The translations under genes and the position numbers were made by a program. A DNA stretch of 64,000 nucleotides from positions 4,997 through 68,996 of the forward strand of contig DATACK010000339.1 in assembly GCA_036259115.1 (NCBI GenBank), in the 5' to 3' direction. Within the stretch, counting starts at the first letter, position 1. Every line of letters starts with the position of its first letter. Below the pieces are notes generated by a model, which did not search any database, had not been told where the DNA came from, and was given only the letters and a program-made list of their open reading frames with translations. Of this stretch, positions 1 to 64,000 are shown one piece after another. Source of the DNA: Gammaproteobacteria bacterium. Lineage in GTDB: Bacteria; Pseudomonadota; Gammaproteobacteria; JACCYU01.

Positions 1-980
1 GAAAGAACAGGTTTCATGTGGTGGTGGCGCGTAGCACGATGCGACCAGGAAGTATGGCCAGCGTGGTAATCCCCACCTTGGAGGCAGCGTCTGGCAAGAA
101 AGCCGGCAAGGATTTTGGCGTATGTAACAACCCGGAGTTCTTGCGAGAGGGCACGGCGGTTTATGATTTCTATCATCCGCCCAAAACATTAATTGGCGAA
201 ATCGATCGAAACAGCGGTGATCTGCTGGCGCGCCTATACGAAAATCTGGACGCTCCGCTAATACGCACCGATGTGGAAACGGCGGAAATGGTCAAATACA
301 GCGATAACGTCTGGCATGCGCTAAAGGTCGGCTTCGCGAATGAGATCGGCAACATCTGTAAGGCTATAGGTATCGATGGACATAAGGTGATGGAGATCTT
401 TTGCCAGGATAATAAGCTTAATCTGTCATCCTATTATCTAAAGCCAGGCTTTGCCTTCGGGGGTTCTTGTTTGCCTAAGGACGTGCGCGCCCTGGTTTAC
501 AAAGCGCGCAGCCTGGATCTCGAGGCGCCTATCTTGAACGCCATTATTCCGAGCAACCAATGCCAGATCGAGAAGGGCTTAAAGATGATTCTCGAAAAGG
601 GAAATAAGAAGGTGGGATTTCTCGGCTTTAGCTTTAAAGCGGGCACCGACGATTTGCGCGAGAGCCCACTCGTGGAGCTGATCGAGCGCCTTATCGGCAA
701 GGGCTATGATGTGAAAATTTTCGACCGCAACGTCAACATTGCGCGCCTAGTTGGCGCCAACCGTGATTACATTCTTAACCATATTCCCCACATTTCGAAG
801 TTGATGGTCGAGAGCATCGAAGCGGTGCTCACCCATGCCCAGACGGTGGTTGTTGGCAATGCAGACAAGGATTTCGCGGCTGTCCCCGATCGACTACGCG
901 CCGATCAGGTGTTGGTCGACCTGGTTCGTGTTAGCCCGGGCAGAAGCGAGGCAGGAAAGTATGACGGCATCTGCTGGTAG
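1..980 (+). CDS. algD: GDP-mannose 6-dehydrogenase (AlgD-like), 5'-truncated by the window edge. The reading frame is that of the ORF starting at 18.
   Basis: It carries the UDP-glucose/GDP-mannose dehydrogenase motif GFAFGGSCLPKD. The C-terminal half aligns well with Pseudomonas AlgD from memory (KVGFLGFSFKAGTDDLRESP, terminal ...GICW). The in-frame ORF runs to a TAG at 978-980. Confidence 0.75.
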   Translation, partial: KNRFHVVVARSTMRPGSMASVVIPTLEAASGKKAGKDFGVCNNPEFLREGTAVYDFYHPPKTLIGEIDRNSGDLLARLYENLDAPLIRTDVETAEMVKYSDNVWHALKVGFANEIGNICKAIGIDGHKVMEIFCQDNKLNLSSYYLKPGFAFGGSCLPKDVRALVYKARSLDLEAPILNAIIPSNQCQIEKGLKMILEKGNKKVGFLGFSFKAGTDDLRESPLVELIERLIGKGYDVKIFDRNVNIARLVGANRDYILNHIPHISKLMVESIEAVLTHAQTVVVGNADKDFAAVPDRLRADQVLVDLVRVSPGRSEAGKYDGICW

Positions 981-2184
981 GCCACGGCGAGTCCTGATCA
1001 TTGTAGAGAACTTGCCAGTGCCTTTCGATCGAAGAGTGTGGCAGGAGGCCACGACCTTGGCAGACGCGGGTTATGTAGTATCGATCATCTGTCCAACCGG
1101 CAAAGGTTTTGAGGCTAGATATGAGGTCATCGATGGAGTCGAGATTTATCGACATAATCTGCCGGTGGAAGGGAGCGGTGCGCTGGGGTACGCAGTAGAA
1201 TATGCAGCGGCGTTATTCTGGGAATTCGTGCTGGCATGGCGGGTACTAGTACGCAAGGGATTTGACGTTATCCATGCCTGTAACCCACCCGATACTATCT
1301 TCCTGATTGGAGCCTTTTTTAAGCTATTTGGAAAACGGTTTCTGTTCGATCATCACGACATAAACCCTGAGCTTTATGAGGCTAAATTTGGGCGTCGGGA
1401 TATCTTCTACAAACTGATGGTGAGTTTGGAGCGTTGGACGTTTAAATTCGCCGACGTATCAATAGCGACCAATAAATCCTATGAACGTATTGCAATCGAG
1501 CGTGGCCGTATGTCTCCAGAAAAGGTGTTCGTGGTACGCAGTGGCCCTGATCTCACTCGGCTGAAAATCGGGCCACCTGACAATAGCCTTAAGCAAGGCC
1601 GGCAGTTTTTAGTCGGCTATGTTGGCGTGATGGGAAAACAAGAGGGCGTACGTTATCTTTTGCAGGCGGCTCATCATATTGTGCTTGGTCTGGGCCGTAA
1701 GGATGTCCAATTCGGTTTGGTGGGAGGCGGTACTGAACTTGAGGAGATGAAGGCTTATGCAAGCCAGTTGGGCCTGAGTGCCTATGTCACATTCACCGGA
1801 CGGATTCCGGATGCCGATATGTTAGCCATGCTGAATACAGCCGATGTGTGCGTCAATCCAGACGTGGCGAACGAAATGAATGATAAGTCCACGATGAATA
1901 AGATCATGGAGTACATGGCATTAGCGAAACCGATAGTGCAGTTCGATCTCACGGAGGGTCGCTTCTCTGCGCAAGGTGCTTCTTTATACGCGGCTAAAAA
2001 CGACCCGCTGGATTTCGCGCATAAGATTCTCTACTTGCTCGATAATCCAGCGCTACGGGCATCTATGGGTAACGCCGGGCGACAGAGAGTCGAAAACGAG
2101 CTGGCATGGAAATTCGAGATTCCAAAGCTACTCGCGGCCTATGAAACGCTGTTTAGTGGCAAAGCGGTGCCCAAGGTGGCGTAA
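961..2184 (+). CDS. Family 4 (GT4, 'group 1') glycosyltransferase.
   Basis: The translation runs from MTASAGRPRRVLIIVENLPVPFDRR. It has the GT-B fold pattern typical of GT4 and a C-terminal E-x7-E-like region. Its start overlaps the algD-like stop by about 20 nt, consistent with translational coupling. The ORF-track start at 835 would overlap the upstream gene by 146 nt, so I used the internal ATG at 961. Confidence 0.7.
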   Translation: MTASAGRPRRVLIIVENLPVPFDRRVWQEATTLADAGYVVSIICPTGKGFEARYEVIDGVEIYRHNLPVEGSGALGYAVEYAAALFWEFVLAWRVLVRKGFDVIHACNPPDTIFLIGAFFKLFGKRFLFDHHDINPELYEAKFGRRDIFYKLMVSLERWTFKFADVSIATNKSYERIAIERGRMSPEKVFVVRSGPDLTRLKIGPPDNSLKQGRQFLVGYVGVMGKQEGVRYLLQAAHHIVLGLGRKDVQFGLVGGGTELEEMKAYASQLGLSAYVTFTGRIPDADMLAMLNTADVCVNPDVANEMNDKSTMNKIMEYMALAKPIVQFDLTEGRFSAQGASLYAAKNDPLDFAHKILYLLDNPALRASMGNAGRQRVENELAWKFEIPKLLAAYETLFSGKAVPKVA

Positions 2185-2467
2185 CGGGACTTCCGCGGCA
2201 TTTATATACAAGCTTTGAGGGAATGCCGTTCAGTTAATATCCTTATTATGTTTGCTGCACCTGGAGGCTTTGATGGTATGGGCGCATCGCTCTTGAATCT
2301 GAACTCGCCAGCGAATACCAAGGATTATCACTAAAATCAAGCGACTGCCGCAGGTTTGCCTTGAGAGCACAGGCTGCCTTTCTTAATGCGCTGGGGGCCA
2401 GGGCGCGGTACGGTACCTTTGCGATGCGTGGTCTCATAGGCATTCCCCCGAGGTAGGGATCTGGGCA

Positions 2468-4099
2468 ATGAATTACCTGTTTGCGATTGTGACCGCTACG
2501 GCGGTGAGTCTCACGGTGATACCGGTCATGATGCGTCTGGCACCCTGGCTCGGCATGATGGATCAGCCCGATCCACGTAAGGTGCATGCCAGACCGGTGC
2601 CAAGGGTCGGCGGCTGGGGGATAGCTCTAGGTGCGCTCTTACCCATTTTTATTCTGCTGCCGCACACGCCCACGGTGCTGTCCTATGTTTTTGGCGTCGC
2701 CGTATTGCTGATCTTCGGTACCTTGGATGATCGGCAGGAGATGGGGCACTACACCAAGTTCGTAGGTCAATTCCTGGCTGTACTACCTGTGGTCACCTAC
2801 GGTGGCGTATATGTTGCGCACCTGCCACTGCTCGGAATAGAGCTCATTCCCACCGCCATTGGTATTCCCTTTAGCATCTTTGCGCTAATGGGAATGATTA
2901 ACGCGATCAATCACTCCGACGGCCTGGATGGACTTGCCGGTGGCGAGGCGTTCCTGAGTTTGGCTGCGTTCGCGTTTTTGGGCTACCTGGCAGGTAGCGA
3001 TTTGGTCTTGACTATCGCCTTGGCGGCGATGGGCGGCGGGCTTGGCTTCCTGCGCTACAATACCCATCCTGCAATCGTTTTCATGGGGGATGGCGGCAGC
3101 CAATTTCTGGGATTTACGCTCGGATTTTTGGCTATAGAGCTGACCCAGCAGGCCGATAGATCGCTGAGTCCCACCGTAGTCCTGCTGCTATTAGGATTGC
3201 CCATCGCCGATATTCTAATGGTCTTGGCAAAACGTATAAGCCGAGGGATGAACTGGTTTCGTGCTACAAGGAACCACCTACATCATCGGCTATTAGATAT
3301 CGGCTTTGTGCACCAAGAGTCGGTCGTCATCATCTACACCATACAGGCACTGCTGGTCTTTAGCGGCATTGCCCTTCGTTATCAAGATGATTGGTTGTTG
3401 TTCTTTGTATATGTAGCAGCCTGTTCTGTCGTTTTCGTGGCGCTGGGTTATGCCGAGCACACCGGTTGGATGGCGCACCGGAATAATGAAGAGAATCGCC
3501 TCAGTAACACCATCTCGTATCTGAGGCTCAAGCTTTTAGTGGCACTGCCGCGACGCTTCATCGAATTCGCGGTGCCAGCCTACTTACTTATAGCGAGCCT
3601 GTTGATCGCTGATGTTCCTCAAGACTTTGGATTTGCAGCGGCCAGTATATTTCTTTTACTGCTGATCGAGTCATCCTTAAGCGTTACGTCCCGGTCGATC
3701 ATATTACGTGCACTGGTTTATGTCGTTGCTACGTTCGTTATTTACCTCAATCATAACTTCCCGCCCCCGCATATCGCTTGGTTAGATTCGGTACAGTTGG
3801 GCTTTTTCATACTATTAGCACTGGCGATAGCGGCTGCTATAAAGTTTTCCCCCCGCCGCAGGGAATTTGAATTCAGAACGACTGCCATGGACTATCTGAT
3901 GATACTCATCGTATTGAGCAGTTTGATCCTGTCGCAGACGCAGCGTGTTAATGACCAAATCAGCTTATTCGTATTCGAAGTGATAATTCTTCTCTATGCC
4001 TGCGAGCTGCTGATTATAGAAAAGAGAGAGCGCTGGAATCCGCTCACATTGTCATCTCTCGCCACGACTGGGGTTTTGATGGCGCGTGGATTAACCTAA
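2468..4099 (+). CDS. Polyprenyl-phosphate N-acetylhexosamine-1-phosphate transferase (WecA/MraY family, glycosyltransferase family 4) with a roughly 200-aa hydrophobic C-terminal extension.
   Basis: The N-terminal ~340 aa carry MraY/WecA signatures (MNYLFAIVTATAVSLTVIPVMMRLA, DDRQEMG, NAINHSDGLDGLAGG, FMGDGGSQFLGF). At 543 aa total it is much longer than WecA or WbpL at roughly 340-370 aa. The extra part is multi-helix hydrophobic sequence. Confidence 0.8.
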   Translation: MNYLFAIVTATAVSLTVIPVMMRLAPWLGMMDQPDPRKVHARPVPRVGGWGIALGALLPIFILLPHTPTVLSYVFGVAVLLIFGTLDDRQEMGHYTKFVGQFLAVLPVVTYGGVYVAHLPLLGIELIPTAIGIPFSIFALMGMINAINHSDGLDGLAGGEAFLSLAAFAFLGYLAGSDLVLTIALAAMGGGLGFLRYNTHPAIVFMGDGGSQFLGFTLGFLAIELTQQADRSLSPTVVLLLLGLPIADILMVLAKRISRGMNWFRATRNHLHHRLLDIGFVHQESVVIIYTIQALLVFSGIALRYQDDWLLFFVYVAACSVVFVALGYAEHTGWMAHRNNEENRLSNTISYLRLKLLVALPRRFIEFAVPAYLLIASLLIADVPQDFGFAAASIFLLLLIESSLSVTSRSIILRALVYVVATFVIYLNHNFPPPHIAWLDSVQLGFFILLALAIAAAIKFSPRRREFEFRTTAMDYLMILIVLSSLILSQTQRVNDQISLFVFEVIILLYACELLIIEKRERWNPLTLSSLATTGVLMARGLT

Positions 4100-4140
4100 A
4101 ATGAAAAGCTGCGCGCTGTGGAAACTGGAAAATCCGAGGA

Positions 4141-4758
4141 ATGGCCGATAACAAGGTCAAAAAAAGCCCTAACACTGTTTGGCATCATGCCACTGTTACC
4201 CGAGCCAGGCGGCAACAGCAGAACGGCCATAAATCCGTAATACTCTGGTTTACGGGCTTATCTGGGGCGGGCAAATCGACGGTTGCTCACGCCGTTGAGG
4301 AGGCGCTGCACCGGCGGGGTTGCCATACGTTTGTATTCGACGGCGATAACGTCCGTCATGGCCTGTGTTCAGACCTGAGCTTCTCTGAGGAGGCACGCAA
4401 GGAAAATATCCGCCGAGTGGGAGAAATGGCCAAGCTCTTCGTCGAGGCCGGCATCATCTCACTTACGGCTTTTATCTCACCATATCGATCGGACCGCCAG
4501 AAAGTCCGGGAACTGGTAGGTCCCGGCGATTTCATCGAGATCTACTGCCGCTGCTCTTTGGAGATCTGCGAGCGCCGTGACGTAAAAGGACTTTATAAGC
4601 GCGCGCGTCACGGGGAGATCAAGGAGTTTACCGGCATATCGTCTCCTTATGAGGAACCTGTGAATCCAGAACTGGTAATCGACACAGGAGAAACCGCGCT
4701 GGAGACGTGTGTCGATCAGGTCGTAGAATATTTGGATCGCAACGGTTATCTAAATTAA
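4141..4758 (+). CDS. cysC: Adenylyl-sulfate (APS) kinase.
   Basis: P-loop GLSGAGKST in the characteristic APS-kinase context ([23 protein letters not shown]). The 205-aa length is typical. It stands alone, with no cysD or cysN in the window. Confidence 0.9.
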
Positions 4759-4964
4759 CTTGCTCGCAAGCGCGACGCCGGTGTTATTCTTGCTTCATCG
4801 CGGGGGATCCAGGCGTTAGATGCTATGCGGGACGCCGCTCAGGGGGTTACGCTACTTAGCACCCGCCGGTATAGTATAATCTATGTATTCTGCCTTACCT
4901 TCAGGAGCACAATCCCGTAGTGGCAGATTGACTTTCAACCGCCTTTTGAGTATTGAACAGAGTA

Positions 4965-5699
4965 ATGCCAAAGCCTCTTCTTGCAACCAAGCAAACGCAA
5001 GCAAGCAACGCAATGCCCAGCGAAAATGCCATCTCTAAGCGCCAGAACACAAAAGGCGTGGTGCGGGCTTGGCTTTATGATCGCATACTGACGGGATTGA
5101 CTTCGGGTTGGTATCGGGAAGTATTAACGCGCTTACCAGCAGGTGCCTCGTTGCTCGACGTGGGAATAGGCACAGGTAGCGCCATTGCTCACAACGCTAG
5201 ATTAATACGTGCTAAGAATATTCATATTTTGGGATTGGATATCGATCGGGACTACTTAAGCCGCTGTGAGAAGGTGCTGTCTCGAAATGACCTGTTGAAT
5301 CACGTAACGCCATGTCTTACGTCTGTCTACGATCACTGCGGCGGACCTTATGACGCCGTTTATTTCAGCGCCAGCTTTATGTTATTGCCGGATCCGGTAG
5401 GCGCGATCAAGCATGTCTCATCGCAATTGGCACCTGGTGGTTGGATATTTTTCACGCAGACGTTTCATCATGAGAAATCGCTATTGATCGAGAAGGTCAA
5501 ACCGATGCTGCATTACTTTACGACCATTCATTTTGGCCGTGTCACCTATGAAGATGACTTTCGCGAGATATTAAGTGAATCGGGCCTGGAACTACTAGAA
5601 TTCTTTACAATGGCGAGCACGCGGCATACTTCCTACCGGCTAGCAGTAGCGCGTCCTTATACGGGCGCCGAATCCAAGGCCATGGCAGCAGGCGCTTGA
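4965..5699 (+). CDS. Class I SAM-dependent methyltransferase.
   Basis: SAM-binding motif I LDVGIGTGS followed by a Rossmann-like pattern. The ORF-track start at 4953 is TTG; the first ATG is at 4965, so the start is uncertain. A perfect TATAAT sits upstream at about 4877-4882. Confidence 0.6.
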   Translation: MPKPLLATKQTQASNAMPSENAISKRQNTKGVVRAWLYDRILTGLTSGWYREVLTRLPAGASLLDVGIGTGSAIAHNARLIRAKNIHILGLDIDRDYLSRCEKVLSRNDLLNHVTPCLTSVYDHCGGPYDAVYFSASFMLLPDPVGAIKHVSSQLAPGGWIFFTQTFHHEKSLLIEKVKPMLHYFTTIHFGRVTYEDDFREILSESGLELLEFFTMASTRHTSYRLAVARPYTGAESKAMAAGA

Positions 5700-5823
5700 A
5701 TCGCTCGCCTGACGTGTCACTGCCTCCATTATTTCAACGTTCCATAGCTCATTTTTCTGCAAACCGCGGTGACGGTCTACTTTGCAAGTAGGTCAGTGGC
5801 TTGCTTGATTTAGGGCCGCTTGC

Positions 5824-6789
5824 TCACGCACGTCGGTCTGTCTTATTCTGGTCCAACCACGTTTCCAATCCCTGTGCATTTAGCTCAAGATCTGGCTTGA
5901 ATAACTCAACCGACTCGTCAGCACCGAGCGGACACCCAGTCTGCGCGAGTTCATGCAGCAGCATATCAGTCATATCGCGCATTATTCTTTCATGTCGGTC
6001 GTCGGCGCGCGCAGCATTGCGCGCGATCTCGATAAGCCCATCTATACGTCGGTGCAGGTCGCGCGCTAATTGCGCTACGTCCGTTACCATCCCGTAGTGC
6101 GTCAAGAACATGCGCTCGGGTGCATAGCTTAGCAGACGGCCAAGCGAAGCATGCCATGCGTCTGGGTCAAACTGTACCGGTGTGGTAGTCGGGAAGATAA
6201 ACGCACCCGCTGCGGTATCGAACTCTCGGTAGGAGAGTCCAAAGATGTCTCCGGTGAAGAAGCCTTTGTTGACCTCATCATATATGCTGTAGTGATGCCG
6301 AGCGTGGCCGGGGGTGTCCACGAACAGCAGCGGTCGGCCATTCAGATCTAGCACAAGGCCATCGTTGGCTACAGTTACGCGGGCTTCCGGAACCGCTACG
6401 AGTTCACCGAAGTTCTCGTGGAATGTAGTGTCGCCGTAAACGGCTTTCGCTCCGGTAATCAGCTTGCTTGGATTGATCATATGCGGTGCGCCGCGAGGAT
6501 GTACCACCAGCTTGGCGTTTGGCAATTGGCGCATAAGTGTGCCCGCGCCGCCGGCGTGGTCGAGATGCACGTGCGTGGGCATTACATAAGCCACACTTTC
6601 GGGCGTAATGCCCCTAATCCTCAGTAGCTTAAGCAACCGTGCCGCCGTATATGATGTGCCCGTATCAACGAAGGCTGCGCGATCGCCCTGTTCGATCAAA
6701 TAACACGCGGCGTGCTGCGGCCGAAGATAACCGGTGTCGATACAGGTGATGCCATTCGGCAACTCACGGTAGAATGATGAGGTGCGCAT
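5824..6789 (-). CDS. MBL-fold metallo-hydrolase.
   Basis: Metallo-beta-lactamase signature HVHLDHAGG (HxHxDH) with downstream His and Asp ligands, in a roughly 320-aa protein. Confidence 0.75.
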   Translation of the reverse strand: MRTSSFYRELPNGITCIDTGYLRPQHAACYLIEQGDRAAFVDTGTSYTAARLLKLLRIRGITPESVAYVMPTHVHLDHAGGAGTLMRQLPNAKLVVHPRGAPHMINPSKLITGAKAVYGDTTFHENFGELVAVPEARVTVANDGLVLDLNGRPLLFVDTPGHARHHYSIYDEVNKGFFTGDIFGLSYREFDTAAGAFIFPTTTPVQFDPDAWHASLGRLLSYAPERMFLTHYGMVTDVAQLARDLHRRIDGLIEIARNAARADDRHERIMRDMTDMLLHELAQTGCPLGADESVELFKPDLELNAQGLETWLDQNKTDRRA

Positions 6790-6893
6790 ACATATCCTCC
6801 CTGTACTTCAGCCGCTCAGCTGGTGCGTTAGATTCGCGCGAACGGGCATTAATCTGTAAGAAACGTCTGAATTGGATTAAGCAACTTATATGT

Positions 6894-7394
6894 TCAGTCC
6901 AGCAGGGGTTTCGAGGAGATGACAATGCCATCCCTGTCGGCGTACAGGTACTCTCCCGGCAAAAATGTTACATCTGCGAAACGCACTGTGACATCACGCT
7001 GACCGGTACCTTCTTTGATACTCTTGCGGGGATGACTTGCAAGCGCTCTGATTCCGATGCGGGTCTTGGCCAGTGCCTCGGAGTCCCGCACGCAACCATG
7101 TACGATGATACCAGCCCATCCGTTTCTCTCTGCCAATGCTGCTAGCTGATCGCCGATTAGGGCGCAACGCAGCGAACCGTAACCATCCACAACGAGAACC
7201 CGGCCGTCACCGGCCGTCTTCAGCGCGTCACGGACGAGGCTATTGTCCTCTAAGCACTGAACAGTGCTTATTTCCCCTTGAAAGGCTGTAAGTGCTCCAA
7301 AGTTCGCCAGTAGCGGTAGAGCCACTTGCAAGTTCGCGCTGTGCGCGTCGCAAAGGTCGGCTGTCTTGAATTCCGGTGGGACAATCGGCTTCAT
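6894..7394 (-). CDS. rraA: RraA-family protein (RNase E inhibitor RraA, or 4-hydroxy-4-methyl-2-oxoglutarate aldolase-like).
   Basis: 166 aa. Translation MKPIVPPEFKTADLCDAHS...GDGRVLVVDG matches the RraA/MenG family from memory. Confidence 0.75.
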   Translation of the reverse strand: MKPIVPPEFKTADLCDAHSANLQVALPLLANFGALTAFQGEISTVQCLEDNSLVRDALKTAGDGRVLVVDGYGSLRCALIGDQLAALAERNGWAGIIVHGCVRDSEALAKTRIGIRALASHPRKSIKEGTGQRDVTVRFADVTFLPGEYLYADRDGIVISSKPLLD

Positions 7395-7836
7395 TAGGCT
7401 GACTTGCAGTTAATTATTAGCTCGAACGTCATGCACGTCTGTCGGTCCTGGCGCTGATATCAGGCTTTTATATTTGGGGAGGCTTGCGCTGTCACTAACC
7501 CTTAGTGAGTCACGGGTGCGGTTAGGAAATGCCCATATTTCAAGGCAAAGAGAAAAGTCCACAAGGGCTGGAGTCATGAGGATTAAAGGAGGTGTGGGCT
7601 TTTTTGGCTGCTGTCCACCTTGATTGATGTTATTTATGCTGTTGCCTGGACATTGTCTAGCGAGGCCCCCAGCGCGGGCGCACTGATCTCAGCTAATGCC
7701 GCTACGGTATTTAACCGACAGTGCCATATTCTTCGTTGCAACACAGCATGTATAAAATGCCCTTATCAGCGGTGGTCTTATGTACGTAATGAACCACCAG
7801 GCGCTACTACACTGCCTACGACGAGGGGGTACACAA

Positions 7837-8586
7837 CTAGCTCATGTACATGCCCCCGTTTACGGGCAAGTTGATACCGGTTATATAGCCCGATTCGTCG
7901 GCGCTTAGAAATGCCACCGCATGGGCAATCTCCGATGGATGCGCCATGCGTCCTATGGGTATACCAGCAACAATAGTGTTACGAATGTCCTCAGGCACCG
8001 CCTGGGTCATGCGTGTTTCCACATAGCCGGGCGAAATCGTATTCACGGTCACTCCCTTGCTAGCGACCTCCTGGGCTAACGCCATCGAAAAACCATGTAC
8101 TCCGGCCTTCGCCGCGGAATAGTTGGTTTGCCCAAACATGCCCTTCTGCCCATTCACTGAAGATATGTTAATGATGCGGCCGAACCTCTGTTCTATCATG
8201 CCTTCTACAACATGACGCGTTACATTAAACACACTATCTAAGTTTGTTGTAAGCACTGCGTTCCATTGCTCCGGGTCCATCTTGCGCAACGTTTTGTCTC
8301 GCGTGATGCCTGCACAATTAACCAAAATATCAATGTGGCCAAACCTCTCCCGTACACTGCGCACCATAGCTCCGCTGGACTCAAATGACGTCACGTCCCC
8401 AGCCACAATCGCGATATCCAAGCCTTCGTCTCGACGCGCCTGCTGCCACTGTTTGGCAATCGCTTCTTCACTCGGCAGATAGCCAGCGACGACCTGGCGG
8501 CCGCTTGGCGCCAAACGTCTACAAATTTCGGTACCGATTCCGCCGATTCCACCCGTAACTAACGCGACCTTCTGTTCATTATTCAT
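7837..8586 (-). CDS. Acetoacetyl-CoA reductase-like short-chain dehydrogenase (PhaB paralog).
   Basis: SDR cofactor motif ALVTGGIGGIG and catalytic YSAAK. Global similarity to the PhaB encoded 1 kb downstream on the same strand. The internal ATG (MNNEQK) was chosen because it is preceded by AGGAG; the ORF-track start at 8679 is less likely. Confidence 0.75.
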   Translation of the reverse strand: MNNEQKVALVTGGIGGIGTEICRRLAPSGRQVVAGYLPSEEAIAKQWQQARRDEGLDIAIVAGDVTSFESSGAMVRSVRERFGHIDILVNCAGITRDKTLRKMDPEQWNAVLTTNLDSVFNVTRHVVEGMIEQRFGRIINISSVNGQKGMFGQTNYSAAKAGVHGFSMALAQEVASKGVTVNTISPGYVETRMTQAVPEDIRNTIVAGIPIGRMAHPSEIAHAVAFLSADESGYITGINLPVNGGMYMS

Positions 8587-8848
8587 ATTGATAATACTCC
8601 TAGCACCGATAATACTCCTGGCGCCGCATCCTGGGATTTGGATAGTCGGCTGTCCGCGTACGAGATATAAATGCTGCAAAGCAAAATATTATACGCATCA
8701 ATGTATGTCAAGTTGCGCATGGACTTAGTGCCAACCCTAATGGTGATTTAGAGAAGTGAGAAGCACCATCAATCAATAAATTGCGCGGCAGAAACAGTCG
8801 CGCCGCAGGGAGATGCGCTTGGGCCCAGTGCGGCCACCCAGGCGCCTG

Positions 8849-9352
8849 TTAGGAATTATCGCCCGGCTTTTTGTCGTTGTCGGACGGCAGCTTGATGCCA
8901 GCCACCTTTAAGAAATTCCTTTGCATGTCGCGCCAGATCTCCAGGTTGCGCTGGGTCAGATCCGCCATGAGCTCGAACGGCGTATTGCCGCTAATCATGT
9001 TGCGCATCTGCCTTTGTAGGCGCGTTTGCTGCTCCACGAATAGTTCCAGGGTCTTCTCCAGGTAAGTAGAGAATATGCCCTGCACCGAGCCGCCGTAGAA
9101 GCGGATCATCTTAGATAGAATGTCGGCAGTGAATAGCGGTTGTCCCTCCGACTCCTGTTCCAAAATGATCTGCAGTAGGGTAGTACGCGTGATATCATCG
9201 TTAGAGTTCGCGTCAATAACCCGGAACTCCAGGCCTTGTATGACTAGTTCACGAACATCGGCCATGGTGATATAACGGCTCACCTCTGTATCATATAGGC
9301 GCCTGTTTGGATATTTCTTGATGATGCGTATCTGTTGCGCTTTGTTGGTCAT
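8849..9352 (-). CDS. phaR: Polyhydroxyalkanoate synthesis repressor PhaR.
   Basis: The N-terminus IKKYPNRRLYDTEVSRYITMADVRELV is the conserved PhaR DNA-binding signature. The position inside the pha cluster supports the call. Confidence 0.85.
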   Translation of the reverse strand: MTNKAQQIRIIKKYPNRRLYDTEVSRYITMADVRELVIQGLEFRVIDANSNDDITRTTLLQIILEQESEGQPLFTADILSKMIRFYGGSVQGIFSTYLEKTLELFVEQQTRLQRQMRNMISGNTPFELMADLTQRNLEIWRDMQRNFLKVAGIKLPSDNDKKPGDNS

Positions 9353-9437
9353 ACCAGCCTTTTATGATGCCGCCGTAAGCCGGCGATGTGGCCGGGCATA
9401 CGGCGGCCATGCGAGGATTTCTGTAGTTTAGCCTAAT

Positions 9438-10187
9438 CTAGCACATGTGTTGGCCGCCGTTGATCGAGATATCGGCGCCGTTAATGAAGGCGGCATGTTC
9501 AGAAGCTAAGAAGGTGACCATGTGCGCTACTTCTTCTGGCTCACCGAGCCGGCCTGCCGGAATGGTGGCGATAATCTTATTGCGGACATCCTCCGGAACC
9601 GCCATGACCATGTCGGTAGCAATGTATCCAGGCGAAACCGTATTCACCGTCACACCCTTACGCGCAACTTCCTGCGCCACCGACATGGTAAATCCATGCA
9701 TACCGGCCTTAGAGGCAGCGTAGTTGCTCTGGCCCATTTGACCCTTCTGACCGTTGATCGACGAGATATTGATTACGCGACCGAAACCACGCGAGGTCAT
9801 GCCTTCGATCACGTGTCGCGTTAAGTTGAAGACACTATTCAGATTAATGTTGATGACCGCACTCCATTGCTCAAAGGTCATCTTGCGCAGGGTTACGTCC
9901 TTAGTAATACCGGCATTGTTAACGAGGATATCGATAGGCCCAATCTCGCTCTCAACTGTCTTGACAAGCTCCTCGCATGCCTTGAAGTCGCTGACGTCGC
10001 TTTTATAGGCAGGAATATCGTAGCCATCATCCTGGCACTGCTGAGCCCATTTGCGGGCCTTCTCCTCATTGCGATAATTGGTCGCGACGCGACAGCCTAC
10101 ATCGGCTAACTCCCGGCATATAGCATCGCCTATCCCACCGGTGCCGCCGGTGACCAACGCAACTTTGCCCGTTAGATCAATCTTCAT
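9438..10187 (-). CDS. phaB: Acetoacetyl-CoA reductase.
   Basis: SDR motifs VALVTGGTGGIG and YAASKAG, in a 249-aa protein immediately downstream of phaA. Start taken at MKIDLTGK. Confidence 0.85.
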   Translation of the reverse strand: MKIDLTGKVALVTGGTGGIGDAICRELADVGCRVATNYRNEEKARKWAQQCQDDGYDIPAYKSDVSDFKACEELVKTVESEIGPIDILVNNAGITKDVTLRKMTFEQWSAVININLNSVFNLTRHVIEGMTSRGFGRVINISSINGQKGQMGQSNYAASKAGMHGFTMSVAQEVARKGVTVNTVSPGYIATDMVMAVPEDVRNKIIATIPAGRLGEPEEVAHMVTFLASEHAAFINGADISINGGQHMC

Positions 10188-10192
10188 TGCCC

Positions 10193-11377
10193 TCACCTCT
10201 CGACAGCAATAGCGACACCTTGACCCCCGCCGATGCACAATGTGGCTAAACCCTTTTGCACATCGCGCCGCATCATCTCGTAGAGCAGACTCACGAGCAC
10301 GCGCGCGCCGGATGCGCCGATCGGATGGCCAAGCGCGATAGCACCGCCATTGACGTTCACCTTCTCGGGATCCCAGCCCATATCACGATTAACCGCAATG
10401 GCCTGCGCAGCAAAAGCTTCATTGGCCTCGATCAAATCCAAGTCCTCGACCCGCCATCCAGCCTTTTCCAGGCAACGAGTGCTGGCGGGGATAGGCCCAG
10501 TGCCCATAATCGCCGGATCCACACCCGCGTTTGCATAGGCGGCGATGCGCGCCATGGGCTTCAAACCTAACTCCTCGGCGCGACTGCGGCTCATTACGAT
10601 TACGGCCGCGGCACCATCGTTAATACCTGATGCATTGCCCGCGGTAACCGTACCGGCATCCTTGGCGAAGGCGGGGCGTAGCTTGCTCAATCCTTCGGCG
10701 GTCACCCCTTTTCGTGGGAACTCATCCGTATCGAATACGACTGGATCGCCTTTGCGCTGAGGCACCTCGACGGGAATAATCTGATCCTTGAAGTAGCCTG
10801 CCTCTTGGGCGGCCTCGGTGCGCTGTTGCGACGTGGCCGCGAATTCGTCTTGTTCCTCGCGGCTGATTCCGTATTTCTTGGCGATATTTTCCGCTGTCGT
10901 GCCCATGTGATACTTATTAAATACGTCCCATAGGCCGTCATTGATTATGGTATCCACTAATTGCCAAGTTCCCATGCGTTGACCGGTACGAGAATTGGGC
11001 AAGGCGTGTGGAGCCTGGCTCATACTTTCCTGACCACCAGCGATGACAACCGCCGCATCACCGCAACGGATTGCTTGCGCGGCCAAGTGCACTGCCTTTA
11101 ACCCGCTGCCGCACACCTTATTAATAGTCATAGCAGGCACTGAATGCGGTAGCCCAGCCTGTATACTGGCTTGTCTTGCCGGATTCATGCCGACGCCAGC
11201 TGTCAGCACCTGTCCCAGGATTACCTCGCTAATTTGATCGGGCTGCAAACCTGCGCGGGATAGCAGCCCGGCGATAACCTTGGCACCCAGCGCGCTTGCT
11301 GGCAGTGAGGACAAGGTGCCGCCGAATGAGCCAATAGCGGTACGGCCGGCAGCCACAATGATAATGTCTTCTTTCAT
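10193..11377 (-). CDS. phaA: Acetyl-CoA acetyltransferase (beta-ketothiolase).
   Basis: Thiolase signatures: active-site Cys in [10 protein letters not shown], the C-terminal [12 protein letters not shown] motif, 394 aa. Confidence 0.9.
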
Positions 11378-11644
11378 TCTCCGCTCCTAAACTGAGATTT
11401 ACGGTTGGCTAACTCAGTTGTAATTGCTCTACGTGGGGTTACTATGCGAAATGAGGGTGTCACATGCATGCAACGCTATCAAAGCTCAGCGCGTGATACT
11501 AGATATGGATGCAACTTAAATGCCGTTACGCTTGGGTTTAGCGCAATGTTGCGACGCAAAACAAGCTTATGTTACGGTTAGTAGGGTAATATACGTGGAT
11601 TGCGGCCATGCACTTGCTCCAAATTCTCGCTGGAGGCAGTCGTC

Positions 11645-12814
11645 ATGAATGATAATCCGTTTACCGCCTGGGCCAATCAGTTGCTTGAATATCAACGTCA
11701 ATATCAAGACGTATGGCAGACATTCGCTTCCAGCGCAAATGGAGCGCGTCTCGGCGTGGAGGGCCTCAATAACGCGAATCCGTGGATAGCGGCACTGGAT
11801 CAATGGTGGAAAGCGGTATCTCCTAGTGCGGCGCCGTCGGTGCAGAATTTCTACTCCAAGCTGGTAGAACAGGGAAAGGCATACTTTCAAGTAACGGATG
11901 GTTTAAGCAGGGCGCTCCAGCAGGCGACCGCTGCGGGTGAGTCTGCCATGCGATGGCAGGAGGCCGTAAATAATGTGCTGTCCAGCCTAAGAGACATGTT
12001 CGCGGGGCAAAGGACGGATGTTCAAGGGGCTGCACGCCAGGCCATGGGCTTTTGGGAGCTGCCCCTTAATACATGGCGGAGAGCGGTATCGTCGTCAATA
12101 TTGCCCGGCGACTTTTTGCAAGATGTTGGCGCATCAAGTATCGGTCAAGTGCGCGATCAGCTCCATGGTCGCGTCGATCAACTGTTATCCACACCCGCCA
12201 TTGGCTACATGCGCGAAGATCAGGAAAAGGTACAAACCCTGATTAGGCTAAATCTCGATTATCAACAGGCGTTGCAAGATTACGTAGCTACCTATGCTGA
12301 AATAGGCGTCAAGTGTGTCGAGGTGCTGCAGCAGAATCTTCAGCAACGGGTGGCGGAACGCAAGCCTATTGAATCACTGCGCGAGCTCTATGGTCTATGG
12401 GTTGATAGCTGTGAACAGGCCTATGGTGATTACGTCAGCACTGATAAGTACGTCGAGATCTATGGACGTCTGGTTAATAGTCTGATGGCATTAAAGCGGC
12501 ACGGCCATATGATGCTCGATGAAGCATTGAACGCCGTTGACATACCAACCCGTAGGGAGATCCGTACTCTCGTGCATCGTATGCACGAAGTACGTTGGGA
12601 AGGTAAGGCGCTTAGGGCTGAGATTGAGATTTTGAAGGAACAACATCAGGCGTCGCTTAAGGAAAAGCAAGCTCGCCCTCCAGCTCCTGCCGTAAATAGA
12701 CCCAAACGCGCGGCCGCGAAGACGAAAGCGATGGCCTCAAAGTCTGCTGCTAAATCTAAGACCGAACAAAACTCCCGCACCAAGCGCGAACAATCAACTA
12801 CCAAGCGGTTCTAA
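11645..12814 (+). CDS. phaE: Class III PHA synthase subunit PhaE, with a Lys/Ala-rich C-terminal tail.
   Basis: Roughly 390-aa protein immediately upstream of and co-oriented with a ~355-aa class III PhaC, the canonical phaEC arrangement. It has coiled-coil-like central regions and a basic tail KRAAAKTKAMASKSAAKSK. The start at MNDNPF at 11645 was chosen over the ORF-track start at 11600. Confidence 0.65.
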   Translation: MNDNPFTAWANQLLEYQRQYQDVWQTFASSANGARLGVEGLNNANPWIAALDQWWKAVSPSAAPSVQNFYSKLVEQGKAYFQVTDGLSRALQQATAAGESAMRWQEAVNNVLSSLRDMFAGQRTDVQGAARQAMGFWELPLNTWRRAVSSSILPGDFLQDVGASSIGQVRDQLHGRVDQLLSTPAIGYMREDQEKVQTLIRLNLDYQQALQDYVATYAEIGVKCVEVLQQNLQQRVAERKPIESLRELYGLWVDSCEQAYGDYVSTDKYVEIYGRLVNSLMALKRHGHMMLDEALNAVDIPTRREIRTLVHRMHEVRWEGKALRAEIEILKEQHQASLKEKQARPPAPAVNRPKRAAAKTKAMASKSAAKSKTEQNSRTKREQSTTKRF

Positions 12815-12838
12815 TCGCAGACTTCGAGGAGGTAATCC

Positions 12839-13903
12839 ATGATACCGGTTCAGATCCGTCCTGATAGGGCCGCGAAGGAAATGCTCGAGTTTAATCAGAA
12901 GCTCGGCCTAGGCCTCAAGAACCTGATTAACATAGGCGAAATCAGCATAGGCGCGACGCCTACGGAGGTTATTTATCGCGAGGACAAACTGACCTTGCAC
13001 CGCTACCAGTCACCCTTCGGAGAACCGCACAATCCGGTGCCGGTTGTAGTCGTTTACGCGTTAGTGAATCGCCCCTATATGGCTGATCTGCAAGAAGATC
13101 GCTCGCTCGTGCGGGGCATGCTTAAGGCTGGTCAGGACGTGTATCTGATCGACTGGGGATACCCGGATCGCGCCGACCAGTATCTGACCATGGATGATTA
13201 TATCAACGGATATCTAGACCGCAGTGTAGACACTATTCGGCGGAGGCATGGGATTGACAAGGTCAACATGTTGGGCATCTGTCAAGGCGGCACCTTCAGC
13301 CTGTGTTACAGCGCCATACATGCACATAAAGTGAAGAATCTGATCACGATGGTGACACCAGTCGATTTTCAAACCCCAGGCGATTTGCTTAGTCGTTGGG
13401 TACAACAGATCGATGTCGATCTGCTGGTGGACACTATGGGCAACGTATCCGGCGATCTCATGAACTGGATGTTTCTGTCACTTAAACCCTTCCGCCTGAT
13501 GGGCCAAAAATATCTGGACATGGTCGATTTGCTTGATGATGAGGAGCAGGCCCGCAATTTCCTGCGCATGGAAAAATGGATATTTGACAGCCCGGATCAG
13601 GTCGGCGAGACGTTCAAGCAATTCGTTAAAGGCTTCTATCAAGAAAACCGCCTGATCAAGGGCGAGGTGCAGCTCGGCGCGCATCGTGTAGATCTGAGAA
13701 ACATCACGATGCCGGTCTTGAATATCTATGCCAGAGAGGATCATCTGGTGCCGCCGCCTGCAAGCACCGCCCTCAAGCGCTATGTAAGCACGCGTGATTA
13801 TAGTGAATTAGACTTCCCAGGCGGCCACATCGGCATCTATGTTAGCGGAAAGTCACAGAAAACCGTGCCCCCGGCAATCGGTGAGTGGCTCGATGCTAGA
13901 TAA
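12839..13903 (+). CDS. phaC: Class III poly(3-hydroxyalkanoate) synthase catalytic subunit PhaC.
   Basis: 354 aa with an alpha/beta-hydrolase fold and a lipase-box-like GICQGG (G-x-C-x-G) carrying the catalytic Cys. The size and the phaE partner are typical of class III synthases. Confidence 0.85.
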   Translation: MIPVQIRPDRAAKEMLEFNQKLGLGLKNLINIGEISIGATPTEVIYREDKLTLHRYQSPFGEPHNPVPVVVVYALVNRPYMADLQEDRSLVRGMLKAGQDVYLIDWGYPDRADQYLTMDDYINGYLDRSVDTIRRRHGIDKVNMLGICQGGTFSLCYSAIHAHKVKNLITMVTPVDFQTPGDLLSRWVQQIDVDLLVDTMGNVSGDLMNWMFLSLKPFRLMGQKYLDMVDLLDDEEQARNFLRMEKWIFDSPDQVGETFKQFVKGFYQENRLIKGEVQLGAHRVDLRNITMPVLNIYAREDHLVPPPASTALKRYVSTRDYSELDFPGGHIGIYVSGKSQKTVPPAIGEWLDAR

Positions 13904-14028
13904 GCAAGAAATATCCGCTGCGCTGATTCTAGGCAACTGATTAGACTTTTATTGCAGTGCCACAAATATTAGCAAATTCTCAGTGCCTTAAGCGCCCCAT
14001 CAATGATCTTACAGGAGAAGCAGCTACC

Positions 14029-15624
14029 ATGGCTACTCAAGCTTATGAGCAGTCGTCACCGGCCCTCGAAGTGACCGGGCAACTGACTTCGCAATTTAGG
14101 GAGGTTCTAACCCCTGCGGCGCTAGATTTTGTGGCGGCGCTGGCATGGCGTTTCACGGCGCGGCGCGACGAATTACTGGCAATGAGGCATGAACGTCAGA
14201 CGCGTTTGGATGCTGGTGTGATGCCGGACTTTCTGCCCGAAACAGCAGAGATCCGCAGGAGCAGCTGGCGGATAGCGCCGGCGCCAGCGGATTTACAAGA
14301 CCGCCGGGTGGAGATTACCGGCCCTGTCGATCGCAAGATGATCATCAATGCGCTCAATTCTGGCGCTAAGGTTTTCATGGCTGATTTCGAAGACGCTCAT
14401 GCGCCGACTTGGGAGGGCACTATTCAGGGCCAGATTAATCTCCGTGATGCGGTTAATGGCACTATTGAGTTTACAAATCCTCAGGGCAAGCAGTATCGTC
14501 TAAATGATTCTGTCGCAACACTCGTTGTGCGCCCGCGTGGTTGGCATCTGCCCGAGAAACACGTCTTGCTGGACGGTTTGCCCATCCCGGGTGCATTCTT
14601 GGACTTCGGACTGTATCTCTTCCACAACGCTCATACATTATTAGATAGAGGTAGCGGGCCATACTTTTACTTACCCAAACTCGAAAGTCATCTCGAGGCT
14701 CGACTTTGGAATGATGTTTTTAACTATGCCGAGCAGGTGTTGAGTATTCCACATGGAAGCATCAAGGCCACGGTGCTTATAGAGACCATCTTGGCAGCAT
14801 TCGAGATGGATGAAATCCTCTACGAGCTGCGCGATCACGTTGTCGGACTCAACTGCGGGCGTTGGGATTATATTTTCAGCTTTATCAAATGCTTTCATAA
14901 GCATCCTCAGTTCATTTTGGCCGATCGTTCGCAGCTCACGATGACGGCGCACTTCATGCGTTCGTATTCGCTGCTGTTAATCAAGACCTGCCACCGGCGC
15001 GGCGTGCATGCAATGGGTGGGATGGCGGCGCAGATCCCCATTAAAGGGGATCCAGAAGCTAATGAAATAGCGTTAGCTAAGGTACGCGCGGATAAGGAGC
15101 GTGAGGCACGCGACGGCCACGATGGAACCTGGGTAGCGCATCCCGGCCTGGTGTCCGTCGCCGAGGAGATATTCAATCGATATATGCCCGGACCTAATCA
15201 GATTGAACGGCAGCGCGATGATGTCAAAGTAACGGCACAGGATTTGCTTTCTATACCTGAAGGCGGGATTACTGAAGCCGGATTGGCTGGTAATGTTAGT
15301 GCGGCGTTACGTTACATCGCGGCCTGGAAGGGAGGGCAGGGTTCAGTGCCCATTCATAACCTTATGGAAGATGTGGCGACTGCGGAGATCGCGCGAGCCC
15401 AGCTGTGGCAATGGGTTCGGTATCCCAAAGGTGTTATGAACGATGGCCGTAAGGTAACGATTGAACTGTTCGACCAAGCGCTAGAGCATGAGTTGCAGCA
15501 AATCCGCTATGAACTCGGAGATCCGCAGTTCGAGAAAAGCCATGCGCAAGCCGCAGCCGCTTTGTTACGCAAGCTGGTAATTGACGACCGATTTGCAGAA
15601 TTTTTAACGCTGGAAGCGGACTGA
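14029..15624 (+). CDS. aceB: Malate synthase A.
   Basis: Roughly 530 aa with malate synthase A family motifs. It lies directly upstream of isocitrate lyase. Start taken at MATQAYEQ; the ORF-track start at 13957 is possible. Confidence 0.85.
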
Positions 15625-15744
15625 GTTGTCTGACGCAGAGTGGCCGAACTGCGTAATGCTGCGTAATCGATTATCGGCCGTGTAGCGCCTGATCAATATT
15701 GCAGATCAAGCGCTTGGCGAGCATATTGAGGAGGATGGAGAGTC

Positions 15745-17055
15745 ATGAGTAAACAGTTATCAACGAATGAGCTAGAGCGGGACTGGGGGGGGAATCCCCG
15801 CTGGCAGGGCGTGCAACGCGGTTATACGGCCGCGGATGTCGTGCGGTTGCGCGGCAGCTTGCAGATCGAGCATACGCTTGCGCGGCATGGAGCACAGAAG
15901 CTTTGGGAGCGCCTGACCCATGAGGATTACGTACACGCGCTGGGCGCTATGACAGGCAATCAGGCCATGCAAATGGCTAAAGCGGGCTTGAAGGCGATCT
16001 ATCTGAGCGGCTGGCAGGTTGCCGCGGACGCAAACAGTAGTTTTCAGATGTATCCTGATCAGAGCCTTTATCCGGTCGACAGCGTGCCCACGGTGGTCAG
16101 AAAGATTAACAATGCATTCAAACGGGCGGATGAGATTTATCACGCTGAAGGCAAAGATGAGATCGATTGGTTTGTCCCCGTAGTCGCCGACGCCGAGGCT
16201 GGCTTCGGCGGCATCTTGAACGCCTTCGAGCTGATGAAGGGCATGATTGAGGCGGGTGCCGCAGGCGTGCATTTTGAAGATCAATTGGCTTCAGCCAAGA
16301 AATGCGGCCACATGGGCGGCAAGGTTTTGGTGCCCACTCAAGAGGCGATTACCAAGCTTGTAGCCGCGCGTCTGGCTGCGGATATCATGGGCGTGCCGAC
16401 TATTATCTTAGCGCGTACCGACGCGGAGGCGGCTAATCTGCTGACTTCGGACGCCGATGAGAACGATAGGCCATTCTTGACCGGCGAACGCACTTATGAG
16501 GGTTTTTTCCGTGTCAGAAGCGGCCTTGAGCAGGCTATCTCCCGCGGACTTGCCTACGCGCCTTTCGCCGACTTGGTGTGGTGTGAAACGGGTAAACCGG
16601 ATCTCAAGTTTGCCAAGGCATTCGCAGAGGCTATCCACAAGCAATATCCCGATAAGCTGCTGGCTTATAACTGTTCACCATCGTTCAACTGGCGCAAGAA
16701 TCTAGATGACGCCACCATCGTGAAATTCCAGCGTGAACTAGGTGCTATGGGATATAAGTTCCAGTTCATCACGCTAGCCGGGTTCCATGCCCTCAACTAC
16801 AGCATGTTCGATCTCGCCGATAAGTACCGGGATCAGGGCATGAGCGCTTACGTGGAATTGCAGCAAAAGGAATTTGCGGCCGAGACACGGGGCTATACGG
16901 CGACTAAACATCAACGTGAAGTCGGTGCCGGCTATTTTGATAGCGTGACCTCGGTCATTACCGGCGGCGCATCCTCGCTGGGTGCATTGAGTGGTTCAAC
17001 CGAAGAAGAACAGTTCGAGACGAGTATGCCCAAGCTCGCAAGCGTCGACAAGTAA
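15745..17055 (+). CDS. aceA: Isocitrate lyase.
   Basis: ICL signature K-KCGH-GGK ([18 protein letters not shown]), 436 aa. Confidence 0.92.
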
Positions 17056-17175
17056 CTGAATGCAGTGGCGGGGTGCGCCCTGCCACTGGACTTCTCCAGT
17101 AAGGCTGGCCATATTATCCACCGTGTATAACATCCGGTTGAACCGGTTTCCGTTTACGTGAGTTTAGGATAAAGC

Positions 17176-18543
17176 ATGGCCTACGAATATGTCTTAAGGC
17201 CCGCCGAGGGGGAGCCGATCACCGCCAATCCGGATAACACACTCAATGTTCCCGATCATCCAATAATCCCTTTCGTGGAAGGTGACGGAATTGGCATTGA
17301 CGTAACGCCAGTGATGCGAAGGGCCGTCAATGCCGCGGTGAAAAAGGCCTACGGCGATAAGCGCTCGATCGCATGGATGGAGATCTACGCCGGTGAGAAG
17401 GCGCTCAAGTTGTATGGTGAGAACACCTGGTTACCCGAAGAGACCCTCGATGCGATGCGCAAATTTGTCGTGTCGATTAAGGGGCCATTGACCACGCCCA
17501 TTGGGCAGGGCATGCGCTCGCTGAACGTAGCGATTCGGCAGAAGCTTGACCTCTACGCCTGCATACGGCCGATTCGCTATTTCCCAGGAACGCCGACGCC
17601 TTTGAAGGAATCAAGCGATACGGATATGGTGGTGTTTCGGGAGAACACCGAAGACATCTATGCTGGCATCGAGTGGGCCGCGGAAAGCGAACAGGTCAAA
17701 AAGGTCATCAATTTCCTGCGTCACGAAATGGGCGTCACTGAGATCCGATTTCCTGCTAGTTCGGGTATCGGTATCAAGCCGGTATCTCGCGAGGGCTCGG
17801 CGCGTCTGGTGCGCAAGGCGATTCAGTACGCCATAGATTGTGATCGCAGATCGGTCGCCCTGGTACATAAGGGTAATATCATGAAGTATACGGAAGGCGC
17901 ATTCCGAACTTGGGGTTACGAGGTAGCCGACAAGGAATTTGGTGCCGTGCTGATTGGCGAAGGACCTTGGCGACGAATTACCAACCCCGTAACTGGCAAC
18001 GAAATCATTATAAAAGACGTCATCGCCGATAACTTCTTGCAGCAGATTTTACTGCGTCCCGAGGATTACGATGTAATCGCGACGTTGAATCTCAACGGCG
18101 ATTACATCTCCGATGCACTCGCGGCGCAAGTGGGCGGAATCGGTATTGCGCCGGGTGCTAACATTGCCGACACCATCGCCGTATTCGAGGCGACTCACGG
18201 TACCGCGCCTAAGTACGCGGGCAAAAACCGTGTAAATCCTGGTTCTATCATCTTATCCGCCGAGATGATGCTCAGATACATGGGTTGGACTGAAGCGGCC
18301 GATCTGATTTTGAAAGGCGTAAGGGGCGCAATTGCCGCCAGGACCGTGACCTATGATCTGGCCAGGGCACGCGCTGGCATGCTCGCGCGTGGCGTGCGGG
18401 TAGACAGCACGCGGGCGGTAGAAGAGAGCCTCGAACGCCTTATGCCTGGCGCCACCTTGGTGACAACTTCCGGTTTTGGTGACGCCGTAATTGCGAGTAT
18501 GAATGCCCCGCCCACCCAGCGGAGAGATCCTAAGCTTAATTGA
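17176..18543 (+). CDS. icd: NADP-dependent isocitrate dehydrogenase (prokaryotic homodimeric type).
   Basis: Near-colinear with E. coli Icd from memory ([88 protein letters not shown]). The regulatory Ser in GMRSLNV is conserved. Confidence 0.9.
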
Positions 18544-18563
18544 ATAATGGAGTGCAAACGTCT

Positions 18564-19379
18564 TCAGTAACTGTGGCGCTGCAGGCCTCTCTCCTGCACA
18601 ATGCGGGTAGCAATTTCCTCGACCGAGCGCGTCGTCGTGGCAAGGAACGGGATACCTTTTGCTTTGTACAAATCCTCCACGGCCCGAACCTCGTAACGGC
18701 ATTGCTCTATGGAGGCATAGCGACTGCCGGGGCGGCGGGCCGTACGAATACTCTGCAGGCGTTCCGGAGTGGTGGTCAAGCCGTATAGCTTATCCACATA
18801 CGGTCTTAGCATACGCGGCAGCACCCCTTGGCCCAGATCTTCCTCTGTAATGGGATAGTTAGCTGCACGAATGCCGAACTGAAGTGCGAGATACAGGCAA
18901 GTTGGGGTTTTCCCGGAGCGGGATACCCCGATAAGGATAATGTCGGATTGGTCGTACTGTTGGGTATAAGCGCCGTCATCATGCAGCAGCGCAAAATTGA
19001 TGGCCTCCATGCGGGATTCATATCTGTGCACATCGACAAGCCGGTGCGAACGCTCCGCGCGCTCTCGCGGCTTTATCTCAAGCTCTGTTTCCAATGGCTG
19101 TAAAAACTGATGAAAGAGGTCCAACACCAATCCGTGCGAGGCCAGGATCAAGGCTCTGATATCTGGATTGGCCAATGTGCTGAATACAATGGGCCGATTG
19201 GCGTCTTGCGCTGCGGCGCGATCGATCTGTTCGGCCACCGATGCTGCTTTATCACGGCTGTCGACATAGGGCACAGTGAATTCGCGATATTGTAGGCCTT
19301 CGAATTGAGCTAGAAGACTATGCCCTAAGGTTTCCGCGGTAATGGCAGTACGATTAGATAAAAAAAATACACTACGCAT
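18564..19379 (-). CDS. ppsR: PEP synthase regulatory protein (bifunctional kinase/pyrophosphorylase, PSRP/DUF299).
   Basis: 271 aa. It is divergent from ppsA and has the P-loop-like motif GVSRSGKTPT, which together define this family. Confidence 0.85.
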   Translation of the reverse strand: MRSVFFLSNRTAITAETLGHSLLAQFEGLQYREFTVPYVDSRDKAASVAEQIDRAAAQDANRPIVFSTLANPDIRALILASHGLVLDLFHQFLQPLETELEIKPRERAERSHRLVDVHRYESRMEAINFALLHDDGAYTQQYDQSDIILIGVSRSGKTPTCLYLALQFGIRAANYPITEEDLGQGVLPRMLRPYVDKLYGLTTTPERLQSIRTARRPGSRYASIEQCRYEVRAVEDLYKAKGIPFLATTTRSVEEIATRIVQERGLQRHSY

Positions 19380-19455
19380 GACTAGCCCTCGCTGGTGGCG
19401 ACGTTTTGTGTCACCCTCTTACTTTGAAGCTTATCGCTAATACGGAGAAACCCTC

Positions 19456-21843
19456 GTGAACGAGTATATCCTGAGCCTGGACTCGATCGGCATGGATGAT
19501 GTCACGCGCGTGGGCGGCAAGAATGCATCTTTAGGTGAAATGATTCAACATCTGGCCGCTAGCGGCGTGAATGTGCCGGGTGGATTTGCCACGACTGCCG
19601 AGGCTTATAGGCGCTTCATGGCCGACGCAGGTTTGACGGATAAGATTAGCGCGGCGCTGGAAAAACTGGATGCCGAGGACGTGAGATCGCTAGCGCAGAC
19701 CGGTAAGACCATTCGACAGTGGATCATCGACAGTCAAATTGGGGATGAGCTACGCGACGCCATTGCACGGGCATTCGAGGCGATGGAGCGCGAGGCGGGC
19801 GGTTCGCTTGCGGTCGCCGTACGCTCGTCTGCAACCGCTGAAGATCTGCCCGGAGCCTCTTTTGCTGGTCAGCAGGAAACCTTTCTCAACGTGCGCGGCC
19901 TGGATAATGTGCTTTTGGCGGTCAAGACTGTTTTTGCCTCGCTTTTCAATGATCGCGCGATCTCGTATCGAGTACATCATGGGTTTGACCACGACGAGGT
20001 TGCGTTATCGGCTGGCATACAGCGCATGGTGCGGAGTGATCTCGCCGCCAGCGGCGTGATGTTCACCTTAGACACCGAATCGGGCTTCAAGGACGTGGTA
20101 TTTATCACCAGCAGTTATGGACTAGGCGAAGCAGTGGTGCAAGGCACGGTGAACCCCGACGAATTCTACGTCCATAAACCAACTTTAGCCGCCGGGCGGA
20201 CCGCGATCTTGCAACGCACTTTGGGCAGCAAGCACATCAAGATGGTATACAGCAATGATACCGGTTTGGGCGAGACGGTGCGTACCGTCGATATTCCCGA
20301 GGCAGAGCGTGCTCGCTTCACCTTGACGGATAAGGAAGTCGAACACCTCGCTCGTCAGGCCGTGATTATCGAACAACATTACCGGCAGCCCATGGACATC
20401 GAATGGGCCAAAGACGGCGAGACCGGCGAACTGTTTATTCTTCAGGCGCGGCCGGAGACGGTGAAGAGTAAGTCACATCAGGTGGTGGAGCGCTACATCA
20501 TGCGCGAGCGCGGTGAAGTGCTTGTGGAAGGGCGATCGGTCGGTCAGCGGATCGCCAGTGGTAAGGTTCGACTTGGTATCGACTTAGAGGACATGGATAA
20601 ACTTCAAAAAGGTGATGTACTGGTCACCGACATGACCGACCCCGATTGGGAGCCCATTATGAAGCGTGCTGCGGCCATCGTGACCGATCGAGGCGGGCGT
20701 ACCTGTCATGCGGCCATCATCGCTCGCGAGCTGGGCATCCCAGCGGTGGTCGGCTGCGGGGACGCGACGCGGCGGCTGTCTGACGGGCAGCACGTCACAG
20801 TCTCATGCGCCGAGGGTGATACTGGCTTTATCTATAAAGGGCAGCTGGATTTTAAGGTACATAAACATGAACTGAATGATATGCCTCGGTTGCCGCTTAA
20901 AGTAATGCTGAATGTAGGCAATCCGGGGCGCGCATTTACATTTGCCAGTGTTCCCAATGCTGGGGTGGGCCTGGCGCGCCTAGAGTTTATTATCAATAAC
21001 ACGATAGGTGTGCATCCTAAAGCGTGTTTGGAATTCGAGCAATTGCCGTCGGAGGTGCGTAGAAAGATCCAATCGCGCTGCGCTGGTTATCCTGATCCGG
21101 TAAGTTTTTATGTGGGCAAGCTCACCGAAGGAATCGCCACCTTGGCGGCGGCGTTTGCGCCGCATCCGGTCATCGTGCGCCTGTCGGACTTCAAGTCCAA
21201 TGAATATGCACACCTGGTCGCCGGCTCGCGCTACGAGCCTAAGGAAGAGAATCCTATGATCGGCTGGCGTGGTGCGTCGCGCTACATCTCCGAATCATTC
21301 CGCGACTGTTTCGAGCTCGAATGCCGAGCATTGCGCCGGGTGCGCGACGAGATGGGCTTTACCAATGTGCAGATCATGGTGCCGTTCGTGCGCACGCTAG
21401 AGGAAGCCTCGCAAGTAACAGACCTGCTGGCGCATAATGGTCTGCAGCGTGGTGTTGATGGCCTTAAGGTAATCATGATGTGCGAGATTCCCTCCAACGT
21501 CGTGCTAGCCGAGCAGTTTTTAGAGTATTTCGATGGATTTTCCATCGGCTCTAACGATCTTACGCAGATGACCTTGGCCCTGGATCGCGATTCCGGCTTG
21601 GTGTCGACTGGTTTCGACGAGCGTAATCCGGCTGTCAAGTCGCTGATACACCAAGTGATTGGAGCATGCCGCAAAGCGGGCAAGTACGTCGGTATCTGTG
21701 GTCAGGGACCGTCGGATTATCCTGATTTTGCCCGCTGGCTCTTACAGGAGGGGATAGGCAGTGTATCGCTCAATCCCGATTCTGTAGTCGAGACCTGGTT
21801 GTTCATGGCCGAACAGACCGGCGAGTTCATAGCGGAGGATTGA
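19456..21843 (+). CDS. ppsA: Phosphoenolpyruvate synthase.
   Basis: 795 aa with a GTG start. It has an N-terminal ATP-grasp region, the catalytic His region [21 protein letters not shown], and a PEP-utilising C-terminal domain. Confidence 0.92.
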
Positions 21844-21911
21844 GAACTATGCCTAAGCTCAAAGTTGTACCTCCAATATTAAGTACGCGCGTACTGCGAC
21901 GATGGGCGCGC

Positions 21912-22271
21912 TTAAACAACAGTGGAGGCCAGTAGTTCAATCATAGCGGGCGCCGCGCCGATGTGAGATGTAAGCTCGATGGTCACCATGGGATGCTGCG
22001 CCCGCTTAACAGCCACAAGCTGCGGAATATCCTCACTGACATGCGCACCGCTGGCGAGAAAATAGGGCAAAATGGTGATCTCACGGCCGCCTGCCTCAAC
22101 TGCGGCATCAATCGCGGCCGGAATCGAAGGTTCCGCGAATTCGAGAAAGGCGCAGGTGGTGGAGTCGAATCGATCCTTTACTCGGTCTGCGAGGCGCCTG
22201 GTAAGCGCTCGCACCTCAGCATTAGAGGCTTCGCGCCGACTGCCGTGCGCGACAAGGATTAAGCGTTTCAT
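21912..22271 (-). CDS. cbiX: Small CbiX-type sirohydrochlorin chelatase (CbiX-S/SirB-like).
   Basis: 119 aa starting at MKRLILVAHGSRREASN, with the LVAHGSR motif and the ILPYFLASGAHV region typical of small CbiX proteins. The upstream Met was rejected in favour of the MKRL start. Confidence 0.7.
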   Translation of the reverse strand: MKRLILVAHGSRREASNAEVRALTRRLADRVKDRFDSTTCAFLEFAEPSIPAAIDAAVEAGGREITILPYFLASGAHVSEDIPQLVAVKRAQHPMVTIELTSHIGAAPAMIELLASTVV

Positions 22272-22364
22272 GAGCGTATAAATCGGGCGTGCAATGAAGT
22301 GCGTCGCATAAGGCCGATGGTTCGGGTCAGTTTGCAAAAATCACATTAGACTTGAAATAAGCGC

Positions 22365-23096
22365 TTGCGTATCCAAATTATTTCAGACCTGCATCTGGAA
22401 TTCGGCCCGCTGGAACTGCCCGCGAGTGAGGCCGACGTGTTAATCGCGGCGGGAGACATCGCGATCGGCAAGGAGGGCCATAAATGGTTGCAGCGCGTGC
22501 CACGTACCGTCGTTTATGTCGCGGGCAATCATGAATACTGGGGTCACGATCTGACTACACTGAAGGATGCTTTGACTCAAATGTCCCGGCGGGGCAATGT
22601 CCATTTTCTAGAGAACCGCAGTGTCGAGATCGATGGCGTACGGTTTATCGGTTGTACCTTATGGACGGACTTTCATGACGCCGATCCTGTGATTATGGCA
22701 GAGATGTTCATGGTCATGAATGATTTCCGCTATATTGCTCATGGCTCACGCCGAGCGCGCCCACGCGATTTGGTGGAAATCAATCTCGAATCTCGCCGTT
22801 GGCTGGAGCAAGAATTGAGCGTGCGTTATGTTGGCAAGACAGTTGTGGTCACTCATCACGCGCCGCTTATACGCAGTTGGTATGCGCGGCGCGACGAAGA
22901 TATGACGCGATTTGCCTATTGTAATGCGCTTGATGAATTGATGAACCAGCGGCAGATTGATCTCTGGGTGCATGGCCACATCCACGAGTCGCATGATTAT
23001 GTCGCGTATGGCGTGCGGGTCGTATGTAATCCGCGCGGATACTATAATTATCGCGAGGTGCAGGATTTTGATCCGACCAAAGTGGTCTCATTATGA
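22365..23096 (+). CDS. Calcineurin-like metallophosphoesterase.
   Basis: Motifs DLHLE, AGDIAIG, GNHEYW and GHIHESH (metal-ligand blocks I-IV). Apparent TTG start with a weak RBS, so the start is uncertain. Confidence 0.65.
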   Translation: MRIQIISDLHLEFGPLELPASEADVLIAAGDIAIGKEGHKWLQRVPRTVVYVAGNHEYWGHDLTTLKDALTQMSRRGNVHFLENRSVEIDGVRFIGCTLWTDFHDADPVIMAEMFMVMNDFRYIAHGSRRARPRDLVEINLESRRWLEQELSVRYVGKTVVVTHHAPLIRSWYARRDEDMTRFAYCNALDELMNQRQIDLWVHGHIHESHDYVAYGVRVVCNPRGYYNYREVQDFDPTKVVSL

Positions 23097-23138
23097 TGAA
23101 CCGGAGCTACGCCAGCTTATATCAACCGAAGCATACCA

Positions 23139-23465
23139 GTGAAAAATATCTATAAAATCGTCTTCTTTAATCAAGGCAAGGTCTATGAGATCTTCGCACG
23201 GCGGGTCTACCAAGGCGACCTGTATGGCTTCGTCGTGGTCGAGGACTTAGTCTTCGGCGAGCGTTCCACGGTCGTGGTAGATCCAAGCGAAGAACGCTTA
23301 AAGACCGAATTCGAATATGTCAAGCGTGCGCATATTCCTATGCATGCTGTAGCACGCATCGATGAAGTTGAGAAACAGGGTGTAGCAAAGATTAGCGACG
23401 CGGGTGCTAATGTCGCTATGTTCCCGTCACCAATGTATAGTCCCGGAGGCGGGAAAAAGGAATAA
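23139..23465 (+). CDS. Small conserved hypothetical cytosolic protein. It may be DUF1820-like, but I cannot confirm that.
   Basis: 108-aa ORF with good coding appearance. A GA-rich RBS-like stretch (ccagtgaaaaatATG) lies upstream of the ATG. I recognise no motif. Confidence 0.45.
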   Translation: MKNIYKIVFFNQGKVYEIFARRVYQGDLYGFVVVEDLVFGERSTVVVDPSEERLKTEFEYVKRAHIPMHAVARIDEVEKQGVAKISDAGANVAMFPSPMYSPGGGKKE

Positions 23466-23697
23466 GATACATGCGGCAAGTCTATGCCTGATGTGCCGCC
23501 CCTACGCCTAAGTAAGCGATGATGTTACACCAAGAATGGCAAGTAAGAATACGGGAGAAGTGTCCGAGTGGGTGAGCCGGAAATAGGGATCGACCTATTG
23601 GCTTGATTCCTCGGAGAACGACGCACCAACGAGGTTGAGGCTGGAGCATCTAAATTAAGAGTGTTTCGCCAATGGTACGTTAGGTGTTTAGATTGGC

Positions 23698-23788
23698 GGA
23701 GAGGTGTCCGAGCGGTCGAAGGAGCACGCCTGGAAAGTGTGTATACGTTAATAGCGTATCGAGGGTTCGAATCCCTCCCTCTCCGCCA
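23698..23788 (+). tRNA. tRNA-Ser, anticodon GGA.
   Basis: 91 nt: GGAGAGGTGTCCGAGCGGTCGAAGGAGCACGCCTGGAAAGTGTG...GGTTCGAATCCCTCCCTCTCCGCCA. It shows a type II long variable arm, the T-loop GGTTCGAATCC, the anticodon loop CU-GGA-AA, and an encoded CCA. Confidence 0.9.
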
Positions 23789-23830
23789 CCTAATCCAGAC
23801 GGGATCTACAATCCCGTTTGGATTAGGTGA
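23786..23830 (+). terminator. Near-perfect 17-bp stem hairpin immediately 3' of tRNA-Ser.
   Basis: cctaatccagacgggat-ctacaa-atcccgtttggattagg, with a single G-U mismatch. It lacks a clear U-tract, so it may be a processing or termination structure. Confidence 0.5.
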
Positions 23831-24047
23831 TAGAGGCGGATGAGAACCCAAGGAAAGGGTTCGACACCAGATTGCTGAACGATCGAAGATCGGCCCTATA
23901 GGAGGAGAGCAGGACGCCCGGAATAAAATCGGCTGGAGCGATTTTGAACAGCGAGGCCAGCCCGAATGGCGTAGGGGCAGCGACCGGAGTAATCTCGCTC
24001 TTCACCAATTCGCTCAAGGAAGTCAATGATCAGTTTGTCGCGTAATG

Positions 24048-24161
<114 letters not shown>

Positions 24162-24266
24162 ATTCTGTATCATCATTCGGGCAACAGTAGTCGGCGGGTG
24201 ATGTGCCGAGTTCATACGACCCGCGGCAAGTATGCCCATCCTTGTCAATAACTTCCAAGCTACTTC

Positions 24267-25892
24267 ATGAGCTACCAAGTGCTAGCGCGCAAGTGGCGGC
24301 CGCGAAGTTTCGAACAGATGGTCGGCCAGACGCATGTGCTGCGCGCGCTAATCAATGCGCTCAATCAAGGGCGTGTGCATCATGCCTATCTCTTCACCGG
24401 CACGCGTGGTGTGGGCAAGACCACTCTGGGCCGGGTGCTTGCCAAATGCCTGAACTGCGAAGTAGGGGTCAGCGCGCGGCCCTGCTGTCAATGTGGCACC
24501 TGTCAGGATATCGACGCGGGCCGCTTTATTGATTTGATTGAGGTAGACGCAGCGTCTAGAACGAAGGTCGAGGATACGCGTGAACTACTGGATAATATTC
24601 AATACGCGCCTACTTACGGCCGTTACAAGGTATATCTGATCGACGAGGTGCATATGCTCTCAGGGCACAGCTTCAATGCCTTGCTCAAGACCCTGGAGGA
24701 GCCGCCGCCGCACGTAAAGTTTATATTGGCGACCACCGATCCGCAAAAGCTGCCGATGACGGTCCTGTCGCGCTGCCTACAGTTTAATCTAAAGCGTATA
24801 TCGGTGCAGCAGATTAGCGCACATTTGCGTCACATACTGGACGAGGAAGGCATCCCCGCAGAGGCGGCCGCGCTGACCCAGCTTGCATGGGCGGCGGATG
24901 GTAGCATGCGCGATGCACTAAGCCTGGTAGACCAGGCAGTTGGGTTTGGCGGTGACGCGGTGCGTGAGGCCGCCGTGCGCGAGATGCTAGGAGCGGCGCC
25001 ACGCGAACTTATGCGCAAACTGGCGCTTGCTGTCGCCAGCAGTGACGCTACGATCGTCTTACAGGCAGTCGCCGATCTCGCTGAACACCTTACCGATTTT
25101 GCCGGTGTATTGGCCGAGCTGATTTCGCTGCTGCATCAGGTGGCGCTAGCGCAGGCGGTACCGGCCGCGGTCGACGATAATCATCCTCTGGCGTCTCTGG
25201 CACGAGAGTTATCGCGCAGGCTAAGCCCGCAAGATGTGCAACTTTACTATCAAATCGCCTTGATCGGACGAAGGGATCTTCCGCTCGCGGCCGACTCCAG
25301 GGCTGGTCTGGAGATGACCTTATTGCGAATGTTAAGCTTCAAACCGCTACCTCGAGCGCAATCGGAAGAGGGAGCCGATCTGCCTGACGCTTTGCACAAT
25401 ATTGCTGGCGAATCGCAGCCACATAAGGCCAAAATTCGACCACAGAGTGGCGCTGTCGAATCCGCAGACGCACAGCAACGCGACTATGCGCAGGCGCCAA
25501 GTACGGCTTGTAGCCAAGGCTGGCCGCGACTGATGCAGAACTTGAAACTCAAGGGCGTGGCATATGCACTTGCCAGCAATTGTAGCGTTAAGTCATTGTC
25601 CACCGACGAAGTGTGTCTTGTCCTCGATGCCAAGCACGCGGAGATCAAAACCGGCAATGCTGAAGCCCGGTTGAAGCGGGCGTTAAGCGATCATCTCGGC
25701 AGAGCTGTGCGGCTGCGCATCGAGATCGCCGAACATCTTGATGAAACGCCCGCGCAGCTTGCCAGTCGAAACTTAGCAGAGCGCCAGCGTGCGGCTGAGA
25801 CGGCTATCGAGACGGATGCGACCGTGCAAGCGTTCAAGGAGCGCTTCGATGCCGAGATTATTCCGGGCTCTATAAGGCCCATTAGCGACTGA
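24267..25892 (+). CDS. dnaX: DNA polymerase III subunit tau (gamma/tau).
   Basis: AAA+ clamp-loader motifs: Walker [10 protein letters not shown] and the zinc module [10 protein letters not shown]. 541 aa. No AAAAAAG slip site was seen. Confidence 0.92.
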
Positions 25893-25902
25893 TCAACCGA
25901 AG

Positions 25903-26235
25903 GTGAAGCCTATGAAAAATGAAATCGGTAATCTTATGAAGCAGGCCCAGAAGATGCAGCAGGACATGGCGAGGGCACAGGAAGAGGTGGCTGGCATGGA
26001 GGTTACCGGTCAGTCAGGCGGTGGTTTGGTGAGTGTCGTCATAAGCGGGCGCCACGAGGCTAAGCGCGTGCGCATCGACGACAGCCTGCTGGGAGAAGAT
26101 AAAGATATGCTCGAAGACTTAGTTGCCGCAGCCATCAATGACGCTGTGCATCGTCTGGACGTGGCTGTTAAGGAAAAGTTTGCCGGGCTCGCCCAGGGTA
26201 TGGGTTTGCCAGCGGGGATAAAGCTACCCTTTTGA
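25903..26235 (+). CDS. ybaB: Nucleoid-associated protein YbaB/EbfC.
   Basis: 110 aa. [14 protein letters not shown]...[11 protein letters not shown] matches E. coli YbaB from memory. Canonical dnaX-ybaB-recR order. Confidence 0.9.
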
Positions 26236-26301
26236 GAAAGCCGCTACGCCGAGGCGCGCCATACAAAGGCTCTTGTCGAATTCGCATATGGATAATCTTG
26301 A

Positions 26302-26937
26302 GTGTTGAATCATACGGCTAACCCTAATGAGTCGCGGCAGGCGGATACCCCATTGCTGCAGCAGTTAATCGAGGCGCTCAGATGTCTGCCCGGCGTGGGA
26401 CATAAGACCGCGCAACGCATGGCATTTCAATTATTGGAGCGCAATCGGCAAGGAGCTTTGAATCTGGCCGATCGCCTACGTGAGGCGGTAGAGAAGATCG
26501 GTCATTGCCAGCAGTGTCGCACGCTAACTGAAAAACCTTTATGCCGCATTTGCAGCAGCACGAGTCGCAGTCGTGAGATGCTATGCGTGGTTGAATCACC
26601 TACCGATGTGATGGCCATTGAATACGGCACCGACTATCGTGGCGTATATTATGTGCTGATGGGTCGCCTATCGCCTCTAGACGGCATCGGTCCCGCCGAA
26701 TTGGGTCTCCAAAAGCTAGAAAAGCGTTTAGATGATGGGCAGATCAAAGAGGTCATTCTGGCCACCAACTCAACCGTGGAGGGCGAGGTGACCGCGCATG
26801 TGATCGCTGAGATGGCGAGAAAACGCGATATCAAAACCACCCGTCTCGCTCAAGGTGTGCCTGTCGGCGGCGAGCTGGAGTATATGGACAGTTCCACCCT
26901 ATCACATGCCTTTAGCGGACGCCGGGACTACACGTAA
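26302..26937 (+). CDS. recR: Recombination protein RecR.
   Basis: [21 protein letters not shown], a C4 zinc finger CQQC...CRIC, and a Toprim region ([12 protein letters not shown]). Confidence 0.92.
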
Positions 26938-26972
26938 CGTTAACCGGCCGCCGCGGGTATACCATCCCGGCC

Positions 26973-28739
26973 TTATTCTTCTGGCTCCCAACCGAATTCC
27001 TCCACGATCTCGAACAGATTGGTCTCTGAGACGATACCTACAGGAGTGCCGTCTTCTTCGACGACAACGCGACGGATTCCATGCTCTGCCATCGTCATTG
27101 ATATCGTCTGCAATGTAGCCTCGGCGGGTACAGTCACGAGCGGTCGGGTGGCGATTTCGCTTACCTTGATCTTGCCCGCGGATTGGTTGGCGCGAACGAT
27201 TTTGGTGACGATGTCACGCTGAGTCATGATGCCCCATACGCCGTCTGCGTCCGGCTCGGCGAGAATCGAGCTGATGCCGTGTTCGCCCATGAGGTGTATA
27301 GCCTCCGATACCGGCGCGTCATTGGGCACAGTCTTAACCGGGGACATCGCATGACCTGCGGTTGTCGGCCGGCCTCCCGCGGCCTTCATGGCCTGTACTG
27401 GGTCTTTAATGCGCTGCGCCTCGCGTTGCTTGCGCTCATCCTCTAGTGCCTCGCGACGCTGCTCCTCTAAGCGCACAAGATCTTTCGCACTGCCCCTGAT
27501 CTTAGCAATCAGCGCGTCGGCAAAAACAGATGTCGATACGACGTGTGCGTCCTCCATTTGGCGCGCGAAATCGTAAGTCACGAACTTCTCGCCGATCACC
27601 TGCGGATAGGCCGCATTGATCAGATCGGCCGCCTCTTTCCAGCCCATGTGTTCCATCAGTAGGGCGCCAGATAGCAACATTGAGCTGGGATTAACCTTAT
27701 TCTGGTTGGCATACTTAGGGGCCGTGCCATGAGTCGCCTCGAACACGGCGACCTCATCGCCGATGTTAGCGCCAGGCGCGATGCCGATGCCGCCGACCTC
27801 CGCCGCCAAGGCATCGGAAAGATAATCACCGTTTAAGTTCATGGTCGCGAGCACATCGAATTCACTGGGTCGCAGCAGCAGGAGTTGGAAGATGATATCA
27901 GCGATGCGGTCCTTGATGACGATCCTATCCTGCGGCTGTTTGCCGCCGTATTCGTTGTACAGCTCTTCTTCGGTGATGATGCGCTTCCGGAATTCCTCTT
28001 TTGCCACCTCGTAGCCCCACTTCCGGAATGCACCCTCGGTAAACTTCATGATGTTACCCTTGTGCACCAAGGTGACACTTTCACGGTCTTGATCGATGGC
28101 GTATTGAATCGCCTTGCGTACGAGACGCTTGGTAGCGAATGGGCTAATCGGTTTGACGCCTAATCCTGCAGCTTCAAAAAAGCGCTCGCCTAGCTCCTCC
28201 CGCAAGAAGTGGGCGAGCTTGGTGTTTGCTGGGCTCCCGCTTTCATATTCGATACCCGCATATACGTCTTCGGTATTTTCTCGGAAAACCACCACGTCCA
28301 CCCGCTCGGGGTAACGCAGTGGTGAGGGCACTCCAGCGTAATAACGCACTGGTCGCACGCAGGCATAGAGGTCCAGCTGCTGGCGCAAGGCGACGTTGAG
28401 CGAGCGATAGCCCTCGCCTACTGGGGTGGTGAGCGGACCCTTGATAGCAAGGGAGATCTCTTTTAGCGCATCCAGTGTCTCTTGTGGGAAATAATCTCCG
28501 GCGAACAACTGCGCTGCCTTTTCCCCCATGTACAGCTCGCACCAGTGAATGCGGCGGCCGCTGTAAGCCTTCTCTACTGCCGCGTCCCACACCCGCAGGC
28601 AAGCCCGTGTGATATCCGGCCCAATGCCGTCGCCCTCAATGTAACCGATGATAGGATTGTCCGGCACGTCCAGCCCGTGCGGCGACCTCCTAATCCTCTC
28701 GCCGCCCGGAGGGAGTTGAGTGTGGTGATACGCCATCAT
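26973..28739 (-). CDS. NADP-isocitrate dehydrogenase paralog fused to a C-terminal tandem CBS (Bateman) domain.
   Basis: The N-terminal ~420 aa are colinear with Icd ([73 protein letters not shown]). A charged linker follows ([19 protein letters not shown]). The last ~120 aa contain two CBS motifs ([28 protein letters not shown]...GIMTQRDIV and [43 protein letters not shown]). Confidence 0.85.
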
Positions 28740-28803
28740 CGCCTCCTAAGTGCTGTCAGCCTGACGCGGATTAGCTCAGCTGGACCACTTATAGAAGATC
28801 TGA

Positions 28804-29778
28804 TTACGGAAGCAGTATGGTGGAGCCCGTGGTCTTGCGAGCCTCCAGAGCGCGATGAGCATTCGCTGCATCTTGTAGTGGGTATGACTGACCTATCTTG
28901 ATTTTTACGTGCCCTTGGACCACTACATCGAAAAGTTCACGCGCTGTGGTAAGCAGGTCTTCGCGTTTGGCGGTGTAAGTCATCAAAGTCGGCCGGGTCA
29001 GAAACAGTGATCCTTTCCGGCTCAGCACGCTGAGGTCGAACGGTTCCACATTACCAGACGACTGTCCGAAGCTCACCATAAGCCCAAATGGCCGCAGGCA
29101 ATCCAGCGAGCGCATAAAAGTGTCCTTGCCCACCGAGTCATAGACGACCGGCACGCCGGCACGATCCGTGATGTCCTTGACCTTTTGCACAAAGTTCTCG
29201 CGCGTGTAGATTATCGTGTGATGACAGCCATGTTTGGCGGCAAGCTCCGCTTTGGCCTCGGAGCCTACTGTGCCGATCACTGTTGCACCCAAATACCTGG
29301 CCCACTGACAGGCGATCAGCCCGACGCCGCCGGCGATCGCGTGAAATAGGATCGTGTCACCTGCCTTAACCGGATAAACGCGTCGCAGTAGATACTGCGC
29401 TGTCATGCCCTTGAGCATCATCGCGGCGGCGGTGCGATCATCAACTGAATCGGGAACATGCACCAGGCGGTCCGCTGGTATGACACGCTTCTCGGAATAA
29501 GCGCCCAAAGGGCCGGCATACGCCACGCGATCTCCAACTTGAAAGTCGTCGACGCCAGGTCCTAGGGCCTCGACTTGGCCAGACGCCTCCTGGCCTGGAA
29601 TGAACGGAAATCTAACCGCAGGATAGACACCTTTGCGGAAGTATATGTCAATAAAATTAACACCGATGGCGGTATGCCGGATTAATACCTCGCCAAGCCC
29701 CGGTTTCCCAACCTCGACTTCTTCGAAGCGCAAGACCTCGGCCGAGCCGGTTTCGTGTACTTGAATTGCCTTTGGCAT
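28804..29778 (-). CDS. qor: NADPH:quinone oxidoreductase (zeta-crystallin-like medium-chain dehydrogenase).
   Basis: 324 aa with an MDR fold and the nucleotide-binding motif AIAGGVGLIACQ. Similar to Qor from memory. Confidence 0.75.
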   Translation of the reverse strand: MPKAIQVHETGSAEVLRFEEVEVGKPGLGEVLIRHTAIGVNFIDIYFRKGVYPAVRFPFIPGQEASGQVEALGPGVDDFQVGDRVAYAGPLGAYSEKRVIPADRLVHVPDSVDDRTAAAMMLKGMTAQYLLRRVYPVKAGDTILFHAIAGGVGLIACQWARYLGATVIGTVGSEAKAELAAKHGCHHTIIYTRENFVQKVKDITDRAGVPVVYDSVGKDTFMRSLDCLRPFGLMVSFGQSSGNVEPFDLSVLSRKGSLFLTRPTLMTYTAKREDLLTTARELFDVVVQGHVKIKIGQSYPLQDAANAHRALEARKTTGSTILLP

Positions 29779-29877
29779 CGCTCAACCTCTCTGCTCATAT
29801 CGGCATGTGATGCTAAAAACCCCAGCTCGATTGATGATGTGCCTTTGATCGATGCACTGCGTCAGCTTAAGCCTGAT

Positions 29878-30234
29878 TCAATCCGCAGGCATCAACATCG
29901 GACCTAGCACCCGTCCGCCCATCAGGTGCATGTGCAAGTGATGAACCTCCTGGCCGGCGTGACGTCCGCAGTTTACGATCAGACGATAGCCGTTTTCTGC
30001 GATGCCCTGTTCCTTGGCCAGCCGTGCGGCGACTACGAACAAATGGCCAAGCAGGCCTTCATCTTCCGGTTTGACGTCATTGACGCTGGGAATAACCTTA
30101 TTAGGGACGATCAGAATGTGCGTAGGCGCCTTGGCGTTGATGTCCTGAAAAGCGGTTACACGATCGTCTTGGAAAAATATGGTCGCAGGTATCTCACGCC
30201 GGATGATCTTGCTGAAAATAGTCTCTTCTGACAT
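29878..30234 (-). CDS. HIT-family (histidine triad) nucleotide hydrolase.
   Basis: 118 aa with the HIT motif [10 protein letters not shown] (HxHxHxx). Confidence 0.85.
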
Positions 30235-30291
30235 AGGTTCCTCGCTTGACGTCGCGTACGTCGTTGCAGTTATGTCTCCATGCCACAGCGG

Positions 30292-30609
30292 TTACTCGCT
30301 AGTTTTGCCGAACTGGTAGTACCGTTGATTGAGGTAATGTGCTACGTCGTCAATATCCGCGTGTGACCAATGCAATTTAAGCCTGGATTGATAGTAGCGC
30401 ACTTGCGCCATGAGTTCCTGCATGGAGTTGACAAGTCGCTGCTCGCGAGTATAAAGCACAGCACCATCGCCGCCGGTCATGGCTGCGTGGCAACGTGTGC
30501 AGTGGGCGCTGTGCAGCGCTTCGCCATGCGCAATATCGGGCTTAGCGCCCGCGAACGTGGGGTTTAGTACAATCGTTGGCAGCAGCAAAGCCAGGCTGAT
30601 CCACTGCAT
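30292..30609 (-). CDS. Small secreted monoheme c-type cytochrome.
   Basis: N-terminal signal peptide (MQWISLALLLPTIVLNPTFAGA), a single CxxCH haem-binding motif (CTRCH), roughly 85-aa mature protein. Confidence 0.55.
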   Translation of the reverse strand: MQWISLALLLPTIVLNPTFAGAKPDIAHGEALHSAHCTRCHAAMTGGDGAVLYTREQRLVNSMQELMAQVRYYQSRLKLHWSHADIDDVAHYLNQRYYQFGKTSE

Positions 30610-30616
30610 ATCACTA

Positions 30617-31867
30617 TCAGTTGGAGCTGGCGTATGCAGAGAGCCGCGCGATGCGCGTGGCTGCCGGTGGATGCGAATCGTATACTGCTGAGTGAAGCGG
30701 ATCCGGCGTCAAGGTGCTGGCATTCTCCTTGTAGAGGCTTACCAGCGCGGTGATCAAGGCGTGGGCGTCGCTTTGCCCAGCGGCGAACTCGTCAGCCTCG
30801 AATTCGTGCTTGCGTGACCACCACGCCATCAGCGGCCGCAAGAAAAATCCGAACACCGGACCCACCATCATGAACAGCAGCAGGGCCATGTAAGCAGAAG
30901 GTTCTGCTATCCCTAGAGCGCTATAAAACCAGGACTGACGCATCAGCCACGAGAGGATAAAAAGTGCGATCAGTGAATAAGCCGCCATGAATAGCAGCCG
31001 TTTCTTCACGTGATTGCGTTTGAAATGGCCCAACTCATGTGCGAGTACCGATTCAATCTCGTCGGGGGAAAGTGTGTCTATTAGTGTATCGAAAAACACA
31101 ATACGTTTGTTGCGGCCAAATCCTGTGAAATACGCATTGCCATGGGCCGAGCGCTTGGAACCGTCCATTACGTACACGCCCTTGCTTTGGAAGCCACAGC
31201 GAGAGAGCAAGCCCTGGATACGCTTGTACAGAGCCTCGTTTTGGAGTGGACTGAAACGGTTGAAGAGTGGGGCGATCAAGGTGGGATAGGCCCAAGTCAT
31301 AAACAATCCAAACGCGATCCATACCGCCCATACATAAAGCCACCAATAATCACCCGCACCTTCCATCAACCATAGCACCACGAACATAAGTGGTGCGCCA
31401 ATAGCCAGCAGCAGTGCCGCGCTTTTGACCAGATCAGCTACGAAGGTGCGGACCGTTGTGCGGTTAAAACCAAAACGCTTCTCGAGCCCGAAGGTGCGGT
31501 ATACCGATATGGGAAGCTCGATGATCGATCCGATGAGCAACACGCTCAAAAAAACGCCAACACCCGTGACCAGCGGTCCTGTGCCCAGCGACCGCCATGC
31601 CTGATCAACGAGGTTCAACCCGCCGCCCAGTGTCCAGACCAGGAGCACTACGGTGTCCAAGCACGCGTTCACCATGCTCAGGCGCGTCTTGACAGCAGTA
31701 TAGTCGGCTGCTTTCTGATGTGCCTTTAAAGGCATGCGCCCGCTGAATGCGGCCGGAACCTGCGCCCGATGAGCAAGCACATAGCTAACGTGCCGCTGCG
31801 CGAGCCACAATCGCAGGGTGAGCGATAGGCCCAACGCCAGTAGGAAGATTAACGTAAAGGCATGCAT
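30617..31867 (-). CDS. M48-family zinc metallopeptidase (Ste24/HtpX-like, integral membrane).
   Basis: HEXXH motif HELGHFKRNH, a downstream glutamate, and multiple TM segments. The start is uncertain: the ORF-track start is 31918 and an internal Met lies at 31867. Confidence 0.7.
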   Translation of the reverse strand: MHAFTLIFLLALGLSLTLRLWLAQRHVSYVLAHRAQVPAAFSGRMPLKAHQKAADYTAVKTRLSMVNACLDTVVLLVWTLGGGLNLVDQAWRSLGTGPLVTGVGVFLSVLLIGSIIELPISVYRTFGLEKRFGFNRTTVRTFVADLVKSAALLLAIGAPLMFVVLWLMEGAGDYWWLYVWAVWIAFGLFMTWAYPTLIAPLFNRFSPLQNEALYKRIQGLLSRCGFQSKGVYVMDGSKRSAHGNAYFTGFGRNKRIVFFDTLIDTLSPDEIESVLAHELGHFKRNHVKKRLLFMAAYSLIALFILSWLMRQSWFYSALGIAEPSAYMALLLFMMVGPVFGFFLRPLMAWWSRKHEFEADEFAAGQSDAHALITALVSLYKENASTLTPDPLHSAVYDSHPPAATRIARLSAYASSN

Positions 31868-32143
31868 TCGTTGTTCCTTATTCGATCGGAATCGAGAAAT
31901 AGCGCTAGCATGATTCACAATGGAGCGCGTTCAGGGTCTGGCGACAGCTTACCTATTTGTTAGAATGGCAGGCAACTTGGTGCGAACACCTACCGCCTAC
32001 CCACTGAGATAAGTCCACTGACGTAGAGTTCATTGTATTCTCAACGGTTAGCATTGATTCACCGGCAGCGAGCAGGTTTGCCACCTATGGTGTTGGCTGT
32101 TTCTTTATACATACTGAATCTATTCTGGACTAACCGAAGTATG

Positions 32144-32692
32144 ACTGCCCCAGACCCCGAAGATCTGATTTGGATCGACCTGGAGATGACGGGTCTCGAT
32201 GTCGAGCGGGATCGCATCATTGAGATCGCGACCGTGATAACTGATAAGCAACTCAATGCCATCGCCGAAGGTCCGGTGCTCGCGATCCGGCAGGGCCACG
32301 AGTACCTCGCGCAGATGGATGACTGGAACACGAAACAACACACTAAGTCCGGTCTGTTGGAGCGAGTCAAGCTGAGCCGTATCGATGAAGGTGAGGCAGA
32401 GATTATGACGCTTGCTTTTCTTAGACAATACATCGCGCCCGGTGTGTCGCCTATGTGCGGCAACAGCGTCTGTCAGGACCGCCGCTTTCTGGCACGCGCC
32501 ATGCCAGCCTTGGAGGGCTACTTTCACTATCGAAATCTCGATGTCAGCACACTCAAAGAACTTGCCAGGCGCTGGGCACCGGAGATCGCCAAGGGCTTCA
32601 GTAAAGATTCAACCCACCAAGCCTTAGACGATATCCACAACTCGATTGCAGAGCTTCGCTACTATCGGGAGTATCTATTTAAAAACTGGTAA
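32144..32692 (+). CDS. orn: Oligoribonuclease.
   Basis: DEDDh exonuclease motifs ([13 protein letters not shown]-x4-D near the C-terminus: HQALDDI). About 182 aa from the internal Met at 32144, which matches Orn length. The ORF-track start is 32033. Confidence 0.85.
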
Positions 32693-32743
32693 GGAGGCAA
32701 GATGTGACCGAGACGTTGATCCCTTTCATAGAATCCAGATCTT

Positions 32744-33604
32744 CTAGGCCCTGTTTCTCGGCCCTGATTCGATGGGCGTATCTGGCATATTGCCCCATTC
32801 CGACCAGGAGCCTGGATAGCCGCGCACGTTTTTAAAGCCTAAAGATTTAAGCATTAGCCAGGTGTGTGCGGAGCGATGATGGGTCTGGCAATAGGTAATG
32901 ACCTCCTTATCCGCTGTGATGTCGACTGATTTGAGCCTTGAGAGCAATGCATCACGGGATTTGAGACGCAGGTTGCGTGTCGTGTCAATGGCCTCGGTCC
33001 AGTCTATATTGATCGCGCCCGGAATGTGGCCTGTGCGCGCGGCGCGTTTTTCCTCGCCTTGATATTCTTTTGGCGTGCGACAATCTAATAATCGCGTATT
33101 AGCATCACCTAACCGCGCCATGATGTAATCGCGTTGGGCGACGACTTCTGGATGATAGTTAACCAGATAGTCGCTTAGCTGCGGGGCAACAAGCCTATGT
33201 TCCAGAGGGTGGCCTTCGTTGACCCAAGCCTGTAATCCACCATTTAGTAGCGCATAGCGCGCATGGCCACACGCCGCGAGGCTCCATAATAGGCGCGCCG
33301 CGCGGCCGCCGCCTTCGTCATCGTAGGCTACGATGTAAGCCTCGGATCTTAAGCCCAGCGAGGAAAACAGCGTGTGCATGTAGTCCATGCTCGGCAGTAG
33401 GCCAGTTACCGGCGGGCGCGACAACACCAATCTCGAATAATCGAGATGTACGGCGCACGGGATATGTGCGCGTGCGTATTGCTCAGCTTGGCATAGATCA
33501 ACCACCTGCAGATTTGGCTCCGCAAGACGGGCCTGTAACTCGGCAGGTTCCAGCAGCAAGGGAAATGTCACCATTGCGGGCTCTGTATGAACTTGCTTAA
33601 GCAT
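32744..33604 (-). CDS. Tandem-rhodanese sulfurtransferase (thiosulfate/3-mercaptopyruvate sulfurtransferase-like).
   Basis: Two rhodanese domains. The active-site Cys loop CQTHHRSAH is in the C-terminal domain. Start chosen at MLKQ (ttGAGGcgaATG); this is uncertain. Confidence 0.75.
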   Translation of the reverse strand: MLKQVHTEPAMVTFPLLLEPAELQARLAEPNLQVVDLCQAEQYARAHIPCAVHLDYSRLVLSRPPVTGLLPSMDYMHTLFSSLGLRSEAYIVAYDDEGGGRAARLLWSLAACGHARYALLNGGLQAWVNEGHPLEHRLVAPQLSDYLVNYHPEVVAQRDYIMARLGDANTRLLDCRTPKEYQGEEKRAARTGHIPGAINIDWTEAIDTTRNLRLKSRDALLSRLKSVDITADKEVITYCQTHHRSAHTWLMLKSLGFKNVRGYPGSWSEWGNMPDTPIESGPRNRA

Positions 33605-33636
33605 TCGCCTCAACCGCGGCGGGTGAATGCGTAAAG

Positions 33637-35283
33637 TTAGCGTAAATACCAGGGTGGTTCCAAGATTGTGTTGACGCCATCCAGCCGCGGATCCGTGCGC
33701 GGATAATCCAGAATGTAGTGCAACCCACGGCTTTCCTTGCGCGTCATGGCCGAGCGTATGATGAGCGCCGCCACCAATGCTAGATTGCGCATCTCGATCA
33801 GATCGCTGGTTACATTGAAGTTGCTGTAATACTCATCGATCTCGCGCAGCAACAGGACGATACGGTGCTTGGCACGTTGCAATCGTTTGATGGTCCGCAC
33901 AATCCCGACATAGTCCCACATGAAGCGCCGCAGCTCGTGCCAGTTATGCGCAATCACAATCTCTTCATCGGAGTCGATGACTCTGCTTGCATCCCACTCC
34001 GGTATTTCGGTACTCATACATCGCTGATCCAGATTCCGCATGATGTCTTCGGCGGCAGCTTTTGCGAACACCAGGCATTCGAGCAGCGAATTGCTGGCCA
34101 TGCGATTGGCACCATGCAGTCCGGTAGAGGCCACTTCACCGATCGCATATAAATTGTCGACGTCGGTGCGCGCATTGAGGTCCGTCACGACGCCGCCGCA
34201 GGTATAATGCGCTGCTGGCACCACGGGAATCGGTTCGCGCGTGAGATCATAGCCGAACTCCAGACAACGTGCATGCACGTTCGGAAAATGCGAGATGATG
34301 AAGTCCGCGCTTTTATGTCTGATATCTAAATATACACAGTCTATTCCTAGGCGCTTCATCTCATGGTCGATCGCGCGCGCGACAATATCTCGTGGCGCAA
34401 GCTCGGCACGCGCATCGAAGCGGCGCATGAATTTGGTTCCGTCCGGCAGCAACAGCTTACCCCCTTCGCCGCGGACCGCCTCGGTAATCAAGAACGACTT
34501 GGCTTGCGAATGATAGAGGCAGGTCGGGTGGAACTGCATAAACTCCATGTTGGCTACCCGGCAGCCTGCGCGCCAAGCCATAGCGATGCCATCGCCTGAA
34601 ACACTATCAGGATTACTACTATAGAGATAAACTTTACTAGCTCCTCCTGTCGCCAGCACCACAAATCGAGCCTTGAACACCTCCACCTGCTCATTGTCTC
34701 GATTCAAAACATACGCACCCAGGCATCCGTTGGTCTTAGATTGCTCCTGTGCGCGTAGTTTGCGGCTGGTGATCAGGTCAATAGCGATATGGTTTTCGAA
34801 TAGATCGATATGGCGCTGGCTGCGTACGTGCTCGATCAATACCTTGTGAATGGCCTGTCCCGTGGCATCGGCGGCGTGTACTATGCGGCGATGGCTGTGG
34901 CCACCTTCGCGCGTTAAATGGAGATTCAAGCTTCCATCGGGAAGCAACTCGCGCGTAAAATCCACGCCCATCTCCATTAGCCACCGAATGGCTGCCTCCG
35001 CGTTGGCGACGGTGTAACGCACAACGCCTTCGTCACACAAACCAGCGCCCGCATCCAAGGTATCGGCGACATGCGAGGATAGTGAATCCTGTCGGTCAAG
35101 TGCTGCCGAAACTCCGCCCTGAGCGTACCAGGTGCTGCCCTCGGCGAGTGGACCTTTAGAGAGTACCGCAACGTGCACGCGTTCGGTCAGGTGCAGCGCC
35201 AGGCTCAACCCCGCGGCGCCGCTGCCGATGACGAGTACATCGTGATAATGCTGGTTATGCGTGGGCTGTACGTATGTCATCAA
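33637..35283 (-). CDS. nadB: L-aspartate oxidase.
   Basis: FAD-binding N-terminus [16 protein letters not shown], succinate-dehydrogenase/fumarate-reductase flavoprotein fold, 548 aa. Divergent from rpoE, as in E. coli. Confidence 0.9.
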
Positions 35284-35370
35284 ACGGACATTTTGTCATA
35301 ATTTTTGCCTTCCAAACATCAAGGCTGCTGTCCACGCCGGTGAAGCTATCCATAAACAAGTCACTGGCGA

Positions 35371-35397
35371 GAACTCCTTCCGGTGTAATCTGTCAAC
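35371..35397 (+). promoter_or_regulatory. Candidate sigma-E (ECF) autoregulated promoter upstream of rpoE.
   Basis: GAACTC-N16-TCAAC, about 45 nt upstream of the rpoE ATG. This matches the sigma-E/AlgU consensus GAACTT-N16-TCnaA. Confidence 0.45.
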
Positions 35398-35442
35398 TAG
35401 GTAAGGCGCATGGAAGGCGTCTGGAATTGGGGGTGTGCCCGG

Positions 35443-36015
35443 ATGGGCGAGACGAATGATCGCGAGCTGGTCAAACGAGTTCAGGCGGGCGACAAGAGAG
35501 CCTACGACGCCCTGATTCGCAAATATCAGCATAAGATCATAAAACTGATCTCGCGCTACGTGCATGACCCCGATGCCGCGTCAGATGTCGCCCAGGAGGC
35601 ATTTTTAAAGGCGTATCGCGGTTTGGCACGTTTCCGCGGTGAGAGTGCTTTTTACACGTGGCTTTATCGAATTGCTATAAACACGGCCAAAAACCATCTT
35701 GTTGCGCAGGGGCGCCGATCGCCGGACCACGAGGTCGATGCCCAAGAGGCCGAGTATTACGAAAGCGCTTCCATGTTAAAGGACTACGCCACGCCGGAGC
35801 GGCAATTACTTACCGAAGAGATAGAACGCACAGTCTACCGCGCGATCAGAGAGTTGCCAGATGATCTTAAGACCGCTATTACACTGCGCGAATTGGAAGG
35901 CATGAGCTATGAGGAAATCGCACAGACGATGGGTTGCCCCATCGGGACAGTCCGTTCGCGCATCTTCCGCGCCCGCGAGGCGATTGACCGCTACCTGCAG
36001 CCCTTAATTGGTTGA
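35443..36015 (+). CDS. rpoE: RNA polymerase sigma factor sigma-E (RpoE/AlgU).
   Basis: 190 aa from MGETNDRELVKRVQAGDKRAYDALIRKYQHKI. Sigma-70 region 2 and region 4 motifs are present. It is followed by rseA and rseB. Confidence 0.92.
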   Translation: MGETNDRELVKRVQAGDKRAYDALIRKYQHKIIKLISRYVHDPDAASDVAQEAFLKAYRGLARFRGESAFYTWLYRIAINTAKNHLVAQGRRSPDHEVDAQEAEYYESASMLKDYATPERQLLTEEIERTVYRAIRELPDDLKTAITLRELEGMSYEEIAQTMGCPIGTVRSRIFRAREAIDRYLQPLIG

Positions 36016-36076
36016 CGCTAGAACAAGATTCCCATCCGATTCATATCCATGAGCATGTCTTAGCAAGAGTGACACC

Positions 36077-36667
36077 ATGATGAACGAGAAGAAAGCGCTG
36101 TTGTCCGCGTTCGTCGATGAAGAGGTCTCTGAACTGGAAGTCCGGCGCGTCTGTAAGGAGCTGCTGAGCGACGAGCACGAGCTGACGCGGTGGAGCCACT
36201 ACTACCTGATCCGTGATGCCCTGCGAGGCAACCTTCCGCCAGTCATCGACTTGCGCTTCGCGGATGCTGTTATGGCCCGGATCAAGCAAGAACCCACGCT
36301 TACCAATGCGGTGTTGCTAACATGGCGCGAACGGCTGCTGCAACCCGCTGCAGGCCTGGGTCTGGCCGCTTCGATTGCAGTGGCCGCTGTGCTGACTTTT
36401 CAAGCGTTTACCGGCGGAACTTCGCCGACTTCTTCAACAGTTGCGCAGGTGGCTCAGGTACCTGTGTCTGCGCGTCAAGTCAAGGTCGAGACAGCTAGCG
36501 CAAGCGATAGCACCGAGCGCGCGCCTGCCGAACGTGCCTTGCTACAAAATCCACACATCGCCGCCAGGCTCAATAGCTATCTGGTCAATCACAGCGAATA
36601 CGCGCCCACACAAGGTATGATGCCGTACGCGCGCGTGGTCGTCGGCTACGACAATATCGAGCAGTAG
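36077..36667 (+). CDS. rseA: Anti-sigma-E factor RseA/MucA.
   Basis: The N-terminal sigma-E-binding domain (LSAFVDEEVSELE...W-SHYYLIRDALRG), a central TM segment and a periplasmic C-terminal domain. Confidence 0.88.
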   Translation: MMNEKKALLSAFVDEEVSELEVRRVCKELLSDEHELTRWSHYYLIRDALRGNLPPVIDLRFADAVMARIKQEPTLTNAVLLTWRERLLQPAAGLGLAASIAVAAVLTFQAFTGGTSPTSSTVAQVAQVPVSARQVKVETASASDSTERAPAERALLQNPHIAARLNSYLVNHSEYAPTQGMMPYARVVVGYDNIEQ

Positions 36668-36677
36668 ATACAGTGGA

Positions 36678-37643
36678 ATGCGCTATGTAGCGTTATTTGC
36701 AGCCTTGGCGCTGCCGCAGGCTGCGTGGCCTCAACAAGACGCCCAGGCATGGCTCAATAAGATGACTCGGGCTGTGCGGTACTTGAATTACGAAGGCACC
36801 TTCGTTTTCATGCATGGCGGCGCTGTGGATGCCATGCATATTATCCACGAGCATGATGAAGGCGGGGTGCGGGAACGATTGATCTCCCTCACCGGTGAGA
36901 CACGCGAGTTCATTCGGGATAGAGGTGTATTAACTTGTGTTTGGCCGGGCAAGCATTCAGTCGTGGTGGAAAAGACGCGCTCTCAACATGGTATCCCTGC
37001 CACGCTTCCCGCCGATACAGAAGGTCTGTATAAATATTACCGCTTCCAGATTGACGGCAAGGACCGAATAGCCGGCAAATCTTGCCGCATCATAGCGATC
37101 AAGCCCAAAGATGATCTGCGTTATGGACACCGCCTGTGCATTGCGGAAGACTCTGGAATGCTGCTTAAGTCGGTTATGCTCAATGCGGCAGGTACGCCTA
37201 TAGAAGAAGTCATGTTTACCAGTTTGAACCTGCTTAAGAACATTCCTAATCGCCGGTTTAAATCTACCATGATCAATGATGATGTGTGGCAGCGCGCCGC
37301 AATTCAAAGTACGCCGCTTGAGTTAAAGGCTGATGCCAGCTGGCGGATTCAAATGATGCCGCCCGGATTTAAGGTGACTGCCAATACCAAGCGTATAATC
37401 GCGGCAGATCCCACACCGGTGCAGCATATAATATTGACTGATGGATTGGCCTCGGTTTCAGTGTTTATCGCTAGACTGCGGAGTCGCAAGGCTCTGTTTG
37501 AGGGCACGACGCATAGCGGCGCCCTAAATGCGTTTGCTCGTGATTTGAACAACTATCAGATCACTGTGGTCGGCGAAGTGCCCGAAGAAACAGTAGAAAT
37601 GATCGGGAAGTCTATCGCCTACAGACCTAACGCAGCTCATTGA
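36678..37643 (+). CDS. rseB: Sigma-E regulatory protein RseB/MucB.
   Basis: 321 aa with a signal peptide. It belongs to the MucB/RseB family by position and size, and its translation is consistent with that family. Confidence 0.85.
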   Translation: MRYVALFAALALPQAAWPQQDAQAWLNKMTRAVRYLNYEGTFVFMHGGAVDAMHIIHEHDEGGVRERLISLTGETREFIRDRGVLTCVWPGKHSVVVEKTRSQHGIPATLPADTEGLYKYYRFQIDGKDRIAGKSCRIIAIKPKDDLRYGHRLCIAEDSGMLLKSVMLNAAGTPIEEVMFTSLNLLKNIPNRRFKSTMINDDVWQRAAIQSTPLELKADASWRIQMMPPGFKVTANTKRIIAADPTPVQHIILTDGLASVSVFIARLRSRKALFEGTTHSGALNAFARDLNNYQITVVGEVPEETVEMIGKSIAYRPNAAH

Positions 37644-37939
37644 AAACGCTCAACTATTCTGCGCGCGAGATGCCGCGATAGCACCTTCCGCGTTAGTCTT
37701 TCTATACAGGCCTCCACTTGAGCGTGCTCACGGCGAAGACTCGCCGGCGTTGTTATAATAAACAAGACAAGCCCCTCTATAAGCGTCAGTTGATACCTTA
37801 TGCGAGACGCCATGTGATGTTGGACACCTTGCGTGGACCGCGACGTGCTCATGCAAGTAGGCGCCAAGTGGGTACGGCGGCTGAGGCACGCGTGTAGTTT
37901 AGCGCCAGCCTGTTACAAGTTTTGATGAGGTAAACCCGT

Positions 37940-39355
37940 ATGCGAAGGCTCAGCGCTGTTTATGCATCAATCTTTTTCTTGAGCACACCCGCTGCCTATG
38001 CACAGCAGGGATTACCCGATTTTACCGGTCTGGTTAAGGAGAATGCACCCGCGGTTGTGAATATCAGTACGACCAAGAAGGAGGACACATGGCCGGGCCT
38101 GCCGCCGAATTTACAGATACCGGAACTCCCGAGAGACAACCCTCTAAATGAATGGTTGCGCAAGTTTCTCGGTGAGCGCAACGATGGTCCGCCGCCTTTC
38201 AGCTCTGAGTCGCTGGGTTCAGGCTTTATCATCTCCAAGGATGGATACATCGTGACCAATAGCCATCTCGTGGAAGACGCCGATGAGATCATAGTGCGGC
38301 TCAGCGACCGTCGCGAATTGGAAGCGCGGTTGATCGGACAAGATTCTGAGAGCGATATTGCGCTTCTGAAGATCCATGCCGATAAGCTGCCAGTGCTGAA
38401 GATCGGCAGTTCCAAAAGCCTCAAGTCCGGTGAGTGGGTTTTGGCCATAGGTTCCCCATTTGGGTTCGATCACTCCGTTACGGCTGGTATCGTAAGCGCC
38501 AAGGGACGTAGTCTACCCAGTGAAAACTATGTGCCTTTCATACAAACAGACGTCGCTATCAACCCCGGTAACTCTGGCGGGCCACTGTTCAACTTGGACG
38601 GCGAGGTGGTCGGCGTCAACTCTCAGATCTATAGCCGCACCGGCGGTTTTATGGGCCTGTCATTCTCGATCCCAATCGAGTTGGCGATGAATGTTGTCCG
38701 GCAATTGAAGGCTACAGGCCATGTGTCCCGCGGCTGGCTCGGAGTGTACATCCAGGAGGTCACGGACGACCTCGCGGAATCGTTCAACATGGACAGGCCC
38801 ACCGGTGCCTTAGTCGCCAGGATCTTGCCCCGCAGTCCGGCACAGGCGGCAGATCTACGCGTTGGCGATATCATCTTGTTGTACAACGGCAGAGTAGTGC
38901 CAAACTCTGCAGCATTACCGCACATGGTGGGGCAAAGTCAAGCCGGTGAGCGGGTTCGGCTTGAACTTATGCGCGACGGCAAGAGAATCACGCGGCCAGT
39001 GACTATCGGTGAGCTGCCAAGCGAAGAGCCGGACGTGATGGCAGACCCGCAAAGCACTGCACCACCTGCTCGCGATGTGGTGCTGGGTCTTAAGCTGCGC
39101 CCACTGACGCTGAAAGAAAAACGGGTAATGGACCTTGAAGAAGGTGGCTTGCGGGTAGTTGAAGTTCATGAGGGTCCTGCTGAGGAGGCAGGCGTGCGGA
39201 AGGGAGATGTCATACAAATGATCGATAATCAGAAGATCACGACGATCGCGCAGTTCAAGGCGCTGATTGAAGATCTTTCCAAGAACAAATTTACATCGGT
39301 ACTGGTGCAGCGGCGGCAAGGTCCAGAATTTCTGGCGCTTAAAATTCCCGGCTGA
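37940..39355 (+). CDS. degP: Periplasmic serine endoprotease DegP/MucD (HtrA family).
   Basis: Signal peptide and a trypsin-like catalytic triad context (GNSGGPLFN), followed by two PDZ domains. Placement after rseB resembles the Pseudomonas algU-mucABD arrangement. Confidence 0.88.
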   Translation: MRRLSAVYASIFFLSTPAAYAQQGLPDFTGLVKENAPAVVNISTTKKEDTWPGLPPNLQIPELPRDNPLNEWLRKFLGERNDGPPPFSSESLGSGFIISKDGYIVTNSHLVEDADEIIVRLSDRRELEARLIGQDSESDIALLKIHADKLPVLKIGSSKSLKSGEWVLAIGSPFGFDHSVTAGIVSAKGRSLPSENYVPFIQTDVAINPGNSGGPLFNLDGEVVGVNSQIYSRTGGFMGLSFSIPIELAMNVVRQLKATGHVSRGWLGVYIQEVTDDLAESFNMDRPTGALVARILPRSPAQAADLRVGDIILLYNGRVVPNSAALPHMVGQSQAGERVRLELMRDGKRITRPVTIGELPSEEPDVMADPQSTAPPARDVVLGLKLRPLTLKEKRVMDLEEGGLRVVEVHEGPAEEAGVRKGDVIQMIDNQKITTIAQFKALIEDLSKNKFTSVLVQRRQGPEFLALKIPG

Positions 39356-39456
39356 ATACTATTTGCAACGTGTAGACTACGCCGCGCTCGCACGGCGACA
39401 ACAGGTTTGGTTAAGCCTGATAGGCGGTCCACATCAGGCTTTTCTTTAAATTCTGT

Positions 39457-41253
39457 TTGGACATGGAACGCATACGCAACTTTTCCATCATCGCACATAT
39501 CGATCACGGCAAGTCCACATTGGCCGACCGATTCATCCAACAGTGCGGGGGGCTATCTGCCCGCGAAATGAGGGCGCAGGTGCTGGATTCGATGGAACTT
39601 GAGAAGGAGCGCGGTATCACCATCAAGGCACACAGCGTTTCGCTCAACTACCGGGCGCAGGACGGCTATACCTACCAACTCAATCTCATTGACACCCCGG
39701 GGCATGTCGATTTTTCCTATGAAGTATCCCGCTCGCTGGTCGCCTGCGAGGGCGCACTGCTGGTGATTGACGCCTCGCAAGGCGTCGAAGCCCAGAGCGT
39801 GGCTAATTCCTATACGGCCATAGATCAGGGCCTGCAAGTGCTACCGGTAATCAATAAGATTGATCTCCCCGCGGCGGATCCGCTCCGCGTAATCAAGGAA
39901 ATAGAGGATGTCATCGGCATCGACGCCTCGCATGCGGTGCTGGTCAGCGCCAAGACCGGTGAAGGTATTACCGAGTTGCTGGAACAGTTAATCGCGCGCA
40001 TTCCACCGCCGAAAGGTGAAGTCGAGGCGACTTTGAAGGCCTTGATTATCGATTCATGGTTTGACAGCTATACCGGCGTGGTGGTGCTGGTACGCATTAT
40101 AGATGGCATCGTCAGACCAAAGCAAAAGATCATGGCGATGTCGTCCGGGCGCAGCTACCAGGTCGATAGCGTAGGAATTTTTACGCCTAAACGCCAGGAG
40201 AAAGATGACCTGCGAGCGGGCCAGGTGGGCTATCTGATCGCTGGCATCAGGGATATCGATGGCGCCAAGATCGGCGATACCCTGACCTTCGCGGAGCGTC
40301 CGGCTTCACGCCCTCTTCCTGGTTTTAGGCATGTGCAACCAAACGTATTTGCGGGTCTATTTCCGACGAGCGCGGATGACTTTGCGAGGTTTCGCGAAGC
40401 GCTGGAGCGACTGCGCCTGAATGACTCCGCATTGACTTTTGAACCCGAGACCTCGCACGCGTTGGGGTTCGGTTTTCGCTGCGGGTTTTTGGGCATGCTA
40501 CACATGGAAATCGTACAGGCGCGTCTGGAGCGTGAATATGATCTCGATCTCATCACTACCGCGCCTACAGTGGTTTACGAGGTCCGCACGACCAAAGGTG
40601 AGGCGCTCAATATCCATAGCCCCGCCCAACTACCCGCGTCTAACAAGATCAAGGAGATCCGGGAGCCCATTGTCAATGCTTCGATCCTGACGCCGCACGA
40701 GTTTGTGGGTAACGTGATCGGTCTGTGCGTCGAAAAGCGCGGCGTGCAGACGCGCATGCACTATTTTGGCAATCAAGTGCAACTCGACTACGCTCTGCCG
40801 TTGAGCGAGATCGTGCTCGACTTCTTCGATCGCTTGAAATCCGTCAGCCGCGGATTTGCCTCGTTCGATTACCATCCCTCCCATTTCCAGACGGCGCCAC
40901 TAGTCAAGGTGGATGTGTTGATCAATGGCGAACGGGTCGATGCGCTGTCGGTCATCGTGCACAAAGACAAGGCACAATCGCGCGGGCGCGAGTTGACCGA
41001 GCGCATGCAGAATATCATTCCTCGACAAATGTTCGACGTCGCCATCCAGGCAGCGATCGGCTCGCATATCATCGCACGCACATCGGTCAAGGCCTTGCGC
41101 AAGAACGTGACTGCCAAATGCTATGGTGGTGACGTGACGCGCAAACGCAAGCTACTGGAGAAGCAAAAGGCGGGCAAGAAGCGCATGAAGCGGATCGGTC
41201 GAGTGGAAATACCGCAAGAAGCCTTCCTCGCGGTATTACAAGTAGACAAATAA
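39457..41253 (+). CDS. lepA: Elongation factor 4.
   Basis: GTPase motifs AHIDHGKST and DTPGHVDF, and the LepA-specific C-terminal domain. 598 aa. lepA-lepB synteny. Confidence 0.95.
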
Positions 41254-41272
41254 TTCAAAAAGAAGGATAGGA

Positions 41273-42109
41273 ATGAACGTCAATCTGGAATTGGTGCTGG
41301 TTATCGGCACGCTTTTGACAGGCGGCATATGGCTGTTTGATCGCTTCGTGTGGAGGCCGCGGCGAATGAGCGCGGCACTGGCAAACCCATCGGCGGCGAC
41401 AGAGGACGTGGCCCATACGGCACCAAGTCAAGCGCCGGCATCTCAGGATCCCTGGTATGTGGAATACTCCAAGTCATTCTTTCCGGTGCTTCTTATCGTT
41501 CTCGTCGTGCGCGGGTTCGTGGTCGAGCCGTTTAGGATTCCATCGGGTTCCATGATGCCGACCTTGCTGGTGGGCGATTTTATCTTAGTTAACAAGTTTG
41601 CCTATGGCTTGCACCTACCGGTGCTCAACACCAAGTTCATCGAAACAGACGATCCCAAACGCGGCGATGTGGTTGTGTTCCGCTATCCCGAGAACCCTTC
41701 AGAGGACTACATCAAACGGGTCGTGGGTTTACCGGGCGACCATATCACTTATTACAACAAGGTGTTGTACATCAATGGCAAGCGGTGCCCGCAACAGCTT
41801 CTAGGAGAGTACGAGGGCGTAGGCAGTGATACAGGCTCGGGCAATGAGTTGGTGTTCAGGGAGAAGCTCGGCGACGTCACCCATAAAATGCTGATTGAGC
41901 CAGGCAATCCGAGTATGAATGGGGAATATGTGGTCCCACCCCACGAATACTTCGTGATGGGCGACAACCGTGACAACAGCAATGACAGCCGCTATTGGGG
42001 TTTCGTGCCGGATGCAAACCTCATTGGCAAAGCGTTTATGATCTGGCTGAATTGGGATATGGCAGGTGGGGTATTTGACTATACTCGCATAGGCGAGCAG
42101 ATTCATTAA
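41273..42109 (+). CDS. lepB: Signal peptidase I.
   Basis: S26 motifs SGSMMPTL (catalytic Ser) and the KR/GDNRDNSNDSRYWG box. Confidence 0.92.
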   Translation: MNVNLELVLVIGTLLTGGIWLFDRFVWRPRRMSAALANPSAATEDVAHTAPSQAPASQDPWYVEYSKSFFPVLLIVLVVRGFVVEPFRIPSGSMMPTLLVGDFILVNKFAYGLHLPVLNTKFIETDDPKRGDVVVFRYPENPSEDYIKRVVGLPGDHITYYNKVLYINGKRCPQQLLGEYEGVGSDTGSGNELVFREKLGDVTHKMLIEPGNPSMNGEYVVPPHEYFVMGDNRDNSNDSRYWGFVPDANLIGKAFMIWLNWDMAGGVFDYTRIGEQIH

Positions 42110-42537
42110 GTGCCAGAGACGGTCTCTTAAGATTGGGGGGCGGTATGCGCGCTCGAGACAAACAACGCGGCGCCTCTTTCATCTTCTGATTGGGGTATTG
42201 GCGGCGGCGGGATTTGCCTTCATTGTAGGCGTTAGATTGGCGCCGATATACATCAACGCCTATATACCGTTCGGTCGGTCTTAAGAGACGTGGCGGCTGG
42301 GGCTGATGGGCCAGGTGGAATGAACAGCGAGCCGAACATGATCTGGGGCAGCATTGGAAGCAATTGAATATCAATAATGTCGAATATCAATAATATAGAA
42401 AATCTTCCTAGAGACGATTTTAGCTACAGACACTTGGGATCAAATACGACCAAAAACAAGCTTATCGTTAGCCTTGACGCCGTGGCGATATTTGAGCCGG
42501 CCCGAACCCTAGCAGTTGGAGAGCACGCACTAGCACC

Positions 42538-43218
42538 ATGATGAATCAACCTCTAGCGCAATGGCTAGACCCCAACATGCTTGCATCCCCGCTGCTTACC
42601 GAGGCGATAACACACCGAAGTGCAGGCGGTAATAACAACGAGCGACTCGAATATCTGGGCGACGCAGTACTTGGTATGATTATCGCCGAACACCTGTTTC
42701 ACACCCACAAGAATGCCAAGGAAGGCGACTTAAGTCGACTGCGTGCCTGTCTGGTGCGTAAAGAAACACTAGCCGCGATCGCCAAGGAGCAGCAACTAGG
42801 GGAGGCGATAGTGCTTGGCCCAGGCGAACTCAAAAGCGGCGGGCATCGCCGGGACACGATTCTCGCCGATGCGTTGGAGGCCGTGGTGGGTGCGGTCTAT
42901 CTGACTAGAGGATTGGACTGTGTTAGATCGTTTGTACTCGGATTGTTTCATTCGCGCATCGCGAGTCTCCCGCACGCCGAGGAGTTGAAAGATCCTAAGA
43001 CCCGGCTGCAGGAGTATCTACAATCACAAAATCTGCCGCTCCCTGAATACCATTTACACGAGGTCAGCGGCGAATCCCACGCGCAACATTTTACAATACG
43101 CTGTCATATACGCAGTCCCACCATAGAGACTATCGGTGAGGGCAGTTCCAAACGCGCGGCAGCACAGGAGGCGGCACGTAAGGCACTGGATCTTATCGAT
43201 GATAGACATGCCGATTGA
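42538..43218 (+). CDS. rnc: Ribonuclease III.
   Basis: RNase III signature ERLEYLGDAVLG and a C-terminal dsRBD. It overlaps the era start. Confidence 0.92.
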   Translation: MMNQPLAQWLDPNMLASPLLTEAITHRSAGGNNNERLEYLGDAVLGMIIAEHLFHTHKNAKEGDLSRLRACLVRKETLAAIAKEQQLGEAIVLGPGELKSGGHRRDTILADALEAVVGAVYLTRGLDCVRSFVLGLFHSRIASLPHAEELKDPKTRLQEYLQSQNLPLPEYHLHEVSGESHAQHFTIRCHIRSPTIETIGEGSSKRAAAQEAARKALDLIDDRHAD

Positions 43219-44119
43219 ATACGAAGACAACACGCAAAAGACACGCAGTGGGTATTGCGCGATTATCGGCCGCTCCAACGTAGGCAAGTCGACCCTCTTA
43301 AATAAGCTGATTGGCGCATGGATCTCGTCTACCGCCGGCAAGCCTCAGACGACGCGCCAGAAGATCTGCGGTATTTTGACAGAGCAGGACGCACAGATCG
43401 TATTTATTGATACCCCCGGCATTCACCTCAAGGAGACTCATCGGCTCAATACCGCGATGAATAAGGCGGCTATCGCAAGTTTGGATGCTGCCGATGTCAT
43501 ACTATTCGTGATTGAGGTTAACGAGTGGCATACAGAGGAAGATCGGATTCTGGAACTGCTGGCTGGTGCGAACAAACCGTGCCTGTTGTGTGTCAATAAG
43601 ATAGATAAGTTGCGCGATAGGCGCGACCTGCTGCCCGTGTTGGCGCAACTCAGTCGTAAGTTTCAGTTCGCTGCGTTGGTGCCTGTCTCTGCTGTTGGGG
43701 GAGATAATCTGACCTCACTAAAGTTAGAAGTACGCAAACTGCTTCCACACTCGCAAGGTTATATTTTCCCCGAGGACCAGCTTTCCGACCGCGATGTGCG
43801 CTTTATTATGGCGGAGATGATAAGGGAGCAATTGACGCGCAGCTTGGAAGAAGAATTGCCCTATGCGGTCTATGTAGAAATAGCTTTATACGAGGAGCGT
43901 GCTGAGTGCGTGTCTATATCCGCGATCATTTGGGTAGCGCGCAACAGTCACAAGGCCATCGTTATTGGAAGATCAGGCAATATGCTAAAAAAGATCGGGA
44001 GCCGTACGCGGGCCTCGATCGAGCGTTTTTTAGGTAAGCGATGCCATCTGAAGCTATGGGTAAAAGTGAAACCTAACTGGCAGGATGATCCGCGCATCGT
44101 AAGCAGACTCACGGCATAG
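43199..44119 (+). CDS. era: GTPase Era.
   Basis: G1 motif GRSNVGKST, DTPG, NKID, and a KH domain at the C-terminus. The start is ATG 43199 or 43208, both overlapping the rnc stop. Confidence 0.9.
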   Translation: MIDMPIEYEDNTQKTRSGYCAIIGRSNVGKSTLLNKLIGAWISSTAGKPQTTRQKICGILTEQDAQIVFIDTPGIHLKETHRLNTAMNKAAIASLDAADVILFVIEVNEWHTEEDRILELLAGANKPCLLCVNKIDKLRDRRDLLPVLAQLSRKFQFAALVPVSAVGGDNLTSLKLEVRKLLPHSQGYIFPEDQLSDRDVRFIMAEMIREQLTRSLEEELPYAVYVEIALYEERAECVSISAIIWVARNSHKAIVIGRSGNMLKKIGSRTRASIERFLGKRCHLKLWVKVKPNWQDDPRIVSRLTA

Positions 44120-44125
44120 AATGTC

Positions 44126-44833
44126 ATGCCCAGGGTGATTCACGAACCAGCCTTTTTGTTGCACGCAAGGGCATATCGAGAAACCAGTGCCTTGCTGGAG
44201 ATGCTGACGCGCAACCACGGCCGGGTAGGATTGATCTATAAGGGTGCGAAGCGCTCGCACAAACGCGCCGCGTCCCTGCAACCTTTTTGTAAGCTTAGCC
44301 TGTCATGGAGTGGCAGGGGAGAGTTATACACGTTGATGGATCTTGAGATGCGTGGTATGGGCCAGCTTGTCACGCCCCGGCTCAAGATCTGCGGTTTGTA
44401 TCTCAATGAATTGATCATGAATCTGGTCCCCCGGAACAGTCCCAGCGAAGCGCTGTATCACTGCTACGAAACAGCACTGGGCGAACTGAGTTCAGGCGCA
44501 GCGCTCGAGCCGACGCTGCGCCAGTTCGAGCTGTACCTGTTGAGGCTGAGCGGGTATGGACCGCAACTGGAATATGAGGCTACAAGCGACGAAACAATTA
44601 GCCGGGAGTCGTACTATTATTACGATAACGAAAGAGGGCCAGTCTTAGCGCCGCCGAATGCCGCGCAGTCCTCTCTCGTCAGCGGTCGCACCTTGCTTGC
44701 ACTGCAGGCAGCACAGTTACCGGATGCCACTGCGGCTAAGGAATCTAAGCGCTTGTTGCGTAGTATCATTGATTATCAACTGCGCGGAAAATCCCTGCTC
44801 AGCCGTGAGATCATGAAGTACCTGGTTGACTGA
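44126..44833 (+). CDS. recO: DNA repair protein RecO.
   Basis: 235 aa in the canonical position after era. The N-terminal OB-fold region (AFLLHARAYRETS) is consistent with RecO. Confidence 0.8.
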   Translation: MPRVIHEPAFLLHARAYRETSALLEMLTRNHGRVGLIYKGAKRSHKRAASLQPFCKLSLSWSGRGELYTLMDLEMRGMGQLVTPRLKICGLYLNELIMNLVPRNSPSEALYHCYETALGELSSGAALEPTLRQFELYLLRLSGYGPQLEYEATSDETISRESYYYYDNERGPVLAPPNAAQSSLVSGRTLLALQAAQLPDATAAKESKRLLRSIIDYQLRGKSLLSREIMKYLVD

Positions 44834-44895
44834 TGCGCAATGTGCGCATCAGTCAACCAGTTACGCATGCGTTTATCAACTGAAATACTCACCTT

Positions 44896-45639
44896 ATGAC
44901 TATCTATGAACCATTACGGCTCGGTGTGAATCTCGACCACGTCGCTACGCTCAGACAGGCGAGATTCACGCCTTATCCTCACTTGATGGAAGCGGTCAGG
45001 ATCGTAGAGCGCGCTGGCGCAGACGGCATTACTCTACACCTGCGAGAGGATCGTCGGCATGTCCAGACAGAGGATATTTACGCAGCGCGGGAAATGATAA
45101 CTACGACGTTAAACCTCGAAATGGCCGCCACTGACGAGATGACGGCTATCGCGCGGGACGTACAGCCCGACTACTGCTGCCTCGTGCCGGAGCGTCGCGA
45201 GGAACTGACCACCGAGGGGGGGCTGGATCTGGCCCGTCATCAGCCTCGCTTAACTGAGATCTGTCAGAGACTCGCAGCGGTCGACATTAAGGTCTCATTG
45301 TTCATCGAGCCCACGGTTACGGCGATCGATCTAGCGCTTAAGATCGGTGCCCCAATCGTGGAGTTGCATACTGGCACCTATGCCAGTGCGAGCGGTGCGC
45401 AGCAAGTGCTAGCGCTCGAGCGGATTCAGCAGGCGGCGGCCCATGCCGCCGATGCCGGACTCCAGGTCAATGCCGGCCATGGTTTGCACTACGACAATGT
45501 CGCACAGATCGCCGCCATCCCCGTACTGAAGGAACTCAATATCGGCCACGCAATTGTGGCCAGAGCGCTGTTCGTAGGCCTTAGTAAAGCAGTATCCGAA
45601 ATGAAGCAGGCGATGAATATAGTCCGAGGCCTTCGTTAG
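44896..45639 (+). CDS. pdxJ: Pyridoxine 5'-phosphate synthase.
   Basis: The N-terminus LGVNLDHVATLRQAR and the TLHLREDRRH motif are PdxJ hallmarks. 247 aa. Confidence 0.92.
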   Translation: MTIYEPLRLGVNLDHVATLRQARFTPYPHLMEAVRIVERAGADGITLHLREDRRHVQTEDIYAAREMITTTLNLEMAATDEMTAIARDVQPDYCCLVPERREELTTEGGLDLARHQPRLTEICQRLAAVDIKVSLFIEPTVTAIDLALKIGAPIVELHTGTYASASGAQQVLALERIQQAAAHAADAGLQVNAGHGLHYDNVAQIAAIPVLKELNIGHAIVARALFVGLSKAVSEMKQAMNIVRGLR

Positions 45640-45752
45640 GGACAGCAGTTGTTTGCTGCTGTTGTGGCCTGCGCGGCGCATATCGCAGGGTGTAAGCACA
45701 GGTTGTTTCCCTTAGAATGATTTCTTCGCCAGCCAAGTCGGCCCAGATATTA

Positions 45753-46643
45753 ATGAGCTTTCCGACCCTCGAATCCTTTGTGGGCAATACCCCGCTGGTG
45801 CGCTTGCAGCGCATGACCGGCGAGACCTCGAACACTATTCTCGCGAAGCTGGAAGGGAATAATCCCGCCGGCTCGGTCAAGGATCGACCCGCTTTAAGCA
45901 TGATCAAACATGCACAGGAACGCGGTGAGATCCATCCGGGCGACACCTTGATCGAAGCCACCAGCGGCAATACCGGCATCGCGCTCGCTATGGCGGCCGC
46001 CATCATGGGCTATCATATAGTGCTCATCATGCCCGAGAGCATGAGCGCTGAACGCCGTGCTACTATGAAGGCCTTCGGCGCAGAAATCATACTCGTCTCT
46101 AAAGACGACGGCATGGAGGGGGCACGTGATCTCGCGCAGCGGCTGGCTGAGGAGAGCAAGGGCCGAGTGCTCGATCAATTCGCCAATCTGGACAATCCGC
46201 GCTCGCATTATGAAGGCACTGGCCCCGAGATCTGGAAAGATACCTATGGTCGGATTACCCATTTCGTCAGCTCGATGGGCACCACTGGTACCATCGTGGG
46301 TGTATCGCGGTTCTTAAAAGAAAAGAATGCGGATATTCAAATCATTGGGGTACAGCCTAAGGAAGGCTCTCGCATACCGGGTATTCGGTGTTGGCCAGAA
46401 GCCTATCTGCCCAAGATCTATCAGCCTGAGTGTGTGGACCGTATCATCGAGGTCGATGAGGCCGAGGCCGAGGGGACGATGCGGCGTATGGCCGTAGAGG
46501 AGGGCATCTTCTGCGGTATTTCATCAGGCGGCGCGGTAGCAGCAGCCTTGCGGTTATCGGAAGAGGTGGAACACACGCTCATCGTGGTTATCATCTGCGA
46601 CCGCGGTGACCGCTATATCTCCACGGGTGTTTTCCCGGCGTAA
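45753..46643 (+). CDS. cysM: Cysteine synthase B-like (O-acetylserine sulfhydrylase, PLP-dependent).
   Basis: Near-colinear with E. coli CysM from memory (GNTPLVRLQRM, LEGNNPAGSVKDRPALSMI, TSGNTGIALAM, SSMGTTGTI). Start taken at MSFPTLES; the ORF-track start is 45717. Confidence 0.85.
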   Translation: MSFPTLESFVGNTPLVRLQRMTGETSNTILAKLEGNNPAGSVKDRPALSMIKHAQERGEIHPGDTLIEATSGNTGIALAMAAAIMGYHIVLIMPESMSAERRATMKAFGAEIILVSKDDGMEGARDLAQRLAEESKGRVLDQFANLDNPRSHYEGTGPEIWKDTYGRITHFVSSMGTTGTIVGVSRFLKEKNADIQIIGVQPKEGSRIPGIRCWPEAYLPKIYQPECVDRIIEVDEAEAEGTMRRMAVEEGIFCGISSGGAVAAALRLSEEVEHTLIVVIICDRGDRYISTGVFPA

Positions 46644-46671
46644 TCATCACTTATAGTAGGGGCCCTGCCGC

Positions 46672-47439
46672 GTGAATGTGCTGGTGTTTGATATTGAGAC
46701 TGTGCCCGACGTGCCGACCGGCAGGCGATTGTATGGGCTGCAGGGCATCCCTGATCGTGATGTCGCGCATGCCATGATGCATCTGCGGGCTCAACAAGCA
46801 GGGCGCGGGTTTCTTCCGCATCATCTGCAACGCATCGTCGCCATCTCCATCGCGCTGCGCAGGGACGATGTGTTTAAGCTGTGGTCGCTGGGCGATAAGG
46901 ATTCGGCGGAAGCGGAATTGCTGCGGCGTTTTTATGATGGTGTCGAGCGCTTCAATCCGGTGCTTGTGTCTTGGAACGGGTGCGCATTCGATCTGCCGGT
47001 CATCCATTATCGTTCGCTGCTGCATGGTGTGGCGGCGCCACGCTACTGGGATACCGGTGAGGCGGATTCCAGCTTCCGCTACAATAATTATCTAAATCGC
47101 TTTCACTGGCGACACATCGACCTAATGGACGTGCTGGCCGGCTACAATGTACGCGCGTTCGCACCCCTAGATCAGATCGCTGCAATGCTGGGGCTGCCCG
47201 GCAAGATGGGGATGAGTGGCGTTAAGGTGTGGGAGGCTTTTCAAGCCGGGGACATCACTGCCATCCGCGATTATTGCGAAACCGATGTCCTCAGTACCTA
47301 TCTGATCTACCTGCGTTTCGAGATGCTGCGCGGTCAGCTCAGCACTGAGGTTTATCAGCAAGAATGCCAACGCGCGCGCGATGCTCTTGCTGCGATGAAG
47401 CGACCGCACTTAAACGAGTTTCTGGCGTATTGGCAATAG
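46672..47439 (+). CDS. RNase-H-fold 3'-5' exonuclease-like protein (PolB-exo-like / COG3298-type).
   Basis: An N-terminal DEDD-like motif VLVFDIETVPD, followed by a second acidic block (SWNGCAFDLPV) and a third (YCETDV). 255 aa. Confidence 0.55.
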   Translation: MNVLVFDIETVPDVPTGRRLYGLQGIPDRDVAHAMMHLRAQQAGRGFLPHHLQRIVAISIALRRDDVFKLWSLGDKDSAEAELLRRFYDGVERFNPVLVSWNGCAFDLPVIHYRSLLHGVAAPRYWDTGEADSSFRYNNYLNRFHWRHIDLMDVLAGYNVRAFAPLDQIAAMLGLPGKMGMSGVKVWEAFQAGDITAIRDYCETDVLSTYLIYLRFEMLRGQLSTEVYQQECQRARDALAAMKRPHLNEFLAYWQ

Positions 47440-47476
47440 CCGGGGACATTCGGGGTGGGAAGACCCCAGGGTTTAT

Positions 47477-48616
47477 TCATGCCATGAGCTTAACCAGGAT
47501 GCGCGTGTAGATCCTGGACAGCACATCCAAATCGGCCGCCCGTACGTGCTCGTCGATCTTGTGGATGCTAGCATTGACCGGGCCGAGCTCTACGACCTCC
47601 GCGCCAGTAGGCGCGATGAAGCGCCCATCCGAGGTACCGCCGGCTGTTGACAGCCTGGTTTCCAATCCCGTGATCTCGCGTATTGAGGTTTTACAAGCGG
47701 TGATCAGTTCTCCTTCTCGTGTGAGGAACGGCTGACCAGAGGGTTTCCATGCGATGTCGTAGTGCAAGCCATGTTCATCTAACAAGGCTTGTACGCGCGC
47801 TTTGAGTGCTTCTTCTGTCACCGCAGTCGAGTACCGGAAGTTGAATAGCACGTCCAGTTCTCCCGGAATCACATTGTTTGCGCCAGTGCCGGCATTGATG
47901 TTGGAGATCTGGAAAGCGGTCGGTGGAAATTCTGCGCTGCCACGATCCCACCCCGTATTCACCAGCGCAGCAAGCGCCGGCGCGGACCGGTGGATCGGAT
48001 TGTCGGCCCGGTGCGGATGGGCTACGTGACCCTGATGACCGTGAATACGCAAGAAACCATCCAGTGATCCACGCCGGCCGTTCTTGATGACATCACCTAC
48101 GATCTCTTCACTCGAGGGTTCACCGATCAAGCACCAGTCGATCTTCTCACCTCGTTTTTCAAGTATTCTAATGACGTGTGCTGTGCCTTCAATCGACGGA
48201 CCTTCCTCATCGCTGGTGATGAGCAACGCCACAGAGCCTTTGTGATTCGGATAAGCACATACGAACGTCTGGCAAGCAATGACCATCGCGGCGATGCTGC
48301 CCTTCATGTCGGCCGCGCCACGTCCGTAGAGATTACCGTCTTGCAAAATCGGCTCAAACGGGGGATTACGCCATTTTTCTAGCGGCCCGGGCGGCACCAC
48401 GTCCGTGTGACCGGCGAATACGAACAGCGGCCGCTTGCGGCCACGCCGTAGCCAGGTATTCGTTACCACACCGGACGACATCGGCTCGGCTGTGAAACCG
48501 AATTTTGTCAGTCGCTCGCTCAAGATCTGCTGGCATCCTGCGTCATTAGGCGTTACCGATGCACGTGCCATCAGCTGACATGCGAGCGCCGCGGTCGTGT
48601 CGGCCATGTCAGTCAT
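47477..48616 (-). CDS. dapE: Succinyl-diaminopimelate desuccinylase (M20 family).
   Basis: M20 metal-ligand pattern (AGHTDVVP, GRGAADMKG, SDEEG). 379 aa, consistent with DapE. Confidence 0.88.
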   Translation of the reverse strand: MTDMADTTAALACQLMARASVTPNDAGCQQILSERLTKFGFTAEPMSSGVVTNTWLRRGRKRPLFVFAGHTDVVPPGPLEKWRNPPFEPILQDGNLYGRGAADMKGSIAAMVIACQTFVCAYPNHKGSVALLITSDEEGPSIEGTAHVIRILEKRGEKIDWCLIGEPSSEEIVGDVIKNGRRGSLDGFLRIHGHQGHVAHPHRADNPIHRSAPALAALVNTGWDRGSAEFPPTAFQISNINAGTGANNVIPGELDVLFNFRYSTAVTEEALKARVQALLDEHGLHYDIAWKPSGQPFLTREGELITACKTSIREITGLETRLSTAGGTSDGRFIAPTGAEVVELGPVNASIHKIDEHVRAADLDVLSRIYTRILVKLMA

Positions 48617-49001
48617 AGCGAGTCATTCAGGTCTTTGATGTTAAGAAAATTCTGATTGATTCCTATTCGGGTAACGCCGACGGCGCTTTGCGGTCCGCGC
48701 CCTGCCTGGGAAGCAGCCCGTACCAAACCGCCGCGTGAGCCTGTTTTCGCCGTTCGGTACAGCCACGCCATCTTTGGTGTAGCGTTCGTTGCTTGTAACG
48801 CGCCCATGCCCGGACGGTTGCGGTTTCAGGGCCGCTGCTCACCCATACTTTCTTTGCTTCAGGCCAAGGTTGCCGTTTCTTGGCAACCCGTTCGCTGCTT
48901 GAATACAGCTTATCAGTGATGCCTGTGCAAGACGGTGCTTCGCACCCTTGTAACCTTAATAAATCTCCCAATCAGAGACCTCTTAAGGTATGGGCCTTTC
49001 G

Positions 49002-49421
49002 TTAGACATGCGCATCCTTGGCAACACGGTCGTCGATGCGCTCGGCCTTGACGACCAGGTGCTTGAGGCAGACGTCTTCTAACCGCTGACTCATCTGGCG
49101 TTTTGCCTCTGCCTTGGTGTCCGTCGGACAGAATACGGCGCGCGCCATGGCGGTATGGCCTACGAGGCTTTTGTTGTACACGGCTTCTATGTGAACAAAG
49201 ATATGCTTGGCAGTCTCGTCCGTATGATTGAAAGGGAAAAAGTGGGTCTTAAATTTGCTGTTGATCCGCTCGATCACCGCACCATAGCCATAGATTACTT
49301 TATAGAAAAGACCGAGGACATAAGCGCGCCTATAGTCGGCGATGGCCTCGTAGAAGGCAATGTAATAACGCAGGGCTTGCCGGAAAGAGATCATGGGATC
49401 ACGTAGCGCGAGCGAGATCAC
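49002..49421 (-). CDS. Hypothetical protein, no recognisable motif.
   Basis: 139-aa ORF isolated between two ~400-bp ORF-poor stretches. I could not tell whether it is truly coding. Confidence 0.3.
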   Translation of the reverse strand: MISLALRDPMISFRQALRYYIAFYEAIADYRRAYVLGLFYKVIYGYGAVIERINSKFKTHFFPFNHTDETAKHIFVHIEAVYNKSLVGHTAMARAVFCPTDTKAEAKRQMSQRLEDVCLKHLVVKAERIDDRVAKDAHV

Positions 49422-49824
49422 CGCGTCTTTTGGCTTGCGCAGCGGGGCAAGGTTGGGAATGTAACACCGCGCTGCGGATCACCGGCGCCGGGGCATGAAG
49501 ATGAGCTGCTATGCGCACGGGCTTACGCTTCGCCTGTAGGAGCCGATAACGGCGAACGAGTTGGGTACTCGGGTGTCCCTCGATGACAAGTTAGGTCTGC
49601 GGGCTCACGATTTGGCGAGAAGTGCCCCGGGCCAGACGATAGAGCCGAAAAAGATGGCTGGGTGCGGATCTACGTGCATCTGTACCCACTCTTCCAGCCT
49701 ATAGAAGCCAGTGGAGCGCTCCAAGGCAAAGGGCAAAAGGCTCACGCGCCTACCCGCAGGCCGGCGTTTGCGTGGCGAGCTGTCATCTGTGCCCTACGAG
49801 TTTCATGCTTGGGTGTCACTTCGT

Positions 49825-50649
49825 TCAATTGGCGGTTCGTAATAGTTCGTTTAATCCCACTTTCGCACGTGTCTTCGCATCTACTTTCTTGACGATCACG
49901 GCGCAGTAAAGGCTGTATTTTCCGTCTGCAGCGGGTAAATTGCCGGAGACGACTACTGATCCCGCTGGCACGCGGCCATGGATGATTTCGTCGCGCTCGC
50001 GGTCGTATATACGGGTGCTTTGGCCGATGTACACCCCCATCGAGATCACCGTGCCGGCTTCCACGACCACGCCCTCCACGATCTCCGAGCGTGCGCCGAT
50101 GAAACAATTATCCTCGATAATCGTTGGCGCCGCCTGCAATGGCTCCAGTACACCGCCGATACCTACGCCGCCGGAGAGATGCACGTTCTTGCCAATCTGC
50201 GCGCAAGAGCCGACCGTAGCCCAGGTGTCGACCATGGTGCCCGAATCGACATACGCGCCGATATTGACATAGGATGGCATCAATACTACATCAGGCGCGG
50301 TGTAGGCGCCCCTGCGCACGGTGGCGGGCGGCACCACTCTAACGCCGCTCTCGCTAAAGTCGCGCGCGCTGACCTCGGCGTATTTGAGGCGAACTTTGTC
50401 AAAATAGTTGGTAAACCCACCGCTGATGAAGCGGTTTTCCTCAATGCGAAAGGACAGCAGCACGGCTTTTTTGAGCCACTCGTTAACTATCCACCGACCC
50501 TGCCTTTTCTCCGCTACTCGCACTTGGCCAGCATCTAACTGCGTTATGGCCTCAAACACGGCTTCTTTAATCGGCATGCTCACATTGCGCGGCGTGAGTT
50601 CGGCCCTACGCTCAAAGGCGTCATCGATGATGGTTCTTATATCGCTCAT
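49825..50649 (-). CDS. dapD: 2,3,4,5-tetrahydropyridine-2,6-dicarboxylate N-succinyltransferase.
   Basis: Matches DapD from memory ([20 protein letters not shown]). Hexapeptide-repeat left-handed beta-helix region ([36 protein letters not shown]). ATG at 50649 preferred over the GTG at 50661, which overlaps the dapC stop. Confidence 0.9.
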
Positions 50650-50660
50650 GTGCGCCCCCA

Positions 50661-51857
50661 CTAGAGACTCTCGAGAAATATCCTTATGCGTTCAGCCGCT
50701 TCCACACATTCCTTGAGCGGTGCCACCAGCGCGATCCTCACCCGTTTGCTGCCAGGGTCGCGGCCGTTGAATGCGCGCGACAGAAAGCTGCCGGGCAGAA
50801 CCGTTACGTTTTGCCGCACGTACAATTCACGCGTAAAGCGCTGATCGTCCATCGGCGTGGACGGCCAAAGATAAAAGCCTCCCGCAGGATGCTGAACCTG
50901 CATAACCGGTGCGAGGATCTCAACGACCGCATCGAACTTCTCACGATAAAGCCGACGATTTTCTGCAACATGCGTCTCGTCCATCCACGCGGCAGCGCTC
51001 GCGGCCTGGATCGGCGGCGGCATGGAGCACCCGTGATACGTGCGATAGCGGGCGAACTGGGAGATCAAACGCGCATCGCCACCCACGAAACCGGAACGCA
51101 GGCCTGGTGCGTTGGAACGCTTCGAAAGACTGTGAAAAACCAGACAGCGGCGGTATGCTGTGTTGCCTATGCGCGCCGCTGCGCCTAATAATCCCGGTGG
51201 CGGATTGTTGTCATCCAGATAGATCTCCGCGTAGCACTCGTCGCTGGCGATTACAAAGTCATACGCGTCCGCCAATTCGATGGCTCTTTGTAACGCGGAC
51301 TCACGCATAACCGCGCCGGTTGGATTACTCGGCGTGCACAGATAGAGTAATTGACAGCGCCTCCATACGTTCGGTCGCACCGCTTCCAAATCGGGCAGAA
51401 AGCCGTTGCGCCGATCGCATTCCAGGTAAATCGGCTCAGCGCCAGAGAGCAGCGCCGCACCCTCGTAGATCTGGTAACACGGGTTCGGCATTAGAACCAG
51501 TGCATCGCGGCTGGAATCTACCACACACTGCGCGATGGCGAACAAGGCCTCGCGCGTGCCGTTGACTGGCAAGACGTGGGCATCTGGATCGATGCTGTTA
51601 TGCGGCAGAACAAAGCGCCACCGCAACCATGCGGCTATGGCCGCGCGCAGCCGTTCACTTGCGCGGATGACCGGATAATGGGCGAGGCCACCGAGATGAT
51701 TCGTGAGTGCGTTGCGAATAAGCGCGGGGGTCGCGTGCTTGGGTTCGCCGACGGATAGGATAATGGGCCGAAGATCCGCTGGCGGCCGCGCGTCACGCTT
51801 AAGCACCATGAGCCTTTCGAATGGATAAGGCTGTAGCAGGTGCAGACGCGGATTCAT
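50661..51857 (-). CDS. dapC: PLP-dependent aminotransferase, probably succinyldiaminopimelate aminotransferase (DapC type).
   Basis: Class I aminotransferase fold with a conserved Lys region ([15 protein letters not shown]). Located immediately upstream of dapD, as for dapC in Pseudomonas/Bordetella-type loci. Confidence 0.75.
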
Positions 51858-51876
51858 CATAGCTTTGCTTAGCCTT

Positions 51877-54636
51877 CTATGAAGGCGCGTTAGACTCGTC
51901 CATCCGTGGTGTTGGAATAGCCGTCTCTTGCGCTGACCGACTCCCGCCTGTGCGGTGCGATAGGTTCGATTCAGGCGACTTGCCGAGACGCCGGAGCAGA
52001 TGCTCGTGAATCAGCGCCAGATGGCTTTCATCACTGATCGGCCGATGTTTAAGGTCGGTGATGATAAAGACGTCCTCCGCCTGTTCGCCGATAGTGGTGA
52101 TGCGCGCGTTGTGCACCAGCACGTTGCTCTCGGTAAACGCCTTGCCGATGCGCGACAGCAGCCCAGGCTCATCCACGGCGACGAGTTCCAGCACCGTGTA
52201 GCGCCCGGTTGAGCTTATGTCAAAGACAATCTTGATCGGGACGTCGAAATGCCGCAGCTTACGCGGAAGGCGCCGCGCGACCTCAGGCGGCGCAAGTTCG
52301 GGATGTTCCAGAAGCTGGCGCAAAGTGTCGGCGACTTCATCGATTCTATAGGTTTCCTCAATAGGTTTGCCCGCCTCATCCAGCACCATAAAAGTATCCA
52401 ACGTGTACCCTGTGGCCGTAGTGGTGATGCGTGCGTCCAGTACGTTAAGGCCAAGGCGGGCGAGTGCCGAGGTGATATGGGCAAACAGATGTTGATGACT
52501 CTGGGCATAGATGAAAATCGCTGTGCCCCCACGCACGGTCAATCGGCGAATCGCCACCAAGGGCCGCTGTGAAGGATCCGACTGTATGATGGCCTGCGTG
52601 TGCCAGGAGATCTCATCGTCGGAATGGCGCAGAAAGTACTCCTCGTCGAATGCCTGCCACAGCCGCTGACAGGCGGTGACATCTACCCCACGCTGCCGCA
52701 GCAAGTACAGACTGGCTTGCTTGACTTCCTGAATGAGTTCCTCACGCGCGAGAGGATTGTCCAGCCCGCGCTGAAAGACTCTTTTGGCGGCGTGATACAA
52801 CTCCCGTAGCAAAGTGTCTTTCCACGTGTTCCATAAGGTGAGATTGGTCGCGCGGATGTCGGCCACGGTCAGCAAATACAGATAGTTGAGTCGGTTAAGA
52901 TTTCCGACTCTGTCAGCGAAAGCATTGATCTCGACTGGATCGCTGATGTCCTTACGCTGTGCAGTGAGCGACATCAGTAGGTGATGCTTCACCAGCCACG
53001 ATACCAAATGCGCGTCGTAGTGGCTCAAGCCATGTTCTAAGCAAAAGGCTTGCGCCTCTTCCGCGCCCAATTCCGAGTGATCGCCGCCACGGCCTTTACC
53101 AATATCGTGAAACAGCGCCGCCAGATATAACAGCTCGGGCTTTGGAATTTGGCTTACCAGTTCGCTGCAAAACGGCAGTTCGTGCGCAAATTCCGGCACC
53201 GATAATCGCCGCAGATTGCGCACGACCACGAGCGTGTGTTCATCGACCGTATAGACATGAAACAAGTCGTACTGCATACGGCCCGCTACGCGCCCAAAGC
53301 TAGGCCAGTAAGCCCCCAATACACCATAGCGGTTCATGCGTCGCAGTTCGTGTGTGATGCCGCGCGGTTGGCGCAGGATCTCCATGAACAGACTACGGTT
53401 GGCGATGTTGTTACGAAAGTTGTCGTCCATGAGGTAGAGGTGTCGGCGCACGAGTCGAATAGTCGAGGCGCGCACGCCCTTGAGCTCCGGATGCTGTTCC
53501 ATAATCAGAAATAATTCGAGCAGCGCGGAAGGATAACGCCTGAATACATTCTCGCTCGTGACCTCAAGAAACCCTTTGCGCGCACGAAAGCGGCGGTTGA
53601 TGTGCATAGGCTCGTCAGCCTCGTCGGCATAAAGGATCGCCTCCTGATATAACTGCAGCAGGGTCTCGTTCAACCGCTGCAGTTCCATCACAGTGCGATA
53701 ATAGCGCTGCATGAATTGCTCTACCGCCAGATTATGGTCTTGATCCGTATAACCGAACAGCTCCGCGATGGTGCGCTGATAATCGAACAGCAGGCGATCC
53801 TCACAACGTCTGGTTAGCGTATGCAACGCCAGCCGCACGTGCCACAGAAAAGTCTGGCCGGAAACTAACGTCTCGCATTCGCTCTCGGTCAAGAAACCAT
53901 GGTCCACTAGCTCATGGAGGCTGGTCGCACCCAAATGCCTTTTAGCCACCCAGCCAACCATATGGATATCGCGCAGACCGCCAGGACTTTCTTTGACATT
54001 GGGTTCGAGTCGGTACGCGGTATCGCCGTACTTATGATGACGGCGCTCTTGCTCACGCAGCTTGGCGGAGAAGAATTCGCGGCTGGGCCAGATGTGCGAG
54101 GGCGCAATGCGCTCGCCCATAGCGTGATACAAAGATTCCGGTCCGACTAAAAGACGCGATTCCATCAGATTAGTCGCTACCGTGACATCCTCCGCGCCGG
54201 CCAACGCGCATTCGTCTAAGGTGCGCACGCTATGGCCGACTGGTAATCCGATATCCCACAGAAATGTAAGAAAGTCGGATATGCGCTGTTCGAGCGCGCC
54301 GCCAGCCGGCCGCCATAGCAGCAACATCAGATCCAGGTCCGAGTAGGGGTGCAGCTCACAGCGCCCGTAACCACCGACGGCCACTAGCGCGACGTCATTC
54401 GACTCGTCGAGCCTGAATTGCTGCCACACGCGCCGCAGCAGATAATCCATGATCGTGCTGCGGCCATGTACGAGCGTGGCGGCATCAACGCCGGCGTAGA
54501 ACATGTCCTTGAGCATTTGATTGGTGCGTTTGAGCGTTGTGCTGAAGGCGGCGATGTTCTCCGTTCTGGATGCACCCAATGGTTGCCAAACGAGAAGCGC
54601 GCGCAAGGCCTCGGGCAATTCGGTAATAGGTATCAT
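51877..54636 (-). CDS. glnD: [Protein-PII] uridylyltransferase / uridylyl-removing enzyme.
   Basis: 919 aa with a nucleotidyltransferase domain (GGYGRCELHPYSDLDL), an HD domain (HDIGKG) and two C-terminal ACT domains. map-glnD adjacency as in E. coli. Confidence 0.92.
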   Translation of the reverse strand: MIPITELPEALRALLVWQPLGASRTENIAAFSTTLKRTNQMLKDMFYAGVDAATLVHGRSTIMDYLLRRVWQQFRLDESNDVALVAVGGYGRCELHPYSDLDLMLLLWRPAGGALEQRISDFLTFLWDIGLPVGHSVRTLDECALAGAEDVTVATNLMESRLLVGPESLYHAMGERIAPSHIWPSREFFSAKLREQERRHHKYGDTAYRLEPNVKESPGGLRDIHMVGWVAKRHLGATSLHELVDHGFLTESECETLVSGQTFLWHVRLALHTLTRRCEDRLLFDYQRTIAELFGYTDQDHNLAVEQFMQRYYRTVMELQRLNETLLQLYQEAILYADEADEPMHINRRFRARKGFLEVTSENVFRRYPSALLELFLIMEQHPELKGVRASTIRLVRRHLYLMDDNFRNNIANRSLFMEILRQPRGITHELRRMNRYGVLGAYWPSFGRVAGRMQYDLFHVYTVDEHTLVVVRNLRRLSVPEFAHELPFCSELVSQIPKPELLYLAALFHDIGKGRGGDHSELGAEEAQAFCLEHGLSHYDAHLVSWLVKHHLLMSLTAQRKDISDPVEINAFADRVGNLNRLNYLYLLTVADIRATNLTLWNTWKDTLLRELYHAAKRVFQRGLDNPLAREELIQEVKQASLYLLRQRGVDVTACQRLWQAFDEEYFLRHSDDEISWHTQAIIQSDPSQRPLVAIRRLTVRGGTAIFIYAQSHQHLFAHITSALARLGLNVLDARITTTATGYTLDTFMVLDEAGKPIEETYRIDEVADTLRQLLEHPELAPPEVARRLPRKLRHFDVPIKIVFDISSTGRYTVLELVAVDEPGLLSRIGKAFTESNVLVHNARITTIGEQAEDVFIITDLKHRPISDESHLALIHEHLLRRLGKSPESNLSHRTGGSRSAQETAIPTPRMDESNAPS

Positions 54637-54643
54637 GTAGTGC

Positions 54644-55411
54644 TCACGGCGCCTCGCCGGGCCGCAAGGTAAGCAGTTCCCGCCCGTGATCTGTGACTAG
54701 CACCGTGTGTTCCCACTGGGCCGAAAGGCTATGATCCTTGGTGACCACCGTCCAGCCATCGGCCAGCACTTTGACGTGACGTTTGCCGGCATTGAGCATT
54801 GGCTCTATGGTGAAGGTCATACCCGGCTGCAGTTCTAGACCCGTGCCCGGCTGACCATAATGCAGTACCTGGGGATCTTCATGGAATTCGCGCCCAATGC
54901 CGTGACCGCAGTATTCGCGTACCACCGAACAGCGGTGACGCTCGGCATAAGTCTGGATCGCATGCCCAATATCGCCGAGTCGCGCGCCGGGTCTGACCTG
55001 GTCGATGCCAGTGCGTAGCGCAGCATAAGTGGTTTCAACCAGTCGTTTCGCGAGCACCGAAGGCTGTCCGATAAAAAACATTTGGCTGGTATCACCATGA
55101 AAACCATCTTTGATAATGGTGACGTCAATGTTGAGAATATCGCCGCTTTTGAGTCTCTTGCTGCCCGGAATGCCGTGGCAGACTTGGTGATTGACCGATG
55201 TGCAGATCGATTTTGGAAAGCCCCGGTAGTTGAGCGGCGCAGGCACGGCCTGCAAGACGTTGACGATGTAGTCATGACAGATCGTATCAAGCTTTTCGGT
55301 TGTGGCGCCCGGCTTGACGTGCTCGGCGATCATCAGCAGTACCTCGGAGGCCATGCGGCCGGCCACACGCATCTTCTCGATTTCTTCCGGACTCTTGATA
55401 ATGACGCCCAT
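54644..55411 (-). CDS. map: Methionine aminopeptidase type I.
   Basis: Colinear with E. coli MAP from memory (IKSPEEIEKMRVAGR, VCHGIP, GDILNIDVT, GFHGDTS, REYCGHGIG, PGMTFTIEP, WEHTVLVTD). Confidence 0.92.
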   Translation of the reverse strand: MGVIIKSPEEIEKMRVAGRMASEVLLMIAEHVKPGATTEKLDTICHDYIVNVLQAVPAPLNYRGFPKSICTSVNHQVCHGIPGSKRLKSGDILNIDVTIIKDGFHGDTSQMFFIGQPSVLAKRLVETTYAALRTGIDQVRPGARLGDIGHAIQTYAERHRCSVVREYCGHGIGREFHEDPQVLHYGQPGTGLELQPGMTFTIEPMLNAGKRHVKVLADGWTVVTKDHSLSAQWEHTVLVTDHGRELLTLRPGEAP

Positions 55412-55723
55412 GGCTGCGAATTGAGTATGAGTAAGACGCATGGCAGCATTAACTATGATGTCGCCGCATTTTGCCGTTGCTTATTTGTCGCCGAAAGCCA
55501 AGTATGATATAAAAGCGCGCCCATCGGGTGCAAATGCCACATGCTATCATTGAGCTTGGCTCAAGCGGATTATGTCGGCGAATGGCACTCCGATACCTAA
55601 TCCGCACATGCGCCATCACGGGCGGCTGGGTGCTCCGCCTCTGAATTAAGTCTTTTGATTCAAGTCGGGGTCGCCGCTCGGGGCGCATGGAGGCCTAAAC
55701 CCAACCTTTAAAAGGACTTGTTC

Positions 55724-56692
55724 ATGGCTAACATCACCATGCGTCAGATGCTTGAGGCTGGTGTGCACTTCGGACACCAGACGCGATACTGGAATCCAAA
55801 GATGGCGCCGTTCATTTTCGGCGAGCGCAATCGGATTCACATTATCAATCTCGAAAGAACTCTGCCACTCTTTATCGATGCGATGAATTATCTTGGTCGC
55901 CTGGCGGCCGATGGCGGCAAGATATTGTTCGTCGGCACCAAGCGCTCGGCGCGAGACATCATCGAGGAGCAGGCCAGACGCTGCGGCATGCCTTATGTAA
56001 ACCATCGTTGGTTAGGCGGTATGCTCACGAATTTCCAGACCGTGCGTCAGTCCATCAAGCGGCTCAAGGACTTAGAACAGATGTCCGAAGACGGCACCTT
56101 TGAGCGTTTAGGAAAGAAGGAGATCCAAAAGCTCAAGCGCGAGATGGAGAAGCTTGAACGAAGCCTCGGCGGCATCAAGGACATGGGGAGCCCGCCAGAT
56201 GCCTTGTTCGTCATTGACGTAGGCTACGAGCGTATCGCTGTCGACGAAGCCGTCAAACTTCATATCCCGGTGGTGGCGGTGGTCGATACTAATAATTCCA
56301 CCGACCATATCGATTACGTCATTCCCGGCAACGACGATGCCATTCGCGCTATTCAAATATATGTGACTGCGGCCGCCGATGCGATCGCAGATGGTGTCGC
56401 GCAAGCGCGCGCGGCCCTCGGCGCAGAGGACGAATTTGTCGAGCTTGAAGAGAGCGGTGACTTGAGTCCACGCGATCGGGCCGCCCTTAGGAAAAAAGCG
56501 GCAGTCAGACAAAAAGGTACGCCGAGGAAGCAGGATGGCAATCGAACCGTAGACGCTGGCGCAGAGAGGCAAGCGCATAGTACGAAAGCAGTACCCGCGT
56601 CCAGTGCGGCGGCGAACATTTTACAACCAGCGTCCGCGGGTAACGGCACGTCAGTGTCCGGTGAGTCCGACCCGCAACAGCAAGATGTTTAG
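55724..56692 (+). CDS. rpsB: 30S ribosomal protein S2 with a roughly 80-aa low-complexity C-terminal extension.
   Basis: [27 protein letters not shown] aligns with E. coli S2 from memory. The tail after about residue 240 is Ala/Ser/acidic-rich. Confidence 0.9.
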
Positions 56693-56729
56693 ATGTTGGT
56701 TTCGGATCGAATGAACGGAGGTTGAGCTT

Positions 56730-57611
56730 ATGCAAATTACCGCATCCATGGTCAAGGAGCTCCGCGGCCGTACGGGAGCTGGTATGATGGAGTGCAAGAA
56801 GGCCCTAGAGGCGAACGCGGGCGACATGGAAGCGGCAATCGAGGCCATGCGTAAGGCGGGTCTTGCTAAAGCTGATAAACGGGCAGCACGTGTTGCTGCC
56901 GAGGGCGTTATTCGCGCTAGTATCGCGCGTGACGGTCGGCGGGCGGCGATGGTGGAGGTCAACTGCGAGACCGATTTCGTCGCCAAGGGTGAAGATTTTA
57001 TGCACTTCGCGCAGGCTGTGGCCGACATCGCGGTGCAGCACGAGCCGGCCGATGCCGATATATTAATGAGGCTTCCTCTGAACGACGTGGCAAGCATCGA
57101 GGATCGACGCCAGGTACTGAGCGCTAAGCTGGGTGAGAATATTCAGGTACGCCGGTTCGCTTACATGCGAACCGATGACGGTCATATCGGTATCTATCTG
57201 CATGGTGGGCGCATCGGCGTGATGGTGGATCTAAAAGGCGGTGATGATGCGCTCGCTAAGGACATCGCCATGCACGTGGCGGCCAGCAGGCCGCTTTGTG
57301 TGGCAGAGCACGACGTGCCTGGTGAACTGATCGACAAGGAAAAGGTGATCTTCGCCGCGCAGGCCGAACAAAGCGGTAAGCCGTCCGAGATCATCGATAA
57401 GATTGTGCAGGGCCGACTTAAAAAATACCTGGCTGAGATCACGTTGCTCGGTCAGCCGTTCGTGAGAGATCCAGATACTCCGGTCGGAAAACTCTTGCAG
57501 GCGTCTAAGGCGCAGGTCAGGCGCTTTATGCGCTTTGAGGTCGGCGAGGGTATAGAGAAGAAAACCAGCAACTTTGCCGATGAGGTGATGGCGCAGATCA
57601 AAGGTAAGTGA
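56730..57611 (+). CDS. tsf: Elongation factor Ts.
   Basis: The N-terminal UBA-like motif [26 protein letters not shown] is diagnostic. 293 aa. Confidence 0.95.
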
Positions 57612-57632
57612 CAACGAAAATGTCAATGCATC

Positions 57633-58427
57633 ATGAAAGGGGAGTCTCCAGTCACGACTGAAGCGTCAAGTAGCGCGTCCACGGCTCATGCGTCGGAACA
57701 CCGAACCGAGGGTTCGCCAGCCTACAAGCGCATCCTGCTTAAGCTCAGTGGTGAGGCGCTTATGGGCGAGCAGGACTACGGCATTGAGCCGCGGGTTATT
57801 GCGCGCATTGCGACCGATTTGGGCGAGCTGAACCGCAGAGGCGTGGAGGTCGCGGTCGTTATTGGCGGCGGCAATATTTTCCGCGGCGCGGGACTCGCAC
57901 AGGCCGGCATGGATAGGGTCACAGCGGATCAAATGGGCATGCTTGCCACTGTTATCAACGCGCTCGCGTTACAAGACGCGCTTGAACGCCGCGGATTCCA
58001 CTGCCGCGTGATGTCCGCGCTCAAGATTAACCAAGTCTGCGAGGACTACATTCGTCGCCGCGCCATGCGTCATCTCGAAAAGGGCCGTGTGGTGGTGTTC
58101 GCCGCTGGTACTGGTAACCCCTTTTTTACGACCGACTCGGCCGCAAGCCTGCGCGCCAGCGAGATCAATGCTAACCTCATGCTTAAAGCGACTAAAGTTG
58201 ATGGCGTGTACGACGCAGATCCCTTCAAACATGCGAGCGCCAAACGCTACGAGCACTTGACTTATGATGAGGTCTTGGTGCAAAAGCTGGACGTTATGGA
58301 TGCGACTGCCATTGTAATGTGCCGCGACAACAATATACCGCTGCGCATATTCAATATATTCACGCATGGAGATCTGCTGAGAGCGGTGATGGGCGAAGAG
58401 GTTGGTACTGCTGTGGATCGCGGTTAG
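57633..58427 (+). CDS. pyrH: UMP kinase. An N-terminal extension of about 17 aa is possible and the start is uncertain.
   Basis: [13 protein letters not shown] and GGGNIFRG motifs, 240-264 aa. Confidence 0.9.
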
Positions 58428-58498
58428 CGGCGCGACGTGGACACGCATATTGTCTGCGTATAATGCGCCATACGTGCGCGCATGTGAGACTTGCAATT

Positions 58499-59056
58499 AT
58501 GATTGAAGATATTAAGAAAGACGCTGGCCTTCGCATGCGCAAGAGTGTGGAAGCTCTGCAACATGAGCTGGCCAAGGTGCGTACAGGCCGCGCTCACGCG
58601 AGCCTGCTGGATCACGTCACGGTCGACTATTACAGCTCACAGGTACCGATAAACCGTGTCGCCAGTGTGAACGTCGAAGACCCGCGCACGCTGAGCGTGA
58701 CGCCATGGGAAAAGGGTATGGTGCCAGTGGTGGAAAAGGCCATTTTAAATTCCGACCTCGGCCTCAATCCAACCACAGCCGGACTTGTGATTCGCGTACC
58801 GCTGCCGCCTTTAACTGAGGAGCGCCGTAGGGACTTAGTTAAAGTGGTGCGTCACGAGGCGGAGAACGCTCGTGTAGCGGTTCGCAATATTCGCCGCGAT
58901 GCTAACAACGATTTGAAGGAGCTGGTCAAGGAGAAAGAGATCTCTGCTGATGAGGAGCGCCGCGGCCAGGAGGCGATTCAAAAGCTCACTGATAAATACA
59001 TCGATGAGATTGATCACGTGCTGACGGCTAAAGAGCAGGAACTCATGGAAATCTAG
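58499..59056 (+). CDS. frr: Ribosome recycling factor.
   Basis: 185 aa starting at [32 protein letters not shown]. The ORF-track upstream extension overlaps pyrH and was rejected. Confidence 0.92.
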
Positions 59057-59140
59057 CATTGGTCCGCCGTTGCAATTTTTAGCATTTAAAACAATAACGA
59101 AAGGTACATTCTTACGTCGAAAGTCAACTATGTTCGGCGG

Positions 59141-59920
59141 TTGCAAATCCTACCCAGGGGGCATCGGTTGAGCGTGGACGGGGCATCCGGTTACATTTTG
59201 CCGCGGCACATCGCGATCGTTATGGACGGCAACGGCCGTTGGGCACGCGCGCGCCGGCTGCCGCGCCCGGCCGGACACAATCAGGGCGTCATTACTGCGC
59301 GTAAGGTCGTACGCGCGTGTGTTGAACGTGGCATAGAAGTGCTCACGCTGTTCGCCTTCAGCAGCGAAAATTGGCAACGCCCTAAAGCCGAGGTCAGCAC
59401 GCTGATGGATTTGTTCTTTACCACGCTCAGGCGTGAGGCGGGAGAACTGGCCAAACATGGTGTGCGGTTGAATTTCATCGGTGATCGCCGTGCATTTTCA
59501 CCGAAGCTCCAGCAGCAGATCGCCATGGCTGAAGAGATTACCTCCGGATGCCGCAATTTGCTGCTTAACGTCGCGGCGAGTTATGGCGGGCGCTGGGATA
59601 TCACACAGGCCGTGAGTATGCTCTTGCGTGAATTCGCGGATAAGCGCCTAAATCTTGAACAAATTACACAGGAGCTAATCGCGGCGCGGCTCGTGACGGC
59701 CGGCATAGCCGATCCCGATTTGTTTATCCGCACTGGCGGCGAGCGCCGCGTCAGCAATTTTCTTTTGTGGCAACTGGCGTATACGGAACTTTACTTCACC
59801 GATATTTTGTGGCCAGACTTCGATGAAGCAGCACTCGATGCGGCACTCGCCTCTTATGCCGGTCGACAGCGCCGCTACGGCAAAACTAGTGGGCAGGTTA
59901 AAACCGCGCGCGGTGTTTGA
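59141..59920 (+). CDS. uppS: Ditrans,polycis-undecaprenyl-diphosphate synthase.
   Basis: HIAIVMDGNGRWA, and ALTLFAFSSENWQRP motifs. Confidence 0.92.
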   Translation: MQILPRGHRLSVDGASGYILPRHIAIVMDGNGRWARARRLPRPAGHNQGVITARKVVRACVERGIEVLTLFAFSSENWQRPKAEVSTLMDLFFTTLRREAGELAKHGVRLNFIGDRRAFSPKLQQQIAMAEEITSGCRNLLLNVAASYGGRWDITQAVSMLLREFADKRLNLEQITQELIAARLVTAGIADPDLFIRTGGERRVSNFLLWQLAYTELYFTDILWPDFDEAALDAALASYAGRQRRYGKTSGQVKTARGV

Positions 59921-60725
59921 AAAGCGGGTTGCCACTGGAATCCTGCTGGCTATGGGCATGATTGCCGCAGCATTGTTGTTGCCCAGCGCGGCACTGGGTT
60001 TCGTGCTGTTGGTGGTGGTCTTACTGGGCGCGTGGGAATGGGCGCAATTGACTGGGTTGATGACGGTTAAATCCCGGCTCATCTACCTGACTGCGATGAC
60101 GGCCTGCGCCTATTTCATGTGGTGGCCGTTCGAAGGTCGACAAGCGCTGATGCCCATCGTGCTAGGCGTGCTGTGGTGGATGGTTGCGCTGTTCGTATTG
60201 GTAGTTTACAAGCCTAGTCCATCAAACAGCCCGCTTAAGGTGTTTGGACTGCGCGTTGCGGGATTGCTTACGCTAATACCGGCCTGGATCGCGATGGTCG
60301 ATTTGCAGGCGCTCAATCCGCGCCCCGCCTGGCTGGTCTTCTTGTTATTGCTGGTATGGTTAGCTGATTCTGCGGCATTCTTCACTGGGCGGTTGCTAGG
60401 GAAAACCCAACTGGCGCCCTTGATAAGTCCAGCCAAAACCCGTGAAGGTGTGCTGGGTGCATTGGCCGCTAATGGCGTACTGGCGGCACTTGGCGCGTGG
60501 TGGTTCGAACTGCCGCGTTTGCTGTGGGTCTACTTCATCGGTCTATGTCTAGTTACCACCTTGGTGTCAGTGGCGGGCGATCTATTTGAAAGCATGCTGA
60601 AACGACACGCGGGTGTCAAAGACAGCGGTACGATGTTGCCTGGTCATGGGGGAATTCTAGATCGAATCGACAGCACGGTGGCCGCAGCGCCGCCTTTCTT
60701 GCTAGGACTACATTGGATGCACTGA
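59913..60725 (+). CDS. cdsA: Phosphatidate cytidylyltransferase.
   Basis: Multi-TM protein with the C-terminal CTP-transferase signature (SMLKRHAGVKDSGTMLPGHGGILDRIDS). Start placed at the GTG overlapping the uppS stop. The exact start is uncertain; the ORF-track start 59823 would overlap uppS by 98 nt. Confidence 0.8.
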   Translation: MFEKRVATGILLAMGMIAAALLLPSAALGFVLLVVVLLGAWEWAQLTGLMTVKSRLIYLTAMTACAYFMWWPFEGRQALMPIVLGVLWWMVALFVLVVYKPSPSNSPLKVFGLRVAGLLTLIPAWIAMVDLQALNPRPAWLVFLLLLVWLADSAAFFTGRLLGKTQLAPLISPAKTREGVLGALAANGVLAALGAWWFELPRLLWVYFIGLCLVTTLVSVAGDLFESMLKRHAGVKDSGTMLPGHGGILDRIDSTVAAAPPFLLGLHWMH

Positions 60726-60746
60726 CAGTGGATGAATAGGCACGGC

Positions 60747-61967
60747 ATGTCAGCACCTTCGGCCAAGCAGGCTACTCATGTGACGGTGCTAGGATCTACT
60801 GGCACTATCGGCACCAACACGTTGGACGTGATTCGGCGGCATCCGCAGCGGTATAAGGTAGCCGCTCTGACGGCGCATCGCAACCTGGTACGGCTGTATC
60901 AGCAATGTTTGGAATTCAAGCCGCAGTACGCGGTCATGAATGATGTGCAAGCCGCTGCGGAGTTACAACAGAGGCTGTACGCGGCGGGTCTTGCAACCGA
61001 AGTGCTTACAGGGGCCGCCGGTTTGGAGCAGGTCGCCGCGCTGTCCGACGTAGATTGCGTTATGGCTGCTATCGTTGGCGCGGCAGGGCTGTTGCCAACA
61101 TTGGCAGCCGTGCGGGCTGGCAAGCGTGTCCTGCTCGCGAACAAAGAGGCGCTGGTAATGGCGGGTCAGTTGTTCATGCAGGCGGTGCAGGAGGGCCACG
61201 CTCAATTACTGCCCATCGACAGCGAACATAACGCTGTATTTCAATGTATGTCACATGGTTTGGAGCCGAATGGTGCGCAATGTGGCCTTGGACGGGCCGG
61301 CGCGGTGCGAATTGTGTTAACCGCATCCGGCGGTCCGTTTCGAGATTTGCCGCTGTCGGCGCTACAAGACGTCACCCCTGCGCAGGCCTGTGCACATCCC
61401 AACTGGGTGATGGGGCGTAAGATCTCGGTGGATTCCGCCACCATGATGAACAAGGGTCTGGAGGTAATTGAAGCTAGCTGGCTGTTTAATTGCCTTCCCG
61501 ATCAAATAGAGGTTTTGCTGCATCCGCAAAGCGTGGTGCATTCTATGGTCGTGTTTACGGACGGATCGGTACTGGCACAATTGGGCAATCCCGATATGCG
61601 CACACCAATCGCGCACGCGCTGGCATGGCCCGAACGCATCACCTCCGGCGTGCGCGCCCTTGATCTGGTCGAAGTTGCGCGGCTGGAGTTTTGCAAGCTC
61701 GACCCCGCACGTTACCCTTGTCTGTGTCTGGCCTTCGATGCACTGCGTGCCGGTGGCACCTCGACCACTATTCTGAACGCCGCCAACGAGGTAGCTGTGG
61801 AAAACTTCCTCGATGAACAGATTGGCTTTACCGATATCCCACGCGTCATTGAGCACACCCTGGAAAGCGTAGCGGCGACCGAGGCAGTGTCGCTAGGAGT
61901 AATTCTGGCTGCGGATCGCGCCGCGCGCATTGCGGCCGGAGAATACATCGCAGCGCTGACCCACTGA
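60747..61967 (+). CDS. dxr: 1-deoxy-D-xylulose 5-phosphate reductoisomerase.
   Basis: [22 protein letters not shown]-binding N-terminus and LANKEALV motif. Canonical position after cdsA. Start ATG at 60747 or 60732. Confidence 0.92.
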
Positions 61968-61970
61968 CCG

Positions 61971-63332
61971 ATGTCCGTACTGATCAGCATTATCGCGTTT
62001 GCTGCCGCCGTTAGCATTCTGGTGGGCTTTCATGAGCTTGGCCATTACTGGGTGGCCAAGAGACTAGGCGTGAAGGTCTTGAGATTTTCGGTGGGATTCG
62101 GCAAGGCGTTGTGGAAACGCAAGGCAGGTGCCGATGGCACAGAATACGTACTTGCGGCGATCCCATTGGGCGGCTACGTCAAGATGCTCGATGAACGTGA
62201 GGGGTCTGTTAAACCCGATGACCTGCCGCGTGCCTTCAATCGCCAGCACGTGACGACCCGCATCGCCATTGTAGCGGCAGGCCCACTCGCGAACTTTCTG
62301 CTGGCCATTGTGGCTTACTGGTTGATGTTCATGCTCGGTGTAACCGGCATTAAGCCAGTCGTGGGCCATATCACGCCGGGCACAGTCGCGGCGCACGCCG
62401 GCCTCAAATCCGGTGACCAGATCGTGGCTGCAAACAACGAGCGGACGCCGACCTGGGAAGCGGCGAATCTGGCTATCATCGATCAAGCCCTTAAACAAGG
62501 GGAGGTGACGTTGACCGTCCGCGACCCGCGCGGCGGAACTCGGCAGCGTGTGCTCGACGTGCGTGATCCGCGTCAGGTTCTAAACGCGGGGAATCTGCTT
62601 AAGACGTTGGGAATAACCCCGTGGCAGCCCACTATTGCCCCAGTGCTCGGCAAACTGACGCCGGATGGCGCGGCCAGGCAAAGCGGGCTGCGCCCCGGCG
62701 ACCGCATCATCAGCGCAAATGGTAGGGTGATCACGCAGTGGCAGGATTGGGTGAATTTCGTTCGAGCCCATCCCAATGAGAGCGCCAGCCTGGTAATTAA
62801 ACGCGGCGGCGACAGGATGAGAGTCAACTTGCACACCGATGTCGTGCGTGAAGATGGTCGCCGGATCGGGCGTATCGGCGCGTATCCACACGTCAACCAG
62901 GCGCGGCTTGACGCCATGCAAGTGGAAGTGCGCTATAACCCTGTTAGCGCGTTCGGCATGGCGCTCGGAAAGACCTGGGATTTCTCAGCCTTGACCGTGC
63001 GTATCCTGTGGAAGCTGATAATGGGCGAGGCGTCGCTGAGAAATGTCAGCGGACCTATCACCATCGCCGAGTATGCGGGCGTTTCGGCGGTGCTCGGCTT
63101 GTCGGCCTTTTTAGGGGCGTTGGCAGTATTTAGCATCAGCATCGGCGTGCTGAACTTATTGCCGGTGCCGGTGTTGGATGGGGGACATTTGTTGTATTAC
63201 TTCATCGAGCTGGTCAAGGGGAGCCCAGTCTCCGAAACCGCTGAGGCAGTCGGACAGCGCATCGGTCTTGCGGTGCTGGCCGGCCTCATGGCGCTTGCCT
63301 TCTACAACGATTTTGCAAGACTAATTGGCTAG
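61971..63332 (+). CDS. rseP: Regulator of sigma-E protease RseP (site-2 zinc metalloprotease).
   Basis: HELGHYWVAK (HExxH) in the first TM helix, two PDZ domains, and the LNLLPVPVLDGGH motif. Confidence 0.92.
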   Translation: MSVLISIIAFAAAVSILVGFHELGHYWVAKRLGVKVLRFSVGFGKALWKRKAGADGTEYVLAAIPLGGYVKMLDEREGSVKPDDLPRAFNRQHVTTRIAIVAAGPLANFLLAIVAYWLMFMLGVTGIKPVVGHITPGTVAAHAGLKSGDQIVAANNERTPTWEAANLAIIDQALKQGEVTLTVRDPRGGTRQRVLDVRDPRQVLNAGNLLKTLGITPWQPTIAPVLGKLTPDGAARQSGLRPGDRIISANGRVITQWQDWVNFVRAHPNESASLVIKRGGDRMRVNLHTDVVREDGRRIGRIGAYPHVNQARLDAMQVEVRYNPVSAFGMALGKTWDFSALTVRILWKLIMGEASLRNVSGPITIAEYAGVSAVLGLSAFLGALAVFSISIGVLNLLPVPVLDGGHLLYYFIELVKGSPVSETAEAVGQRIGLAVLAGLMALAFYNDFARLIG

Positions 63333-64000
63333 TGTTATCTCGTCTCGTCCAAACGCTGGTCTTGACCGGCGCGCTGTTGTTGTTTGTCAGTACTGTTCAG
63401 GCGGTATCCTTTGTGGTTCGAGACATCGAGCTGCAAGGCCTGGAGCGTATCGAGCCCGGCACGGTATTTACTTATTTGCCGATCCAGGTAGGCGACCGGT
63501 ACGCCAGCGCACGCGGCGCAGAGATTATACACACGCTGTATGCCACGGGATTTTTCAGCGATATCTCGCTGCGCCGCCGAGGCAATGTACTGATCGTCGA
63601 GCTTAGGGAGCGCCCTTCTATCAACGAGATCAAGTTCAAGGGCAATGAAGACATATCCGATGATGACTTGACCGAGGCGTTGAAGAGCGTAGGGATCGCC
63701 AAAGGCGGGGTATTCAACCGTTCGGTGCTGGAGCGGCTTAAGACTGAACTGATGCAGCAGTATCTCGCGCGCGGCAATTATACTGCCAGTATAGAGACTA
63801 AGGTGACCGAGCTTCCGCGTAACCGCGTTAATATCAATATCAACATTTCCGAGGGCGAGGTTGCAAGGATCAAGCGCGTCAACATCGTCGGTAACAAAGA
63901 CTTTACCGAGTCGGAACTTGAGGAGGATTTTCAATCCGGTATCCCCCCCTGGTGGGCCTTTTTCAGCAGTCGCGACAAGTACTCGAAGGAAAAGTTGACA
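63333..64000 (+). CDS. bamA: Outer-membrane protein assembly factor BamA, 3'-truncated by the window edge.
   Basis: GTG start immediately after the rseP stop. The frame is open to the window end. It shows a signal peptide and a POTRA1-like sequence FVVRDIELQGLERIEPGTVFTYLPIQVGDRY. Not listed in the ORF track because no stop lies in the window. Confidence 0.8.

Follow-up and report, generated by a model that had tools for sequence, protein, structure and literature searches.

The first genes of the window, a 64-kb stretch of DNA, join an AlgD-type dehydrogenase to a lone APS kinase, which raises the question of what glycan they make and whether it is sulfated. An earlier note had placed five plus-strand genes at about the coordinates below, and all five were found, with domain E-values far outside chance.

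3..980, + strand: GDP-mannose 6-dehydrogenase, AlgD-type (GMD); C-terminal 325 of 437 aa (residues ~112–437), the gene being cut by the window edge
961..2184, + strand: GT4 (GT-B, retaining-type) glycosyltransferase; Pfam Glyco_trans_1_4, Glycos_transf_1 and Glyco_transf_4
2185..2467, no strand: intergenic gap of 283 nt; site of an xrtD exosortase/EpsI fusion gene in more distant relatives
2468..4099, + strand: polyprenyl-phosphate HexNAc-1-P transferase of the MraY/WecA family, the priming enzyme; 543 aa, PF00953 at 1.2e-35
4141..4758, + strand: stand-alone APS kinase CysC, PAPS-forming step; PF01583 at 2e-68
4965..5699, + strand: class I SAM-dependent methyltransferase; Pfam Methyltransf_23/12/25/31/11

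The dehydrogenase had been proposed to be of the AlgD type rather than Ugd or WecC, and it does group with AlgD, with an E-value of 4.1e-123 (414 bits) for the GDP-mannose 6-dehydrogenase of PDB entry 1mfz, compared to 1.7e-46 for the best UDP-glucose dehydrogenase. It matches all three UDPG_MGDP_dh Pfam domains, shows the catalytic-cysteine motif GGSCLPKD and terminates in DGICW, as does P. aeruginosa AlgD. The window edge cuts off its upstream, N-terminal Rossmann part; the full-length gene (437 aa) is found at positions 3373–4686 of contig L001, which is collinear with window positions 1–14758 at 99.2% nucleotide identity. The reported translational overlap of GMD and GT4 amounts to 20 nt (GMD stop at 978–980; GT4 start ATG at 961, with AGGAAAG just ahead of it) and is kept in L015, L089 and L174. 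Of 80 metagenome loci, 61 have GMD directly upstream of a GT4 orthologue (68–75% identity); upstream sequence is missing in 15 of the remaining 19, so that about 65 are informative. From this pairing only, we infer that the GT4 is a GDP-ManA-dependent mannuronosyltransferase. Its best PDB matches are the GDP-mannose-dependent PimB' and PimA (weak, E~1e-6), and its best NCBIfam match is the stp3 PEP-CTERM/XrtA-system glycosyltransferase model, with stp2 being best for the upstream GT4 of the related locus L015, both below threshold.

The locus had been expected to continue upstream of position 1, and L001 and related contigs confirm this. Its layout was pieced together from L001 and from relatives with 75–86% protein identity over most operon genes. 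One strand carries, in order, a second methyltransferase (MT2, in parentheses in our layout), a canonical sulfotransferase (ST2), a GT4, a multi-TM Wzy-like protein and a sulfotransferase-fold protein (ST_a); the opposite, divergent strand carries a heparinase II/III-like (Hep-like) gene, GMD, GT4, the WecA-like primer gene and cysC. The heparinase-like gene, upstream of the window, overlaps the GMD start in L001. No flippase or exporter was found; the assemblies of this lineage all break off where the locus reaches its far end. With moderate confidence, we take positions 1–4758 to be the downstream half of a surface-polysaccharide locus of ~15 kb in an uncultured gammaproteobacterium.

The third gene had been described as a priming polyprenyl-phosphate hexosamine-1-P transferase; it belongs to the MraY/WecA family (PF00953), the sugar itself being presumed. 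It scores 157.8 bits against the WecA model TIGR02380, under the cutoff of 326. The DD and NAINHSDGLDGL motifs are invariant, as are H270 and H272 of the NHxHH motif, with H273 nearly so. In an AF2 model (pLDDT 83.7), residues ~1–335 match MraY and DPAGT1 (TMt 0.7–0.79), and the conserved C-terminal membrane domain of ~210 aa and ~7 helices (about nt 3449–4096) has no structural match. This domain is confined to the C-terminus of the primer family (260 representatives among 1.84 billion).

The primer family sits immediately 3' of xrtD in ~28 of 80 genomes. In four loci, the heparinase-GMD-GT4 module is followed directly by a gene matching PF09721 and PF11984 (L084:8372-9952, L068:8367-9935, L021:7927-9513 and L123:9523-11091); the NCBIfam scan took in L084 and L123, and both match XrtD (TIGR04152) at 560–563 bits (cutoff 400). 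The primer gene comes next in L021, L068 and L084, while the L123 contig stops soon after xrtD. An AsnB-like amidotransferase is present in L021 and L068, and methyltransferases in L068, L084 and probably L021. The locus thus shares its primer family and heparinase-GMD-GT4 module with exosortase (PEP-CTERM / XrtD VPLPA-CTERM) EPS loci, as described by TIGR04152 and the related stp1-3 glycosyltransferase and amidotransferase models. Unlike these, the window lineage has cysC and sulfotransferases instead of an exosortase and PEP/VPLPA-CTERM proteins, and no curated XrtA-system model was reached at threshold. No exosortase match occurs anywhere in the 64-kb window, and a C-terminal motif regex found no PEP/VPLPA-CTERM protein encoded there; the fetched loci of close relatives likewise yielded neither (by tblastn and the same regex, respectively).

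CysC is clearly assigned (NF003013, 317 bits, cutoff 163; TIGR00455, 281 bits). Its gene starts 41 nt past the primer gene, a gap of 38–55 nt throughout the lineage (L001, L015, L089 and L174), and the adjacency is also seen in L007, L008, L009 and L046. As had been claimed, cysC stands outside a cysDN context: Pfam scans covering seven ORFs in 1–7.4 kb and, in 7.8–64 kb, every non-nested ORF of 150 aa or longer identified no cysD, cysN or cysH, and no GT2/Alg8 or Alg44 either. In related genomes it is linked to glycan genes, and cysDN are not its neighbors.

The proposal that cysC serves glycan sulfation was offered as speculation, and gene content now makes it well supported. ST_a lies immediately upstream of the operon, divergently oriented, in L001, and ST2 is present in relatives. 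Both sulfotransferase genes are outside the window, and in the window's own population ST_a is known from 305 aa only. The N-terminus of ST_a scores 25.1 bits with PF13469, just under the Pfam threshold; about a third of the family members listed have a precomputed PF13469 match, and a local HMM seeded from three Pfam-positive sulfotransferases picks up ST_a. The AF2 model of ST_a has a pLDDT of 87.7. Its motifs are collinear with those of canonical sulfotransferases, except that a tyrosine in the 5'-PSB loop replaces the catalytic Arg/Lys. Given this tyrosine and the sub-threshold score, ST_a could be inactive or differently employed. ST2 is canonical (PF00685 and PF13469; 5'-PSB motif TPRSGST) and is located two genes beyond ST_a in L174/L175, with a fragment at L015:1-231; all copies of it come from relatives, in which the identity of the locus genes is about 59–86% (lowest for ST_a, highest for CysC). 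Similar associations occur elsewhere: L123 and L106 have the order GT4, sulfotransferase, heparinase, GMD, GT4, and sulfotransferases are found in L087, L068 and nine more primer-family loci.

The methyltransferase (likely start ATG 4965 or 5013, not TTG 4953) had been suggested as a glycan-tailoring enzyme, a role that its distribution does not favor. It is separated from cysC by ~206 nt with a perfect TATAAT at 4875–4880, and its homologues, 58–66% identical, span phyla, including Pseudonocardia. Actinobacterial contigs have the order DUF3039, methyltransferase, alpha/beta-hydrolase, (PhaC), BrkB and lack glycan genes. It is probably an incidental neighbor outside the glycan system.

An AlgD-type dehydrogenase invites comparison with the algD operon of Pseudomonas and Azotobacter, and these genes might make alginate or an alginate-like mannuronate homopolymer with the heparinase-like protein in the role of AlgL. 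The likeness consists of the precursor enzyme (4e-123 with P. aeruginosa AlgD; GICW C-terminus), a lyase-type gene within the operon and a weak Alginate_lyase Pfam match of the heparinase-like protein (E=0.0037, below threshold). The earlier note had considered alginate improbable, and Alg8 (GT2) and Alg44 are indeed absent, as are AlgK/E/X/G/I/J/F, from the 64 kb and from the extended loci L001, L015 and L174. Priming on a lipid carrier and retaining GT4 enzymes, instead of an inverting GT2, fit a repeat-unit heteroglycan, and the heparinase II/III-fold protein is without a signal peptide, unlike AlgL, a periplasmic PL5 enzyme. We therefore reject alginate as highly improbable and effectively refuted by gene content.

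Two further readings concern the role of PAPS. The glycan genes may be as described but cysC an ordinary sulfur-assimilation gene, its adjacency to the primer gene being inherited synteny with no glycan sulfation via cysC. In L088 (= L008), the primer-cysC pair lies among housekeeping genes, flanked by FecR/TPR genes on one side and prfC/valS on the other, and neither a glycosyltransferase nor a sulfotransferase occurs within 10 kb; the adjacency can thus outlast any visible sulfation context. L007, L009 and L046 share it with no sulfotransferase nearby by HMM, cysC is down to an apparently decayed 53-aa fragment in the contig of one relative that keeps the glycan genes, and the window holds a PALP/CysK-like gene (45717–46643). 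Against this stand the missing cysDN/cysH genes and the close primer-cysC spacing in loci with up to two sulfotransferase genes (ST_a in the own population, ST2 in relatives), which, since sulfotransferases need PAPS, functionally require a source of it. The unrelated contig L134 also independently unites cysC, a DASS/Na-sulfate-type permease, PHPT, GMD, GT4, heparinase, sulfotransferase and GT4, in this order. We regard assimilation as unlikely. Still less likely is sulfation of a non-polysaccharide target, such as a lipid or, in a TPST-like manner, the tyrosines of a secreted or sorted protein (the exosortase substrates of relatives offer a comparison). The tie of the primer family to XrtD protein-sorting loci speaks for it; however, two GT4 genes and the Wzy-like protein gene are interleaved with ST_a and ST2, a sulfotransferase lies between GT4 and the heparinase-like gene in L123, L106 and L134, and the sorting components are missing from the window and from the fetched loci of close relatives. 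The acceptor is not predictable from sulfotransferase fold similarity.

We thus favor, as a reasonably likely product, a sulfated ManA-containing heteroglycan distinct from alginate. In the proposed pathway, the WecA-like enzyme, as its family and motifs indicate, would place a HexNAc-1-phosphate, the sugar being presumed, on undecaprenyl phosphate at the cytoplasmic face. GMD, a strong family assignment, would oxidize GDP-mannose to GDP-mannuronic acid, from which the coupled GT4, judging from the conserved pairing, would add ManA to the lipid-linked acceptor; the retaining mechanism of GT4 enzymes predicts an alpha linkage here, in contrast to alginate with its beta-ManA. The second GT4 would lengthen the unit. 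Co-location suggests that CysC converts APS to PAPS, with which one cytoplasmic sulfotransferase, or two, would O-sulfate the unit on its lipid carrier. The signal-peptide-less lyase-fold protein may work at uronate C5, as an epimerase or a trimming lyase, and the multi-TM protein, by its topology, may polymerize or ligate the unit.

The heparinase II/III family combines an alpha-toroid and a beta-sandwich, both as in DS-epi1. An epimerase role for the heparinase-like protein, although purely hypothetical, is therefore conceivable, as DS-epi1 has this architecture (PMC13308652). C5-epimerized uronates are a feature of animal dermatan/heparan sulfate synthesis and of the Halobacterium salinarum N-glycan pathway, which also resembles the proposed one in its sulfated, lipid-linked uronic-acid oligosaccharide (two sulfotransferases, PMC11980604; uronate C5-epimerase Agl32, PMC13308652). 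These systems belong to other domains of life and use GlcA/IdoA rather than ManA, a likeness without a shown sequence relationship.

The presence of a PAPS gene and a sulfotransferase in one polysaccharide cluster has been described as a hallmark of the synthesis of sulfated polysaccharides (PMC11641403; see also PMC11766843, PMC8205485). The clusters of Vibrio sp. KMM 8419 (PMC11641403), Cobetia marina KMM 1449 (PMC11766843) and synechan xss of Synechocystis (PMC8205485) likewise have their own PAPS-forming gene and sulfotransferase(s), with sulfation presumed to be cytoplasmic, and the first two are from gammaproteobacterial hosts. Vibrio and Cobetia carry cysD, cysN and cysC (or cysNC, cysQ and a permease), ABC-transporter/Kps export and Rha/Glc/Man sugars (PMC11641403, PMC11766843), whereas the present locus combines only a solitary cysC with a PNPT primer, the AlgD-type GMD and its coupled GT4, and proteins of the lyase-fold and Wzy-like kinds. 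Of its two sulfotransferases, one is from a family that Pfam barely recognizes, and the locus is known from genes alone.

A sulfotransferase is found in only 3 of the 80 GT4-anchored loci; sulfation is therefore an accessory, not a general, feature of the ManA module. Sulfate is a rare decoration of cell-surface sugar polymers in bacteria. The locus represents a variant within the known type of polysaccharide cluster that pairs a PAPS gene with a sulfotransferase, and its polymer probably contains mannuronic acid and probably bears sulfate.

The gene set that the earlier note placed at the start of the window was borne out by ORF listing and Pfam/NCBIfam scans, which recovered all five co-directional genes:

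3–980, + strand: AlgD-type GDP-mannose 6-dehydrogenase (GMD), C-terminal 325 residues, the N-terminal part being cut by the window edge
961–2184, + strand: GT4 glycosyltransferase, ATG at 961 preceded by AGGAAAG, starting 20 nt inside the GMD gene (stop 978–980)
2468–4099, + strand: MraY/WecA-family phosphotransferase (the primer), 543 aa
4141–4758, + strand: cysC, PAPS-forming APS kinase, NF003013 at 317 bits (cutoff 163)
ending at 5699, + strand: class I SAM methyltransferase, gene callers' start ATG 4965 or 5013 rather than TTG 4953

Downstream of the methyltransferase, an MBL-fold hydrolase and RraA are encoded on the opposite strand, followed by a PHA block (a phaB-like gene, phaR, phaB, phaA, phaE and phaC) and then by housekeeping genes. 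Positions 7837–15624 form a combined PHA and glyoxylate-shunt block, in which phaR is flanked by two acetoacetyl-CoA-reductase-like SDR genes, followed by phaA, class III phaE–phaC, malate synthase and isocitrate lyase. Elsewhere in the window, a 588-aa protein (26973–28739, − strand) joins a C-terminal CBS pair to a domain of the isocitrate/isopropylmalate dehydrogenase type, and a conventional Iso_dh gene is also present (17176–18543). The housekeeping RNAs comprise a tRNA-Ser(GGA) (23698–23788), a small SRP RNA of the bacterial type upstream of dnaX (24056–24152) and a t44 element upstream of rpsB (55585–55699). The G+C content of positions 1–5699 is 51.5%, compared to 55.0% for 5700–64000; with positions 1–3706 of the near-identical contig L001 included, the glycan locus has 51.1–51.5%. 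Low G+C is common in polysaccharide loci, and the value found here is compatible with horizontal acquisition. A promoter and terminator scan of positions 1–7600 gave counts no higher than the shuffled expectation and none in the intergenic gaps; the operon structure of the glycan genes is read from spacing alone.

The dehydrogenase matches PF03721 (partially, at the window edge), PF00984 and PF03720, and the full-length 437-aa protein encoded by L001 contains all three UDPG_MGDP_dh domains. In a search of all PDB sequences, the window fragment matched GDP-mannose 6-dehydrogenase of P. aeruginosa (1mfz) end to end, its C-terminal GICW included, with an E-value of 4.1e-123 (414 bits), compared to 1.7e-46 (162 bits) for the best UDP-glucose dehydrogenase (3vtf). 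The catalytic-cysteine motif GGSCLPKD (FAFGGSCLPKDVRAL) is aligned identically to AlgD. Among NCBIfam models, the generic TIGR03026 alone scored above its cutoff, and all UDP-specific equivalogs fell far below theirs. Since the protein does not group with the UDP-sugar enzymes, its designation as AlgD-type, rather than Ugd or WecC, stands, and it is predicted to convert GDP-Man to GDP-ManA.

An AlgD-type enzyme raises the question of alginate, which the earlier note had already considered improbable. No GT2 (Alg8) or PilZ (Alg44) protein was found in the seven ORFs tested at 1–7.4 kb or in the non-nested ORFs of at least 150 aa at 7.8–64 kb, nor among the genes of L001 and of the related loci L015 and L174. 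The same scans found none of AlgK/E/X/G/L/I/J/F, the sole lyase-like gene being of the heparinase II/III family and lacking a signal peptide. Alginate was rejected as the product, as the locus is without Alg8/Alg44 and the periplasmic machinery, encodes retaining GT4 enzymes and is PNPT-primed.

Several metagenome contigs encode a CysC identical to that of the window; one of them, L001, is collinear with window positions 1–14758 at 99.2% nucleotide identity; exact-protein look-ups for the GT4 glycosyltransferase, the primer and the methyltransferase of the window gave no match. By this collinearity, window position 1 corresponds to L001 position 3707. The locus reaches upstream of the window, as had been supposed: L001 holds the complete GMD gene, preceded by a heparinase II/III-like (Hep-like) gene of 677 aa, whose stop overlaps the GMD start, and a divergent sulfotransferase-fold gene, ST_a. 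The Hep-like protein matches PF16889 and PF07940, has heparinase III as its best PDB hit (7.6e-16) and, by eye on its sequence, has no N-terminal signal peptide. The upstream evidence comes from L001 and from relatives in three further assemblies (L015, the P0005 contig/L089 and L174/L175), whose proteins are 75–86% identical for GMD, GT4, primer and CysC, and 59–72% identical for the Hep-like protein, the methyltransferase and ST_a. The gene order Hep–GMD–GT4–primer–cysC–methyltransferase is kept in these relatives, followed by MBL, RraA and the pha genes. Beyond ST_a, and on the same strand, the relatives encode a multi-TM protein of 462–465 aa, which has a large hydrophilic loop and matches no family, and then a GT4 glycosyltransferase. 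The 462-aa protein of L015 has no Pfam/NCBIfam match and is not similar to the Wzy_C protein of L123; by position and topology alone, the multi-TM protein may be termed Wzy-like. In L174/L175, this GT4 is followed by a canonical sulfotransferase (ST2) and a second methyltransferase (MT2) that is cut by the contig end. All four independent assemblies stop in or just past the sulfotransferase side (ST_a, ST2 or MT2), at position 1 of L001 and of L015 and at the last position of L174/L175, and no flippase or export gene came into view up to these ends. The shared contig ends suggest a repeat, strain-variable or low-coverage region.

Both sulfotransferase genes thus lie outside the window. The ST_a genes are located as follows:

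L001:1–915, − strand: ST_a, divergent to the Hep-like and GMD genes and cut by the contig end
L015:2955–3956, − strand: ST_a orthologue

The full-length protein (P0125, 332 aa) is 99% identical to the L001 fragment. Its assignment needed a fold search and an iterative HMM: against PF13469 (cutoff 27), the L015 protein scores 25.1 bits and the L001 fragment 19.9 bits, with the match limited to the N-terminal 35 residues. A precomputed PF13469 match exists for about one-third of the listed family members, phmmer against the PDB returned nothing, and hhalign with a single canonical sulfotransferase aligned just 27 N-terminal residues. ST_a nevertheless carries a sulfotransferase fold.

Values from the structural comparison of ST_a
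Olefin-synthase ST domain (4gox): 14.5
TPST2 and TPST1: 12.7
Tick TPST: 12.0
Stf1: 9.9
Stf9: 9.6
Alicyclobacillus ST (3rnl): 9.4

In a joint alignment, SSYSGST of ST_a is aligned with the canonical 5′-PSB motif xPRSGTT, with the glycine and threonine invariant, and Tyr12 occupies the catalytic Arg/Lys position of the 5′-PSB loop xP[KR]SGTT. The segment IWKTP, with the invariant Lys116, is aligned with the 3′-PB motif VRDxRD. The lack of a Walker-A lysine argues against a kinase. The alignment and Tyr12 together define a divergent sulfotransferase-fold family in which activity is not guaranteed; we consider ST_a a member of this family and a candidate sulfotransferase. The family has about 256 relatives, mostly annotated as hypothetical, and a nearly invariant insert, HH-x4-CGC-x4-C (His44, His45, Cys50, Cys52 and Cys57), which looks like a metal-binding knuckle in the alignment. 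ST2 of L174/L175 matches both PF00685 and PF13469 and carries TPRSGST as its 5′-PSB motif; L015 ends within an orthologue, of which the part encoding the first 77 residues remains. Sulfotransferase-like ORFs occur in 13 of the primer-gene loci (80 anchored genomes plus the look-up contigs L001 and L087).

The window's own CysC (HEX2239276.1, on an NCBI contig of 75,242 bp) also matches PF01583 (229.6 bits) and TIGR00455 (281 bits, cutoff 138.7), and the P-loop GLSGAGKST is present. Its gene is flanked by the primer and methyltransferase genes and begins 41 nt 3′ of the former, a spacing kept at 38–55 nt in the lineage. It had been described as lying outside any cysDN context, and indeed no cysD, cysN, cysH, cysQ, sat or apr was found in the window or in the 3.7 kb preceding it; cysDN are therefore not its neighbours in the visible context. 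Since this context is one part of the genome, cysC may still have an assimilatory role. Among the genomes anchored on the primer gene, cysC also directly follows the primer in L007, L008, L009 and L046; in L026 and L028, a cysC lies ahead of the primer gene, at a greater distance. In L088, the primer–cysC pair is situated amid housekeeping genes, with no glycosyltransferase or sulfotransferase within 10 kb. In the relative L089, the cysC region (5402–5854) consists of a 79-aa reverse ORF and a 53-aa APS-kinase fragment after the same primer protein that, on the 68-kb JGI contig with P0005, precedes a cysC start that looks intact; this discrepancy could reflect decay, polymorphism or assembly error.

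The methyltransferase differs from the other genes in its associations. Its homologues, Pseudonocardia species included, are 58–66% identical, and conservation of the family is unusually high. In actinobacterial contigs, the orthologues (60–66% identity) are located between DUF3039 and alpha/beta-hydrolase genes; PhaC and BrkB are close by, and glycan genes are absent. The methyltransferases that recur in ManA-module loci (MT68, MT84 and MT2 of L068, L084 and L174) belong to a different family. The gene is separated from cysC by 206 nt. A perfect TATAAT in this gap (4875–4880) lacks a well-spaced −35 element and was not called by the promoter scan. Based on the orthologue context, we rejected the product of 4965–5699 as a glycan-tailoring enzyme and treat it as an incidental neighbor. 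The occurrence of the family beside PhaC and alpha/beta-hydrolase in Pseudonocardia (L173) hints that the methyltransferase may belong with the PHA block and not with the glycan genes.

The primer matches PF00953 (1.2e-35), and its AF2 model (pLDDT 83.7) contains a PNPT core similar to MraY (TMt 0.70–0.79, E-values down to 4e-9) and DPAGT1. Across 60 family members, the Mg-binding DD and NxxNxxDGxDGL motifs (Asp87, Asp88, Asn145, Asn148, Asp151, Gly152, Asp154 and Gly155) are invariant, as are His270 and His272 of the His-rich HxHH motif, with His273 nearly so. Against the model of the GlcNAc-1-P-specific E. coli WecA equivalog (TIGR02380), the protein scores 157.8 bits, below the cutoff of 326; this score and the extra 210-aa C-terminal domain mean that a WecA-type sugar specificity is not assignable. 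The C-terminal domain adds about seven helices to the PNPT core in the AF2 model, and neither a Pfam match nor a structural match to the model was found for it. In a library-wide search, it was found in 260 representatives and always at the C-terminus of the same family or of fragments. Its invariant (Phe469, Asp475, Leu477, Tyr510 and Glu513) and nearly invariant residues (Arg362, Pro370, Asp386 and Thr472) suggest some function. The 543-aa architecture with this domain is kept in Granulosicoccaceae, Thiogranum, Thiohalobacter, Sulfuricaulis, Arenicellales, Sulfuricella and others.

In the primer-anchored set (80 species-level gammaproteobacterial genomes at 44–75% identity), about 28 genomes have an exosortase/EpsI fusion gene as the immediate upstream neighbour of the primer gene. 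Three of these have the fusion gene exactly between the GT4 and primer genes, where the window has a 283-nt gap:

L084:8372–9952: exosortase/EpsI fusion gene
L068:8367–9935: exosortase/EpsI fusion gene
L021:7927–9513: exosortase/EpsI fusion gene

In some 25 further loci, the fusion gene occupies positions ∼8400–9960, the primer gene beginning at 10001. NCBIfam typing covered two copies, those of L084 and L123, and both were identified as XrtD (TIGR04152, 560–563 bits, cutoff 400), the exosortase specific for VPLPA-CTERM proteins. No exosortase was found in the window, L001, L015 or L174; a regex scan likewise found no VPLPA/PEP-CTERM proteins in the window or its close relatives, with VPLPA-type tails in the distant loci L011, L052, L066 and L077 only. 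In the literature searched, we found no family-level linkage of XrtD to a PNPT extended by a C-terminal membrane domain, no paper joining exosortase, PEP-CTERM, sulfotransferase and exopolysaccharide, none joining GDP-mannose dehydrogenase and exosortase, and nothing relevant on XrtD/VPLPA-CTERM.

Anchoring on the GT4 gene instead gave 80 metagenome loci at 68–75% identity, out of more than 589 relatives. GMD is directly upstream of GT4 in 61 of the 80, and 15 of the remaining 19 merely run out of upstream sequence. Along with the pair, 34 loci contain a Hep-like gene, 18 an AsnB-like amidotransferase and 11 a methyltransferase of a distinct family, whose gene is at times located between Hep and GMD. 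These associations define a conserved Hep–(MT)–GMD–GT4 core, which in turn supports the GT4 as a user of GDP-ManA. Across distant genomes, GMD and GT4 are more conserved (66–76%, mostly 70–76%) than the adjacent primer (45–48%). Sulfotransferases occur in just three of the 80 loci (L106, L123 and L134), each flanked by a GT4 gene and the Hep-like gene. The theme of the window recurs independently in L134, where the order is APS kinase, DASS/Na-sulfate-symporter-type permease, PHPT primer, TSP3 protein, GMD, GT4, Hep, sulfotransferase (111 bits) and GT4. In this unrelated ManA-module locus, the lone cysC is directly followed by the permease gene (L134:1848–3575). The encoded protein, of CitMHS/DASS type, combines two TrkA-C domains with a C-terminus resembling a Na-sulfate symporter and may be an importer that supplies sulfate specifically for sulfation of the glycan.

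The best-supported reading, as predicted from gene content, is that the locus product is a lipid-carrier-primed, repeat-unit heteroglycan that contains ManA and would be O-sulfated in the cytoplasm with PAPS from its own CysC. PAPS genes and sulfotransferases within a polysaccharide cluster have been called a “hallmark” of sulfated polysaccharide synthesis (PMC11641403, Vibrio KMM 8419). Here, the PAPS-forming gene within the locus is cysC, and the sulfotransferase genes are ST_a (L001) and ST2 (L174/L175, with a fragment in L015). The earlier note's interpretation thus holds in large part: sulfation, which had been offered as speculation, is strengthened by these genes, while the accompanying proposal that the window methyltransferase methylates the glycan is not upheld. 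In its sulfated-polysaccharide theme, the locus resembles the synechan cluster and those for the sulfated capsules of Vibrio KMM 8419 and Cobetia KMM 1449. It departs from all three in its sugar chemistry, the type of primer and the presence of cysC alone; a lyase-fold protein and a divergent family of sulfotransferases further set it apart.

A more specific possibility arises from the Hep-like protein. Both lyases and C5-epimerases act by abstracting the proton at C5. A toroid plus β-sandwich architecture is also found in DS-epimerase 1 (PMC13308652). Hep–GMD–GT4 could make a GAG-like acidic polymer in which the cytoplasmic Hep-like protein would be no lyase but a C5-epimerase, converting lipid-linked D-ManA to L-GulA. 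In the lineage of the window, ST_a, which would then represent an unrecognised sulfotransferase family with Tyr in place of Arg/Lys and a conserved HHx4CxCx4C insert, would also O-sulfate the polymer with PAPS from the lone CysC. We regard this combination as improbable; if true, the ‘GAG-like’ or ‘alginate-like’ polymers, sulfated and rich in uronate, that have been reported from biofilms in the environment would have a genetic basis.

To our knowledge, sulfated polysaccharides, common in animals and algae, are seldom documented in bacteria, with few gene clusters tied to them, and mannuronic acid outside alginate is rare. The locus for this putative sulfated ManA heteroglycan joins an AlgD-type dehydrogenase, a coupled GT4, a lyase-fold protein, a primer with an extra membrane domain, a private PAPS supply and one or two sulfotransferases, including a member of a family barely recognised by current domain libraries. 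We do not claim a demonstrated new mechanism; the locus exposes an abundant Hep–GMD–GT4 module, which is widespread in soil and sediment metagenomes and without a described product. As a well-supported, annotation-level hypothesis, the locus offers a coherent and testable candidate gene set for a sulfated uronate polymer, a rare product in bacteria. If the prediction is true, it would supply candidate genes for such polymers in bacteria and aid the reading of ‘alginate-like’ or ‘GAG-like’ matrix polymers in environmental biofilms.

Follow-up and report, generated by a model that had tools for sequence, protein, structure and literature searches.

A gene on the minus strand (26973..28739) of the 64-kb stretch of DNA analysed here, hereafter the window, encodes an isocitrate dehydrogenase (Icd) that continues through a charged linker into a tandem CBS pair. 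The preferred reading of this Icd-CBS protein, given a chance of about one in two, is of an active NADP-dependent Icd of the homodimer type, with a C-terminal Bateman module that would be regulatory and is carried on a rigid charged helix of ~28 residues. The textbook modes of Icd control are phosphorylation by AceK (E. coli), allostery by ADP and citrate (mitochondrial IDH3) and activation by glyoxylate (mycobacteria). If the reading is right, a Bateman sensor built into the enzyme would make a fourth and self-contained mode, and the protein is found across a large set of uncultured Proteobacteria (sulfur oxidisers, halophiles, accumulators of glycogen or PHA).

A single gene of recurring length

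In the ORF listing of the window, Icd-CBS is one ORF of 588 aa counted from the first ATG, without internal stop, and its stop codon is at 26973-26975 (minus strand). Translation probably begins at the second ATG (28736), which gives a 587-aa product beginning MAY as in the homologs (586-592 aa, beginning MAY or MSY). A Shine-Dalgarno sequence, AGGAGG, read from the sequence at 28742..28747 on the same strand, is separated from the first ATG by 2 nt and from the second by 5 nt. Also on the minus strand, the catalytic core comprises residues 1-414 (27498..28739), the linker residues 415-458 (27366..27497), and the two CBS motifs residues ~459-520 (27180..27365) and ~521-588 (26976..27179). The initial annotation had described a fusion of Icd to a tandem CBS at this position with a charged linker in between. 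The Pfam scan, with Iso_dh followed by two CBS stretches, agrees, and the linker is present between core and CBS pair, predicted as one long helix from residue 418 to 445. That a single gene is involved, and not two with a missed stop, is borne out by the uninterrupted frame and by the recurring length in homologs.

An artefact, i.e. two genes joined by an error of sequencing or assembly or by a missed stop, or else a decaying pseudogene, has a negligible probability. The Iso_dh plus CBS architecture is present in all 120 of the best database clusters, at 586-592 aa with a few shorter or partial. Of 80 metagenome loci, 61 could be tested for reading frame, and in at least 57 of these, on independent contigs, core and tail share one frame; 52 complete ORFs of 586-600 aa were found. 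Functional residues are kept in both the Icd and the CBS parts. The unbroken ORF, together with recurrence across clusters and metagenome contigs, rules the artefact reading out.

The enzyme core

Pfam places Iso_dh at residues 31-409 (E 2.3e-88), and residues 5-414 score above cut-off with both NCBIfam TIGR00183 (prok_nadp_idh; 624.7 bits, cut-off 567.3) and NF005425 (613.4 bits, cut-off 490). PDB matches to the Icds of P. aeruginosa, A. fulgidus and E. coli span residues 2-414 (E about 1e-155 to 1e-158), and Foldseek comparison of the core with solved structures gives TM values of up to 0.94 (target-normalised), the fold being that of the type I homodimeric NADP-Icd. In the tree the core falls in a subclade of its own, with Chloroflexota Icds as the closest plain relatives, and it shares with the Archaeoglobus fulgidus enzyme a characteristic stretch, [22 protein letters not shown].

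Conservation was scored over 59 aligned sequences. The invariant columns include S113, N115, R119, R129, R153, Y160, K227, D281 and R290, with further ones at D305, D309, H337, Y343, Y389 and R393. Those in substrate, metal or catalytic positions (S113, N115, R119, R129, R153, Y160, K227, D281, D305 and D309) are, by our mapping onto the known E. coli motifs, the likely equivalents of E. coli S113, N115, R119, R129, R153, Y160, K230, D283, D307 and D311. The NADP-specificity positions K342, Y343, V349, Y389, R393 and R290 are all present and either invariant or at least 90% conserved, presumably matching E. coli K344, Y345, V351, Y391, R395 and R292'. Judged by these residues, the enzyme part looks catalytically competent and NADP-dependent. 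Ser113, the position phosphorylated by AceK in E. coli, is present in both Icd paralogs of the window, but as a substrate-binding residue in all type I Icds it does not discriminate an Icd that is under AceK control.

Icd-CBS thus resembles the AceK-controlled E. coli type in family, fold, active-site residues (Ser113 included) and NADP-specificity residues. It differs in the addition of a 174-residue linker and CBS tail, found on no solved Icd among the PDB and Foldseek matches, and in having no aceK nearby, whereas many plain icd genes are aceK-adjacent. There is precedent for an appended C-terminal domain on a bacterial Icd in the Thermus thermophilus enzyme (PDB 2D1C), but the extra domain there is not a CBS pair, and Icd-CBS scores far below the cut-offs of the Thermus-type models TIGR02924 / PRK09222 (221.1 bits against 561.35, 271.8 bits against 509).

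Linker and CBS tail

Both CBS stretches are recognised by Pfam PF00571 (80 bits against a cut-off of 24, E 1.6e-22; best stretch 526-579). In the first motif conservation reaches at least 90% at W502, G503, I504, T506, R508 and D509, and in the second R556, R557, G568, S571, V579, E581, F582, G583 and W584 are nearly invariant. The ribose-binding motif G-h-h-(S/T)-x-x-(D/N) is present in each. In CBS motif 1 it is GIMTQRD (503-509), within WGIMTQRD (G-h-h-T-x-x-D). CBS motif 2, which carries [13 protein letters not shown] and, at the C-terminus, VEEFGW, has GIVSETN (568-574), its last position being N here and D in most homologs. T506, D509, G568 and S571 of these motifs are at least 90% conserved. 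A pair of adenylate- or SAM-binding type had been proposed, and the retained motifs are those expected of such a putative nucleotide- or SAM-type sensor. The Icd-CBS sequence does not discriminate among adenosine-containing ligands.

The AlphaFold2 model of the full-length protein has a pLDDT of 83 and a pTM of 0.73, with helices at 418-445 and 447-453 and a pLDDT of 69-87 in the linker block. The linker is thus an E/R/K-rich helix and a short helix, with a conserved P..M..SGR.P motif just before the first CBS. Modelled alone, the tail is a confident Bateman module (pLDDT 92), and Foldseek matches it to solved CBS pairs with TM 0.77-0.83 (E about 1e-12), the nearest folds being CBS-CP12 (TM 0.8) and further CBS pairs, of which some were solved with adenosine-type ligands (AcuB, MJ0100). 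Few indels are present in the aligned linkers and total protein length is near-constant across the family. Mean identity to the window protein is 43% in the linker, 51-54% in the CBS motifs and 74% in the core. The motif residues of the tail are invariant. Selection maintains an Icd-CBS architecture of conserved length throughout a whole clade made up mostly of gammaproteobacterial Icds.

Family spread, probable loss and a second fusion

Icd-CBS is a well-populated family in public data for which a description was not found in the literature. Its homologs there are named just 'isocitrate dehydrogenase' or NADP-Icd. The view that such a fusion is unusual stands insofar as the literature search returned no paper describing the protein and the structural matches no solved example, but it does not extend to abundance, since the family is large and annotated as plain NADP-Icd. 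The nearest relative of the window protein (80% identity) is in a syntenic MAG, GCA_013695765.1, a look-up of the exact protein sequence having given no match, and members include one from an Aquisalimonas isolate and others on brine-named contigs. A pattern search of genome contigs yielded at least 7 complete fusion loci. One of its patterns, TYDFAR[QL]M, matches plain Icds too, and the same search supplied 70 plain-icd loci as controls. A word-index search with the tail as query returned 22 fragments and missed known full-length members, making it unusable for family counts.

The tail has probably also been lost. Six CBS-less Icds (L011, L012, L016, L017, L024 and L038) nest within the fusion clade, and the fusions alone are monophyletic in 0 of 100 bootstraps, so that in some lineages the tail is dispensable, a point against the preferred reading. 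This bears on whether the tail could be mainly structural, with Bateman pairing serving to build higher oligomers or filaments, or to stabilise the enzyme, and with no small-molecule signalling. CBS pairs do nearly always dimerise (PMC6142219), the constant length of the linker helix is as for a geometric spacer and the invariant VEEFGW end is a possible interface. However, few positions of the tail are as well conserved as the predicted ligand-site residues, and the Icd of the nested lineages folds, and presumably works, without it. A mainly structural role is unlikely.

A second fusion is present in a Chloroflexota (Oscillochloridaceae) MAG, as a 603-aa ORF (L088; Iso_dh 1.2e-90, CBS 1.1e-26). 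Its core shares 82% identity with a plain Roseiflexus Icd and 58% with the Icd-CBS protein of the window, it joins the gammaproteobacterial fusion clade in 0 of 100 bootstraps, and its tail is 47% identical to that of the window protein. One CBS subfamily has thus become attached, in separate events, to two different Icd lineages, and two such fusions make real functional coupling likely. They also bring the hypothesis of a functional link within direct experimental reach, since a single recombinant protein and a truncated form of it would suffice.

Candidate ligands and mode of action

In the preferred reading the CBS pair would bind a small ligand, with AMP, ADP or ATP most probable from motif conservation and fold neighbours. 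Binding would alter Icd activity either because the large domain, which bears the helix, is less free to open and close, or because Bateman modules pair up inside a dimer or from one dimer to the next. The rates of isocitrate oxidation and NADPH production would in that case track the energy state of the cell without a kinase. As an ordinary Icd is encoded with aceB-aceA in the same organism, Icd-CBS would act beside it as a separately regulated isozyme. Allosteric tuning of such an isozyme is the most likely role and, as far as sequence can indicate, adenine nucleotides are probably the effectors.

Several known systems are pertinent. IMP dehydrogenase, CBS-pyrophosphatase and cystathionine beta-synthase likewise have a Bateman module and a catalytic domain in one chain, and two accounts describe adenine or guanine nucleotides, or SAM, binding the CBS pair of such enzymes and changing activity (PMC11303537, PMC11172384). 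Icd is not among the catalytic partners named in the papers found, and in Icd-CBS the module does not interrupt the catalytic domain but follows it at the C-terminus, on a long charged helix. The solved fold closest to the tail, CBS-CP12 of Microcystis (PDB 5NMU; TM ~0.8, 29% identity), joins a CBS pair to a regulator of central carbon metabolism. By ITC its binding is specific for AMP, with AMP-dependent lowering of phosphoribulokinase activity (PMC6142219). CBS-CP12, however, acts in trans on a separate enzyme and assembles into hexamers via CP12, whereas the pair of Icd-CBS is fused in cis.

A minor possibility is that the pair senses ionic strength, Mg2+, c-di-AMP, SAM or NAD(P)H/redox, matching output to salinity or redox and not to energy. 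The Aquisalimonas and brine-associated members are in keeping with this, as is the recurrence of an NADPH-type quinone oxidoreductase as neighbour gene. The same CBS subfamily is in addition fused to ribulose-phosphate epimerase and elsewhere overlaps an rpiB-tal-pgl operon, i.e. NADPH-linked pentose-phosphate genes. SAM is a known ligand of CBS pairs (MJ0100), and c-di-AMP is bound by the CBS protein DarB according to one report (PMC9293649). Against it, both CBS motifs keep the Thr/Ser and the Asp/Asn that typify binding of an adenosine ribose.

The neighbouring oxidoreductase gene itself (qor-like, zinc-type; 28804..29778, minus strand; Pfam ADH_N and ADH_zinc_N) is 64 nt upstream of the Icd-CBS start, and the two are possibly co-transcribed. 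A terminator-like site was not found in the gap between them, and promoter and terminator scans gave nothing above shuffled expectation that would decide operon structure. Homologs of qor are beside Icd-CBS in 8 of the 80 metagenome loci, and they also adjoin two of the CBS-less relatives (L011 and L016).

Relation to AceK and the glyoxylate shunt

The window also has glyoxylate-shunt genes, outside the fusion gene and on the plus strand (13957..17055). Malate synthase A (13957-15624; Pfam MS_TIM-barrel, 3e-116) and isocitrate lyase (15745-17055; Pfam ICL, 7.5e-109) are followed, as the initial annotation had it, by a second full-length NADP-Icd at 17176..18543 (plus strand), the two icd genes being 8.4 kb apart. 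This 455-aa protein is of the E. coli/Pseudomonas type, passes the NADP-Icd equivalog models (NF005425, 705.8 bits; TIGR00183, 679.7 bits) and is 56-58% identical to the Icd-CBS core. Its insertion of ~24 aa after the TYDLAR motif is shared with a syntenic relative (L082). The PSRP kinase gene that follows (18564-19379) was considered as an AceK substitute and rejected as the ordinary divergent partner of ppsA, the same pair being present in L082.

That aceK is not in view was upheld for the window. A tblastn search with E. coli AceK gave no match at E<=10 (the query sequence itself scoring 404.7 and 372.6 bits with the Pfam AceK models), and Pfam scans of the large ORFs found no AceK domain. 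Nor was aceK found in any of the 10 genome or assembly fusion loci or the 80 metagenome loci, against 19 of the 70 control plain-icd loci with aceK within 10 kb of icd. However, the plain Icd of the window groups with a clade in which aceK is often adjacent to icd, as in L044, L047, L064 and L065, so aceK could lie outside the window.

The earlier suggestion went further, with a CBS-gated Icd controlling the TCA/glyoxylate branch point instead of AceK. The lack of aceK in the window and the fusion loci is in its favour, as is the presence of aceB-aceA and a second icd 8-13 kb from the fusion in the window and in syntenic relatives L082 and L089. Among the 10 genome or assembly loci, aceA is near Icd-CBS just in L082 and in L002, where it begins 0.9 kb downstream on the same strand. 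Kinase-free setting of Icd flux by a metabolite has a precedent in mycobacterial ICD2, which is activated by glyoxylate (PMC4999502), and allosteric control of the isocitrate branch point without a kinase is described for P. aeruginosa ICD/IDH in a preprint (bioRxiv 10.1101/318345). Both, unlike Icd-CBS, lack a dedicated sensor domain, and in mycobacteria the Icd is of another type. The conserved context does not support the suggestion. The flanks of 79 of the 80 metagenome loci (all but L089) are without aceA, aceB or aceK, and aceA and aceB are missing from 8 of the 10 genome or assembly flanks. Gene context is variable (near APS-reductase genes in L081, for example), and the gene that sits with aceBA is the plain Icd, of the clade often adjacent to aceK. 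Replacement of AceK at the branch point is accordingly quite unlikely. A role for Icd-CBS in shunt partitioning is possible, though not one that conserved context indicates.

Standalone members of the CBS subfamily

In a Roseiflexus MAG (L008) a standalone CBS pair is convergent to icd. Of three other standalone members on long contigs that were looked at, none is beside icd, so that adjacency is not general in the standalone family, a point against the preferred reading. The Rosetta-stone idea survives solely via the Oscillochloridaceae fusion. A tentative and rather improbable extension is that the 'VEExGW' subfamily is a dedicated sensor repeatedly recruited to NADPH-producing central carbon enzymes, the instances being two independent fusions to Icd, one to ribulose-phosphate epimerase and the placement in the rpiB-tal-pgl operon. 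Icd-CBS would then be a kinase-free, ligand-gated valve on isocitrate oxidation. Where aceBA and a plain Icd coexist with it, as in this organism, it would take over from AceK in setting the balance of TCA cycle and glyoxylate shunt and that of NADPH. Of practical relevance, the fusion misleads automatic annotation of standalone CBS proteins: those of ~137 aa carry the label 'isocitrate dehydrogenase', a mislabelling due to it.

An isocitrate dehydrogenase with a C-terminal CBS pair

The gene at 26973..28739 (-) is a single uninterrupted ORF of 588 aa, one gene as the initial annotation had supposed, and its product (Icd-CBS) joins an isocitrate dehydrogenase (Icd) core to a tail of linker helix and CBS pair (Bateman module). 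Pfam finds the predicted domains above threshold, Iso_dh at residues 31-409 (E 2.3e-88) and CBS in two stretches (E 1.6e-22; 80 bits, cut-off 24). Residues 5-414 exceed the curated cut-offs of both prokaryotic NADP-Icd equivalogs of NCBIfam, TIGR00183 (624.7 against 567.3 bits) and NF005425 (613.4 against 490 bits), and no NCBIfam model spans the entire Iso_dh plus CBS architecture. The start region reads AGGAGG-cg-ATG-ATG; because homologs open with MAY or MSY, translation more probably begins at the second ATG (28736). The fusion gene is genuine, intact and conserved, and the observation on it and its CBS-less paralog has held up in every part.

In the PDB, residues 2-414 match the Icds of P. 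aeruginosa, A. fulgidus and E. coli (E 1e-155 to 1e-158), on which the AF2 model of Icd-CBS gives target-normalised TM values of 0.86-0.94. By the well-known motifs of E. coli Icd, its substrate, metal and catalytic residues S113, N115, R119, R129, R153 and Y160 have the same numbers in Icd-CBS, and K230', D283', D307 and D311 would be K227, D281, D305 and D309. The NADP determinants R292', H339, K344, Y345, V351, Y391 and R395 would likewise be R290, H337, K342, Y343, V349, Y389 and R393. Across 59 aligned sequences every mapped residue is invariant or conserved to at least 90% and, given this conservation of substrate, metal, catalytic and NADP residues, a catalytically dead Icd-CBS is unlikely.

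The linker was earlier described as charged, and AF2 does predict one long helix at residues 418-445 through an E/R/K-rich stretch, followed by a short helix and two beta-alpha-beta-beta-alpha units (pLDDT 92 for the isolated tail, with 31 homologs in the input). Among solved structures the tail comes closest in fold to CBS-CP12 of Microcystis (TM ~0.8), PH0107, Rv2626c/Hrp1 and further CBS pairs, several in complex with AMP, ADP, ATP or SAM; by sequence its PDB matches are all generic CBS-pair proteins. CBS-CP12 is specific for AMP and lowers phosphoribulokinase activity AMP-dependently (PMC6142219). The ribose-binding pattern G-h-h-(S/T)-x-x-(D/N) is present in both CBS motifs of the tail, as GIMTQRD (residues 503-509) in CBS1 and GIVSETN (568-574) in CBS2, the final position of the latter being D in most homologs; an IRR motif and the C-terminal VEEFGW motif are almost invariant across homologs. 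As no solved Icd in the PDB aligns past ~425 columns, no Icd-CBS structure exists there.

Icd-CBS is best read as an Icd isozyme whose Bateman module is a sensor in cis, most probably of adenine nucleotides. Observed are the architecture, the conservation of residues, the breadth of the family and the independent recurrence of the fusion; the direction of effect and the docking geometry of the module are, like the ligand, what we infer. Such a ligand-sensing enzyme would match isocitrate oxidation and NADPH supply to the state of the cell without a kinase. In kind it would belong to the known class of CBS-regulated enzymes, the new part being Icd as the enzyme.

Breadth and recurrence of the fusion

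In a collection of 5.8 billion proteins the best 120 clusters are all Iso_dh plus CBS, nearly all of them 587-592 aa long, with a few shorter or incomplete, and 67-98% identical, with organism labels that include Gammaproteobacteria, Acidiferrobacterales, Competibacterales and one Phycisphaerales; their source names say only ‘isocitrate dehydrogenase (NADP(+))’. Since clustering at 50% leaves essentially one full-length representative, P0125, plus fragments, Icd-CBS is a single compact family. Among the matches listed from species-representative genomes, complete fusions come from Gammaproteobacteria MAGs, a Betaproteobacteria MAG, Candidatus Contendobacter and the isolate Aquisalimonas lutea CECT 8326. 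In metagenomes, a scan that used just the tail yielded 80 loci. Of the 61 whose upstream DNA is long enough, at least 57 have the tail in frame with Icd motifs. The fusion had been called unusual, and literature searches found no description of an Icd-CBS protein, but the architecture is common to these clusters and loci. The complete metagenome ORFs (n=52) are 586-600 aa long. Mean identity to the window protein is 74% for the core, 43% for the linker and 51-54% for the CBS motifs, so the tail is less constrained than the core yet clearly maintained.

A 160-aa ‘CBS protein’ (P0410) of an Oscillochloridaceae MAG opens with MIANMD, the C-terminus of Chloroflexia Icds, and is only the publicly called end of an uncalled 603-aa ORF (locus L088, 2672-4483 (+), GCA_048381555.1) with Iso_dh (1.2e-90) and two CBS stretches (1.1e-26). 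The core shares 82% identity with the plain Roseiflexus Icd and 58% with the window fusion. When Icd cores are placed in a neighbour-joining tree with 100 bootstrap replicates, it joins the Icds of Roseiflexus and Chloroflexaceae in 83 and the gammaproteobacterial clade in none. The linker is short and Pro-rich, lacking the charged helix of the window fusion; the tail is of the same CBS subfamily (47% identical to that of the window, 51% to a Roseiflexus standalone protein). The syntenic Chloroflexaceae locus L031 keeps the nuo-icd arrangement without CBS, and Roseiflexus has, convergent to icd, a standalone CBS pair from this subfamily. L088 is a second, independent Icd-CBS fusion, and one CBS subfamily fused independently to two Icd lineages is the strongest evidence in this analysis that the module acts on Icd.

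None of the other standalone members looked up (~137 aa, Chloroflexota) adjoins icd. One set overlaps rpiB by 4 nt, with transaldolase and 6-phosphogluconolactonase following (rpiB-tal-pgl; L086 5001-8028, L087 4266-7293), and P0148 fuses the same subfamily (C-terminal VEExGW motif) to ribulose-phosphate 3-epimerase; the overlap and the epimerase fusion suggest a wider tie to pentose-phosphate and NADPH metabolism. Many ~137-aa Chloroflexota standalone CBS-pair proteins (P0272-P0390) bear the JGI name ‘isocitrate dehydrogenase’, evidently a mislabel carried over from Icd-CBS fusions.

In the same tree (100 replicates) the gammaproteobacterial fusions and six CBS-less Icds (L011, L012, L016, L017, L024, L038) form one clade (99/100), sister to plain Chloroflexota Icds (100/100). 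With the CBS-less members nested inside and the fusions by themselves monophyletic in 0/100, repeated loss, or gain, of the tail is implied. The only recurrent neighbour of this subclade is a qor-type zinc quinone oxidoreductase gene, in the window at 28804-29778 (-), 64 nt upstream of Icd-CBS on the same strand. It lies beside the fusion in 8 of the 80 metagenome loci and also adjoins the CBS-less L011 and L016, and so is present with and without CBS; loci noted for it are, besides these two and the window, L111, L116, L117, L145, L146, L148 and L163.

Relation to AceK and the glyoxylate shunt

As initially noted, a second Icd (17176-18543 (+), 455 aa, passing the NADP-Icd models of NCBIfam) stands behind malate synthase (aceB, 13957-15624) and isocitrate lyase (aceA, 15745-17055); it is followed by PSRP kinase/pyrophosphorylase and PEP synthase, genes that form a standard divergent pair. 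Its identity to the fusion core is only 56-58% and its clade is another one, of E. coli type; the two are therefore old paralogs and not the outcome of a recent duplication.

That Icd-CBS might replace AceK at the shunt branch point is a minority possibility. An AceK query (an E. coli sequence validated against both Pfam AceK models) has no match in the window, in accord with the initial reading, or in ten fusion loci from genomes or assemblies, and there is no aceK in the 80 metagenome fusion loci. A positive control came from 70 plain-icd loci that the species-representative genome scan had also brought up: in 19 of them the query detects aceK no more than 10 kb from icd (L013, L014, L018, L020, L023, L030, L032, L039, L041, L044, L046, L047, L049, L054, L056, L064, L065, L066, L076; Betaproteobacteria, Steroidobacteraceae and others). 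Against replacement, aceA or aceB is found with the fusion in just two settings: the lineage of the window, where the syntenic L082 and L089 also have plain icd, PSRP and ppsA, and L002, where aceA begins 0.9 kb downstream; neither gene occurs in the other 79 metagenome loci or in 8 of the 10 genome loci. Otherwise the neighbourhood differs from locus to locus (APS reductase in L081, thiolase in L007, PSRP in a few), and the gene actually placed with aceBA is the plain Icd, not Icd-CBS. As the clade of that plain paralog includes L044, L047, L064 and L065, each with adjoining aceK, this genome may have aceK outside the window. L044 and L065 have aceB or aceA nearby besides aceK.

Other features of the window

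The plain paralog has a ~24-residue insertion ([24 protein letters not shown]) right after the TYDLAR NADP-contact motif, and a short extra C-terminal tail. The insertion recurs in an 83%-identical relative (L082 19636-20982) and is not in other members of its clade. Directly upstream of aceB-aceA-icd is a PHA cluster (7837-13903) of two SDR/PhaB-like reductases, phaR, thiolase phaA, phaE and class III phaC, so that genes related to acetyl-CoA, PHA, the glyoxylate shunt and NADPH stand together in a single block. Within it the ORFs at 9438-10238 (SDR reductase) and 10193-11377 (-) (thiolase) share 46 nt; the GTG at which the reductase is called to start is probably too far upstream. Housekeeping features are a tRNA-Ser (GGA) at 23698-23788, the small SRP RNA at 24056-24152 just upstream of dnaX, and a t44 RNA element at 55585-55699, upstream of the ORF at 55718.
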